Positions 1-64,000 of a stretch of 64,000 nt of DNA are shown here, in pieces. Below the pieces are notes generated by a model. The model did no database searches. It was given only the letters and a program-made list of their open reading frames with translations, and was not told where the DNA came from. Both the position numbers and the translations under genes were made by a program. Origin of the DNA: Ranitomeya imitator (Eukaryota); assembly GCF_032444005.1 (NCBI RefSeq), contig NC_091286.1, positions 493,954,001 to 494,018,000 on the forward strand, given 5' to 3'. Each line of letters begins with the position of its first letter. The stretch's first letter is position 1.

Positions 1-1
1 C

Positions 2-304
2 CTGGCGCTCTGGAGCTACTTCTTCCACACGGATGAGGTGAAGACCATCGTGAAGTCCAGCCGGGACGCCGTGCAGATGGTGAAGGGCAAGGTGGCCGAG
101 ATCATGCAGAATGACCGCCTCGGGGGGCTGGACGTCCTGGAGGCAGAGTTCTCCAAGACCTGGGAGTTCAAGAGTCACAATGTGGCCGTGTACTCCATCC
201 AGGGCCGGAGGGATCACATGGAGGACCGCTTCGAGATCATCACCGACCTGCTCAACAAGAGCCACCCCTCCATCTTCGGCATCTTCGATGGTCACGGAGG
301 AGAG
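2..304 (+). CDS. PPM1L: Protein phosphatase 1L (PP2C-epsilon), 3' part of first coding exon; 5' end lies upstream of the window
   Basis: The frame from nt 2 reads LALWSYFFHTDEVKTIVKSSRDAVQMVKGKVAEIMQNDRLGGLDVLEAEFSKTWEFKSHNVAVYSIQGRRDHMEDRF...FGIFDGHGGE. This matches the vertebrate PPM1L N-terminus as I recall it and includes the PP2C motifs RxxMED and DGHGG. It ends at a phase-0 donor, GAG|GTAGGT, at 305. Confidence 0.95.
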
Positions 305-315
305 GTAGGTGGCAC

Positions 316-3300
316 CAGGAGGTCCTCCACATGTGCACGACTACATGGCCATGGCTCTGAGAATGTGCCACATGTCCACAACTACATGCCCATGATAGAG
401 GAGGTCCTCCACATGTCCACGATTACATGGCCACGGCTCTGAGAATGTGCCACATGTCCACAACTACATGCCCATGATAGAGGAGATCCAACACATGTCC
501 ACAACTACATGGCCATGATTGAGGAGGTCCCGCCTGCACACAACTACATGCCCATGATAGAGGAGATCCTCCACATGTCCACGATTACATGGCCACGGCT
601 CTGAGAATGTGCCACATGTCCACAACTACATGCCCATGATAGAGGAGATCCTCCACATGTCCACGATTACATGGCCACGGCTCTGAGAATGTGCCACATG
701 TCCACAACTACATGCCCATGATAGAGGAGATCCTCCACATGTCCACGATTACATGGCCACGGCTCTGAGAATGTGCCACATGTCCACAACTACATGCCCA
801 TGATAGAGGAGATCCTCCACATGTCCACAACTACATGGCCATGATTGAGGAGGTCCCGCCTGCACACAACTACATGCCCATGATTGAGGAGGTCCCACAT
901 GCCCATAACTACATGCCCATGACTCTGAGAATGTGCCACCTGCTCACAAATACATGTCCATGATTGAGGAGGTCCCACCTGCTCACAACTACATGCCCAT
1001 GACTCTGAGATTGAGCCACCTGCCCACAACTACATGCCCATGATAGAGGAGGTCCCGCCTGCTTACAACTACATGCCCATGATTGAGGAGGTCCCACATG
1101 CCCATAACTACATGCCCATGACTCTGAGAATGTGCCACCTGCTCACAAATACATGCCCATGATTGAGGAGGTCCCACATGCTCACAACTACATGCCCATG
1201 ATTGAGGAGGTCCCACTTGCTCACAACTACATGCCCATGATTGAGGAGGTCCCACATGCCCATAACTACATGCCCATGACTCTGAGAATGTGCCACCTGC
1301 TCACAAATACATGCCCATGATAGAGGAGATCCTCCACATGTCCACGATTACATGGCCACGGCTCTGAGAATGTGCCACATGTCCACAACTACATGCCCAT
1401 GATAGAGGAGATCCTCCACATGTCCACGATTACATGGCCACGGCTCTGAGAATGTGCCACATGTCCACAACTACATGCCCATGATAGAGGAGATCCTCCA
1501 CATGTCCACAACTACATGGCCATGATTGAGGAGGTCCCGCCTGCACACAACTACATGCCCATGATTGAGGAGGTCCCACATGCCCATAACTACATGCCCA
1601 TGACTCTGAGAATGTGCCACCTGCTCACAAATACATGTCCATGATTGAGGAGGTCCCACCTGCTCACAACTACATGCCCATGACTCTGAGATTGAGCCAC
1701 CTGCCCACAACTACATGCCCATGATAGAGGAGGTCCCGCCTGCTTACAACTACATGCCCATGATTGAGGAGGTCCCACATGCCCATAACTACATGCCCAT
1801 GACTCTGAGAATGTGCCACCTGCTCACAAATACATGCCCATGATTGAGGAGGTCCCACATGCTCACAACTACATGCCCATGATTGAGGAGGTCCCACTTG
1901 CTCACAACTACATGCCCATGATTGAGGAGGTCCCACATGCCCATAACTACATGCCCATGACTCTGAGAATGTGCCACCTGCTCACAAATACATGTCCATG
2001 ATTGAGGAGGTCCCACCTGCTCACAACTACATGCCCATGACTCTGAGATTGAGCCACCTGCCCACAACTACATGCCCATGATAGAGGAGGTCCCGCCTGC
2101 TTACAACTACATGCCCATGATTGAGGAGGTCCCACATGCCCATAACTACATGCCCATGACTCTGAGAATGTGCCACCTGCTCACAAATACATGCCCATGA
2201 TTGAGGAGGTCCCACATGCTCACAACTACATGCCCATGATTGAGGAGGTCCCACCTGCTCACAACTACATGCCCATGATTGAGGAGGTCCCACATGTCCA
2301 CAACTACATGCCCATGATTGAGGAGGTCCCACCTGCTCACAACTACATGGCCATGATTGAGGGGGTCCCACCTGCTCACAACTACATGCCCATGATTGAG
2401 GAGGTCTCACCTGCTCACAACTACATGGCCATGATTGAGGGGGTCCCACCTGCTCACAACTACATGCCCATGATTGAGGAGGTCCCACCTGCTCACAACT
2501 ACATGGCCATGATTGAGGGGGTCCCACCTGCTCACAACTACATGCCCATGATTGAGGAGGTCTCACCTGCTCACAACTACATGGCCATGATTGAGGGGGT
2601 CCCACCTGCTCACAACTACATGCTCATGATTGAGGAGGTCCCACCTGCTCTCAATTACGTGCCCATGATTGAGGATGAGCCACCTGCTCACAATTACATG
2701 CCCATTATTGAGGAGGTCCCACATGCCCACAACTACATGCCCATTATTGAGGAGGTCCCACATGTCCACAACTACATGCCCATGATTGAGGAGGTTCCAC
2801 ATGCCCACAACTACATGCCCATGGCTCTGAGAATGAGCCACCTGCTCACAACTACATGCCCATGATTGAGGGAGTCCCACCTGCTCACAACTACATGCAC
2901 ATGATTGAGGAGGTCCCACCTGCTCACAACTACATACCCATGATTGAGGATGAGCCACCTGCCCACAACTACATGCCCATTATTGAGGAGGTCCCACCTG
3001 CCCACAACTACATGGCCATGATTGAGGAAGTCCCACCTGCTCATTATTACATTCTTATGATTGAGGATGTCCTACATACCCATGGCTAATGATGTCCTAC
3101 ATGCCTAAGACTACACACCATGACTAAGGATGTCGCATGCCCATGACTCTGAAAATGTACCACATGCCCATGACTACATGCTCCTTTTGCCCATGACTGA
3201 GGATGTCTCACTTGATCACATCTACATTCCTATGACTGAGGATGTCACAAATGCACATGACTGCAAAAATATACCAAATGCCTATGTCACGGACGGAGTA

Positions 3301-3560
3301 TGTCCCACCTGCTCACAACTATATTTCTGTGTCAGAGGATGTCCCACATGCCCGTGACTACATACTTATGACTCTGAGGATGTCTCGCATGCACAGAACC
3401 CCATGCCCATGACTATATGTGTCACATATTCATGACTCTGAGGCTGTCCAACCTTTTCACAACTACATATCTATGCCAGATGATGTCCCAGCAGGCCACA
3501 ACTACATGCCCAAGACTCGCATGCTTAAAACTCTGAGAATGTCCCACCTGCCCATATCTC
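316..3560. repeat. 39-bp minisatellite (ATGATTGAGGAGGTCCCACCTGCTCACAACTACATGCCC) with higher-order duplications
   Basis: Tandem units are directly visible, and the ORF track shows a 13-aa period (MIEEVPPAHNYMP). Identical ORFs recur at offsets of 681 and 357 bp. The array degenerates after about 3060. Confidence 0.95.
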
Positions 3561-4220
3561 TGGAACAGCATGGGATCTGAGACTGTGTGTTACTAGATGC
3601 TTAGAAACAGTCACCCTAGAGACTAGGGTGCATAACTATAACCTGGGCACTGTGCTGTGCATGGTAAGATATTGGGGTTACAGTGTGGTACCCTGCACTG
3701 GGACAAATGCCAGAGATCTGTGAGGACTGTTAGATCACTGTGCCCTTGTATGACACAATGTGTTATAGTCCAGAATGGCATCCAGGACACACCACATATA
3801 TCAACAAAGTGCTCCATTTATTAGAAATCTACCACCAGCTCTAAAGGTCGTCTTTTGTGGTTATAAGCAGCTATTATTAGACGGTCACAAGTAAGTATTT
3901 GTCATTACTGTACTAAAGTTAGACCAGACCAGCAAAAATACTGATATTTGGGCCACCTGGCTAGAGATGTTGGCCACCTCTTGGTTGTCTATTATGTATC
4001 CCTTCAGAAATAGTGCATAGGTCACACTGCTCTTATGTATGCCATTATTACCTAATGAAACGGTCTAGTGACTGGTAAAAAGTGTCTAGGACACATCATA
4101 AGTTAGGCATGCATACAATACTTCAGTTTTTTTGTGCAAATTGATGCCATTTTTTTTCTTACTAACTATTTCCAATTCATTTAATGGATCAACAACACCA
4201 ATAATGAGGCTGGAAAAGAA

Positions 4221-6390
4221 CAGGTAGACATATAATGGTCCTAACAGGTAGACATATAATGGTCCTAACAGGTCGACATGTAATGGTCCTAGCAGGTAGA
4301 CATGTAATGGTCCTAACAGGTAGACATGTAATGGTCCTAACAGGTAGACATGTAATGGTCCTAACAGGTAGACATGTAATGGTCCTAACAGGTCGACATG
4401 TAATGGTCCTAACAGGTCGACATGTAATGGTCCTAGCAGGTAGACATGTAATGGTCCTAACAGGTCGACATGTAATGGTCCTAGCAGGTAGACATGTAAT
4501 GGTCCTAACAGGTAGACATGTAATGGTCCTAACAGGTAGACATGTAATGGTCCTAACAGGTAGACATGTAATGGTCCTAACAGGTCGACATGTAATGGTC
4601 CTAACAGGTCGACATGTAATGGTCCTAGCAGGTAGACATGTAATGGTCCTAACAGGTAGACATGTAATGGTCCTAACAGGTAGACATGTAATGGTCCTAA
4701 CAGGTAGACATGTAATGGTCCTAACAGGTAGACATGTAATGGTCCTAACAGGTAGACATGTAATGGTCCTAGCAGGTAGACATGTAATGGTCCTAGCAGG
4801 TAGACATGTAATGGTCCTAACAGGTAGACATGTAATGGTCCTAACAGGTAGACATGTAATGGTCCTAGCAGGTAGACATGTAATGGTCCTAGCAGGTAGA
4901 CATGTAATGGTCCTAGCAGGTAGACATGTAATGGTCCTAGCAGGTAGACATGTAATGGTCCTAGCAGGTAGACATCTAATGGTCCTAGCAGGTAGACATG
5001 TAATGGTCCTAGCAGGTAGACATGTAATGGTCCTAGCAGGTAGACATGTAATGGTCCTAGCAGGTAGACATGTAATGGTCCTAGCAGGTAGACATCTAAT
5101 GGTCCTAGCAGGTAGACATGTAATGGTACCAGCAGGTAGACATGTAATGGTCCTAGCAGGTAGACATGTAATGGTCCTAGCAGGTAGACATGTAATGGTC
5201 CTAGCAGGTAGACATCTAATGGTCCTAGCAGGTAGACATGTAATGGTCCTAGCAGGTAGACATGTAATGGTCCTAGCAGGTAGACATGTAATGGTCCTAG
5301 CAGGTAGACATGTAATGGTCCTAGCAAGTAGACATGTAATGGTCCTAGCAGGTAGACATGTAATGGTCCTAGCAGGTAGACATGTAAGGGTCCTAGCAGG
5401 TAGACATGTAATGGTCCTAGCAGGTAGACATGTAAGGGTCCTAGCAGGTAGACATGTAATGGTCCTAGCAGGTAGACATGTAATGGTCCTAGCAGGTAGA
5501 CATGTAATGGTCCTAGCAGGTAGACATGTAATGGTCCTAACAGGTAGACATGTAATTGTCCTAACAGGTAGACATGTAATGGTCCTAGCAGGTAGACATG
5601 TAATGGTCCTAGCAGGTAGACATGTAAGGGTCCTAGCAGGTAGACATGTAAGGGTCCTAGCAGGTAGACATGTAATGGTCCTAGCAGGTAGACATGTAAT
5701 GGTCCTAGCAGGTAGACATGTAATGGTCCTAACAGGTAGACATGTATTGGACCTAGCAGGTAGACATGTAATGGTCCTAACAGGTAGACCTGTAATGGAC
5801 CTAACAGGTAGACATGTAATGGTCCTAACAGGTAGACATGTAATGGTCCTAACAGGTAGACATGTAATGGTCCTAACAGGTAGACATGTAATGGTCCTAA
5901 CAGGCAGACATATATTGGTCCTAGCAGGTAGACATGTATTGGACCTAGCAGGTAGACATGTAATGGTCCTAGCAGGTAGACATGTAATGGTCCTAGCAGG
6001 TACACATGTAATGGTCCTAGCAGGTAGACATGCAATGGTCCTAGCAGGTAGACATGTAATGGTCCTAGCAGGTAGACATGTAATGGTCCTAACAGGTAGA
6101 CATGTAAGGGTCCTAGCAGGTAGACATGTAAGGGTCCTAGCAGGTAGACATGTAATGGTCCTAGCAGGTAGACATGTAATGGTCCTAGCAGGTAGACATG
6201 TAATGGTCCTAACAGGTAGACATGTAATGGTCCTAACAGGTAGACATGTAATGGTCCTAACAGGTAGACATGTAATGGTCCTAGCAGGTAGACATGTAAT
6301 GGTCCTAGCAGGTAGACATGTAATGGTCCTAACAGGTAGACATGTAATGGTCCTAGCAGGTAGACATGTAATTGTCCTAACAGGTAGACT
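4221..6390. repeat. 24-bp minisatellite (CAGGTAGACATGTAATGGTCCTA[A/G]), about 90 copies
   Basis: Near-perfect tandem array with an 8-aa period in the ORFs on both strands. Confidence 0.97.
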
Positions 6391-7341
6391 TCAATAGTTC
6401 TCACAATTTTTTTTTCCCCAAAATGTGATATAGACTGTGAAAAAGGAAAGCAACACATTAACCCAAAATCTGATAACTCTTGCAAAGACCAATATTAGAC
6501 ACCAACATCCAAAATCATTGGTTATGTATAGAATTCCATGTGATGCACCTAGAACAGACTGTAATAAATAGCAGTGGTGCTCACTGTCTGCTGGCTCAGT
6601 TCACACTAAGACTGCTAGGGTTTAGAGTTTCTGCCTATATGAACTGGAAGAAGAGACTCAGGTTAGATGTATATTTACAAAGTGTAGAAATAAATTGTCT
6701 TCTGATGCCCCAATATTTGCTTTTGTGTAGACAATAGTAATGGCAGATGTGTCCATGTGATGGGCGGTTATTTACATGACCGCGTATGGCAAATACGGGT
6801 TTCTTACCTTGCAACTGCCCCCTTTCTGACCCCAACCCGCGTAGACCATTACACCCCTTGAAAATAAAACATAATTCATCAGTTCTTTGGATAATATTGG
6901 CCACAGCAGCCAGTTTATTAACAAACAATAACAAATACAAAGCAATTATTGATATAATCTCTAAAATGAGGGGAGGGTTCTTGGAGCTAAAAGATCTGGC
7001 TTTTATTTAGCAATAACCAACAAACTTCAACCACTATGTTACGGTACCCTCAGCCGTAAACCACCAGCTCGAGGGCGCCAAACAACCCGTTCAGGGAAGA
7101 CTACAACCAAAAGCTCCCCGGGTATGACCCCGTCCAGAGCCCATAGCCGAATGCCAGATCAACCCCACCTCATTTTAACTGTCCAGAATTTACTCACAAT
7201 TCCTTCCCCGACTAATCAGCGTCAACTCCAAGAACCCGCCAACCGCCAACCTAGCCACAGTGATCAAGTACTGCTCTACTCCATCTACTAAAAACAACCA
7301 TCATCCACGTAAATTTTTTACGCTGCTACACTCGTAAACAA

Positions 7342-7345
<4 letters not shown>

Positions 7346-7377
<32 letters not shown>
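7346..7377. repeat. (TA)n microsatellite
   Basis: Direct reading. Confidence 0.9.
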
Positions 7378-7382
<5 letters not shown>

Positions 7383-8861
7383 ATAAACAACCCCATAAAG
7401 GATATTTGTAAATAAAATTCCCCACACATTACTCCAACCTACTAACAACCAGAAATAGGGGAGGGTGGGTCTTCACTCTCCAGATTCTTTTTGAAAATGG
7501 CGTTATTCCTGCACTTTTTACCCCCCCCCCCCCCAAACTAGTCCCTAGGCCCGCCCCCTATAACCCCCCTTCATAACCTCCACCAATCCCTGTCCGTCCT
7601 ATGACCCCTCCTGGAAACCCTCCCCTAGCCAACTGCAGTCATGGGGTGCTTCCATCTAGCTATGCCTATTCCAGCCCCCATTGGATGGCAGCCTGCTAAT
7701 ATTGTAAAGCCCATTAGGATATTGGGGTCTCCCTGGTTGCTGTCTGCTTCTTGTCATCCTTTCATTGGGTGGGCTCCATAGCGAGAGGGGCATGTAGCCT
7801 GTGTGTATAGATGACCAGGACGTTTCTTTCCGGAGGATCATACTCCACCATTCTCATCACTACTTGGCAGCATTTCTTTCACATCCTTTTCTTTATTTTC
7901 AGATAGAAGATGTCGTACATGGGGGGTTCATTGTATATTTTGCTCTATCATCTGCCCACAAGTCGCCATCATGTTTCATACAGCTGCCCTGTGGAATTTT
8001 AATTTATGTTGCAGAAAAAGAAAGTTACGCGCCACTTATCGAAGCCGTTTCTTTTTCCACGCCACAGCAGGTAGCCACATGCGTATTTTCCACACGTGGA
8101 ATTGTAGCAATGAAACTGCGAAGCAGAAACCTGAGGGTCTGCCGTGGATCCCACTGCAAACAAAAGCTCCCTAAAGCCCCACATATAAGCGGCCATTAGC
8201 CCCATGATCCAACGGCGATGGTATTGAGGATTGTCTGACGTTCATGGGTTTATCACAGGCGACTTTTATATTAAATCACTTTATAAATTCTTATTACAAA
8301 AGACACCTAGAAAGTGCTGAGATCATCTCACTAAGCTATAATTGATACATTGTTCTGGGAGCGTATTACAATCGTTCTGCCGGGCAGACCGGCGACTGAA
8401 TCCAGGATTTCATAGATGTCAGGCATCAGCGTGTCATTTCCAATGCTCCGTTGTTTACCAGGGCTGTAGACTCACTTATCGGAACAGCGAGCCGCAATTA
8501 TTACTATAAGACCTTCTACCCGCTCATCACTGAATGCAAAGATGGGACAAAAACAAGCCGCATATCAGACAGTTGTCAGGTTACAGGTGTTTATAGTGAA
8601 GAACTGGCTCGTGGGTCATTGGGAGTAGACAATTCTGGGTTATATGGGCCGTTCTCATTTTTCTAGTATGACAGCTTTACATTGAGCTTGAGCGTCATGT
8701 AATTTGTTCAGGGTTAATCATTAGCACTAAGAAAAATTGGGAATAAAAGGAACAAGCCATGGGGCAGCCATATGGCTCATTAATCCCTGTGCTGTTTTAT
8801 CACTTTTTCTGCACCAGTGTTCATGATCAGATAATACTACTTTACATGCATAATCTCGAAA

Positions 8862-9456
8862 AAAAAGAATCCGTCAGCAGGTTTTTTGTTATTTAGAATA
8901 GCGTTATGCTGCTCTAAATATCAAAAATCTGCCGACAGATTCCATGACACTATATAGGGGCAGAGAGCCTAGGTCACTTGCTCCACAGCTTGCTGTAGTT
9001 TCAGTACAATCAGTGTTTTATCAGCAGGAGATCATCACTACAGGACAAGGTGTCCAGCTAATGTGTGTAAGCACACCCCCACCAACGATTGGCAGATTTC
9101 TGGCATTGTAGAGGTATAAAGAGCTCAGCATTCACAGCACTGCTACATCTAGAGCAGAGGTCCCCAACTCCAGTCCTCAAGGCCCACCAACAGGTCATGT
9201 TTTCAGGATTTCCTTAGTCTTGCCCAGGTAATAATTGCATCACCTGTGCAATGCAAAGGAAATCCTGAAAACATGACCTGTTGGTGGGCCTTGAGGACTG
9301 GAGTTGGGGACCCCTGATCTAGAGCATAGAAAGCAGGGATTGTATCAAAACTGCACCAAGCAGCTCAGTAAGTGACATCACTGTAATCGGGGTCTCTGCC
9401 CCAACATGATGTTGCTCTCAGATCCTGTAGAAAAAACCTGCTGACAGATTCCTTTT
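8862..9456. mobile_element. T2/Kolobok-type MITE (degenerate) hosting a nested hAT MITE
   Basis: Inverted ends: AAAAGAATCCGTCAGCAGGTTTTTT and AAAAAACCTGCTGACAGATTCCTTTT. Confidence 0.6.
9155..9316. mobile_element. hAT-type palindromic MITE, 162 bp
   Basis: TIRs of about 60 bp (CAGAGGTCCCCAACTCCAGTCCTCAAGG... / ...CCTTGAGGACTGGAGTTGGGGACCCCTG). Perfect 8-bp TSD ATCTAGAG on both sides, which fits the nTCTAGAn target of hAT-Charlie elements. Confidence 0.92.
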
Positions 9457-9559
9457 TGAAGTTTTTCAATCTAAAGTGTACGTACAGTGAATTATCGTTG
9501 ATTTGAAAATCTAAAGTTGCGATAGAAATGGCGTTCTAGAGAGGCAGTGGTCTTCTCAA

Positions 9560-9800
9560 AGATGATGGCCTGTATAGATAGGATCTTTTAATAGGAAAGC
9601 AGGGGTAGATAAAGGCATGGAGTCATATGACAGGCTAATCAAGCATGATGGAATCTTACATCTTCGAGAAAAAATAGAATATGACCAAGAAGGAGCAGAA
9701 ACTTTCTCCGGTGCATAGTCTGTATTTATCCTTCTAGTCCTGATTTCCTGCTTGTATCGCCTGACCATAGGCCGGTGTAGGGGAGGGTGGACTATTTTTT
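9560..9800 (-). mobile_element. Possible L1/Tx1 LINE ORF2 C-terminal remnant
   Basis: A minus-strand frame reads roughly KKIVHPPYTGLWS...LEG...RRKF, loosely like the W..P...W....E....R..KF tail of L1-clade ORF2. Very decayed. Confidence 0.3.
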
Positions 9801-9972
9801 AATCATTTCAGATATTGCAGGTAATTATATTAAAGGCCAATAGAAGAGGAATTTCTGCTCCACCATCCGTGGATAGCATAAGAAAGTTTTTATTGAAGAT
9901 CCATTAAATAAAGAAAACAACACACGGGAACTTAAAAACTGACGCGTTTCAAGCGATCAAACCGCTCTTATT

Positions 9973-10062
9973 CAGGGCTGTGGAGTCGGAGCCCATTTTG
10001 GTGGAGTCGGTGTCATGGAAATTGAGGAGTTGGACGTTTGGCTTACCGACTCCACAGCCCTG
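9973..10062. mobile_element. Short hAT-like MITE, 90 bp
   Basis: 17-bp perfect TIR CAGGGCTGTGGAGTCGG / CCGACTCCACAGCCCTG. No TSD visible. Confidence 0.7.
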
Positions 10063-12596
10063 TTTTAAAGGCAACCTGGCAGTAGATTGATGCTGCTTGA
10101 ACCACTAGAAGCATGAATCAGATACTGGACGCATTATTACAGCTGCGGGGAAAAGCCGGCGGGGATCATGTCTCTCGGATGACAAGTCTGCTGTGGGGGG
10201 AGACCTTTCAGTGTAGGGGAGTAGGATGAGAAGCCGTCGCTGGGGTCCGGCCCTTGACTAGTATTCCAAGACGCGTGATGCCCAGCAGGTTTTCGGGTAT
10301 GTTCTCTGAAACTGCAGCATTTTCAATGAGGCAACCATTGATTGGCGCTGCCTGTGGTTCAGGCCGAATGAATCTACTGTCAGGTTCTCTTTAATATATC
10401 TAAAAATATTAAAAGTGAAACATATGTAAGGATAACATACAGGTGCGAGCAAAAAAATAGAAAACTTTAGAAATGATATAAGTCCTTGCTTTGCATTGAG
10501 AAAATATTCCCCAACATTGTCGGATGCCATTAGCTGTTGTGATTCATAACGTCCAGGTATTTTATGGACAAACGGTCTGAACAGTGATTTCTGCGGTGTC
10601 AGTGATAGTCGGAGGCAGCGACAACCCACATTTTAGGCTTTGCTGCCATTCTGTGAGGAGCGCAGAGGACATGGTGATTGCTCATACCCAGGTGCCTCTT
10701 CTGACATTGGAAATATTTTAGTGCATTCAGTGATTTCACTTTGGAAATTACTTATCAAGGAGAAAGCTGCAGAGCTCTTCATTGATTTATTTTTTGCTGC
10801 TGTACTTTGGCATTAGTGCTGTAAATTTCCTTCAGCTGCTGCTTGAGATCAGGCAAGATGCCTTCCTGGAAAATCGAGCAGGACATGGCTTTGTGCGTGG
10901 CGGAGGTGTGATTGCAGCCATCCAAAGCATCTGCACGTACAATAAACATATCTATTTTACCCGGCCACCTTGAACTAATTATAACGGGTTGTTTTCTTTT
11001 TTATTATGATAGGTTTTCCATCTGTGACTTCTTGGAAAATCAAAGCTCTCCAGCCTTGGAGCATAGTGCCAGGTTATAATGGTTATGGTGATGTTTCAGC
11101 ATATTATTACAGTGGAGCAGAAGTGCCAGTTTACATTTGGGTGCACATCTACCCTATGGAGAAGGATATTGGGTCAGTTCTACAAGTTAACACTGTTTGC
11201 ACGACGTGACGGTTTGGCGGTGACGGTGTTTGGGGTACAGAATGGTCCTGAGCACTGTGCAGATTTCGATGCGTGTGGATGAGATTGGTTAGAATCTTCT
11301 GCTGCCATGACCAAATGAAATGCAGGATGACTGATGTATTCCACAAAAATATGAACTGAAGAAGGAAAGAAGAGACTGTGGCTCCTGTGAGCGCTTCCGA
11401 GGATGTCAGTGATCTAGAGGAGATAGAAGTTAGAGGCTTTATTAAAACTACACTTTTCAGAGATGATCAGACCCCTTAATCAGGTATACCTCCAAAATAC
11501 ATCGTTTTAATGAAGCCTCAAACTTCTACCTCCTCTGGATCATTGACATGAGCCGCGATATTTTCTCCCTTCTTCAGTCTCTAGTTCTGGCACATACAGG
11601 TCCAGTAAGCAGCGGGCATAGCGCCAACCTTACAGAGGAGCCACCCATATGTTAGAGTGTTGGGCCTGTCTTGGTGAGTGAATTAGCCTCCACTTACCAA
11701 ATCTCTGTTTTTGGTTAATTCACACAAGGAGCTCTTTTCTGTCCTTTTCTCTACATAAGTATGAACATTTCTACATGATTGTCTTGTTCATATTATTGCA
11801 GAATACCTAATAAAGCCATATTGCATTTTATTGGATCGTGGAGCTGGATTTGTTAATGTCCTCTTATCACACACAGACCGTGTAATCCGTGCCCCCGGTG
11901 GGGAGTGAGCTGGACTTTTCATCATTATGGATTAAAATCTCATCCACTTTGCCGCTATTATGTTTTGCTGCAGATTTTCCGCCTGCAAATTGAAATGGAA
12001 AATCTGGAGCCTTTTCTTCGTCCTGTGAACATGGCCATAAGCTGCGGGGTACAGAGCCCAGGCAGGAGGTAGGCTGCAGTCTCCTTCAGAGTTGTCCTAG
12101 GTCTCTTGGTGAACACTTTGCATTGTCACTCAGTTTTCAGCATGGCTAGCTGTTTCTTTGTGTACACTTTGCATTTTTAAGGCTTATGTCAGTTTTACGC
12201 AGAGATTTTGAGTGACGTGAACATTTTTGCATCCATCCATCGCCTGCTACTTCTCAATAACCTTGTCACAGAGTTGTTGTTGATGCCAAGAATCTCCCTC
12301 ATCAGCAGCAGGCCCTTCCAGATACAGGGCTTCACATTAATGTGACGGCTAAATTACTGGGCTGTTCCGGAGATGATATATGTGTGTGATAATGAGTGAT
12401 TATGCATTTTTATTATCGCTGAATAATCGTGCGTAGGTCACTTAGTGGAGATCAGGTTTTAATTTTGACTGTAACCCCATATATGACGCACAAGTCATGG
12501 AATTCCTTGTGTTAGGAAACAATGCAACGCATGTCCTGCATGGTGAATGCCCAGGCACGGGAGCTATTTCTCCGATCCCAGCTGTTTAACCTTTTA

Positions 12597-14248
12597 CAGT
12601 TAGGTCCATATATATTTGGACAGAGACAATATTTTTCTAATTTTGGTTATAGACATTACCACAATGAATTTTAAACAAAACAATTCAGATGCAGTTGAAG
12701 TTCAGACTTTCAGCTTTCATTTGAGGGTATGCACATTAAAATTGGATGAAGGGTTTAGGAGTTTCAGCTCCTTAACATGTGCAACCCTGTTTTTAAAGGG
12801 ACCAAAAGTAATTGGACAATTGACTCCAAGGCTATTTCATGGACAGGTGTGGGGAATCCCTTTGTTATGCCATTCTCAATTAAGCAGATAAAAGGCCTGG
12901 AGTTGATTTGAGGTGTGGTGCTTGCATTTGGAAGGTTTTGCTGTGAAGTAAACATGCGGTCAAAGGAGCTCTCCATGTAGGTGAAACAAGCCATCCTTAA
13001 GCTGCGAAAACAGAAAAAACCCATCTGAGAAATTTCGACAATGTTAGGAGTGGCAAAATCTACAATTTGGTACATCCTGAGAAAGAAAGAAAGCACTGCT
13101 GAACTCATCAATGCAAAAAGACTTGGGCGCCCATGGAAGACAACAGTGGTGGATGATCGCAGAATAATCTCCATGGCCAAGAGAAACCCCTTCACAACAG
13201 CCAATCAAGTGAACAACACTCTCCAGGAGGTAGGCGTATCAATATCCAAATCTACCATAAAGAGAAGACTGCATGAAAGTAAATACAGAGGGTTCACTGC
13301 ACGGTGCAAGCCACTCATAAGCATCAAGAATAAAAAGGCTAGACTGGACTTTGCTAAAAAAAAATCTAAACAAGCCAGCACAGTTCTGGAATAACATTCT
13401 TTGGACAGATGAAAACAAGATCAACCTCTACCAGAATGATGGAAAGAGAAAAGCATGGCGAAGGCGTGGTACAGCTCATGATCCAAAGCATACCACATCA
13501 TCTGTAATACACGGCGGAGGCAGTGTGATGGCTTGGGCATGCATGGCTGCCAGTGGCACTGGGTCACTAGTGTTTATTGATGATGTGACACAGGACAGGA
13601 GCAGCCGAATTAATTCTGAGGTATTCAGAGCCGCCATACTGTGTGCTCAGATCCAGCCAAATGCAGCCAAACTGATTGGTCATTGTTTCATACTACAGAT
13701 GGACAATGACCCAAAACATAAAGCCAAAGCAACCCAGGAGTTTATTAAAGCAAAGAAGTGGAATATTCTGGAATGGCCAAGTCAGTCACCTGATCTCAAC
13801 CCAATTGAGCGTGCATTTCACTTGTTAAAGACTAAACATCAGACAGAAAGGCCCACAAACAAACAGCAACTGAAAACTTCCGCAGTGTAGGCCTGGCAGA
13901 GCATCAAAAAGGAGGAAACACAGCGTCTGGTGATGTCCATGAGTTCAAGACTTCAGGCCGTCATTGCCAACAAAGGGTTTTCAACCAAGTACTAAAAATT
14001 AACATTTTATTTAAAATTATTGAATCTGTCCAATTACTTTTGGCCCCTTTAAAAACAGGGTGGCACATATTAAGGAGCTGAAACTCCTAAACCCTTCATC
14101 CAGTTTTAATGTGGATACCCTCAAATGAAAGCTGAAAGTCTGTACTTCAACTGCATCTGAATTGTTTTGTTTAAAATTCATTGTGGTAATGTCTATAACC
14201 AAAATTAGAAAAATATTGTCTCTGTCCAAATATATATGGACCTAACTG
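12597..14248 (+). mobile_element. Full-length Tc1 (DD34E) DNA transposon, inactive
   Basis: TIRs of about 215 bp starting CAGTTAGGTCCATATATATTTGGACAGAGAC, with a TA TSD on both sides. Length 1652 bp. Confidence 0.95.
12954..13995 (+). pseudogene. Disrupted Tc1 transposase
   Basis: Starts MRSKELSM*VKQAILKL... and contains a GRP motif, WTDE, MDNDPKH and SPDLNPIE (34 residues between D and E). Three in-frame stops and a frameshift in the poly-A run near 13360. Ends KGFSTKY-TAA. Confidence 0.92.
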
Positions 14249-14725
14249 TATATGCCGTAGTTGGGAGCAATTCTGGTGGTGGTTCATAGAGGGAAGGTGT
14301 TTTCAGTCTTGCTCTCTGTGATGTGATCTAGACGATGTATGAAGAACATGTGGATGTCAGGGAGGAATACGAGGCCCATAAGACTCTCTGGACCAACTGA
14401 CCAGCTCAACAAGGAGAGACAGCGTCTCCTTAAGGCCTCATCTAATCATCTGGAACATGTACCTATTATAATTCATGTGTCCAGTCACATGTCTATAATT
14501 GTCAGTGGACCGCGTTGTCACAGAATATTCAAGGAGACATGTCCATTTGCTGCAGCTAAATACAAGTTTACTTTCCAGGTTTTAAACAAGTAAACCTTGG
14601 CGTCAATGACTTCTTTTCTTGATTTTTGACTCAGGACTATGAGCAAAATTTGCATACATATACCGTGGAGGCCTGTTATTTTCCTAGTATGTAATATTAG
14701 GTTGGTGTTCAGGCCATAGATATAA

Positions 14726-15114
14726 GGCTATGTTCACATGTCTGGTAATCATCCATTAGAGCGAATCCTGCGTCAATCCGCTGGCAAAAAAGTGCAGGCA
14801 CAACATTTTTGGCCAGCTAAAAAAGTGATTTAAATTAATGTTTTTTTCAACATTGAAGTCTATAGAAAATGGATCCGTTAACTGATCCATTTAGCAAAAT
14901 AATGGATACTTTTCAAATTAAAGAAAAAACGGGCAGCTATTTATTGGATCCGTTTTCCATAGACTTCAATATATAAAAAAAAAAATTCAGTTTGAAGTTT
15001 TTCTTTGTTTTTTTTTCTGCCAGACAAAAAAGTTATGTCTGCCCAACTTTTTTTGTCCATGGATTTTTACTGGGTACGTTCTAACGGATGATTACTGCAC
15101 ATGTGAACTTAGCC
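14726..15114. mobile_element. PIF/Harbinger-like MITE
   Basis: TIR GGCTATGTTCACATGT / ACATGTGAACTTAGCC, flanked by TAA and TTA. Confidence 0.7.
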
Positions 15115-15322
15115 TTAAACTAACGTCATCCTAACTCTTCGATATAGGTAGAGTAGCCCACAGTCTAGTGTGGATGGGGGCTTCCACAGTTGTCTGATGT
15201 CAGACCGCCGATCAGTTTGTTCTCACCGAGGTAATCTGCCGTCCGAGGAATCTGGCAACAACTCTCTCATAGAGATCACAGGAGCTTCCAGCTGCTGTCT
15301 ATGGGAGAATAGAGAGAGAGAG

Positions 15323-15692
15323 TTGCAGGGAGAATAGAGCTGCAGGGAGAGGAGAGCTGCAGGGAGAGAGAGAACTGCAGGGAGAATAGAGCTGCAGGGA
15401 GAGGAGAGCTGCAGGGAGAAGAAAGCTGCAGGGAGAAGAGAGCTGCAGGGAGAAGAGAGCTGCAGGGAGAGAGAGCTGCAGGGAGAGAGAGAACTACTGG
15501 GAGAGGAGAGCTGCAGGGAGAAAGGAACTGCAGGGAGAAGAAAGCTGCAGGGAGAAGAAAGCTGCAGGGAGAGAGCTGCAGGGAGAGAGAGCTGCAGGGA
15601 GAAGAGAGCTGCAGGGAGAAGAGAGCTGCAGGGAGAGAGAGCTGCAGGGAGAGAGAGCTGCAGGGAGAAGAGAGCTGCAGGGGGAGAGAGCT
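15323..15692. repeat. Purine-rich 14-17-bp minisatellite (GAGAGCTGCAGGGA[GA])
   Basis: Direct reading. Confidence 0.9.
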
Positions 15693-16057
15693 GTTGACCC
15701 AATAATAGGCTTTTAACTATCTATTGTGTATGGGAGGCTTTGTGTTTTCAGTCATCTTAGTGTGACTTATCCCTAATATCTTTACAAAATGATATATTTC
15801 TGTACAGAGCATACTATGCAATGTAACTCTTAGCTCCCATGTGCAAGGCCGTATGTAACCCATGTGCCTTAGATTTTATATAGAGGAAACAGAGGGCATT
15901 ATATAGTAAGTCTTTGAAGGAAAATGCATCAGGTGCCGTATAACGGAGGTTTCCCCCTACAAGCTGTACTAGTTGATGTTAGAATAGGTATGTAGTTACT
16001 TTTCTTTTCCTGCTCTTTAAATGTTGCTTGCTTTAATGTAATGTATGCCAATCTTAA

Positions 16058-16514
16058 AGGGGTTGTCTGGTCAAAACAGATAAGTCTGCAGACACTCTGT
16101 GTGACTGCAGACTTATGAATCCCCCCAGAGCATGCACTATGGTCTGCGGGGATTCGTCGATTTCAGACCTGGGACCGGAGGGGATGTATGAGTTATACAT
16201 ACTCCCGGCCAGTGGGCGCGGCCTCTCTTCCATACACTTGTATTATACCGAGGCAGAGGCCGTGCCCTGTCTAGTCACGCGGACAGCCAGTGTTCCTGTA
16301 CGACTAGAGGGCACAGCCACTCTAAATACAAGTGTATGGAGAGTGAGGCCTCACCCACTGGCCAGGAGTATGTAATAACTCGTACGTCCTGTCTGGTCCT
16401 GGGTCGGGAATCGACGAATCCCCGCAGTCCACAGTGCATGCTCTTGTGGGGATTCATAAGTCTGCAGCCACACAGAGTGACTGCAGACTTAGCGGTTTTG
16501 GCCAGACAACCCCT
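16058..16514. mobile_element. T2/Kolobok-type palindromic MITE
   Basis: TTAA|AGGGGTTGTCTGG ... CCAGACAACCCCT|TTAA. Inverted complementarity runs through most of the length. Confidence 0.88.
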
Positions 16515-16589
16515 TTAAGCACCAGGCAGTATAAGTTGAGACCCACACTTTTAGGTGTGATTATGACCAAGCCTGCTGTTATTTTTTAA

Positions 16590-16845
16590 ATGGAGACTGT
16601 CAGCACAAAATGACTGTTCATACTAATCACACAGGATCAGTGCACTATAGCAGTGGAAAAACAGTTTACTGCACCTTCCAACCCTGTTTTTTTTTTATCT
16701 ATCTCCGCCGTCTTCTTTGATTGACAGCTCTGACTTTACCGTAGAGAGAGAAGGGTAGAGACAGATGGAAAACAGGAAGGTGAGAAGGAGCACTGAACTG
16801 CAGCTGTGCTTGGTCTGAACAGTCATTTTGTACTTGCTGATGGTT
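16590..16845. mobile_element. Degenerate T2/Kolobok-type MITE
   Basis: Inverted CACAAAATGACTGTTCA / TGAACAGTCATTTTGTAC, with TTAA at the left end. Confidence 0.45.
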
Positions 16846-19221
16846 GTTACTATCATGTGGTGAGGGATCATTACATCTACTCAGCCATACACAATTTAGT
16901 CCTAATTGGTAATTAAATCAGTTCAACTTGGCTATACGTGTTCAATAGTATCAGGTACTAAACAGTTTGTCTGTGAATATGCTTTCAATGAAAGATTTTT
17001 TTTTTTCATAACGAAGGGATCAGACATGGCTGACATTATTTCCGATATTGATTGGATAGAAATCATTCACCAGATAAACAATGGTTCTGGTTAGAAGTGT
17101 AATGTCTGTGGTCACCTTTTCGCCTTCACTCTGCCGCCTCTTCCTATAGCAATTTGTGAATCCGCGCTTTTGTCTTAGAGGAATCATTTGCTTGTGTTGT
17201 CAGGTAAGTGGCACGTGCTGCAATTCTTTTCCTAGCTTCGTCTGTTTTCCTATATAGATCGGCCGGATTTCTACAAAGATGCAGTTAGATTTTATTGGGC
17301 ATTGGACAAGTCTTGTAATTCAGCCTCGATCACCAGGATTTACACGATATCGAAGACGACATTTGTCTCCATCCATTTGATTTGGTTTTATCTGCATGAC
17401 GTGATAATGTAATAGAGCTTTCACTCCAACAGATGTGTATGCCTTGTTCTCAGCCGACCCAATTAATGGCAGACTGACACTCCATTCCCGCAAACGGTGG
17501 AAGACGCTATGGTGAAATTGCCCTGCTAAATAGAAGATAAAGAATGTCTCACATCAATACCCATTTTATGCTTGTCCTATAACATTTAGTGATCAATTTT
17601 GTGTTATTTATGGTTCTCATCTTCTACATAAGAATAAAGATTACTAATAAGACTATTGGAAAGGCATACCTACTAGCGTGAAGATTTATTACAGTATATT
17701 GTGGCATATGTAATGTTATGTGATAGTATAAAGTCACTAAAGGTCCCCATCTACATTAGATGAATGTCATCCGTCTGATTAGTATGGGGGCTTTCTAGCT
17801 CACTCCGACAGAGGTTGAGGAAAAGCTAGGGCAATTGGATTTTCAGTACCTGAAACTTTTTTTTGGGGGGGGGGAAGATAAGTTGCTGCCAGAGGTTTCT
17901 GAAGGCCGCTTTATCTTCTCTCCATTCTAAAAATGCATGAATACTCCGCCGAGTATGGGGGAATCGGGAGACATAGTTGTCTGCCGAATGACTGTTCAGC
18001 CAACGGCTGCCTAATGGGGATGGCCAGATTTAGTCCTTGTTGGACAGATTTCTAATTACAAAACAGCTCTGACGGCTATGCCAGGCCCATTTCCGAGTAG
18101 ATGCTTGTAAATTGGAACAGAATTCTATGAGGGAAATGTATAATTCCTCGTTGCCAGTTTTCTGGCGTCGAGAAGTCACACAATTTGGCACAAAGGGTAA
18201 TGGTGAAAACATTTTGCCTTGGGACGAACTGCCACTAAAATAAAACCTATATAACGTTTGCCAGAAAATCAGAATAAATTGTAGCTGAGATTTAGGCCAT
18301 CTCATAGCTGGGATTGATTTGCTTGATTCCGGCCATGGACCTCACCGTGCTCTTTCAGGGTTTCAGTACTTGGCAAGAACAGTGCGTTCAACACCGTTAC
18401 TTCTTACCTTCCTGTCAGACGCTGGAATGCCCAACGCTCTGAAGCCAAATGTGTACAGGGTCGAAGGAATTTCTTATATTGGAGTTGAAACCTGAGACAG
18501 TACTGTTTGATGAGTCATGACACTTTATTCTTCATTTATAACTTGTATGTTTTGTGATAAAATTAATTATAGTGTTTTCACTTGTTCCCGATCATCGGGC
18601 CTTGTAAACTTACCTTAAGATTAGCCGGAGAATGAGCAAAACACTAGTTTAATGGTTGATTAGATCGTTCACGTGGGCCTTCAATTCACCCTTTTTGGCA
18701 GACCATTACTCAATCTCAATGTGCAGCTGACAACACGCACACTGTATGGGAACAGGACAAACATATTAACAACTGTTCTGCCCCCATGCATTTTTATATA
18801 CGGGGCCATAATGAGAGCAGAACAAAGGGCACTTGTTTATGGGAAGAAATAGGATTGTCCTAAAGGGCCTTCACCCTCAGTTTATCCTTAGAAACTGTTA
18901 TAAAATGACAATTCACAATATACAACTTGTACAATAAAGATAGCAATTGTGCTCTTCCGATATTCACTCTTCATATGTCTGTCCCTATTGCAGAAGATAC
19001 GATTTCAGTATTAATGGACCGTAAGATAATGTTACTGTACAGATCCCTTCCCATTTTCTTGTCTGGGAATCTCTCTTACCACTTCATTATGTTGTTGATT
19101 AATGTTGGTGTAGGTTTGTCACTCAGAATATTGATGAATTATTAGGCTCTCTGCATATGTTTAGGATTTGATGTAGGAAAGATATATATCTTTGTACCGT
19201 GTTAGCTTTCTACCATGTTAG

Positions 19222-19970
19222 AAAAATATTAAGAATTGAGAGTCCTCAGTGGTTGATACTTTTTAGGCTACGTGCACATGTTCAGGTTTTTTCGCGTTTT
19301 TCCGTGATAAAAACGCTATAAAAACGCATACATTATGCATCTTATCATTTAGAATGCATTCTGCATGTTTTGTGCACATGATGCGTTTTTTTCCGTGAAA
19401 AAAACGCATCACGGTAAAAAAAAGCAGCATGCTCATTAATTTTGTGGATTTTCTGCGTTTTTCCCGCTATTCTATGCATTTGGTAAAAAAACGCGTCAAA
19501 AACGCATGAAATAACGCATGCGGATTTCTGGCAGAAATGTCCGGTTTTTGTCAGGAAAATTTCTGCAAGAAATCCTGACGTGTGCACATAGCCTTAATGG
19601 CTAACTGAAAAGATGGTAACAAATTGCAAGCTTTCGAGACTACTCTGGTCCCTTCATCAGGTATAGACTAATACAAATTCTGGAGAATCACATATTTATG
19701 CACAATACAGCCCAGAAATTATGCCCTAGATAATGGACACAACTGTTTATCACTCTTACATAATGGTAGTTCTGCTTCTCGTCACCTATCTTATCTATGG
19801 CTTTATTTCTGGGCTGTATTGTGCATACATATGTGATTCTTCAGAATTTGTATTAGTCTATACCTGATGAAGGGACCAGAGTAGTCTCGAAAGCTTGCAA
19901 TTTGTTACCATCTTTGCATTTAGCCATTAAAAGGTATCAACCACTGAGGACTCTCAATTCTAAATATTTT
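19222..19970. repeat. Long palindromic element, probably Penelope-derived, with hammerhead-like cores; left arm interrupted by a MITE
   Basis: Arms of about 190 bp (AGAATTGAGAGTCCTCAGTGGTTGATAC... / ...GTATCAACCACTGAGGACTCTCAATTCT). Each arm carries CTGATGA...CGAAAGCTT. Confidence 0.75.
19266..19593. mobile_element. PIF/Harbinger-like MITE
   Basis: TIR GGCTACGTGCACA / TGTGCACATAGCC with a 3-bp TSD TTA/TTA. Same family as 51499-51856, in the opposite orientation. Confidence 0.85.
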
Positions 19971-20739
19971 TCGAGGATTTTCTGTGCCTTATTCCTCATC
20001 AGATTCGCTGACATTCTTCATCCATTGCAAGTTAATGGGGCATTTCATACCACATTTACATTCTCCAGAAAAGATCTAGAGCTATAGTTGTCCAAGCTGT
20101 GGAAATAATGAGCATATCCATTCTTCCCTCAAAATCTACATAGAAAGACCATGGATTATTCACATTGTATGGCCTTGGGGCCATTCCTTGGGTGGTACAT
20201 CCTCAGAAGAATTCTGATTCAGTCTCAAATCCTCTTGTAAGTACACGCCAGATTTGCTGTTGACATGCTGTGGTCCTCATGGGGTGTGGAGGCCCCAGAG
20301 CCTTTACAACATCTGCTGTTTTAGTGTCTCATTAATGGTTGTCAATGACCATGGAGGTGGATGGTTATCGTAGGCAGCTGTATAATTGATGTCATTTATT
20401 GGCTTCTGTGTTGTTGACAAGCTATTTTCTAGCTGTAAACTGGTTAGTCACCATAAATAGCCGTGTAGGACCACAGTAGGTCTTCTCAGAGCGAAGAAAA
20501 TCCACATCTGATTTTGAAACGAATGATTATTTTAGCTATTTTCCAGTCTCCAGTGAAGCAAAATGCGTAAAAAGCATTAAGTGTTAATTGCCACCCACTG
20601 TACAATTGTATATGGGGAAAAAATAGGTCTCGTTCTTGACAAGTCTAAGCAATTTTCCAAACCCTTCACTCAATTATCTTTTTATTTTTGTATGTATTTT
20701 AGAAAACCTTGGTCAGTCCTAAATTTAAAATGATACAAG

Positions 20740-23700
20740 CCAATTTTCCATACTATTCCATAGGAAGTGGAAATATGAAGAGATCCCACAAAGAAAATAA
20801 CAATTAACTTTTATTACAATATTGCATAAAAACAAAATAAAAACGCAAATATACTGTTAATAGACACCGAACAGTTAATCACATAGACCAACAAATACAG
20901 GTAATTAGATAGTCCCAGCTATAAATACTAATTTTACATCTGACATAGAAAACATACAAGTACAGTATAAGAAAATAGAATGCGGTATATTAAAGAGAAA
21001 TACCTCAAGACTCATGTGAATATCACTATATATATGGCCCCCAATCCTGCCCTATAAGGCTAATAACAATATCTTAATTCCATATCCACCATGGGAAGAG
21101 CCATACAAGCATTACCATCAATAGACGGCAGATCAAATAAGAGTCCCCATATATGTCAAAATGATCACAAGACACATAAGATAGTACGTACCGTATATAT
21201 GTTTTTTTACTGATGCCAGAAAACTGTTATGTGCTTACCAAATTCCGCACTCGTGCAACCGTTCGGCATCCACTCACCCCAACGTACGTTTAGCCGCCAG
21301 CTTCTTCCGGGGGCGTGTCAGGGTGAGCGGCAGCCTGGTTTAAGTACACCGCACCACCAATCGGCGCCTATCGGAAGAGGAGGTCTACCTCAGCCATTAT
21401 TCGCGCATCGCGCACATGCCCGCTTCCCCATACGGATGCTTCCCTGGCAACGCTCCATGGCACGCAAGCCATGACGCCATGATCAGAATAATTTATAATG
21501 TGTCCTGATGAACCCTCACGCCACTATTAGTATAAAAGTGATTCTTACTATTAGGCCAATGAAATTAATATCAATAATGTAAAGTGACCATGAGAACATT
21601 ATACAAAAACAACCATATTATTTCATATCCACTTAAAACACGAGTGAAAAAACAACTCCACATAAATTAATGAATAAATAAATAAATACCCCCATACATA
21701 GGGGCTCAATAATTGTGCATATCAATAAATACATCTACAGATATAATAATATACTATTAAAAATATTTGTTGTGAAATTAAAAAGTTTTTTTGAAATATA
21801 ATTATTTAAATTATATTTTTATAGCCTTAAAGTAACTGTGCCCCCACATAAAAAAACAAAAACACATAAAAGTTCTAATATAAACAGCATCAAAGTTATA
21901 AAGTGACAGTGCATAGACAACCAAAACATATATCATTATATAAATATACTAATAATTTCATCTGCTATACATCAGTATCCGGACAAGTCCAAATCCATCC
22001 ATCACAGAAGATGCCAATATCTGCAAGACCTCCTTCCCACAAGATTTATAGATAAGTAACTAAAAACAAAAGAAACATATTAAAAAATGAACAATTAAAA
22101 ACATAAAGTAACCGGATACCACCCACCCATAAAATATATGCATCATTATAGAAACGCTGAAAAGCCCATTGTCTCATTGAAACCTGAGGGACTAATCGTC
22201 CCCAGGCGATATATCCAACGACACTCGAGCCTAGCCAGACTCTTTCCGATATCACCACCACGCGAACCAAGATCCAACTGGTCATTTGCTTTAACCTTAA
22301 GGCCTCGAGGATTACAGTCATGATATTTCTTGAAATGACGGGGTAATGTCTTTAATTGGGTGTCATCCTTTATGGTCTGAGCTTTTTCAATATCCAAAAC
22401 ATGCTCTCTCACAAGGACTTTTTATTCGCGCGTGGTAAGCCCTATGTAGACCTTTCCGCAAGGACATTCTGCGTGGTATATAACAGCCTTAGAGGTGCAT
22501 GTAAGGTATTAACGGATCTCATATATCCGTGACCCATCGAAATTTTTGAAGGTTTTCCCCTTAACCAAATTAGCACACGCCTTACACAAACCACACGGGA
22601 AAAAACCTTGTGCCAAAGGGAGAGTTGTTTTTGGGGGGTCATAATGACTGTGGACTAGAAGGTCTTTGAGGTTGGCAGAACATTTTGCCACACATTGGGG
22701 AGTTTGAGGTAAAACCTGTTATAAAACAGGATCCGAAAGGAAAACCTTCCAGTGCCTCCTTGTAATGTCTACCAGAGGTTGCCATTGAGAATTAAATGTA
22801 GATATGAACCGTACCTGTTTATTATCCTCTTTCTCCAGTTTGTTCCCATGACCACCATACAACAATTAATTTCTTGATATTCGTTTAACTCTATTGTAGC
22901 CCCTCCGAATCATCTTCTTAAAATATCCTCTTTCTTCAAACCTAGCGGTCAAGTCCACACATTGTCTCTCAAAAGATTCATGATCAGAACAAATTTTCTT
23001 CATTCGAAGAAATTGACCAATTGGAATTCCCCGAATAGTACTTAACGGATGTGAGGAGTCCGCCCTAAGGTAAGAGTTTGTAGCAGTGGGCTTCCTGTAG
23101 ACATCAGTGTTTAAAGTCCAGTTGCTGAAACCTCAATCCATATATCGAGAAATTCCAGGCTCCTGCCAGATTTAAAAGTAAGATCTATATTACGATTATT
23201 ATCATTAAGTTTCTGCATCAAACATCCCAATTCTTCCTCAGAGTCTTCCCACACAAAAACACATCATCTATATATCGCATCCAATTATGGACTCTTTTCA
23301 TCTCAATGATGTCATATTCCATTAATTTCTTTCTCTCCCATGCGCCTAGAAATAAATTGGCGTATGAAGGGGCACATGATGCCCCCATAGCTGTTCCTTG
23401 GTGTTGGAGGTAGATTTTCCCGTTAAAGATGAATGTATTATGCCTCAGCATGAAGTCCAATAATATCAGGATCAAATCCGCCAAGTGATTGTCGATACAG
23501 CTCGATCTGAAAAACCATGATGTAGCTTCCAGGCCATCCATATGCTTAATGGAGGTATATAAGGATTCTACGTCGGCTGTTACCAGCAGCATATTGTCAT
23601 CCAGTTCGAGTTGGTCAATCCGTTGTAAAGCCTGGTTAGTGTCCCTAATAAGAGAAGGAAGGGAGGACACAATGGGTTTCAAAAAATAATCAGTAACCTC

Positions 23701-23810
23701 TGAGACCACCTCACATAATCCCCCATTTCCAGCCACAATTGGTCTCCCGAACGGGGGGGATCAATAGGGTTTTTGTGTACTTTTGGGATGAGATAAAAGG
23801 TACATAGCCT
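20740..23810 (-). mobile_element. Penelope-like retroelement (RT + GIY-YIG endonuclease), decayed and 5'-truncated; boundaries approximate
   Basis: RT motifs FYLIPKVHK, LVTADVESLYT, QGTAMGASCAPSYANLF and WMRYIDD. A CGLCKAC linker of the kind seen in Neptune-type elements. The GIY-YIG region ends RWIYRLGTISPSGFN. A long AT-rich 3' region follows. Confidence 0.9.
22146..23810 (-). pseudogene. Frameshifted Penelope RT-GIY-YIG ORF
   Basis: Pieces lie in several frames (ORFs 23218-23736, 22509-22691, 22146-22412). Confidence 0.88.
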
Positions 23811-23818
23811 CAGGTGCA

Positions 23819-24260
23819 GTACCTTCACACATAACGATTTCGTTAACGATATCGTTGCAACGTCACGCTTTTTGTGACGTAGCAACGATCCCGCTAACGA
23901 TCTCGTTAAGTGTGACAGCGACCAACGATCAGGCCCCTGCTGGGAGATCGTTGGTCGTTGGGGAATGATCAGGACCTTTTTTTGGTCGCTGATCACCCGC
24001 TGTCATCGCTGGATCGGCGTGTGTCACGCCGATCCAGGGATGTGTTCACTTGTAACCAGGGTAAATATCGGGTTACTAAGCGTGGCCCTGCACTTAGTAA
24101 CCCGATGCTTACCCTGGTTACCCGGGGACTTCGGCATCGTTGAAGACAGTTTCAACGATGCCGAAGTCTTTCCCCTGATCGTTGGTCGCTGGAGAGAGCT
24201 GTCTGTGTGACAGCTCCCCAGCGACCACACAACGACTTACCAACGATCACGGCCAGGACT
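23819..24260. mobile_element. Truncated copy of the GGTACC(G/T)TCACAC palindromic MITE family
   Basis: Shares the core GTAACCAGGGTAAA(T/C)ATCGGGTTACTAAGCG with the full copy at 49179-49905. Confidence 0.8.
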
Positions 24261-25368
24261 TTCACATCTAAGATTGACAGGTAGAGAAAAAAGGGAATCT
24301 TTGTAAACTGGCAATTGATCTTGCATATGTGAGTACACAGAAGGCATGCAAACACCCAGAGATATATTCCGAGCAGTGCAGATGGTATTATGGGCTTTTA
24401 CTTGTGAGTAGGATTTAGCTGCTGTAGTTCTCATTTAAAACAACATGGTTTCCGAAAAAGCATAGCACAGAGTAGGTGACATGCAAATGTGTGACTCTAA
24501 AAGCCTATTGGGATGTAATCCGTAGGGCTGCGATGGTAAATGACAGCTTGAGAGATAAACTGCGGAATTGTTGCCCTCGATTAAACTATTTCTAGATTGC
24601 ATCTAGTTTCTTCTCAAGCCAGCAGCACTTTGCCTGCCAAACACATGCCTCAATGGGAGCGATGTGAGGTGAGCGGGGCAGAAGCCGGTACATGAGAGAG
24701 AGCACAAGACGCATTGGATCGTCTTTTTCCCATAATAAAAAGTTGATACTTTTTAAACCTGATGCCATCACATGAAGCCAATGGGGTCCATGGCTAATTT
24801 CATCCTTCAGTATGTCTTCCATCCTTACTGTATCTTGATGTGGACTTTGCATAGAGAACTACAGTCCAAAATGTAGATCACAATAACTGGTGGGCAAATG
24901 TCCAGCATCGTAGTCCCCTGCCCATGCTGTAGAGTGCTCAGTTCCTGCTGTGTCAATTCTGTATAGGGGACTAATAGTCCTTGTGTAATGGATCATGATA
25001 TATACTGTATATAGCATTATACCAAAAATATCTTGTTAGGCAATCTCTTATATTGTCAGCACTATCTCATAACTAATATTGTAATTTATTGGTTTTTGCT
25101 AAAGTGGTTATTCATTTTCTATGACAGCTGATCCTTAGGCTCCTGTACATTGTGCCTGTCAGTGTTGGAATGCTTTTACACTGGGTCAGCAGTATATGCT
25201 GACGTTAGCACTGGTAATGCTTCTGCCGCGTACAATACATGAACACATTGATTCCCATTTACTGGACTGAGGATAATTTTGCATCAGTTTAAAGTTATAA
25301 GCCGGCATATACAAAGAAAATGGCGCATCCAGTAAAAAAGTATATCATGCAGTGTACCATAGATGTTA

Positions 25369-25714
25369 GGGCATGTGCCCACGGTCAGTAAAGGCTGTGG
25401 GTTGAACGCTGTGTACTTGTGCATTGTCCAACCCGCATCGTCCAGATGTTACAGCATAGTGGATGGGATTTCAAGAAATCCCATGCAAACTATGCGGCCA
25501 GAGACGCCCGGGGCTCACCCGCAGAGACGGACATGCGGCGCCTCTTCCCAGACCGCAGCATGTCTATTTATATTGCAAATACGTGAGTCTCTGCAAGAGA
25601 AATTTCACCCGCACAATGTATTAGATGCGGTGATTCCGCCTAGTTCAGTGAACACATGCGGATTCACCTCCGTTCAATAGCCGGCAGACACTTCCGAATT
25701 GTGTGCACCCGGCC
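25369..25714. mobile_element. Degenerate PIF/Harbinger-like MITE
   Basis: TTA|GGGCATGTGCCCA ... TGTGCACCCGGCC|TAA. Confidence 0.55.
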
Positions 25715-25975
25715 TAAGGGTGATAGATGCCACTGTGTGGAGGCCATCATAGCCTTTTATTACTTTTTAGATAGATAATGGAAGGAAAGAGCATGTTGTG
25801 AAAAGCGCTTTGTAAAGACTTGCAGCCTTTTAGGTCTGGTATAAAGACCTCAATACACATTTGATGAAAGTCAGCCGAATCTGAGAACCCATATGTATGG
25901 GAAGGTCAGGAGAGATGCCGACAGCTTTCTCGTGTATGGCCAGCTCTAGGTAGAGCCTAGTAGGCTTATGTACAA

Positions 25976-27317
25976 CTAGATAGTAGCCCAATTCTAACGC
26001 ATCGGGTATTCTAGAATATGTACAGTATGTATGTACATCGCGCTTAGCACAGCCACGTAATATATAACACAGCCACGTAGTATATAGCACAGCCACGTAG
26101 TATATAGCACAGCCATATACTATATATCACAGCCACATAGTATATAGCAGCCACATAGTATATAGCAGCCACATACTATATAGCACAGCCCACATAACAC
26201 AGACAGCCATGTAGTATATAGCAGAGCCACGTAGTATATAGCAGCCATAGTATATAGCAGCCACATAGTATATTGCACAGCCCACGTAATATATAGCATA
26301 GCCCACGCAGTATATAACACAGGCCATGTAGTATATAACAGCCCACGTAGTATATAACACTGCCCACGTAGTATATAGCAGCCAGGCAGTATATAACACA
26401 GCCCACTTAATATATAGCACAGCCCACATAGTATATAACACGCATCGGGTATTCTAGAATATGTATGTATGTATGTACGTCGCGCTTACCACAGCCACGT
26501 AGTATATAGCACAGCGACGTAGTATATAGCACAGCCACTTAGTATATAGCACAGCCACGTAGTATATAGCACAGCCACGTAGCATATAGCACAGCCACAT
26601 AGTATATAGCAGCCACATAGTATATAGCACAGCCCACGTAACACAGACAGCCACATAGTATATAGCACAGCCACTTAGTATATAGCAGCCACCTAGTATA
26701 TAGCACAGCCCACATAATATACAGCACAGCCCATGTAGTATATAGCACCACCCACGTAGTATATAGCAGCCAGGCAGTATATAACACATCCCATGTAATA
26801 TATAGCACAGCCCACGTAGTATATAACACAGCCCACGCAATATATAACACTGTCCACGTAGTATATAGCACAGCCCACGCAGTATATAACAGCCCACGTA
26901 GTATATAGCAGCCAGGCAGTATATAGCACAACCCACACAGTATATAACACTGCCCTCGTAGTATATAACACTACCCACGTAGTATATATCAGCCAGGCAG
27001 TATATAACAGCCCACATAGTATATAACACAGCCCACGCAGTATATAGCACAGCCCACATAGTACATAGCAGTGTGGGCACCATATCCCAGTTAAAAAAAA
27101 GAATTAAAATAAATAGTTAAATAATAGTTATATACTCACCCTCTGTTGTCCACCGAAGCTGTCCCGACGCGCGCGATGCGGCCGCCAGCTTCCGTTCCCA
27201 GAGATGCATTGTGAAATTACCAAGATGACTTAGCGGTCTCGCGACCAATCAGTGATGCGGGATTTCCGTTGCAGACAGACAGACAGAAGTACCCCTTAGA
27301 CGATTACGGTATATAGA
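25976..27317 (-). mobile_element. Non-autonomous Helitron-like element with an internal 20-22-bp minisatellite
   Basis: On the minus strand it starts A|TCTATAT and ends with a short hairpin (CCCGATGCGTTAGAATTGGG) followed by CTAG|T. No TIR or TSD. Internal array (TAGTATATAGCACAGCCACG)n. Confidence 0.75.
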
Positions 27318-27592
27318 TAAATGGCAGACCATTTCTAGACCTTGGCTGTCATGGAATCACAACGGCACCTCCAATATCACTGCAGTAGTTCTGGTGGGCT
27401 TACAGAGAGAGCTATAATAATTTATATTTCTATAATGCAAACATATTCCGCAGCACTTTATTCTCTGTGCAAGTACCCTCTGACATGTAAAGACATAACA
27501 GAGGAACACAATTCAACAGATGCCAAGAGTGAGAGTCCTGCTCGCAAGCTTACTAGCTATAAGGAAATCGGGGAGACACGAAGGGCAAATAC

Positions 27593-27906
27593 TAGTGATG
27601 AGCGAGTATACTCATTACTTGGGTTTCCCCAAGCATGCTCGATTGGTCTCCGAGTATTTCCTCTGAGTATTTTGGAGTGCCCGAGATTTAGTTTTTGTCG
27701 CCGCAGCTGCATGAGTTGCGACAGCTAGACAGGCTGAATACATGTGGGAATTCCCTAGCAAACAGGCAACCCCCACATGTATTCAGACTGGCTAGCAGTC
27801 GCAAATCATGCAGCTGCGGCAACGAAAACTAATTCTTCAAGCACTCAAAATACTCGGAGACCACCAGAGCATGCTCGGAGAAACTCGAGTAACTCGCTCA
27901 TCACTA
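27593..27906. mobile_element. hAT-like MITE
   Basis: TIR TAGTGATGAGCGAGT / ACTCGCTCATCACTA. TSD not preserved. A related end occurs at about 48680-48758. Confidence 0.7.
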
Positions 27907-28195
27907 GTAAAAGAGCTTGTATCATATGGTTCAGCCATCAGTAGAATAGGTAGGGAACTCAAACTCGCCCGCAGTGCGGGTTTACGAGCTGCAGCAGGTC
28001 AATTATCTGCAGCAGAGAACTAGGTCTGCGCTGCATAGTCTCACCCATAGCCATTCATTAGATGTGGTAAATCCGCATGGTTCACTGACCACAATGCGGA
28101 TTTACCTACGTGACTAGAAGGCAGCGTTTTGGACTCCACGGAAATACACTGCATCCAATTTCCTGATCGTGGGCCCGTAGCCTGACTTTTCAAAA

Positions 28196-29323
28196 ATGAA
28201 AATGTGTGTAAATGGGTTAGTAACTGGCTTAGTGATAGAAAGCAGAGGGTGGTTATAAATGGTATAGTCTCTAACTGGGTCGCTGTCACCAGTGGGGTAC
28301 CGCAGGGGTCAGTATTGGGACCTGTTCTCTTCAACATATTCATTAATGATCTGGTAGAAGGTTTACACAGTAAAATATCGATATTTGCAGATGATACAAA
28401 ACTATGTAAAGCAGTTAATACAAGAGAAGGTAGTATTCTGCTACAGATGGATCTGGATAAGTTGGAAACTTGGGCTGAAAGGTGGCAGATGAGGTTTAAC
28501 AATGATAAATGTGAGGTTTTACACATGGGAAGAAGGAATCAATATCACCATTACACACTGAATGGGAAACCACTGGGTAAATCTGACAGGGAGAAGGACT
28601 TGGGGATCCTAGTTAATGATAAACTTACCTGGACCAGCCAGTGCCAGGCAGCAGCTGCCAAGGCAAACAGGATCATGGGGTGCATTAAAAGAGGTCTGGA
28701 TACACATGATGAGAGCATTATACTGCCTCTGTACAAATCCCTAGTTAGACCGCACATGGAGTACTGTGTCCAGTTTTGGGCACCGGTGCTCAGGAAGGAT
28801 ATAATGGAACTAGAGAGAGTACAAAGGAGGGCAACAAAATTAATAAAGGGGATGGGAGAACTACAATACCCAGATAGATTAGCGAAATTAGGATTATTTA
28901 GTCTAGAAAAAAGACGACTGAGGGGCGATCTAATAACCATGTATAAGTATATAAGGGGACAATACAAATATCTCGCTGAGGATCTGTTTATACCAAGGAA
29001 GGTGACGGGCACAAGGGGGCATTCTTTGCGTCTGGAGGAGAGAAGGTTTTTCCACCAACATAGAAGAGGATTCTTTACTGTTAGGGCAGTGAGAATCTGG
29101 AATTGCTTGCCTGAGGAGGTGGTGATGGCGAACTCAGTCGAGGGGTTCAAGAGAGGCCTGGATGTATTCCTGGAGAAGAACAATATTGTATCATACAATT
29201 ATTAGGTTCTGTAGAAGGACGTAGATCTGGGGATTTATTATGATGGAATATAGGCTGAACTGGATGGACAAATGTCTTTTTTCGGCCTTACTAACTATGT
29301 TACTATGTTACTATGTTACTATG
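28196..29323 (+). mobile_element. CR1 LINE, 5'-truncated 3' end
   Basis: RT C-terminal ORF, a short 3' UTR, and the 8-bp tail (CTATGTTA)n typical of the CR1 clade. Confidence 0.95.
28204..29205 (+). CDS. CR1 ORF2 reverse transcriptase, C-terminal 333 aa (truncated and non-autonomous)
   Basis: Motifs SGVPQGSVLGPVLF, FADD, WQMRFN, EKDLGI, LERVQRRATK and LEKRRLRGDLI, with no stops. Confidence 0.85.
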   Translation: MCKWVSNWLSDRKQRVVINGIVSNWVAVTSGVPQGSVLGPVLFNIFINDLVEGLHSKISIFADDTKLCKAVNTREGSILLQMDLDKLETWAERWQMRFNNDKCEVLHMGRRNQYHHYTLNGKPLGKSDREKDLGILVNDKLTWTSQCQAAAAKANRIMGCIKRGLDTHDESIILPLYKSLVRPHMEYCVQFWAPVLRKDIMELERVQRRATKLIKGMGELQYPDRLAKLGLFSLEKRRLRGDLITMYKYIRGQYKYLAEDLFIPRKVTGTRGHSLRLEERRFFHQHRRGFFTVRAVRIWNCLPEEVVMANSVEGFKRGLDVFLEKNNIVSYNY

Positions 29324-31539
29324 ACACCTATCCATATGACAGTGCCACTAAAATGAATTGGGAGACTGGAAATTCCTACACTGCTTCACTCGTTCTCTTC
29401 TCTCACACCTCATCTTTTTTTTTTTTTTGTATAATTTTAATCCAAAAATCATGATGCAGTAAATCTAAAATGATAGATAACGACAAAACACATCCAGAGG
29501 TTCCTTTTTGTGCACCTGGAGGAACCTGGAGACATTCACTGCACATAGATTTTAGCTGTAACCAGGGGGCCTAATTATACAATTCGTATGTTAGGTGAGC
29601 GGGTTGTGACTTGATGAGCATTGCAATATACTTTGTCACTCTGCTTTCAACATTTGCAGCGCCAGCAGCTACGCAGTGATGCCAATTCCTAAGAATATGA
29701 GGGCATCTCCTCCGAGTCGCATTCAGAGCTGCAAAAAAGCAAAAGTTAAACCAGCGTGATCCGTACAGACGCGGCCTGGTGTTCATCGCTTTGTAATGTT
29801 GGCGGATGTAAAACTCTTCTTTATAATTAATCCTATGGAGATGAGCTACTTTTTCTATGGCCTGAATATTTGTATTTCTCCACCATTAGAGATAAAAGTG
29901 CGCTGCCGGAGAATCTATGGAATGGCATTATTAGGTTGTATCTACAAGAGGAGATCCAGGAGTAAAGCCTCATTCAGACGCGCCGATAATCTGGCGCAAG
30001 CGTTCGTTAGAACACACATTCACCGATCAACATGACATGATGTACTGCCAATAGGTCAGCATTAAGCCACGTTCACGTCAGGATTTGGTGAGTTTTTTAC
30101 CTCAATATTTGTAAGCCAAAATTAGGAGTGGAGAAATCAGAGGAAAAGTATAACAGAAACACGTCACCACTTCTGCATTTATCACCCACTCCTGGAAAAT
30201 ACTGACCAAATACTGATTGTGCGAACGTGGTCTTAATATCGTCGTTTCGGCATCACATTGGCTTTCCTTAATATTAATAATGATTATTCTGCGCACATAG
30301 ATTCCTGGTTGGTCTGTCTAAACAGGCCATTAAAAGTTTTCCAATCTGCTCTGCATATAGTCAGTGGTTAATAAGAGCCGGAAGGTTTTTTGTTTTTGCA
30401 TTTTCTCCTCAGCTTCTTCCAGGAGCCATACTTTTCTTATTTTTCCGGCCACGCACCCTTAGGGCTTGTTTATTGCTGGACAAGTTGTTCTTTTGAATTA
30501 CACCATTAATTTGACCATATAATGTATTGTAAATCAAGGGAGAAAATTCCAATTGAGGTGAAATTACGAATAATATGCAATTTCACCTTTTTTTTAAGTG
30601 GTAAAAAAAAATCAGAAATTTGGAAAAAAAATGTCTCCACGGAGCTGTCTGACGGCTTGTAGTTTGCAGGGTAACCTGACCTTTTTATTGATACCATTTA
30701 GGGCAGATACGTTTTGATCACTTCTTATTGCGTTTTTCTACAAAGTTGTTGCTACCAAAACACAGCAAATCCAGTGTTTTTGTTTTATTTTTCTCTTTAC
30801 AGTTTATTAATTGGGTTAATGAATTTTTAGATTTTGACAAATCAGACTTTTATGGAAATAACTATACCAAATCTGTCTATTCTTTTAATATTCTTTAACC
30901 CCTTTACCCCCAAGGGTGGTTTGCACGTTAATGACCAGGCCAATTTTTACAATTCTGACCACTGTCCCTTTATGAGGTTATAACTCCGAAACGCTTCAAC
31001 GGATCTTAGCGATTCTGAGATTGTTTTCTTGTAACATATTGTACTTCATGATAGTGCTAAAATTTCTTCGATATAACTTGCGTTTATTTGTGAAAAAAAC
31101 GGAAATTTGGCGAAAATTTTGAAAATTTCACAATTTTCCAACTTTGAATTTTTATTCTGTTAAACCAGAGAGTTATGTGACACAATATAGTTAATAAATA
31201 ACATTTCCCACATGTCTACTTTACATCAGCACAATTTTTGAAACAAACTTTTTTTTTTCAAGGAAGTTATAAGGGTTAAAATTTGACCAGCAATTTCTCA
31301 TTTTTACAACCAAATTTACAAAACCATTTTTTTTAGGGACCACCTCACATTTGAAGTCATTTTGAAGGGTCTATATGGCAGAAAATACCCAAAAGCGACA
31401 CCATTCTAAAAACTGCACCCCTCAAGGTGCTCAAAACCACATTCAAGAAGTTTATTAACCCTTCAGGTGATTCACAGCAGCAGAAGCAACATGGAAGGAA
31501 AAAATTAACATTTTACTTTTTAGTCACAAAAATGATCTT

Positions 31540-34500
31540 TCAGCAATAATCTTTTTAATTTCCCAAGGGTAAAAAGAGAAAATGGACCTCAAAAGTTGTT
31601 GTCCAATTTATCCTGAGTACGCTGATACCCCACATGTGAGGGGGAACCACTTTTTGGGCGCATGGCAGGGCTCAGAAGGAAAGGAGCGCCGTTTGACTTT
31701 TTCAAGCTAAATTTGGCTGGAATTGAGATCGGACGCCATGTCGCGTTTGGCGACCCCCTGATGTGCCTAAACAGTGGAAACCCCCCACAAGTGACCCTAT
31801 TTTGGAAACTAGACCCCCTAAGGAACTTATCTAGATGTGTCATGAGCACTTTTATCCCCCAAGTGCTTCACGAAAGTTTATAACGCCCGGGCGTGAAAAA
31901 AAAAATTCCTATTTTTTCCACAAACATGATCGTTTAGTCCCCAATTTTTTATTTTCTCAAGGGTAAAAGGAGAAATTGGACCCCAAAAGTTGTTGTCCAA
32001 TTTGTCCTGAGTACGCTGATACCCCATATGTGGGGGGGACCACTGTTTGGGCGCATGGCAGGGCTCAGAAGGAAAGGAGCGCCGTTTGACTTTTTCAAGC
32101 TAAATTTGGCTGGAATTGAGATCGGACGCCATGTCGCGTTTGGCGACCCCCTGATGTGCCTAAGCAGTGGAAACCTCCCACAAATGACCCCATTTTGGAA
32201 ACTAGACCCCCTAAGGAACTTATCTAGATGTGTCATGAGCACTTTTATCCCCCAAGTTATTCACGAAAGTTTATAACGCCCGGGCGTGAAAAAAAAAATT
32301 CCTATTTTTTCCACAAACATGATCGTTTAGTCCCCAATTTTTTATTTTCTCAAGGGTAAAAGGAGAAATTGGACCCCAAAAGTTGTTGTCCAATTTGTCC
32401 TGAGTACGCTGATACCCCATATGTGGGGGGGGACCACTGTGTGGGCGCATGGCAGGGCTCAGAAGGAAAGGAGCGCCGTTTGACTTTTTCAAGCTAAATT
32501 TGGCTGGAATTGAGATCGGACGCCATGTCGCGTTTGGCGACCCCCTGATGTGCCTAAACAGTGGAAACCCCCCACAAATGACCCCATTTTGGAAACTAGA
32601 CCCCCTAAGGAACTTATCTAGATGTGTCATGAGCACTTTTATCCCCCAAGTGCTTCACGAAAGTTTATAACGCCCGGGCGTGAAAAAAAAAAATCCTATT
32701 TTTTCCACAAACATGATCGTTTAGTCCCCAATTTTTTATTTTCTCAAGGGTAAAAGGAGAAATTGGACCCCAAAAGTTGTTGTCCAATTTGTCCTGAGTA
32801 CGCTGATACCCCATATGTGGGGGGGGACCACTGTTTGGGCGCATGGCAGGGCTCAGAAGGAAAGGAGCGCCGTTTGACTTTTTCAAGCTAAATTTGGCTG
32901 GAATTGAGATCGGACGCCATGTCGCGTTTGGCGACCCCCTGATGTGCCTAAACAGTGGAAACCCCCCACAAATGACCCCATTTTGGAAACTAGACCCCCT
33001 AAGGAACTTATCTAGATGTGTCATGAGCACTTTTATCCCCCAAGTGCTTCACGAAAGTTTATAACGCCCGGGCGTGAAAAAAAAAATTCCTATTTTTTCC
33101 ACAAACATGATCGTTTAGTCCCCAATTTTTTATTTTCTCAAGGGTAAAAGGAGAAATTGGACCCCAAAAGTTGTTGTCCAATTTGTCCTGAGTACGCTGA
33201 TACCCCATATGTGGGGGGGACCACTGTTTGGGCGCATGGCAGGGCTCAGAAGGAAAGGAGCGCCGTTTGACTTTTTCAAGCTAAATTTGGCTGGAATTGA
33301 GATCGGACGCCATGTCGCGTTTGGCGACCCCCTGATGTGCCTAAACAGTGGAAACCCCCCACAAATGACCCCATTTTTGAAACTAGACCCCCTAAGGAAC
33401 TTATCTAGATGTGTCATGAGCACTTTTATCCCCCAAGTGCTTCACGAAAGTTTATAACGCCCGGGCGTGAAAAAAAAAATTCCTATTTTTTCCACAAACA
33501 TGATCGTTTAGTCCCCAATTTTTTATTTTCTCAAGGGTAAAAGGAGAAATTGGACCCCAAAAGTTGTTGTCCAATTTGTCCTGAGTACGCTGATACCCCA
33601 TATGTGGGGGGGGACCACTGTTTGGGCGCATGGCAGGGCTCAGAAGGAAAGGTGCGCCGTTTGACTTTTTCAAGCTAACTTTGGCTGGAATTGAGATCGG
33701 ACGCCATGTCGCGTTTGGCGACCCCCTGATGTGCCTAAACAGTGGAAACCCCCCACAAGTGACCCCATTTTGGAAACTAGACCCCCTAAGGAACTTATCT
33801 AGATGTGTCATGAGCACTTTTATCCCCCAAGTGCTTCACGAAAGTTTATAACGCCCTGGCGTGAAAAAAAAATTCCTATTTTTTTCCACAAACATGATCG
33901 TTTAGTCCCCAATTTTTTATTTTCTCAAGGGTAAAAGGAGAAATTGGACCCCAAAAGTTGTTGTCCAATTTGTCCTGAGTACGCTGATACCCCATATGTG
34001 GGGGGGGACCACTGTTTGGGCGCATGGCAGGGCTCAGAAGGAAAGGAGCGCCGTTTGACTTTTTCAAGCTAACTTTGGCTGGAATTGAGATCGGACGCCA
34101 TGTCGCGTTTGGCGACCCCCTGATGTGCCTAAACAGTGGAAACCCCCCACAAGTGACCCCATTTTGGAAACTAGACCCCCTAAGGAACTTATCTAGATGT
34201 GTCATGAGCACTTTTATCCCCCAAGTGCTTCACGAAAGTTTATAACGCCCTGGCGTGAAAAAAAAAATTCCTATTTTTTTCCACAAACATGATCGTTTAG
34301 TCCCCAATTTTTTATTTTCTCAAGGGTAAAAGGAGAAATTGGACCCCAAAAGTTGTTGTCCAATTTGTCCTGAGTACGCTGATACCCCATATTTGGGGGG
34401 AACCACTGTTTGGGCGCATGGCAGGGCTCAGAAGGAAAGGAGCGCCGTTTGACTTTTTCAAGCTAACTTTGGCTGGAATTGAGATCGGACGCCATGTCGC

Positions 34501-36140
34501 GTTTGGAGAGCCCATGATGTGCCTAAACAGTGGAAACCCCCCACAAGTGACCCCATTTTGGAAACTAGACCCTCTAAGGAACTTATCTAGTTGTGTGGTG
34601 AGAATTTTGAACCCCCACGTGCTTCACTAAAGTATATAATGCCCAGGCGTGAAAATAAAAAATCCTATTTTTTCCTACAAAAATGATATTTTAGTCCCCA
34701 ATTTTTAATTTTCCCAAGGGTACCAGGAGAAATTGGACCCCAAAAGTTGTTGTCCAATTTGTCCTGAGTACGCTGATACCCCATATGTGGGGAGGAACTA
34801 CTGTTTGGGCACACGTTGGGGCTCGAAAGGGAAGTAGTGACGTTTTGGAATGCAGACTTTGATGGAATGTTCTGCTGGCATCATGTTCCATTTGCAGAGC
34901 CCCTGATGTGACTAAACAGTAGAAACCCCCCACAAGTGACCCCATTTTGGAAACTGTACCCCCTAAGGAACTTATCTAGTTGTGTGGTGAGAATTTTGAA
35001 CCCCCACGTGCTTCACTAAACTTTATAATGCCCAGGTGTGAAAATAAAAAATCCTATTTTTTCCCACAAAAATGATATTTTAGTCCCCAATTTTTAATTT
35101 TCCCAAGGGTACCAGGAGAAATTGGACCCCAAAAGTTGTTGTCCAATTTGTCCTGAGTACGCTGATACCCCATATGTGGGGAGGAACTACTGTTTGGGCA
35201 CACGTTGGGGCTCGAAAGGGAAGTAGTGACGTTTTGGAATGCAGACTTTGATGGAATGTTCTGCTGGCATCATGTTCCATTTGCAGAGCCCCTGATGTGA
35301 CTAAACAGTAGAAACCCCCCACAAGTGACCCCATTTTGGAAACTGTACCCCCTAAGGAACTTATCTAGTTGTGTGGTGAGAATTTTGAACCCCCACGTGC
35401 TTCACTAAACTTTATAATGCCCAGGTGTGAAAATAAAAAATCCTATTTTTTCCCACAAAAATGATATTTTAGTCCCCAATTTTTAATTTTCCCAAGGGTA
35501 CCAGGAGAAATTGGACCCCAAAAGTTGTTGTCCAATTTGTCCTGAGTACGCTGATACCCCATATGTGGGGAGGAACTACTGTTTGGGCACACGTTGGGGC
35601 TCGAAAGGGAAGTAGTGACGTTTTGGAATGCAGACTTTGATGGAATGTTCTGCTGGCATCATGTTCCATTTGCAGAGCCCCTGATGTGACTAAACAGTAG
35701 AAACCCCCCACAAGTGACCCCATTTTGGAAACTGTACCCCCTAAGGAACTTATCTAGTTGTGTGGTGAGAAATTTGAACCCCCACGTGCTTCACTAAAGT
35801 TTATAATGCCCAGGCGTGAAAATAAAAAATCCTATTTTTTCCCACAAAAATGATATTTTAGTCCCCAATTTTTAATTTTCCCAAAGGTAACAGGAGAAAT
35901 TGGACATCAAAAGTTGTTGTCCAAATTGTCCTGATTACGCTGGTACGCCATATGTGGGAAAAAACTGTTTAGGCACACGTTGGGGCTCGAAAGGGAAGTT
36001 GTGACGTTTTGGAATGCAGAAATTGTCTGCGGTCGTCATGTTCCGTTTGCAGAGCCCCTGATGTGCCTAAACAGTAAAAAAAACCCACAAGTGACATCAT
36101 TTTGGAACCTAGACCCCCCCCAAGGAACTTATCTAGATGT
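31540..36140. repeat. Tandem array inside piggyBac: 8 x about 394 bp (type A), then 4 x 389 bp (type B, last copy partial and diverged)
   Basis: The anchor GGAC(C/A).CAAAAGTTGTTGTCCAA occurs at about 31584, 31978, 32371, 32765, 33159, 33552, 33946, 34341, 34735, 35124, 35513 and 35902. Confidence 0.95.
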
Positions 36141-36182
36141 GCCCCCTTTTTGGAACTAATGTACGCTTTCTTGTAAAGTAAA

Positions 36183-37955
36183 TTAGTAGTGCATGGAGGT
36201 GTGGTACAATCTGAAGCAATCCTTCATACACAGGCCAGGTTTTTCGGGGCAGGTGTCGCATTGATAAATGGTGTCCTTGCGTATTCCCCTTTTGTAACAC
36301 ACTCGGCACCTTTTTTGCGGCTTACCTTTTCTGCCGGTTGGCGGGACCACCCCCGGAAAATGCTGGCCTGGTACGATACGAGCACCTTCAGTTCCGGAAG
36401 TACTGGGGCCCTCTCCTTCCGGAGTACCAAATATCAGGGCCTTAACCACTACCTCCTGGAACTGAAGGTACGACGTATCGGTGTGGCGTGCACATCGTAA
36501 CAGCAGGAAAGCGTTGAGCATTGCCATTTGTACGATGTGGACGGCCAACTTTTTGTACCACACCTTGGCCTTTCTCAAAGCACTGTATGGTTGGAGGAGT
36601 TGATCAGAGAGATCAACCCCCCCCATGCTTTTGTTGTAGCCCAGTACACAGTCCGGTTTGCAGACCTGTGTAGAGGTACCCCGTACAGTGCTGAGGGCTC
36701 TGCCATCACCATGTATGGTGGTCAAGAGAAGGACATCCCTCTTGTCCTTGTACTTGACCACCAGCAGGTGGTCGCTACATTGGGCCTTGCTCTCACCTTT
36801 TCTGAGCATCTGCCGAAGTAGCGTCTTTGGGAGGCCTCTCTGATTTTTGCGCACAGTACCGCAGGCTGCGGTACCTCGCGCAGAGAGGGATTTGTAGAGT
36901 GGGATGCTGGTATAAAAGTTATCAGTATAGAGGTGATAACCTTTATCCAGCAGTGGGTGCACCAAATCCCACACGATCTTCCCACTCACTCCCAGGACAG
37001 GAGGACACTCAGGGGGTTCAATCCTGCTGTCCTTCCCTTCATACACTCTAAACCTGTGGATGTACCCTGAGGCACTCTCACACAGCTTGTAGAGTTTGAT
37101 TCCGTACCTGGCCCTTTTGTTGGGCAGGTATTGACGGAATCCGAGCCGCCCCTTAAAATGGACCAAGGACTCATCCACGCAGATGTCCCTTTTGGGCACG
37201 TACACTTCAGAAAACTTTTTGTTGAAGTGTTCGATGACCGGTCGAACTTTGAACAGACGGTCAAAGTTGGGGTCATCTCGTGCGGGACACTGTGCATTAT
37301 CGGAATAATGCAGGAATTTATGGATGGCCTCAAAACGTCTCCGAACCATGGCCATTCGGAATACTGGAGTGTTATATAAAACATCTACACTCCAATATTG
37401 CCGCATTTCTGGCTTCTTCACGATCCCCATGTGGAGGACCAGGCCCCAAAACTGCATCATTTCAACTGCGTCTACAGGAGACCAGTTGGAAAATGATGTA
37501 CCGGGGTTTTGCTCCAAAAATTGACGAGCATACAAATTAGTTTGCTCCACCATGAGGTTAATAAAATCCTCAGAGAAAAAGACTTTGAAAAAGTCTGTTT
37601 CTGTGAGGCCCGTGGTGTCAAACTTGATTCCTGATTCTGCCACAAAATCAGGAATCAGTGGCTCGTAATTTTCGGGGGGCGAGGTCCATGTGGGTTCCGC
37701 AGTGGGGAGCGCTGGTTCAGGAGTGGTGGGGGCTGCCTCATCTTCTGTCCTGGGGCGTCTGCGTGGTGGTTCCGCAGGACCCGAGGAGGAAGAGGAGGAG
37801 GAGGAGGAAGAGGAGGAGGAGGAGGAAGAGGATGAAGAATCAGAAAAGTGAAGAAAAGTGGGATCCTCTCCCTCGCTATCAGTGTCGGAGGCAAGGAAAG
37901 CATATGCCTCCTCCAATGAATAGCGCTGTTGGGACGAACGGGACGAGCGGGACAT
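36183..37955 (-). CDS. piggyBac-family (PGBD4-like) DDD transposase, 590 aa, apparently intact
   Basis: Catalytic motifs CVDESLVHFKGR, YTDNFYTS and MGGVDLSDQ. C-terminal cysteine-rich domain CRVC-x13-CDTC-x6-C-x3-C-x4-H. Acidic/Ser-rich N-terminus. No stops or frameshifts. Confidence 0.95.
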   Translation of the reverse strand: MSRSSRSSQQRYSLEEAYAFLASDTDSEGEDPTFLHFSDSSSSSSSSSSSSSSSSSSSGPAEPPRRRPRTEDEAAPTTPEPALPTAEPTWTSPPENYEPLIPDFVAESGIKFDTTGLTETDFFKVFFSEDFINLMVEQTNLYARQFLEQNPGTSFSNWSPVDAVEMMQFWGLVLHMGIVKKPEMRQYWSVDVLYNTPVFRMAMVRRRFEAIHKFLHYSDNAQCPARDDPNFDRLFKVRPVIEHFNKKFSEVYVPKRDICVDESLVHFKGRLGFRQYLPNKRARYGIKLYKLCESASGYIHRFRVYEGKDSRIEPPECPPVLGVSGKIVWDLVHPLLDKGYHLYTDNFYTSIPLYKSLSARGTAACGTVRKNQRGLPKTLLRQMLRKGESKAQCSDHLLVVKYKDKRDVLLLTTIHGDGRALSTVRGTSTQVCKPDCVLGYNKSMGGVDLSDQLLQPYSALRKAKVWYKKLAVHIVQMAMLNAFLLLRCARHTDTSYLQFQEVVVKALIFGTPEGEGPSTSGTEGARIVPGQHFPGVVPPTGRKGKPQKRCRVCYKRGIRKDTIYQCDTCPEKPGLCMKDCFRLYHTSMHY

Positions 37956-38089
37956 TTTTGTGTGAATATGGTGATTGGGTGCACTTTATTGATAACTGTA
38001 TGTGTATGTGTGGGGGGATAGTGATTTGTGCAAACTTATCTGAAAAGAAAATGCTAAAAGGAGAAGAAAAACCTGTAAAAAAAAAAAAA

Positions 38090-39560
38090 AAGGCAGGCAC
38101 AAACTCTGATAAGAGAACTGCGTCACTTATCAAAGTTTGGCGGCTGCGGGATGTGTGTACGGAGGTTGCGCAAAAAGGCTGAAGGGAAAAAAGCGAGCGC
38201 GAGAGTTGATCGGTGAACTGCGTCACCAATCAACGCTCGGCGGCTGTTAAATGGGCGCACGGAAGGAGGTGCAAAGGGGGGTAAAAAGAGGGGGAAGGGA
38301 GATGGGGGTGGAAGTGGGGATTGGGCAGGGATCAGTGATCAAAACGTACGGTTGTAGTCAGGTGGCGCAAAAGGGGGGTGAAAAAAAAAAAAGGAAAACG
38401 GCAGGCACAAACTCTGATAAGTGAACTGCGTCACTTATCAAACTTTGGCGGCTGCGGAATGTGTGTACGGAGTTGGCGCAACGGGGGTGAGGGAAAAAAA
38501 GCGAGCGCGAGCGTTGATCGGTGAACTGCGTCACCAATCAACGTTCGGCGGCTGTTAAATGGGCGCACGGAAGGAGGTGCAAAGGGGGGTAAAAAGAGGG
38601 GGAAGGGAGATGGGGGTGGAAGTGGGGATTGGGCAGGGATCAGTGATCAAAACGTACGGTTGTAGTCAGGTGGCGCAAAAGGGGGGTGAAAAAAAAAAAA
38701 GGAAAACGGCAGGCACAAACTCTGATAAGTGAACTGCGTCACTTATCAAACTTTGGCGGCTGCGGAATGTGTGTACGGAGTTGGCGCAACGGGGGTGAGG
38801 GAAAAAAAGCGAGCGCGAGCGTTGATCGGTGAACTGCGTCACCAATCAACGTTCGGCGGCTGTTAAATGGGCGCACGGAAGGAGGTGCAAAGGGGGGTAA
38901 AAAGAGGGGGAAGGGAGATGGGGGTGGAAGTGGGGATTGGGCAGGGATCAGTGATCAAAACGTACGGTTGTAGTCAGGTGGCGCAAAAGGGGGGTGAAAA
39001 AAAAAAAAAGGGAAAACGGCAGGCACAAACTCTGATAAGTGAACGGCGTCACTTATCAAACTTCGGCGGCTGCGGAATGTGTGTACGGAGTTGGCGCAAC
39101 GGGGGTGAGGGAAAAAAGCGAGCGCGAGCGTTGATCGGTGAACTACGTCACCAATCAACGTTCGGCGGCTGTTAAATGGGCGCACGGAAGGAGGTGCAAA
39201 GGGGGGTAAAAAGAGGGGGAAGGGAGATGGGGGTGGAAGTGGGGATTGGGCAGGGATCAGTGATCAAAACGTACGGTTGTAGTCAGGTGGCGCAAAAGGG
39301 GGGTGAAAAAAAAAAAAGGAAAACGGCAGGCACAAACTCTGATAAGTGAACTGCGTCACTTATCAAACTTTGGCGGCTGCGGAATGTGTGTACGGAGTTG
39401 GCGCAACGGGGGCGAGGGAAAAAAAGCGAGCGCGAGCGTTGATCGGTGAACTGCGTCACCAATCAACGCTCGGCGGCTACTAAATGTGCGCACGGAGGCG
39501 GCACAAATGGGGGTGGAGGGGGTAAAAAGAGGGGGAAGGGGGGATTGGGGTGGATGAACG
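38090..39560. repeat. Tandem array inside piggyBac: about 5 x 308 bp, upstream of the transposase ATG
   Basis: The anchor GGCAGGCACAAACTCTGATAAG occurs at 38092, 38400, 38708, 39018 and 39325. Confidence 0.95.
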
Positions 39561-40319
39561 GGGATTGGGGTGGATGAACGGGGATTGGGGTGGATGAACG
39601 GGGATTGGGCAGGGATCAGGGATAAAACTTACGTTTAGTTGTCTTCTTTCTTTAGCAGGGATTGTGGTGCTACAGGCTGCTGTGGCACCACAATACCCAG
39701 CACGGCAGGGAGATCCAGGCACAAAATCCAGCAGGGAGATCCAGCAGTATGACCGCTCTGTAGGAATCCTCAGCTAGAATGAGGACCCTGCAGAGCGGTC
39801 ATACACAGGTCAGGCAGGTGACACAGACAGGTCACAGAGCGGTCATGCTGCTGCTGTGACCTGTCATTGGTGGGATCGACCATAACATCGATCCCACCAA
39901 TCAGAGCTTTCCTGGTGACCTGGCTGTGACCTGCCTAGGATCGGATCTGTTCGCGCCATCCTAGGCAGGTCACAGCCAGGTCACCTGCAGGGCACAGAGC
40001 GGTCACAGAGTGATCGCCGCTGCGCCCTGTGATTGGCGCGATCGACGATGACATCGATCGCGCCAATCGGCTCCTGCAGGCCCTGCTGGGCCTGCACTGT
40101 GTCCTATCCTAGGATCGGTGCTATTAGAGCACCGATCCACGCAGGTTCCGGCAGGGCACAGCGCGGTAATACCGCGCGGTGCCCTGCGATTGGCGCGATC
40201 GATGCGATCGGCGATCGCGCCAATCCGGGCTGTTCTTGCCGGTGCCTGGCGTTGCCAGGCACCGGACCTAGGATCGAGTACATCGGTACTCGATCCTAGC
40301 CTGTGACCTCATTGTTTCA

Positions 40320-40415
40320 GCCGCTCCGATTGGCTGAAACAATGAGAATGGCTGTGATTGGCTGTTCAGAATTGAACAGCCAATCACAGCGATCGAGAGG
40401 GCGGGTGGGCGGCGA
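40320..40415 (-). promoter_or_regulatory. Candidate transposase promoter region (clustered CCAAT/ATTGG boxes plus a GC box)
   Basis: ATTGG at about 40329 and 40357, CCAAT at about 40380, and GGGCGG at about 40399-40412. It lies between the element end and the gene. Function is inferred. Confidence 0.4.
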
Positions 40416-41096
40416 CAATGCCCTGGATGCCGAGGCCATCTCCCCCCAGGTGAGATGGCGTCGGAATTTTAATGCGATCACCGCGACTTAAGTCGCGGTA
40501 TCGCATTAAAGGGCAGGACGTACTATCCCGTCAAGGGTCAGATAGGCCCAGGGCACCTCGACGGGATAGTACGTCCAAGGTCACAGAGGGGTTAAAACCC
40601 TTTTGTAATACTTTTTATTGAATGTTGTAGTCTCTTTAGAAGACTTGAACCTGCGATCAATCTGATGTCTTGTATTATACACAACAATACTGAAGCACAA
40701 ATCGTGATCTCTTATGAACCCCAGCCAAAGCGTCATCTTAAGAAGACACCCGGCTATCATGGCAACACATCAGTGCCCCGTGAGTGCAGGAAGGTATGGA
40801 GGGCAACAGGTGGTCAGAATAGCGTTCCTACCAGATGGCACATTGTAAATGCCGCTGTCTGAGAATGACAGTGGCATTCAACAGAATAACAGTCGTAACA
40901 CTTTATCACTTGAGGCTGTTAGAGGCAAGTGATGGCTGAATAATACAGCCATCATCTTCCTGAAAGGAGCAGGCTCTTGAGCCTGTGTGACTGTGCATAC
41001 AGAGATAGATTTGAGTCACAGCACTGCCCACTGGACTCATATACACCCAATCACCAGGGAGCTGGCAACATGCACAGCATGACAGGTTCTCTATAA

Positions 41097-41343
41097 AGGG
41101 ACTCTGTCAGCTCTCCCTTATCTCGGTGCTTTACAGTGCGGATAAGCATTTAAATACACCTCATATGTTTGTTTTATCTCAATCGTTGATTGACAGCTCT
41201 GGCTCCATAAGGCCAGAGAAGGGTGGAGATTGTGGGGAACCAAGCAGGTGCTAAGGTGTAGTTAAATGTTTGGCCTGGATATGAAGCACTGAGCGCCTGG
41301 ACTTGATTTAAACAGTCATTTAGTTTGTGCTGACAAAGTCCCT
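41097..41343. mobile_element. T2/Kolobok-type MITE
   Basis: TIR AGGGACTCTGTCAGC / GCTGACAAAGTCCCT, with ATAA and TTAA flanks. Confidence 0.7.
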
Positions 41344-41366
41344 TTAACTGTTCTTGAGCATCTTTA

Positions 41367-41735
41367 GGGTAAGTGCACACGATGAGGATTTTGCTGCGGA
41401 TCCGCAGCTGTGGGTCTACAGCAGTTTCCCATGAGTTTACAGTTCACTGTAAACCTATGGGAAACCAAAAACGCTGTGCACATGCTGCGGAAAAAAACGC
41501 GCGGAAACGCAGCGGTTTACATTCTGCAGCATGTCAATTCTTTCTGCGGATTCCACAGCGGTTTTACAGCTGCCCCTATGGAAAACCACAGTTGTGAAAC
41601 CGCAGTGAAAACCACAGAAAAACCACAGTAAATCCACGATAAATCTGCAGCAAAAACGCATCGTTTTTGCCCTGCAGATTTATCAAATCTGCTGCGGAAA
41701 AATCCGCAGTGGCCAAGAATACGTGTGTACATAGG
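41367..41735. mobile_element. PIF/Harbinger-like MITE
   Basis: TTA|GGGTAAGTGCACACG ... CGTGTGTACATAGG|TTA, with internal CCGCA/TGCGG inverted repeats. Confidence 0.65.
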
Positions 41736-44523
41736 TTAGTTTGGCCAAATGAAGGCGGGATGCACAGCCTGCCCTGCCTGTACAGCCCTGGTGGGGTACT
41801 CTGTATCCACAGGTGTTTTGTGGCCACCACTTTAAAGTGTCGCTTTTGAGGCTGTGTCGTAGTTTCACTATAATCAGTATTTTACCAGCAGGAGATTACC
41901 ACTACTGGACAAATATTTTTGCATAGAAATACTCCCCAGCGAGTCTTGGGTTTCCAATCCTCCTAATAGATTTTACCAAAAAATTAGAAAACGTCAGTAG
42001 TTTTAACAGTCAGTGTTCAATAGGCTGCATGAAAATTTACTTGGACTTACTTGCCTTGCAACAAAAGCCGCTGGTCAAGGTGACGCCTCCAGAGCTTTCT
42101 ATTGTGTCCGGACAGTCTGAAGACGATGTGGTGGAAAGTATTGATGACTCTCCGCCAGATTCAGAATTGCCCTTTTTCCAGGAAATGTGAATGCTAATAG
42201 CTGATAATGGAGCTTGGTTTTATTTGTTTGCTTTTACTTTCATGTGAAGTAGTGTGAAATCAGTTGTGAGTGGTGACCATAAAGTGATATTTTGCTGCCC
42301 TTTGTATTGATAAGTGAACTGCTCACACAAATTCAGGAAAATGTTTACTTTGCTGTATTCAAAAGGGCCAATGGTTAGAAATATAAAAAATCAGTTCTCT
42401 GCTGTCCCTGGCCCTCACCCTGTCCCTGCAGCTCCATGCATGGTCCTTCCACATTTTTATCATACACAGGCCTTTATTCTTCATGCCACTTGACTAGTCC
42501 CATCATATTTTTGGTGCCTCCAGTAACCATAATCATGTCATCATTTCGTGGCCCGGGCATTTCTCGATATCGGCACACTCCCATTCCTCATGTGACGTCA
42601 TGATGTGAGCTAGGCCGCAATGTCTTAATGTTGTGCGGGCACAAAAGGTACCAGGAATTCGATAGGACCCATTGTGTGAAGAAGACCAGGAGGTCTGTGT
42701 ATGAAAACCAGGCCAGAGCCACCAAACGGAGCTTTGCAGGCAAGGTGATGGCCGGGAGATGCGAGTATTATTTTTTTTTTTCAAAGAAAAAAGAAATGTC
42801 ATACCACGACTAAGTCTATATGCCGAGACACGCATGTTTATTAGACTCGTGTTGACTTGCCTGTATTTGCTTACAGCTAAATATGATGTTTTGTATAAAC
42901 ACTTACCGTACCTTTTTATCGCTAAGGACCTTTTTTTTCCCCAAAATTGTTTTACCCTATGCTTACTATGCTCTGGGGTCTGGAGACACAATAAATTTGC
43001 TTCAAATAAATTTCGGATTTTAACAGATGCATTCATCATTGCTGATGTGTAATATGTTGCATAACCAATGGCAATATCTGAAGCCTTAGATTATTGTCTT
43101 ATGACTCCAGACATTTGGGGTCTCTGGATATAGTGATAATAACCGGTTATGGTAATTGTAATTAGAGGGCATAGAGCGGATATTTTATGACATGCTCCGC
43201 TGGTTGAATAACATGTAAAAAAGTTGAGCCCAGAATTTATGATTATACAGAGCGCTAAATGGCTCTTGAGTTTGTATGGTAACATGAAGGACCAATCACA
43301 TTGCAGACGGTGGCAATTGAGGCTGTTGCTGAAGAATCGCTGCCATCATCTCCGACCTTGTCTGCTTCACAGCTGTGTGAGCAGCTGACATCTCCAACCA
43401 GACAATCAAAGAACGTGTCCTCACTGCTAAACCTCACGGCAATTATCCATACAACATTCTGCTGGCAAACCCTAACGCTCCTCTGGAGAGCTTTACACTA
43501 TTTGCCTTTTCACACAGAGCAACGTGTAAGTCATCAAAAATGGAGCAAACGATCAAAAAAAAAGAAGCCCCCAGAGCACAAGCCTTGAATTTGAATAAAT
43601 TCATATAGCTAAACTGGATAAGTAATTTCCTCCAATCAACTTCCTCAACTAATGAATTTCTATACTTTTACCTAGCAAGTCAGAAAAGCGCTCGAGGCCG
43701 CCGAGTGTTCCCTGTGATAACTACGGACCCCGTTATAGATTTTTCTTTGCTCTGCTTCAGCCAAGGGCAAATTGTGATTTGCAATTAAATGAAGAAATAC
43801 GAACAACAAGGGTCATTCAAAGCAGGGACAAAATGTAATTTATTGCCAGAGACGGGCAGAATTAAGTTGATTATATGATCCAGGCAAAATGGCCTCCCGA
43901 CCTTTTAGCAATTTTCACTACGTGAGTTAATAAACTTTAATCACTTTCTCAGTAATTGTTTGCTTGAGTCTGTTTCCGGTTGGCCTAAGTGCGGTCATGA
44001 TTTGGAATAATTTGTTAGTTTTTGGCATGTTTTGCTAGTTTCCTAAAACTGAGGATTGAAATAATTGAGAAGTTGGGAATTTCCAGCTTTATATACTGTT
44101 GTTATGTTCATTTTCTTTAAGACCTATTGAGTGTTGGGGAAAAAGTCTACATTGACTCAAGGTTGGCACTGTTCCTGGTTTTTAGTAAAACATCACATTA
44201 TTATGAACTTCTGACAAGTATTTGTTAAATTGAAACATGGAAAATGTTGAGATAATGGTAACACTGTCCAAAAATATATATATACAGACCTTCAGTGCAC
44301 TTTCATGGAAACCACTGTGTATAGATAAGAGATCTCCAAATACTCTGTTGTGACATAAAAAAGCAGCAAAAAACCCAATGCGGAAAATGTTTTTCTTCAA
44401 TGCCTTTGTATAGCCATATTGTAATAAAAAAACATACTGTGAAGTGCAGGAACAAAAACACAAACTATTCACCCCAGTTAGGCAACAATGGCTATGTCCT
44501 ATAGAACAGGGGAGGGTAATTAA

Positions 44524-44851
44524 AGGGACTCTGTCACCTGAATTTGGCGGGACTGGTTTTGGGTCATATGGGCGGAGTTTTCGGGTGTTTGATTCACCCT
44601 TTCCTTACCCGCTGGCTGCATGCTGGCTGCAATATTGGATTGAAGTTCATTCTCTGTCCTCCGTAGTACATCTTGCCTCGTAGCAATCTTGCCTTGCGCA
44701 GGCGTGTACTATGGAGGACATAGAATGAACTTCAATCCAATATTGCAGCCAGCATGCAGCCAGCGGGTAAGGAAAGGGTGAATCAAACACCCGAAAACTC
44801 CGCCCATATGACCCAAAACCAGTCCCGCCAAATTCAGGTGACAGGTTCCCT
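44524..44851. mobile_element. Young T2/Kolobok-type fold-back MITE, 328 bp
   Basis: TTAA TSD on both sides and near-perfect inverted arms of about 145 bp. Confidence 0.92.
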
Positions 44852-44984
44852 TTAATTTTCCAGAGGGGCCACATGAGACTCTATATACAGTAGGAGACCC
44901 TATATAACCCCTTATATACCATATGAGCCTACACACAGCCCCCTATATATAGTATGAGCTCCACATAGCCTCTGTATGCAATAT

Positions 44985-45720
44985 GAGCCCTCACATATCC
45001 TCATATATGCAGTTTAAGCACCCACATAGCCTCCTATATTGAGTATAGCCCCACATAGCCTTCTATGTACAGTATGGCCTCACATAGCCTATGTACAGTA
45101 TGGCTCCCCACATAGCCTCCTACATTCAGTATAGTCCCCACATAGCCTCCTACATTCAGTATAGCCCCCACATAGCCTCCTACATTCAGTATAGCACCCA
45201 CATAGCCTCCTATGCACAATATGGCCTCCCATAGACTTCTATGTACAGTGTGGCCCCCCCACATAGCCTCCTATATTCAGTATAGCCCCCACATATCCTT
45301 CTATGTACAGTATGGCCCCCACATAGCCTCATATGTACAATATGGCCTCACATAGCCTTCTATGTACTGTATGGCCCCCCACATAGCCTCCTATATTCAG
45401 TATAGCCCCACATAGCCTTCTATGTACAGTATGACCCCCACATAGCCTCATATGTACAATATGGCCTCACATAGCCTTCTATGTACAGTATGGCCCCCCA
45501 CATAGCCTCCTATATTCAGTATAGACCCCACATAGCCTTCTATGTACAGTATGGCCCCCCACATAGCCTCCTGTATTCAGTATAGCCCCCACAAAGCCTT
45601 CTATGTACAGTATGGGTCCCCACATAGCCTTCTATGTACAGTATGGCCCCCCACATAGCCCCCTATATTCAGTACGGCCTCCACATAGCCTCCTATATAC
45701 AGTATTCGCCAACACATAGC
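44985..45720. repeat. Minisatellite of about 31 bp (CACATAGCCTCCTATATTCAGTATAGCCCC-like), probably inside a non-autonomous element
   Basis: Direct reading. It is followed by TACTCACC, as in the other repeat-bearing elements here. Confidence 0.85.
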
Positions 45721-46559
45721 CGAGTCCTAAATACATGCAAACATCCCATACACGTATGAAAAAAAACACAAATACTCACCTTGCCCCAATCCCCCCAGTG
45801 CTGTGCTTATATCTCCGGTACACTGATTCTTCGTGCAGTAGATGCATTGTAATGATGTAATCGTGTCTGCTATCTCATGCTGATTGGTGGGTGTAAGGAG
45901 CCAGCAGATCCTTCCTCCACCAATGTAGTCACCGCTATCTGCATTCTGAGGAGCAAGCGGTGGGCGGGGGCATGGTGCGGCCCATGGGCCACTGTTTTCA
46001 GCACTTCCGATGTCTGCGCGCTTTGCCCAACTCTGCCATAGATGATCCTAATGGAAATGCATGAAGAAGGGGCATGTCACCCAAAATGCTGCATCAAGAT
46101 TGGGCGTTGTTACATGTAAAGAATTCTTCCTGCTACATCTGTCTCCTTTGTTCACCGATATACCATGTGCATAAGGGATGAGGATCTTCTAGAGGTCTCC
46201 AGTCATTGTTGCCTAATTGGGGTGAATATTCTGTTTTCTGTTTCTGCACTTCACACTATCTTTGGCTTGTTTTCTAGAATATGGCTATAAAAAAATGAAG
46301 AAAAAAAATGTTCCGCATTGTGTGATTTTGCTGTTTTTTATAATATTAACAATGTCATATAAATTCCCCTGGCGATTATGCAGTATTAATCACAGTAGTG
46401 TGTGATCTCGTCCAGGACAGGTGACCCATATAGGCATGGTAAGGGTGATGAATGTCAGACCACCACAAATCAGCTACAATCTGCAGCGGATTTTTGCAGT
46501 GTATTCAGTCATGGACAACCCCCTTTTGAAAACTCTAGACAATTTCACATTTTTTTTTC

Positions 46560-46768
46560 TTCACAAATGTCACACACACCGATCTAGCGATGACAGCGGG
46601 AGATCCAGCGATGAAAGAAAGTTCTAAACGATCTGCTACGACGTACGATTCTCAGCAGGATCCCTGATCGCTGCTGCGTGTCAGACACAGCGATATCGTA
46701 ACGATATCGCTGGAACGTCACGAATCGTACCGTCGTAGCGATCGAAATGTTATAGTGTGACGGTACCC
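46560..46768. mobile_element. Right-end fragment of the GGTACCGTCACAC MITE family
   Basis: Ends ...GTGTGACGGTACC and matches the right half of 49179-49905. Confidence 0.7.
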
Positions 46769-47827
46769 TTATGACTCTACAGTGATATTCATTTCTTACA
46801 TGCGCCAAGATAACATAAATGGTGCATAAATTTAGAGAGGGCTGCATTTTAGAAAATCCGGCCTAAAGTGGGTGTCCAGACGTAGAGAAACATGGCTGCT
46901 TTATTACACCACCCTTGCCTACCGGTGGCATTCACTTCAATGACGGCACAATCTATGGACACTGGGGTGCTACTTTTAGAATAAAGAAGCCATGTTTGTC
47001 TAGTCCTGGATAAGTCTTTAATGTATGACTGGTCTAACCTGATTTTGGGTGACCCCATGTACGTGGTGTAGAACATGTGGCTTGTTTTATACATATTGGT
47101 GCTTAGTCTCTTTATTTATTGACTGACAAGATAACTTACAGTGATGAGCAACCTGATGATGGGATAGGACTGGAGCGGACAACGAGTGCAGTACAGAAAT
47201 GCAGGGTGCGCTTGGTTAATATAGATCCTTCCAAGAATTAAAAATATCTTCACTCTGCGTAACAAGTCTCAAAGCTTGGAAATTATTGGAAAGCGTAATA
47301 TTGACTCACCAGTAAAATAGCTCCATATTTCCTTCTCTTTTTCCATATTAATAGTTAATTAGGACATAAATTGCTCTAAAAGCTCCCAGGAACTGCTTGC
47401 TCCAGGATTTCTTGTGGACGAAGGTTATATATTTTGTTATGACCTTTCATCATTTTAGCAGACCATCAGCAATATGGAATATTTTATCACATAGTTGGCT
47501 CACGTGTAAATGTTAAAGCGGTGGAGCTCGATTTTATTTTTCAATATTCATGTTTATTGACGTGCATTATTAAGAAACGCTAAGAGCTGATGTTTGAGTT
47601 GAAAAGAGCAAGTTATTTATGGGGTCCAGACCATCTCGGAGTGTGTGTATGTGTGTGTACCCGTGTGTGTGTGTGTCAGGACCTCTGTATACAGTGTGCA
47701 TGCAGTTATAGAAGTGTATACATATGAGAGCACCTATCCTGCATGCAAACTATATATGATATATACTGTTCTCTGCCCAGCCTATACCGTGTGTGTTAGT
47801 GCTGGTAACACCTCTGAGTGCGGACTA

Positions 47828-48944
47828 CAGTGAGGAAAATAAGTATTTGGTACACTGCCAGTTTTTGCACATTTTTCCACCCACAAAGAATGGAGAGATC
47901 TGTAATTTTTATCGTAGGTACACTTCAACTGTGAGAGACAGAATCTTTAAAAAACACAAACAAAACCAGAGAAAATCACATTGTATGATTTTTACGTAAT
48001 TAATTTGTATTTTATTGCATGAAATAAGTATTTGATACAATAGAAAAAGAGAACTTAATATTTGGTACAGAAACCTTTGTTAGCAATTACAGAGGTCAGA
48101 CATTTCCTGTAGTTCTTGACCAAGTTTACACACACTGCAGCAGAGATTTTGGCCCAGTCCTCCATACAGATCTTCTCCAGATCTTTCAGGTTTTGGTGCT
48201 GTCGCTGGGCAACATTGAGTTTCAGCTCCCTCCAAAGATTGTCTATTGGGTTCAGGTCTGGAGACTGGCTATGCCACTCCAGGACCTTGAATTTTTTCTT
48301 ATGGAGCCACTCCTTAGTTGCCCTGGCTGTCTGTTTCTGTCTGGTTATTGTCATGCTGGAAGACCCAGCCACGACCCATCTTCAATGCTCTTACTGAGAG
48401 AAGGAGATTGTTGGCCACAATCTTGCGATACATAACCCCATCCATTCTCTCCTCAATGCAGTGCAGTCGTCCTGTCCCCTTTGCAGAAAAGCATCCCCAA
48501 GGTCTGATGTTTCCCTCTCCATGCTTCATGGTTGGGACTGTGTTCTTGAGGGTGTACTCATCCTTTTTCCAAACACAGCAAGTGGAGTTGATACCGAAAA
48601 GTTCTATTTTGACCAGCAAAAATACTTATGCTGGCTAACAGATGTAAATCATTCAGCTGTGGCAAGAAAAACTTAATCTCCGAGCACTAAAAAATACTCG
48701 GATGACCCCCGGGGGTGCTCGAGAAATCTCGAGTAACGAGTATATTTGCTCATCACTAGTTGGAAGGGGATCAAATACTTATTTCTCACTGGAAAATGCA
48801 AATAAATTTATATAATTTACACAATGTGATTTTCTGGATTTTATTTTTGATATTCTATCTCTCAATGATAAAATTATACACTGTTCTTGGGCAAACTTAC
48901 AAAATCAGCAAGGGATCAAATACCGGTACTTATTTCCCCCACTG
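47828..48944 (-). mobile_element. Internally deleted Tc1 element with transposase C-terminal remnant
   Basis: TA|CAGTGAGGAAAATAAGTATTTG ... TACTTATTTCCCCCACTG|TA. Minus-strand motifs [27 protein letters not shown] and KGFCTKY. A MITE end is inserted at about 48680-48758. Confidence 0.88.
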
Positions 48945-49178
48945 TATACTGTAAATACTGTTCCCTGCCTCACTTATACCTTCTGTGTTAGTGCTGTATA
49001 CAGACACAAGGTAGCTGTGCTATGTAATATACCGTATGTGTTTTCTTCCTCGCTCATTCCTCCTGTGCAGGTTCTTGCGGGCTGAATGACAGCTTTCCAG
49101 CAGTGACAGTAATGCAATCTACACGATGTCTTCAACAGCGTAAAGAACATGACTCCTGATCTTACTTTGCTTTCTTAA

Positions 49179-49905
49179 GGTACCGTCACATTAAGCGACG
49201 CTGCAGCGATCTAGACAACGATGCCGATCGCTGCAGCGTCGCTGTGTGGTCGCTGGAGAGCTGTCACACAGACAGCTCTCCAGCGACCAACGATGCCGGT
49301 CCCCTGGTAACCAGGGTAAACATCGGGTTACTAAGCGCAGGGCCGCGCTTAGTAACCCGATGTTTACCCTGGTTACCAGCGTAAACGTAAAAAAAACCAA
49401 ACGTAAAAAAAAACAAACACTACATACTTACATTCCAGTGTCCTCCGGCGCTGTGCTTTCCTGCACTGTCAGCGCCGGCCAGCCGTAAAGCGCAGCCGTG
49501 ACGTCACCGCTGTGCTTTAAGGCTGGCCGGCGCTCACAGCCAGTGCAGGAAAGCACAGCGCCGTAGGACAGACACCGGAAGGTAAGTATGTAGTGTTTTT
49601 TTTTTTTTTTACATTTACACTGGTAACCAGGGTAAACATCGGGTTACTAAGCGCGGCCCTGCGCTTAGTAACCCGATGTTTACCCTGGTTACCAGTGAAG
49701 ACATCGCTGAATCCGCGTCACACACGCCGATTCAGCGATGTCTGCGGGAGGTCCAGCGACAAAATAAAGTGCTGGACTTTCTGCTCCGACCAACGATGTC
49801 ACAGCAGGATCCTGATCGCTGCTGCCTGTCAAACTGAACGATATCGCTATCCAGGACGCTGCAACGTCACGGATCGCTAGCGATATCGTTCAGTGTGACG
49901 GTACC
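49179..49905. mobile_element. Full-length palindromic MITE, GGTACCGTCACA family
   Basis: TTAA|GGTACCGTCACA ... TGTGACGGTACC|TTAA, with multiple internal inverted repeats. Confidence 0.9.
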
Positions 49906-50084
49906 TTAAGTGGAGTAGACAGCAATCACGACACCGCTAAAGACAAAGTTACTACTTCATTGTGACTTATTGGAAGCATGGAGGATTTTATTATTTCATT
50001 ACTAAGGAGTAACGTTTCTTGTGGAGAGTGACAAGCCAGACCTGGCATGTCAGAGTGAGGAGACTTATATGCCATGCATTCTCC

Positions 50085-50410
50085 TTTGGGAAATTAAATA
50101 TGCAAATTGCCTCTTCAGAGATGAAGAGGACTAGAATTCTATTGCCATCTGGCTTGTCACTCTCACAAGGAGAAACGTTACCCCTTGGGGTCCCAGTCTT
50201 AAGCCTCTCAACCAGCCAAATAAGATCTTATACTTTGCGCTACCCCAAGAACCCTGTCTGCAAGTTGAGATTCTGGTTTGACTTTTTCCTAAGTCATATG
50301 GCAAGTCTCGTTAAAGGGTCGATAATTACTTTTAGAATTGCTGCTTTCAATAGGTGGCACCACAGTTATGGTCCTTTTCCTCTCTGAAGAGGCAATTTGT
50401 ATAAATTATT
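50085..50410. repeat. Degenerate palindromic interspersed repeat
   Basis: Inverted ATATGCAAATTGCCTCTTCAGAGA / TCTCTGAAGAGGCAATTTGTATA. Confidence 0.5.
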
Positions 50411-51498
50411 TGGTTACAAAACTCTGAGGTCAAGTGAGGTCACCGAAGGAAGTACAGCTGCAACCTGCCAAATATTAATGCCTCTTGCTCACTGGGGTCT
50501 GCTGGTACGTATACACACTGTGATTGAAAACCGGGGAACACACAAAATGTTTCTGTGGAAAGCTGATAGACTCATACACAACTTATACAATCTTTAGCTA
50601 TAAGGAGCAGCACATTCTGGGTCAAAAATGTTAATGCTGCTAACACAAATTTTGTTTTTTAGAAAGTTTGCTGCTTCAGTTTTTATCTTGGCAATTTGCA
50701 TTAATTCAAGATTGTTATGAAGAATAATCAGATGAATTGCAAAAAAATCATAAAAAAAAAATTTGCACTGAATTTCAGCCCTAACATCATTTGAGTGATC
50801 TTCTCATTAGCTCAGAAGAAGATGTTAACAAGGACAAGGTAGCTGATAGCACTCTGTTGTACTTAATGAATTAATAGTAGCAGACTGGTTGCTCTAGAAT
50901 TTGGCTGTTGCTTGAAATCATTGTCGTCTTCTGTTACCTCTAAGAAAACAAGTGCAGTCCTCTGCTGTGCATGAAAAGGGCTTTACAGCAAGGGCATTGC
51001 CCCTAAAGCAATTTATCGGAAAATCAAGAACTTCAAAGGGAGAGGTTCAATTGCTGTGAAGAATGCTGAATGTAAAGAATAACCCTTCCCCAATTACAAA
51101 TACGGTATATGGATTATAATCTAGTGTGCTGGAAGCTGAAGACAAGAAAAGCCAAGAGTTAGGGTCCATCTGAAATGGACATGCTGAAGGTTTTCACAGA
51201 TATTGTTTGTCTTTACCTTAACCTTTATGTGGAGACCATAAATGCTTGTGGATTCCATTGTTAAGTTTGGTATTGGGCCCAGTACTTTGCAGTTATGCCT
51301 TTGTTATATATGTGGTCTGGTATTTTTGACAGTAGTACAATAGTAAGTTTGAGTTTACATAATTTTAACATAAAGCAATTTTTGTCAAAAGCATCTCTAA
51401 TTCAACCATTTCATCAGAACATCAATACTCTCCTTGTGATAGGTATAAAAATAATTATAGATTGGTGAGTGATTCTACATAATTACCCTGCAAAGTAA

Positions 51499-51856
51499 GG
51501 CCATGTGCACACGTTCAGGATTTCTCGCAGAAAATTCCTGAGAAAAACCTGAAATTCTCTGCAAGAAATCCGCAAGAAACCTGCATGCGTTTTTGCCGCG
51601 TTTTTTTCTGGACATTTCCCAATGCATTTTGTAGTGGGAAATCCGCAAAAAAACCACGCAAAATTAAAGAACATACTGCGTCTTTTACCGCAATGCGTTT
51701 TTTTCGCGGAAAAAAACGCATCATGTGCACAAAACATGAATTCATTCTAAATGATGGGATGCTTATTGTATGTGTTTTTTTGCGGTTTTATAGCGTTTTT
51801 ATCGGGAAAAAACGCAAAAAAAACCCGCGAAAAAACAGCTACGTGTGCACACAGCC
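51499..51856. mobile_element. PIF/Harbinger-like MITE
   Basis: TAA|GGCCATGTGCACACGT ... ACGTGTGCACACAGCC|TAA. Confidence 0.85.
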
Positions 51857-52377
51857 TAAGGGTTGTCCCAACTGTGCCGATGTGTATGCCGTGTAACGCT
51901 TACGACTTTAGGATGCTTACATTATCTTTATCATTAGCGTCAAGCTGGTCAGGTCTAACAATATTGTGGAGTGTGAAGGACTTGCCTGTAAATAGTTGCA
52001 ATACTAATGTGCTATTAACAGTGACCATACTGATATTCTATAGCTAATGACTATGGCACATATTATATTATATCAATTTACCACAAAACACTGCAGTGCT
52101 GTTCGCATGTGAATTTATCACCCGGGGCATCAGAACTTGAACATCGACATTGTGCGCGGCTACAAATATGTCCATTGCTTCTGAGTATCCCATCCATTAT
52201 GATGGATTTTCTTCTAGGAATTAAGTGCATTATAGTCATTGCATCGCGTCATTATTGTACTGCAGCCATTTATAGATGGATGAAATATGGTTCTTATTAG
52301 CTACAGCAGGTACAATGGCTCATTGATCTGTATTATCTGAGAGTTTAGTCCTGTCCTGTCAAAAAATTATGCATATA

Positions 52378-52825
52378 CACTGCTCAAAAAATAAAGGGAA
52401 CGCTTAAACAACAGAATATAGCTCCGAGTAAATCAAACTTCTGTAAAATCAAACTGTCCACTTAGGAAGCAGCACTGTTTGACAATCAATTTCACATGCT
52501 GTTGTGCAAATGGAATAGACAACAGATGGAAATTATTGGCAATTATCAAGACACACTAAATAAAGGAGTGGTTCTGCAGGTGGGGATCACAGACCATATC
52601 TACATACCAATGCTTTCTGGCTGATGTTTTGGTCACTTTTGAATGTTGTTTGTGCTATCACACACGTGGTAGCATGAGATGGACTCTACAACCCACACAA
52701 ATGGCTCAGGTAGTGTAGCTCATCCGGGATGGCACATCAGTGCGAGCTGTGGCAAGAAGGTTTGCTGTATCTGTCAGCGTAGTGTCCAGAGGCTGGAGGC
52801 GCTACCAGGAGACAGGCCAGTACAC
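52378..52825 (+). mobile_element. 5' fragment of a Tc1 element, truncated at a Helitron junction
   Basis: TA|CACTGCTCAAAAAATAAAGGGAAC TIR. Transposase N-terminus from 52674 ([14 protein letters not shown]...[28 protein letters not shown]). Confidence 0.8.
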
Positions 52826-54640
52826 CATCGGGTATTCTAGAATATGCATGTCCACGTAGTATATTGCACAGCCCACGTAGTATATTGAACAGCCACGTAG
52901 TATATTGCCCAACCACGTAGTATATTGCCCAGTCACGTACTATATTGCCCAGTGACGTAGTATATTGCCCAGCCACATAGTATATTGCCCAGCCACGTAG
53001 TATATTGCCCAGTCACGTAGTATATTGCCCAGTCACGTACTATATTGCCCAGTCACGTACTATATTGCCCAGCCACGTACTATATTGCCCAGTCACGTAC
53101 TATATTGCCCAGTCACGTACTATATTGCCCAGCTACATAATATATTGCCCAGCCACGTAGTATATTGCCCAGCCACGTAGTATATTGCCCAGTCACATAC
53201 TACGTGGCTGGGCAATATAGTATGTGACTGGGCAATATACTACGTGGCTGGGCAATATACTACGTGGCTGGGCAATATATTATGTAGCTGGGCAATATAT
53301 TATGTAGCTGGGCAATATAGTACGTGACTGGGCAATATAGTACGTGACTGGGCAATATAGTACGTGGCTGGGCAATATAGTACGTGACTGGGCAATATAG
53401 TACGTGACTGGGCAATATACTACGTGACTGGGCAATATAGTACATTACCCAGCCACGCACTATATTGCCCAGTCACGTACTATATTGCCCAGTCACGTAC
53501 TATATTGCCCAGTCACGTACTATATTACCCAGCCACGTAGTATATTGCCCAGCCACATAGTATATTGCCCAGCCACGTAGTATATTGCCCAGTCACGTAC
53601 TATATTGCCCAGTCACTTACTATATTGCCCAGTCACGTACTATATTGCACAGCCCACATAGTATATTGCCCAGCCACGTAGTATATTGCCCAACCACGTA
53701 GTATATTGCCCAGTCACGTACTATATTGCCCAGCCACGTAGTATATTGCCCAGCCACGTAGTATATTGCCCAACCACGTAGTATATTGCCCAGTCACGTA
53801 CTATATTGCCCAGCCACGTAGTATATTGCCCAGCCACGTAGTATATTGCCCAGCCACGTAGTATATTGCCGAGTCACATACTATATTGCCCAGCCACGTA
53901 GTATATTGCCCAGTCACGTAGTATATTGCCCAGTCACATAGTATATTGCCCAGTCGCGTAGTATATTGCACAGCCCGTGTAGTATATTGCACAGCCCGCG
54001 TAGTATATTGCACAGCCCACGTAGTATATTGCACAGCCCGTGTAGTATATTGCACAGCCCGTGTAGTATATTGCACAGCCCGCGTAGTATATTGCACAGC
54101 CCGCGTAGTATATTGCACAGCCCACGTAGTATATTGCACAGCCCGCGTAGTATATTGCACAGCCCACGTATTATATAGCAATGTGGGCATCATATCCCTG
54201 TTAAAAAAAAGAATTAAAATAAAAAATAGTTATATATCACCCTCTGTTGGCCCCTGGATCCAGGAAGCGTTTACAGACGCTCCTCGCGCGCTCCGGTCTC
54301 AAGAGTGCATTGCGGTCTCACGAGATGATGACGTAGCGGTCTCGCGAGACCGCTACATCATCATCTCGCGAGATCGCAATGCATGGACTGGTCACCGGAG
54401 CGTGACTGGAGGGGAGTATGGAGCGGGCACTGACTGCAGGGAGGAAGGAGCGGCCATGTTGCCGCCGGACTGTGCCCGTCGCTGATTGGTCGTGGCAATG
54501 GTCGTGGGCGTTTTGCCACGACCAATCAGCGACTTGGATTTCCATGACAGACAGAGGCCGCGACCAATGAATATCCGTGACAGAAAGACAGACAGACAGA
54601 AAGACAGACGGAAGTGACCCTTAGACAATTATATAGTAGA
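52826..54640 (-). mobile_element. Non-autonomous Helitron-like element, relative of 25976-27317, 3' end truncated, with a 20-21-bp minisatellite
   Basis: Shares CATCGGGTATTCTAGAATATG and the terminal GAAGT(G/-)ACCC.TTAGAC.ATTA...AGAT. Array (TAGTATATTGCCCAGCCACG)n. Confidence 0.75.
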
Positions 54641-54879
54641 TAAACAAAGTAACTCCACTTCAATTCCCTAACCCACCCAAACCCAAGTCCCAATATTCCA
54701 GAGAGGACTATTTTCATTTTCAGAGCAATTCTAGAATAACAGTAGGGTGCTGTTTCCACTGGTGATCACAGGAAGGTAGACAAAAAAACAGGGGGGGGGG
54801 GGGGGGAATTTTAGCACGTCCTTCTTTGGGAAAATATAATTTCTTTATTAGAACAAGGTTAAAACATTTTTAAAAAAAT

Positions 54880-55970
54880 GGGCCAGACAAAATTGTTGGC
54901 ACCCTCAACTTACTGGTTGCACACACTTTGGAATAAATAACTGCAATCAATCTCTTCCTATAATCATCATCATCAAGCTTCTTACATCTCTCAACTGTAA
55001 TTTTGGACCTCTCTTCTTTTGCAAACTGCCCCAGGTCTCTCATATTTGATGGGTGCCTTCTCCCAACAGCAATTTTAAGATCTCATTGGCTACTTTAGAA
55101 GTCTCCAGCGCTTTGTTTCCATCCATTTGTCATGCTCGGACCCGGGTATGTCTGGTGGACGACATAGCATATAAGTACAACTAGATGGAAAAAGGAGAGG
55201 AACGCCCAAACAGTTGGGAGCGGGGGATTGGGACACCTCCTGACACAAACCTGTCCCTTTTCATAAGCTTCCCCGATGCTCTACGTGGGTCCACCCTGCC
55301 ACCACGTGCCTAGTCCTGGACTGTGACCCTTACTAACCCTGGCTAGTGCACAGGCCATCAAGGACGCTAGCCTCACCACTGCAGATTAAATTACACAGGG
55401 AAAGAGACAAACATTGGACACTTTAAAGGATACTACCCAGCTCAGAATCTGCTACTAAGCTCCACAGAGTAAACAGAACCAGGATAACAGAACTCCAACA
55501 GCGGCAATATCGCAGTCACAGGCGAGCTCCTCACACCTAGCTGGTCTGCATAGAATACAACTCTATGACTGACAATTAGCTGATGGGTCATGTGAATATT
55601 TAAGGGGAGGTGGGAGTGGTTACCAACTAAATTCAGCTGACCAGCCTAAAAGAAACTACCAGCAAGAGACTGACATTAACTCTTGCTGGACCAAAGGAAA
55701 AAACATTTAAATTTCAGTAGACCCAGAGCTGCCATGAATCCCTTAGTGAGTGGGTGCTTCTTGAAGTATGTTTGGGGTCATTGTCCTGCTGGAAGACGCA
55801 TGACCTAGGATACAAACCCAACTTTCTGACACCGGGCACTACATTGCAACCCAAAATCCTTTAGTAATCATCAAATTTCATGATGCCTTGCAAATAGTCA
55901 AGGCACCCAGTTCCAAAGGCAGCAAATTAACTCTGAAACATCTTTGAACCTCCACCATATTTGACTTCCT
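54880..55970 (-). mobile_element. Decayed Tc1 fragment split by an insertion
   Basis: Tc1-like transposase 3' sequence (e.g. TTTGGGGTCATTGTCCTGCTGGAAGAC, which reads VFQQDNDPK on the minus strand) lies on both sides of 55128-55748. Confidence 0.65.
55128..55748. mobile_element. Possible solo LTR
   Basis: An insertion of about 620 bp starting TGTCATG interrupts continuous Tc1 sequence and contains a TATTTAA box. The 3' end and TSD are unclear. Confidence 0.45.
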
Positions 55971-57173
55971 CTAAACGCCGGTCCTGACTGTAGCAAGGGC
56001 TTATTTTTGGAGTATGGCTTATATGCCAAGCATACTCCTAAAATCCTGTAAAATTAGGGCTTATTTTGGGGGTAAGTCTAATTTTCGGGCAAACACCGCA
56101 GTTATAACCCTGTAGTAACGCCGCCACGGATATGCTAACCCCACAATGTCTCTGTTCAAACTCTCCGGTATTATGAAACATATATTCTATACAGCGAGTG
56201 AACTAATCTCATTATTTCATCTTTAATATCCTCCTTTTTTAATTTTTTTTTTTTAGAAAGAAACTTGACATAATCAGCCACGTTAAACAAAGAAAGGAAT
56301 TACGGTAATCGTGAGATTGTCATTGCGCACTTTCTATTTCTGCTTTTGTTTGAGGTTGTTACAGACGGCATGGTTTAATTATGTGAAATCGTGCATCAGA
56401 AAACCAATGTGTTTTGTGTTATTCTTAGTTGAAAAATGTGTTTTCTCAAGCTGAAAGTGTATCCAGAGAGGAGTCATTAATTAGTAGCTAACGTCGTGCT
56501 GCCTTCTGGGCCCTCGCAGAGTGTTACATGATAGAAATGCTCTTTTCATTTTACTCTCCAGATTTAGATGTCGTTCCTTTCAGGTTACTATCACTGCAGA
56601 CTAATGTGTGCTGAGTAGTGCTGGATATACACCTACTGTTTCTGCAGACATGGCCAAAAATCTTGGTTTTCACTAAGTTTGATGCTTCAGTGTTTTGGAT
56701 ATTTTAGACAGATGTTTCTTTGGTTGCTAGGATACAATTATAAACTTTTCATAATAAAAGTATAACAACGTAACATATAAATCAAGTTTATGCAAAAACT
56801 CTATTTTTATAGTGTTGTCCCGTATATTTCAAGATTTCTGCAGTTCGCCCTGACAGCTCTCAGATGATATCTATAGAACACAAGTGGAATAAATTAACAT
56901 ATGATGGGGAGATATATACAGTAATTTATTACTGTAGAAGTTAATGTTTTGAGGAATACAATAATGTACTTTTTTATTTCTTTTCACCTGTGGTTATGCT
57001 TATTTTGCTTGACTTTATACTTGCCACCTCACCCCCCCCCCCCCCCCATTATATTACAATCTGTGTTTAAACATTTTTGTAATCCGATTTGTGTGTGATG
57101 CGTTAACACTAAATAGTCCAAGTTGGTGAAGTGAGAAAAATATACCAGGCAATTAAATTTATGGGATCAAATA

Positions 57174-58417
57174 CCGTATATACTCGAGTGTAAGCCGACT
57201 TGAGTATAAGCCGACCCCCCTAATTTTGCCACAAAAAAACTGGGAAAATGACTTGAGTATAAGCCTAGGGTGGGAAATGCAGCAGCTACTGGTAAATTTC
57301 AAAAATAAAAATAGATATCAATAAAAGTAAAATTAATTGAGACGTCAGTAGGCTAAGTGTTTTTGAATATCCATTATAAATCAGGAGCCCCATATAATGC
57401 TCCATAAAGTTTATGATGGCCCCATAAGATGCTCCATATTAAAATATGCCCCATATAATCCTGCATAAAGGTTAATAATGGCCCCATAAGATGCTCCATA
57501 GACACATTTGCCCAATATAATGCTGCACAAAAGCTGATTATGGCCCTATAAGATGCTCCATAACGATATTTGCCCCATATAGTGCTGCACAAACCTGGAT
57601 TATGGCCCCATAAGATGCTCCATACAAACACTTGCCCCATACACCGTAATGCTCCACAAACGTTCATTATGGCCCCATACAGACACTTGCCCCATATAGT
57701 GCTGCACAAACGTTATGGCCCCAGACAGACACTTGAACCATATAGTGCTGCACAAACGTTATGGCCCCATAAGATGCTCCATACAAACACTTGCCCCATT
57801 TGCTGTTGCTGCGATAAAAAAAAATCACATACCTCTCCGTCGCTCAGGCCCCCAACACTTTCAATATTTACCTGCTCCTCGTTCTGGCGCTGCTCCATCT
57901 TCAGCATCTTCTGCACTGACGTTCAGGCAGAGGGCACACACTAACCACATCACCGCCCCCTCTGACCTGAGCGTCACTTCAGAACACGCTGAAGACGGAG
58001 CGGCGCCGGAATGAGGAGCAGGTGAATATCGCGCAGCACAGCGCTCCCCTCCCCGTTATACTCACCTGCTCCTGGCGCTGTGCAGTCCCTGCTTCCCCAA
58101 CCCCGCAGCTTCATCCTGTACTGAGCGGTCACCGTTACCGCTCATTACAGTAATGAATATGCGGCTCCACCTCCAGTAGAGGTGGAGCCGCATATTCATT
58201 ACTGTAATGAGCGGTGCCATGTGACCGCTCAGTAAAGGAAGAAGCTGGGGAGTTGAGGACCTGCAGGGACCGCGCCAGGAGTAGGTGAGTATAATTTCAC
58301 AGCCCCCACTCCCCCTCCCCTGCCGTCCCCTGGGTATGACTTGAGTATAAGCCGAGAGGGGGCTTTCAGCCCAAAAAAATGGGCTGAAAATCTCGGTTTA
58401 TACTTGAGTATATACGG
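57174..58417. mobile_element. Non-autonomous Tc2/pogo-like element with an internal minisatellite (about 57380-57800)
   Basis: TA|CCGTATATACTCGAGT ... ACTTGAGTATATACGG|TA, with internal GGCCCCATAAGATGCTCCATA repeats. Confidence 0.88.
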
Positions 58418-59916
58418 TAACTAAAAATTGGCATGTGCATATGTATTGGGCAGAAAAAAAACCTTTATTTATGCCAAAAATTGTAAGATTGTGTGGACAC
58501 GGTGTGTTTTTGATGTGATTCGCGGATGTTTTTTCGGCGCGGAAATTGGCCAAAAACACTATGGAGTCTTTATACAAGCTAATTTTTTCTGCAGCATGTC
58601 AGTTCATCGTGTGTTTCTGCAGCGTTTTTCACCCATTGACTTCAATTGAAACGCAGGTATAAAAATGTTTGCGGATTTGCTGAATTTTAGTTTCCGTTTT
58701 CACGTACTTCCTATGGTGTTTCCCAAGCTGTCATGTATGTGACAGCGTGGGAAACACCGGCATGGTGGTTCTTATTGGCGGTAACACTACCGCCAGTAAG
58801 ACCATCGGTCAGAGCGCTGCGGGGTCACGCTGTCAGATGTCAGCGTGACCCTGCAGCTGTGACTGTGACCTGCAGCGGTGACCTGCGGTAAAAAGTTTAC
58901 AGCAGGTGTGGTCTGATGAAACTACTGCTCCCGTCAGGCTATGTCTAGTGTCAGTGATAACAGTGAAAGCAGGTGCCACTGATGTGAGACGTAGTCTCAT
59001 CAGCTGGCGCCTGTGCTCACAGTTGAAAAAAAAAAGTAAAATAGTTACATACATATTCAAATAAAAATAAAAAGCACTTTATACTCACCTAACGCCAAAT
59101 CCCAGACATCCTTTTCTCCTAGAAAAAAATCCAAAATAATAAGCAAGCATATACTTTCCTGACCGCCGTAGTCCTCGTAATCCTTAGTGTCCCATCGCGA
59201 TCTCATGTATAGGGCAGTCACATTGAGAGTTGTGACTGCTCTACCCGACAGCCGGCAATACAATGACAGGAGGTAATCGCTCCTGCAGTGTATCACTGAG
59301 CTGCCGTGAGAGAGTTCATCGGAGTTTATCAGCTGATCAGCTACGGTGCTCTCACAGCACCACCGCTGCATGAGAACTTTCTCACGGCAGCTCAGTGCTA
59401 TGCACTGCTGTAGCGATCACCTCCTGTCAGTGTCCTATCAGTGACTGCTCTCAAAGTCATCAGGATTGTCATGGGACAATATGTATTATCTTCTCTTAGG
59501 ACTGGTGAGTAATATTGTGGTTTATTATTTTATTTATTTTGCAGGAGATGTTGGCGTCAGTGGATTAGGCATTCGGTGAGTATGGTTTAATTAAGATTCT
59601 TCAAAGAAGGCTGTCATTATTTCAAATAAAGGACTTTATTCTGGATGTGTGTTTGTTTTTTTTTTTTTTTTTACAATATCACTATGGGGTTACTAATGGA
59701 TAGGTGTCTTATAGACGCCTCTCCATTACTAATCTGTGGCCTTGATGTCACCTGACTATACAATACAAAGGTAACACCACACATGAACCTCACAAATATG
59801 AATCCCACTTGCCACCGCTACAAGGCAAGCGAGGCTAAGTGCCAGATTTGGCACATATATGCATCTTTTCTGGGGCGGCTGAGAGCTGATGTTTTTAGTC
59901 TGGGAGGGGACCAATA

Positions 59917-62900
59917 TCTATAATATAACGCTGGGAGCGTCACTCTGTCCGAAGCCTCTATAGACTGCGCAAGCGCCGGCGCAGTCTGGGCCTCACAGAG
60001 CGACGCTCCCGGGAGATGGCGGTGTGCGTTCACACTGAACACACACCGCGATCTCCACCGCAGAAGCAGGGACCGCCAGGAGGGTGAGTATCGGCCTATA
60101 TTCACCTGTCCCCGTTCCATCGCTGAGCGGCGCTATCTTCCCGGTCTTCGGTCTGTGGCCTTCAGTTCAGAGGGCGCGATGACGCGCTTAATGCGCGCCG
60201 GCGCCGCCCTCTGACTGAACAGTCACAGCCAGGAGACCGGGAAGATGGCGGCGCTCAGCGATGGAACGCCGGACAGGTGAGTATAGTAAGTGCTGGGGGG
60301 GCCTGAGCTGGCGGCGATACCGGCACCTGACCCCCACAGCGCGCCGGTGTCCCCGCCTGCTCAGGCCCCCCAGCACTCGGCGCCGAGCGGGTCAGAGGCA
60401 GTATGGGGACGCAGGATGGAGCAGCACATAAGGATGGGGACGCAGGATGGAGCAGCACATAAGGATGGGGACGCAGGATGGAGCAGCACATAAGGATGGG
60501 GACGCAGGATGGAGCAGCACATAAGGATGGGGACGCAGGATGGAGCAGCACATAAGGATGGGGACGCAGGATGGAGCAGCACATAAGGATGGGGACACAG
60601 GATGGACCAGCACATAAGGATGGGGACACAGGATGGAGCAGCACATAACAGTATGGGGACGCAGGATGGAGCAGCACATAAGGATGGGGACGCAGGATGG
60701 AGCAGCACATAAGGATGGGGACGCAGGATGGAGCAGCACATAACAGTATGGGGACGCAGGATGGAGCAGGACATAAGGATGGGGACGCAGGATGGAGCAG
60801 CACATAAGGATGGGGACGCAGGATGGAGCAGCACATAAGGATGGTGACGCAGGATGGAGCAGCACATAAGGATGGGGACGCAGGATGGAGCAGCACATAA
60901 GGATGGGGACACAGGATGGAGCAGGACATAACAGTATGGGGACGCAGGATGGAGCAGCACATAAGGATGGGGACCCAGGATGGAGCAGCACATAAGGATG
61001 GGGACGCATGATGGAGCAGCACATAACAGTATGGGGACACAGGATGGAGCAGGACATAAGGATGGGGACGCAGGATGGAGCAGCACATAAGGATGGGGAC
61101 GCAGGATGGAGCAGCACATAAGGATGGGGACGCAGGATGGAGCAGCACATAACAGTATGGGGACGCAGGATGGAGCAGGACATAAGGATGGGGACGCAGG
61201 ATGGAGCAGGACATAAGGATGGGGACGCAGGATGGAGCAGCACATAAGGATGGGGACGCAGGATGTAGCAGCACATAAGGATGGGGACGCAGGATGGAGC
61301 AGCACATAACAGTATGGGGACGCAGGATGGAGCAGGACATAAGGATGGGGACGCAGGATGGAGCAGGACATAAGGATGGGGACGCAGGATGGAGCAGCAC
61401 ATAAGGATGGGGACGCAGGATGGAGCAGCACATAAGGATGGGGACGCAGGATGGAGCAGCACATAAGGATGGGGACGCAGGATGGAGCAGCACATAAGGA
61501 TGGGGACGCAGGATGGAGCAGCACATAAGGATGGGGACGCAGGATGGAGCAGCACATAAGGATGGGGACGCAGGATGGAGCAGCACATAAGGATGGGGAC
61601 GCAGGATGGAGCAGCACATAAGGATGGGGACACAGGATGGAGCAGCACATAACAGTATGGGGACGCAGGATGGAGCAGCACATAAGGATGGGGACGCAGG
61701 ATAGAGCAGCACATAAGGATGGGGACGCAGGATGGAGCAGCACATAACAGTATGGGGACGCAGGATGGAGCAGGACATAAGGATGGGGACGCAGGATGGA
61801 GCAGCACATAAGGATGGGGACGCAGGATGGAGCAGCACATAAGGATGGGGACGCAGGATGGAGCAGCACATAAGGATGGGGACGCAGGATGGAGCAGCAC
61901 ATAAGGATGGGGACACAGGATGGAGCAGCACATAACAGTATGGGGACGCAGGATGGAGCAGCACATAAGGATGGGGACGCAGGATGGAGCAGCACATAAG
62001 GATGGGGACGCATGATGGAGCAGCACATAACAGTATGGGGACGCAGGATGGAGCAGGACATAAGGATGGGGACGCAGGATGGAGCAGCACATAAGGATGG
62101 GGACGCAGGATGGAGCAGCACATAAGGATGGGGACGCAGGATGGAGCAGCACATAACAGTATGGGGACGCAGGATGGAGCAGGACATAAGGATGGGGACG
62201 CAGGATGGAGCAGGACATAAGGATGGGGACGCAGGATGGAGCAGCACATAAGGATGGGGACGCAGGATGGAGCAGCACATAAGGATGGGGACGCAGGATG
62301 GAGCAGCACATAACAGTATGGGGACGCAGGATGGAGCAGGACATAAGGATGGGGACGCAGGATGGAGCAGCACATAAGGATGGGGACGCAGGATGGAGCA
62401 GCACATAAGGATGGGGACGCAGGATGGAGCAGCACATAAGGATGGGGACGCAGGATGGAGCAGCACATAAGGATGGGGACGCAGGATGGAGCAGCACATA
62501 ACAGTATGGGGACGCAGGATGGAGCAGGACATAAGGATGGGGACGCAGGATGCAGCATGAACATAAGGATGGGGACACAGGATGCAGCAGCACATAAGGA
62601 TGGGGACGCAGGATGCAGCAGCACATAAGGATGGGGACGCAGGATGGAGCAGCACATAACAGTATGGGGACGCAGGATGGAGCAGGACATAAGGATGGGG
62701 ACGCAGGATGCAGCATGAACATAAGGATGGGGACGCAGGATGCAGCAGCACATAAGGATGGGGACGCAGGATGCAGCAGCACATAAGGATGGGGACGCAG
62801 GATGCAGCAGCACATAAGGATGGGGACGCAGGATGGAGCAGCACATAAGGATGGGGACGCAGGATGCAGCAGCACATAAGGATGGGGACGCAGGATGCAG

Positions 62901-64000
62901 CATCACATAAGGATGGGGACGCAGGATGCAGCATGAACATAAGGATGGGGACGCAGGATGCAGCAGCACATAAGGATGGGGATGCAGGATGCAGCAGTAC
63001 ATAAGGATGGGGACGCAGGATGGAGCAGCACATAAGGATGGGGACGCAGGATGCAGCAGCACATAAGGATGGGGACGCAGGATGCAGCAGCACATAAGGA
63101 TGGGGACGCAGGATGCAGCAGCACATAAGGATGGGAACGCAGGATGGAGCAGCACATAAGGATGGTGACGCAGGATGGAGCAGCACATAAGGATGGGGAC
63201 ACAGGATGGAGCAGCACATAACAGTATGGGGACGCAGGATGGAGCAGCACATAAGGATGGGGACGCAGGATGGAGCAGCACATAAAGATGGGGACGCAGG
63301 ATGGAGCAGCACATAACAGTATGGGGACGCAGGATGGAGCAGGACATAAGGATGGGGACGCAGGATGGAGCAGCACATAAGGATGGGGACGCAGGATGGA
63401 GCAGCACATAAGGATGGGGACACAGGATGGAGCAGCACATAACAGTATGGGGACGCAGGATGGAGCAGCACATAAGGATGGGGACGCAGGATGCAGCAGC
63501 ACATAAGGATGGGGACGCAGGATGCAGCAGCACATAAGGATGGGGACGCAGGATGCAGCAGCACATAAGGATGGGGACGCAGGATGGAGCAGCGCATGAC
63601 AGGATGGGGACGCATGATGGAGCAGCGCATGACAGGATGGGGACGCAGGATGAAGCAGCACATGACAGGATGGGGACGCAGGATGGGAGCAGCGCATCAC
63701 AGGATGGGAGCAGCGCATGACAGGATGGGGACGCAGGATGGGAGCAGCGCATGACAGGATGGGGACGCAGGATGGGAGCAGCGCATGACAGGATGGGGAC
63801 GCAGGATGGGAGCAGCGCATGACAGGAAAGGGAACGCAGGATGGAGCAGCGCATGACAGGATGGGGATGCAGGATGGAGCAGCACATGACAGGATGGGGA
63901 CGCAGGATGGAGCAGCGCATGACAGGATGGGGACGCAGGATGGAGCAGCACATACCATGATGGAGACAATATACCAATATAAATGCTCGCCACCCGGGCG
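59917..64000 (+). mobile_element. Probable non-autonomous Helitron-like element; 3' end lies beyond the window
   Basis: Starts A|TCTATAATATAACGCTGG, abruptly interrupting another repeat. Its body resembles the other Helitron-like elements (GC-rich head, then a large minisatellite). The terminal CTAG is not visible. Confidence 0.55.
60400..63952. repeat. 31-bp G-rich minisatellite (GGGGACGCAGGATGGAGCAGCACATAAGGAT) with 33-bp variants, about 113 copies
   Basis: Direct reading, with a period of 31. Confidence 0.97.

Follow-up and report, generated by a model that had tools for sequence, protein, structure and literature searches.

The locus analysed here lies in a window of 64,000 nucleotides, the whole stretch of DNA that was analysed, and contains a piggyBac transposase gene between tandem arrays, with TTAA on both sides. 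It raises the question whether the complete interval 30895-40595 (9701 bp) is one mobile unit or whether a transposon copy simply adjoins unrelated repeats. The initial annotation regarded it as a giant, apparently autonomous piggyBac. We consider it rather probable that the interval represents, at full length, one copy of a piggyBac-like DNA transposon that is young and high in copy number in the genome of a dendrobatid-like frog. Its parts are listed in Table 1.

Table 1. Features of the proposed element and their positions in the window
Feature	Position	Strand	Remarks
Left TTAA, putative target-site duplication, 3' end of the element relative to the ORF	30895..30898	.	TTAACCCC site
AT-rich 3'-terminal arm	30899..31248	-	GC approximately 33%; begins with CCCCTTTACCCCC
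Old, diverged proto-unit of the 394-bp satellite	31249..31551	-	In part colinear with the satellite unit
394/389-bp array, 11.2 units	31552..35958	-	Tandem repeat listing and unit alignment
Diverged partial satellite unit plus 41 nt after the stop codon	35959..36182	-	74% identity, reaching 36141
piggyBac transposase gene	36183..37955	-	590 codons plus stop; 18-residue Ser run near the N-terminus
5' leader	37956..38076	-	Acceptor-like T15-ACAG ending at 38073
308-bp array x4.7	38077..39514	-	Units 98-99% alike; CpG observed/expected 1.21
20-bp repeat x3.5	39540..39609	-	Tandem repeat listing
GC-rich 5' arm	39620..40591	-	At least 15 back-to-back hairpins; many CCAAT boxes; promoter-like
Right TTAA, 5' end of the element	40592..40595	.	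TTAACCCC site; match of the X1 flank contig ends exactly at 40592

The transposase gene and its relatives

The open reading frame (ORF) runs through 590 amino acids without an internal stop. It matches the Pfam domain DDE_Tnp_1_7 (PF13843) over model positions 2-349 of 349 (E 2.4e-92) and zf-Tnp_2 (PF13842) at residues 544-585 (E 2.9e-09). D261, D345, D448 and D451 align with D268, D346, D447 and D450 of the T. ni piggyBac transposase (6x67), within the motifs DEQ, CDNWF and GGVDTLDQ, and a CxxC...CxxC...CxxxC...H pattern at the C-terminus aligns with that of piggyBat. Both hallmarks of the piggyBac superfamily, namely the RNase H-like DDE_Tnp_1_7 domain with the D-D-D triad and a C-terminal Cys-rich domain (cross-brace zinc finger), are thus present, and the description of the protein in the initial annotation (intact ORF, three catalytic aspartate motifs, complete Cys-rich C-terminal domain) holds. 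Judged by these features, the ORF is catalytically intact.

Among solved structures, that of the piggyBat transposase is the nearest (9c0f; full-length alignment, residues 43-590 of the ORF versus 30-578, E 9.3e-75). With this active mammalian piggyBac from Myotis lucifugus the ORF shares the Cys-rich tail and a Ser- and acid-rich N-terminus, which are aligned, and both belong to multicopy vertebrate families that are young in appearance. However, piggyBat is a compact element of approximately 2.6 kb, whereas the present one has a frog as host, spans 9.7 kb, consists to 61% of tandem arrays and carries a hairpin chain of approximately 1 kb. The relationship to the T. ni piggyBac (6x67/6x68) is distant and confined to the core (E 5.8e-34), although the DDD(D) core is aligned, and the TTAA target, the CCC ends and the asymmetry of the ends would be common to both.

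In the phylogenetic tree, the ORF groups with copies from Ranitomeya (support 100) inside a clade of hyloid frogs, in which there are several paralogues per species and which does not follow the species tree. Ranitomeya gene models are 88-89% identical to the ORF. The TxpB family of Xenopus (Uribo1, Uribo2 and Kobuta; Hikosaka et al. 2007) is likewise a frog piggyBac-superfamily group with TTAA targets, and Uribo2 retains excision activity (cited in PMC6004289 and PMC5381638). The comparison with TxpB, proposed in the initial annotation, sets the ORF apart from it: the TxpB sequences form a separate clade (support 100) with 40-43% identity to the ORF, and since the ORF groups with the hyloid frogs, membership in TxpB (Uribo1/Kobuta) was rejected.

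Copy number and age of the family

In a whole-genome run (X1), the bins of the ORF reached a summed word depth of 37,000-107,000, compared to 9.35 for the only flank contig, which gives a ratio of approximately 4,000-11,000 at ≥90% identity. An exact contig of 124 nt had a depth of 2456, equivalent to approximately 260 copies. From a low-coverage run of 6 Mb (X5), contigs of 232-614 nt from the ORF and the 5' arm were obtained with 0-1 mismatch and at an equal depth of approximately 7-11, while the depth of the flank was 0. The element is also present in a further organism (B). The ORF therefore belongs to an interspersed multicopy family and not to a single-copy PGBD gene, and this family is young, high in copy number and recently amplified. 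Elsewhere in the 64-kb window, neither another copy of any of its parts nor a related flank was found. The youth of the element had been proposed from its internal repeats; near-identical copies in high number in X1 and X5 and an end branch of 0.039 for the ORF in the tree, compared to 0.23-0.32 for its neighbours, agree with it.

Ends of the element

The 8-mer TTAACCCC occurs exactly twice in the 64-kb window, at 30895 and at 40595, and the two sites face inward. CCCC adjoins TTAA at both tips, for which reason membership in Kolobok/T2 was rejected; this other TTAA-targeting superfamily of frogs has AG/RR tips (AGGRR) next to TTAA in its T2-MITEs (PMC6004289). The initial statement that TTAA is found on both sides is correct, and the right TTAA coincides with a boundary between repeat and unique DNA. 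The ends, however, match less well than had been stated: TTAA plus CCCCT is common to both, 8 of 13 positions are identical, and no significant similarity was found between the two subterminal regions. The T. ni piggyBac (2475 bp) possesses 13-bp terminal and 19-bp subterminal inverted repeats (PMC5381638), unlike the frog element with an inverted match of just 5-8 nt. Terminal inverted repeats of piggyBac-like elements begin with C, usually CCC, and measure 12-19 bp, rarely down to 5 bp (PMC5381638), so that CCCCT with its 8/13 match lies at the lower limit of the reported range.

The right end is confirmed as a real repeat boundary at TTAA, down to which the sole flank contig of X1 matches. 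Past 40592 this contig apparently continues with 293 nt unlike the element, if the strand orientation of the record, which we inferred, is correct. This would be an empty site, so that the insertion is probably absent from another individual and polymorphic, which is the only hint of precise excision and TTAA integration; the empty-site reading depends on how the coordinates of minus-strand records are read, which was deduced from three other contig records. The last 75 nt of the right arm (40517-40591) and the following TTAA are common to a far more abundant family, as indicated by loose ends at 40517 in three runs and an increased depth in the bin 40523-40723.

The left TTAA at 30895 would be the cognate end, and the stretch from the stop codon to the array contains no alternative TTAA+CCC end. 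The window has seven TTAACCC sites, of which four cluster at 30813-31461, and a unit of 385 bp from TTAA to TTAA (30895-31279) with an 11/13 inverted match offers an alternative parse. The alternative left ends at 31455 (TTAACCC, plus strand) and 31279 were judged less likely, since both lie inside a stretch that is colinear with the satellite unit. Of the 31-mers of the left 657 bp (30895-31551), 92% were present in X1 and 60-78% in the runs of four further organisms (H-K), which identifies the left arm as a widely shared repeat. None of these four organisms appeared for 35900-41900 at the 9% share of the weakest holder listed. The left arm is therefore distributed over species much more widely than the ORF and the right arm. 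A similarity of the left tip to the satellite that had been suspected by eye was rejected, since no significant similarity was found between 30899-31248 and the satellite (score 9-12, compared to 8-11 for shuffled sequences). A 21-mer from the left tip had no match among metagenome and viral contigs.

Tandem arrays and satellite

Of the 9701 bp, the tandem arrays account for 61%, and for 66% if the diverged edge units are included, so the initial estimate that about two-thirds of the element is satellite-like cargo is fair. In the larger array, units 1-7 measure 394 bp and are 97-99% alike, unit 8 is a hybrid, and units 9-11 measure 389 bp and are 98-100% alike; the similarity between the two blocks is 81-83%. 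The reported near-identity of the internal repeats (97-100%) therefore applies within a block. On its left side, the array is preceded by a stretch at 31340-31543 that is colinear with the satellite unit (local score 32, compared to 11.5 +/- 1.4 for shuffles) and by a weaker piece at 31249-31288. On the other side, 35959-36182 is probably the 3' UTR, and an ATTAAA is located 309 nt downstream of the stop codon. Past 36168, the contigs of other ORF copies continue into a diverged form of this segment. The presence of older, diverged units on both sides of the array argues that the satellite is native to the 3' region and not a chance neighbour.

With a summed word depth of approximately 1.6 million in X1, compared to 9.35 for the single-copy flank, the satellite is approximately 30 times commoner than the ORF. 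It would amount to approximately 175,000 units; these make up about 1% of the genome if its size is approximately 7 Gb, which is an assumed and not a measured value. A protein search with a mechanical ORF of 121 amino acids from the satellite gave no match, as did an Rfam search of the window. Two metagenome or viral contigs with a 23-mer of the satellite were dismissed as chance matches, the common sequence being just these 23 nt.

In each unit of the 308-bp array there are a CCAAT box and two hairpins whose loops read GACGCAG. The motif TGCGT, which is bound by the Cys-rich domain of the T. ni transposase (PMC5861402), occurs eight times in this array, twice per unit, in the hairpin loops. 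This is a resemblance only, since the motif is short, its sites are 1-2.5 kb away from the end, and the zinc finger of this transposase is divergent. A donor-like GTAAGT is found at 39632, just upstream of the 20-bp repeat, and together with the acceptor-like sequence in the leader it may delimit an intron of the element (39632 to 38074) behind its putative promoter; the RNA contigs listed contained no splice joint.

One mobile unit or a composite locus

Read in the sense of the gene, the proposed full-length element would begin with TTAA and the CpG- and CCAAT-rich 5' arm with its chain of hairpins, presumably promoter and transposase-binding region, followed by the 308-bp array and the gene for the DDD transposase. 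The 3' region, in which a native segment of approximately 390 bp would have been expanded to 11 units, the AT-rich 3' arm and TTAA would complete it. The transposase would bind two unlike ends and move the element by ordinary piggyBac cut-and-paste, that is by excision via hairpin intermediates and insertion at TTAA, and the arrays would be carried along as passengers. The ratio of synonymous to non-synonymous differences from other copies (10 to 11, see below) also counts in favour of this reading. Such an element may be active at present, and it may be linked to non-autonomous TTAA elements that carry the satellite. A more far-reaching proposal, which we put forward only tentatively, is that the element is the autonomous master of TTAA-bounded, non-coding satellite and hairpin elements, that it currently jumps and differs between individuals, and that it seeds the satellite and mobilises approximately 10 kb.

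The main objection is that the locus could be composite, i.e. that a genuine young piggyBac (ORF, 5' arm and right end at 40595), whose true 3' end is lost or buried, lies directly beside a separate satellite array and a TTAA-type repeat that is unrelated to it, is distributed more widely and has TTAACCCC at its tip by chance, so that the 9.7 kb were not one mobile unit. We regard this as somewhat unlikely, but the idea keeps its weight because the left 657 bp are common to the four further organisms and the ends share just CCCCT. There is hardly any complementarity between the ends, their composition differs (GC 33% without hairpins on the left, 58% with the hairpin chain on the right), satellite and right tip are both commoner than the ORF, and the TTAACCC cluster and the 385-bp unit at the left arm would also suit a composite origin. 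However, the only two TTAACCCC sites of the window flank the ORF in inward orientation, for which we roughly estimate a chance of approximately 0.5% at these distances, and the region from the stop codon to the array offers no other end. Moreover, the diverged units bracket the array and continue into the 3' UTR and the left arm, other ORF copies also enter satellite-like sequence, and piggyBac ends are known to be asymmetric, with terminal inverted repeats down to 5 bp (PMC5381638).

It is quite improbable that the full-length element belongs to a family that has just stopped moving, for instance due to silencing or unrecognised ends, and that its ORF is intact only through youth. At many ORF sites the letter of the window copy accounts for less than half of the family depth, which points to older subfamilies, and the contigs from RNA libraries extend over the arrays and the flank as well as the ORF and thus prove no specific transcript. 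Against a halt stand the near-identical copies in high number, the probably polymorphic insertion and the very short end branch. Domestication, i.e. a single-copy, PGBD-like host gene, was an objection raised in the initial annotation and has hardly any probability left. Relatives are indeed publicly annotated as 'piggyBac transposable element-derived protein 3/4-like', the ORF is intact, and with 10 synonymous and 11 non-synonymous differences to other copies (at a non-random subset of sites) synonymous differences are in excess of a neutral ratio of approximately 1 to 3, a rough estimate and not a computed value. But the ORF exceeds the single-copy flank in depth by a factor of thousands and is assembled even from the 6-Mb run; it is multicopy, which refutes this reading; the TTAA plus CCC ends and the several paralogous lineages per species in a tree that does not follow the species tree speak against it as well.

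Significance and comparison with known elements

To our knowledge, few vertebrate piggyBac elements are naturally active, the known ones being piggyBat, Uribo2 and Teratorn. If it is active, this young, intact and probably polymorphic poison-frog family would be one more, and it could be developed into a vector for gene transfer whose ends are unusual and strongly asymmetric. In addition, it would offer a concrete example in which to study the seeding and spread of a major satellite by a DNA transposon, in an amphibian with a very large genome. Should the left end be wrong, an ordinary young piggyBac copy adjoining a satellite would remain. As a candidate for an active piggyBac of vertebrates it is useful, but it has precedents.

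The term giant was an overstatement. Surveyed piggyBac-like elements reach 8451 bp (PMC5381638), and Teratorn of medaka, a herpesvirus-fused member of the piggyBac superfamily, measures 180 kb (PMC5601938). Like the present element, these are well above 2.5 kb, and they still move (PMC5601938), but unlike in Teratorn the additional length consists here of non-coding tandem repeats. Tandem repeats on TTAA transposons of frogs are already described as well: Xmix and Xstir ride on a Xenopus MITE (Hikosaka and Kawahara 2004, in PMC6004289). According to that source, an internal segment of a TTAA-targeting transposon was amplified there, as here, into an array and a large repeat family. Xmix, as described there, is a T2/Kolobok MITE that has AGGRR tips but lacks a transposase gene, whereas the present element has CCCC tips and a piggyBac transposase.

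Structure and coding capacity of the element

The 9701-bp stretch between two TTAA tetranucleotides (below, the element; its gene lies on the minus strand) is a real, intact and young piggyBac-like element whose insertion is probably polymorphic. Its single long ORF starts with ATG and matches the piggyBac transposase domain PF13843 over positions 2-349 of 349 (E 2.4e-92) and, at residues 544-585, the piggyBac zinc finger PF13842 (E 2.9e-09). Among solved structures, 9c0f, the piggyBat transposase, ranks first (query 43-590 versus chain 30-578, E 9.3e-75), ahead of T. ni piggyBac (6x67/6x68, E 5.8e-34). CVDESL, YTDNFY and GGVDLSDQ of the query align with the T. ni motifs holding D268, D346 and D447/D450, which places D261, D345, D448 and D451 at the catalytic positions. 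The initial annotation had described an unbroken ORF with catalytic aspartates and a Cys-rich end, and near-identical internal repeats between flanking TTAA sites, and both descriptions are correct.

Arrays make up 61% of the element. Within the 394-bp array, identity is 97-99% among units 1-7 and 98-100% among units 9-11 (389 bp each); the two blocks are 81-83% alike, with unit 8 as a hybrid. The 8-mer TTAACCCC occurs at exactly two sites in the 64 kb, the two proposed ends, facing inward; shuffling predicts 2.6 sites per window when both strands are counted, and the chance of a correctly oriented pair so near the ORF is roughly estimated at about 0.5%. The tips have CCCCT in common and match at 8 of 13 positions, with nothing significant further inward.

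Features of the window (tandem arrays of the element detected with Tandem Repeats Finder)
Feature	Position	Detail
Left TTAA (3' end relative to the gene)	30895-30898	
394-bp tandem array	31552-35958	11.2 copies
Transposase ORF	36183-37955	minus strand, 590 aa
308-bp tandem array	38077-39514	4.7 copies
20-bp repeat		3.5 copies
Right TTAA (5' end relative to the gene)	40592-40595	
Minisatellite	336-3072	period 39 bp
Minisatellite	4221-6389	period 24 bp
Minisatellite	26045-27070	period 20-21 bp
Minisatellite	44869-45721	period 30 bp
Minisatellite	52852-54176	period 20 bp
Minisatellite	60403-63954	period 31 bp
Inward-facing TTAACCC pair	6458-8717	2.26 kb
RVT_1 ORF	28204-29205	333 aa
Right-flank short repeat	41327-41727	
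Small palindrome	41424-41465	

Relationship to known elements

The nearest proteins are fragmentary gene models of Ranitomeya imitator (78-89% identity), followed by other hyloid frogs (54-69%) and Xenopus Uribo1 and Kobuta (40-43%). In a maximum-likelihood tree the ORF joins three Ranitomeya rows with a support of 100, nested in a clade of hyloid frogs in which each species has several paralogues; the branch leading to the ORF has a length of 0.039, versus 0.23-0.32 for its neighbours. The host is therefore most likely a dendrobatid or closely related to one. The Xenopus lineage TxpB, which contains Uribo1 and Kobuta, stands well apart. Judged by its protein, the element belongs to a hyloid piggyBac lineage and not to TxpB.

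Among 157 surveyed piggyBac-like elements, lengths range from 1,721 to 8,451 bp, the average terminal inverted repeat measures 14 +/- 2 bp (shortest 5 bp), and the UTRs are the most variable parts (PMC5381638). The term "giant" in the initial annotation is too strong beside this survey and Teratorn, a piggyBac of 180 kb (PMC5601938); for an ordinary piggyBac the element is long, yet its kind is already known. An internal segment of Xenopus Xmix, a TTAA-targeting Kolobok/T2 MITE with AGGRR tips, was amplified into the Xstir repeat family (PMC6004289). The element likewise carries a tandemly amplified internal segment, but its tips read CCCC, which rules out Kolobok.

Copy number and probable insertion polymorphism

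Contigs from four public runs were placed on 35900-41900. Of 29,775 placed contigs, 4,178 match at ≥99%, 9,186 at 95-99% and 16,411 at 90-95%; a perfectly matching 124-nt contig (37310-37433) reaches a depth of 2,456, equivalent to about 260 copies. In X1, a run of organism A with 2.7 Gb of contigs, the right flank is covered by a single contig, of depth 9.35, whereas the summed depth of the ORF bins is 37,000-107,000; X1 therefore contains thousands of ORF copy-equivalents at ≥90% identity. Run X5, with only 6 Mb of contigs and a flank depth of zero, nevertheless yields ORF contigs of 614 nt (1 mismatch), 414 nt (1 mismatch) and 232 nt (no mismatch) at depths of 7-11. Its 603-nt contig from the 5' arm, likewise with 1 mismatch, is equally deep (9.5). 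This is a young subfamily with ORF and 5' arm in equal numbers. Pieces with 0-2 mismatches are also present in organism B. A single-copy domesticated gene, which the initial annotation had named as one case against mobility, is ruled out by the ORF depth relative to the flank and by the ORF contigs in X5. Within the ORF, 10 of 21 listed sites differing from other copies are synonymous, against a rough neutral estimate of about 1 in 4 and in a small, non-random sample; the excess fits selection on the transposase along a lineage of active copies.

At the right boundary, positions 1-816 of a 1,109-nt X1 contig (record 8, the flank contig of depth 9.35) match 40592-41402 on the minus strand. We adopted the reading in which record position 1 is the higher window coordinate, since otherwise contigs in three runs (the minus-strand records 9, 17 and 25) would each start exactly at an arbitrary first base. 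Read this way, the contig matches through the TTAA and continues for 293 nt unlike the element at single-copy depth, whereas at a filled site it would enter the repeat for about 30 nt and stop. The site is thus probably unoccupied in X1, which would make the insertion polymorphic. The contig differs from the window by 6 letters and a 5-nt insertion, and the window-type allele is absent in X1; X1 therefore represents another individual or haplotype. Under either reading of record 8, the repeat ends exactly at the right TTAA.

A far more abundant family shares the outermost 75 nt of the right arm plus TTAA (40517-40595): loose contig ends lie at 40517 in three runs, and bin 40523-40723 reaches a depth of 128,515, though just 73 of its 201 nt are inside the element. 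The right-flank short repeat, which includes the small palindrome, greatly exceeds the piggyBac ORF in X1, where its summed word depth is 0.47-0.71 million.

Left arm and probable unity of the element

The left 657 bp (30895-31551) form a repeat with unusually strong conservation or a wide spread. X1 contains 92% of their 31-mers, and 60-78% occur in large DNA runs from each of four other organisms (H, I, J and K). Since H-K are absent among the organisms listed as sharing sequence with 35900-41900 (down to a 9% share), the left arm belongs to a repeat that, at near-identity, is shared far more widely than ORF, arrays or right arm. It may derive from an old, very abundant non-autonomous family sharing the arm. 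Of the ORF, arrays, right arm and neighbouring high-copy repeats, H-K contain almost nothing.

This distribution would also fit a composite locus, with the left arm from a different element and the 9.7 kb not one unit. Such an origin is also favoured by the clustering of four of the seven TTAACCC sites of the window within 650 bp (30813-31461), at 30813 (-), 30895 (+), 31273 (-) and 31455 (+), and by 30895-31279 being readable as a 385-bp TTAA-to-TTAA unit. However, the window has just this one TTAACCCC pair, nothing else resembling an end was found between stop codon and array, and three contigs of other ORF copies also run into satellite-like sequence (loose end at 36168). Moreover, diverged units link 3' UTR, array and left arm. 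We regard a composite locus as the less likely reading, and it is somewhat more probable than not that the element is one 9.7-kb unit as delimited, with a putative left end. Two of the clustered TTAACCC sites fall inside a diverged satellite proto-unit.

Satellite-like sequence starts at most 42 nt past the stop codon. Positions 35900-36141 are 74% identical to the array unit, and 31340-31543 are colinear with it at about 58% identity (score 32 versus 11.5 +/- 1.4 for shuffles). Old diverged units hence lie on both sides of the homogeneous 394-bp array, as expected if the array arose by expansion, in place, of a 3' segment native to the element. The terminal 350-445 nt or so (30899 to about 31248-31339) have a high AT content, lack hairpins and do not resemble the satellite.

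The 5' region and other features of the window

In gene orientation, the 5' arm (40591 down to 39620) is followed first by the 20-bp repeat and then by the 308-bp array. The arm consists of at least 15 back-to-back hairpins, with a GC content of 58%, a CpG observed/expected ratio of 0.84 and 9 CCAAT boxes per kb, versus 2.7 for the window; the ratio in the 308-bp array is 1.21. The 5' region of the element may contain a promoter. GTAAGT at 39632 and T15-ACAG ending at 38073 would delimit a 1.56-kb intron in the 5' UTR; this joint is absent among the RNA-library joints listed. Each 308-bp unit contains two hairpins with an identical GACGCAG loop, so that its plus strand carries two copies of TGCGT, a motif to which the zinc finger of T. 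ni piggyBac binds (PMC5861402).

The minisatellites of the window reach 113 copies and, on either strand, give long ORFs that are spurious, along with false Pfam matches. The 333-aa ORF, whose reverse-transcriptase domain is partial (RVT_1, E 1.1e-15), is probably a retrotransposon fragment. The second inward-facing TTAACCC pair directly follows the 24-bp array (90 copies), and its tips are dissimilar past TTAACCC.
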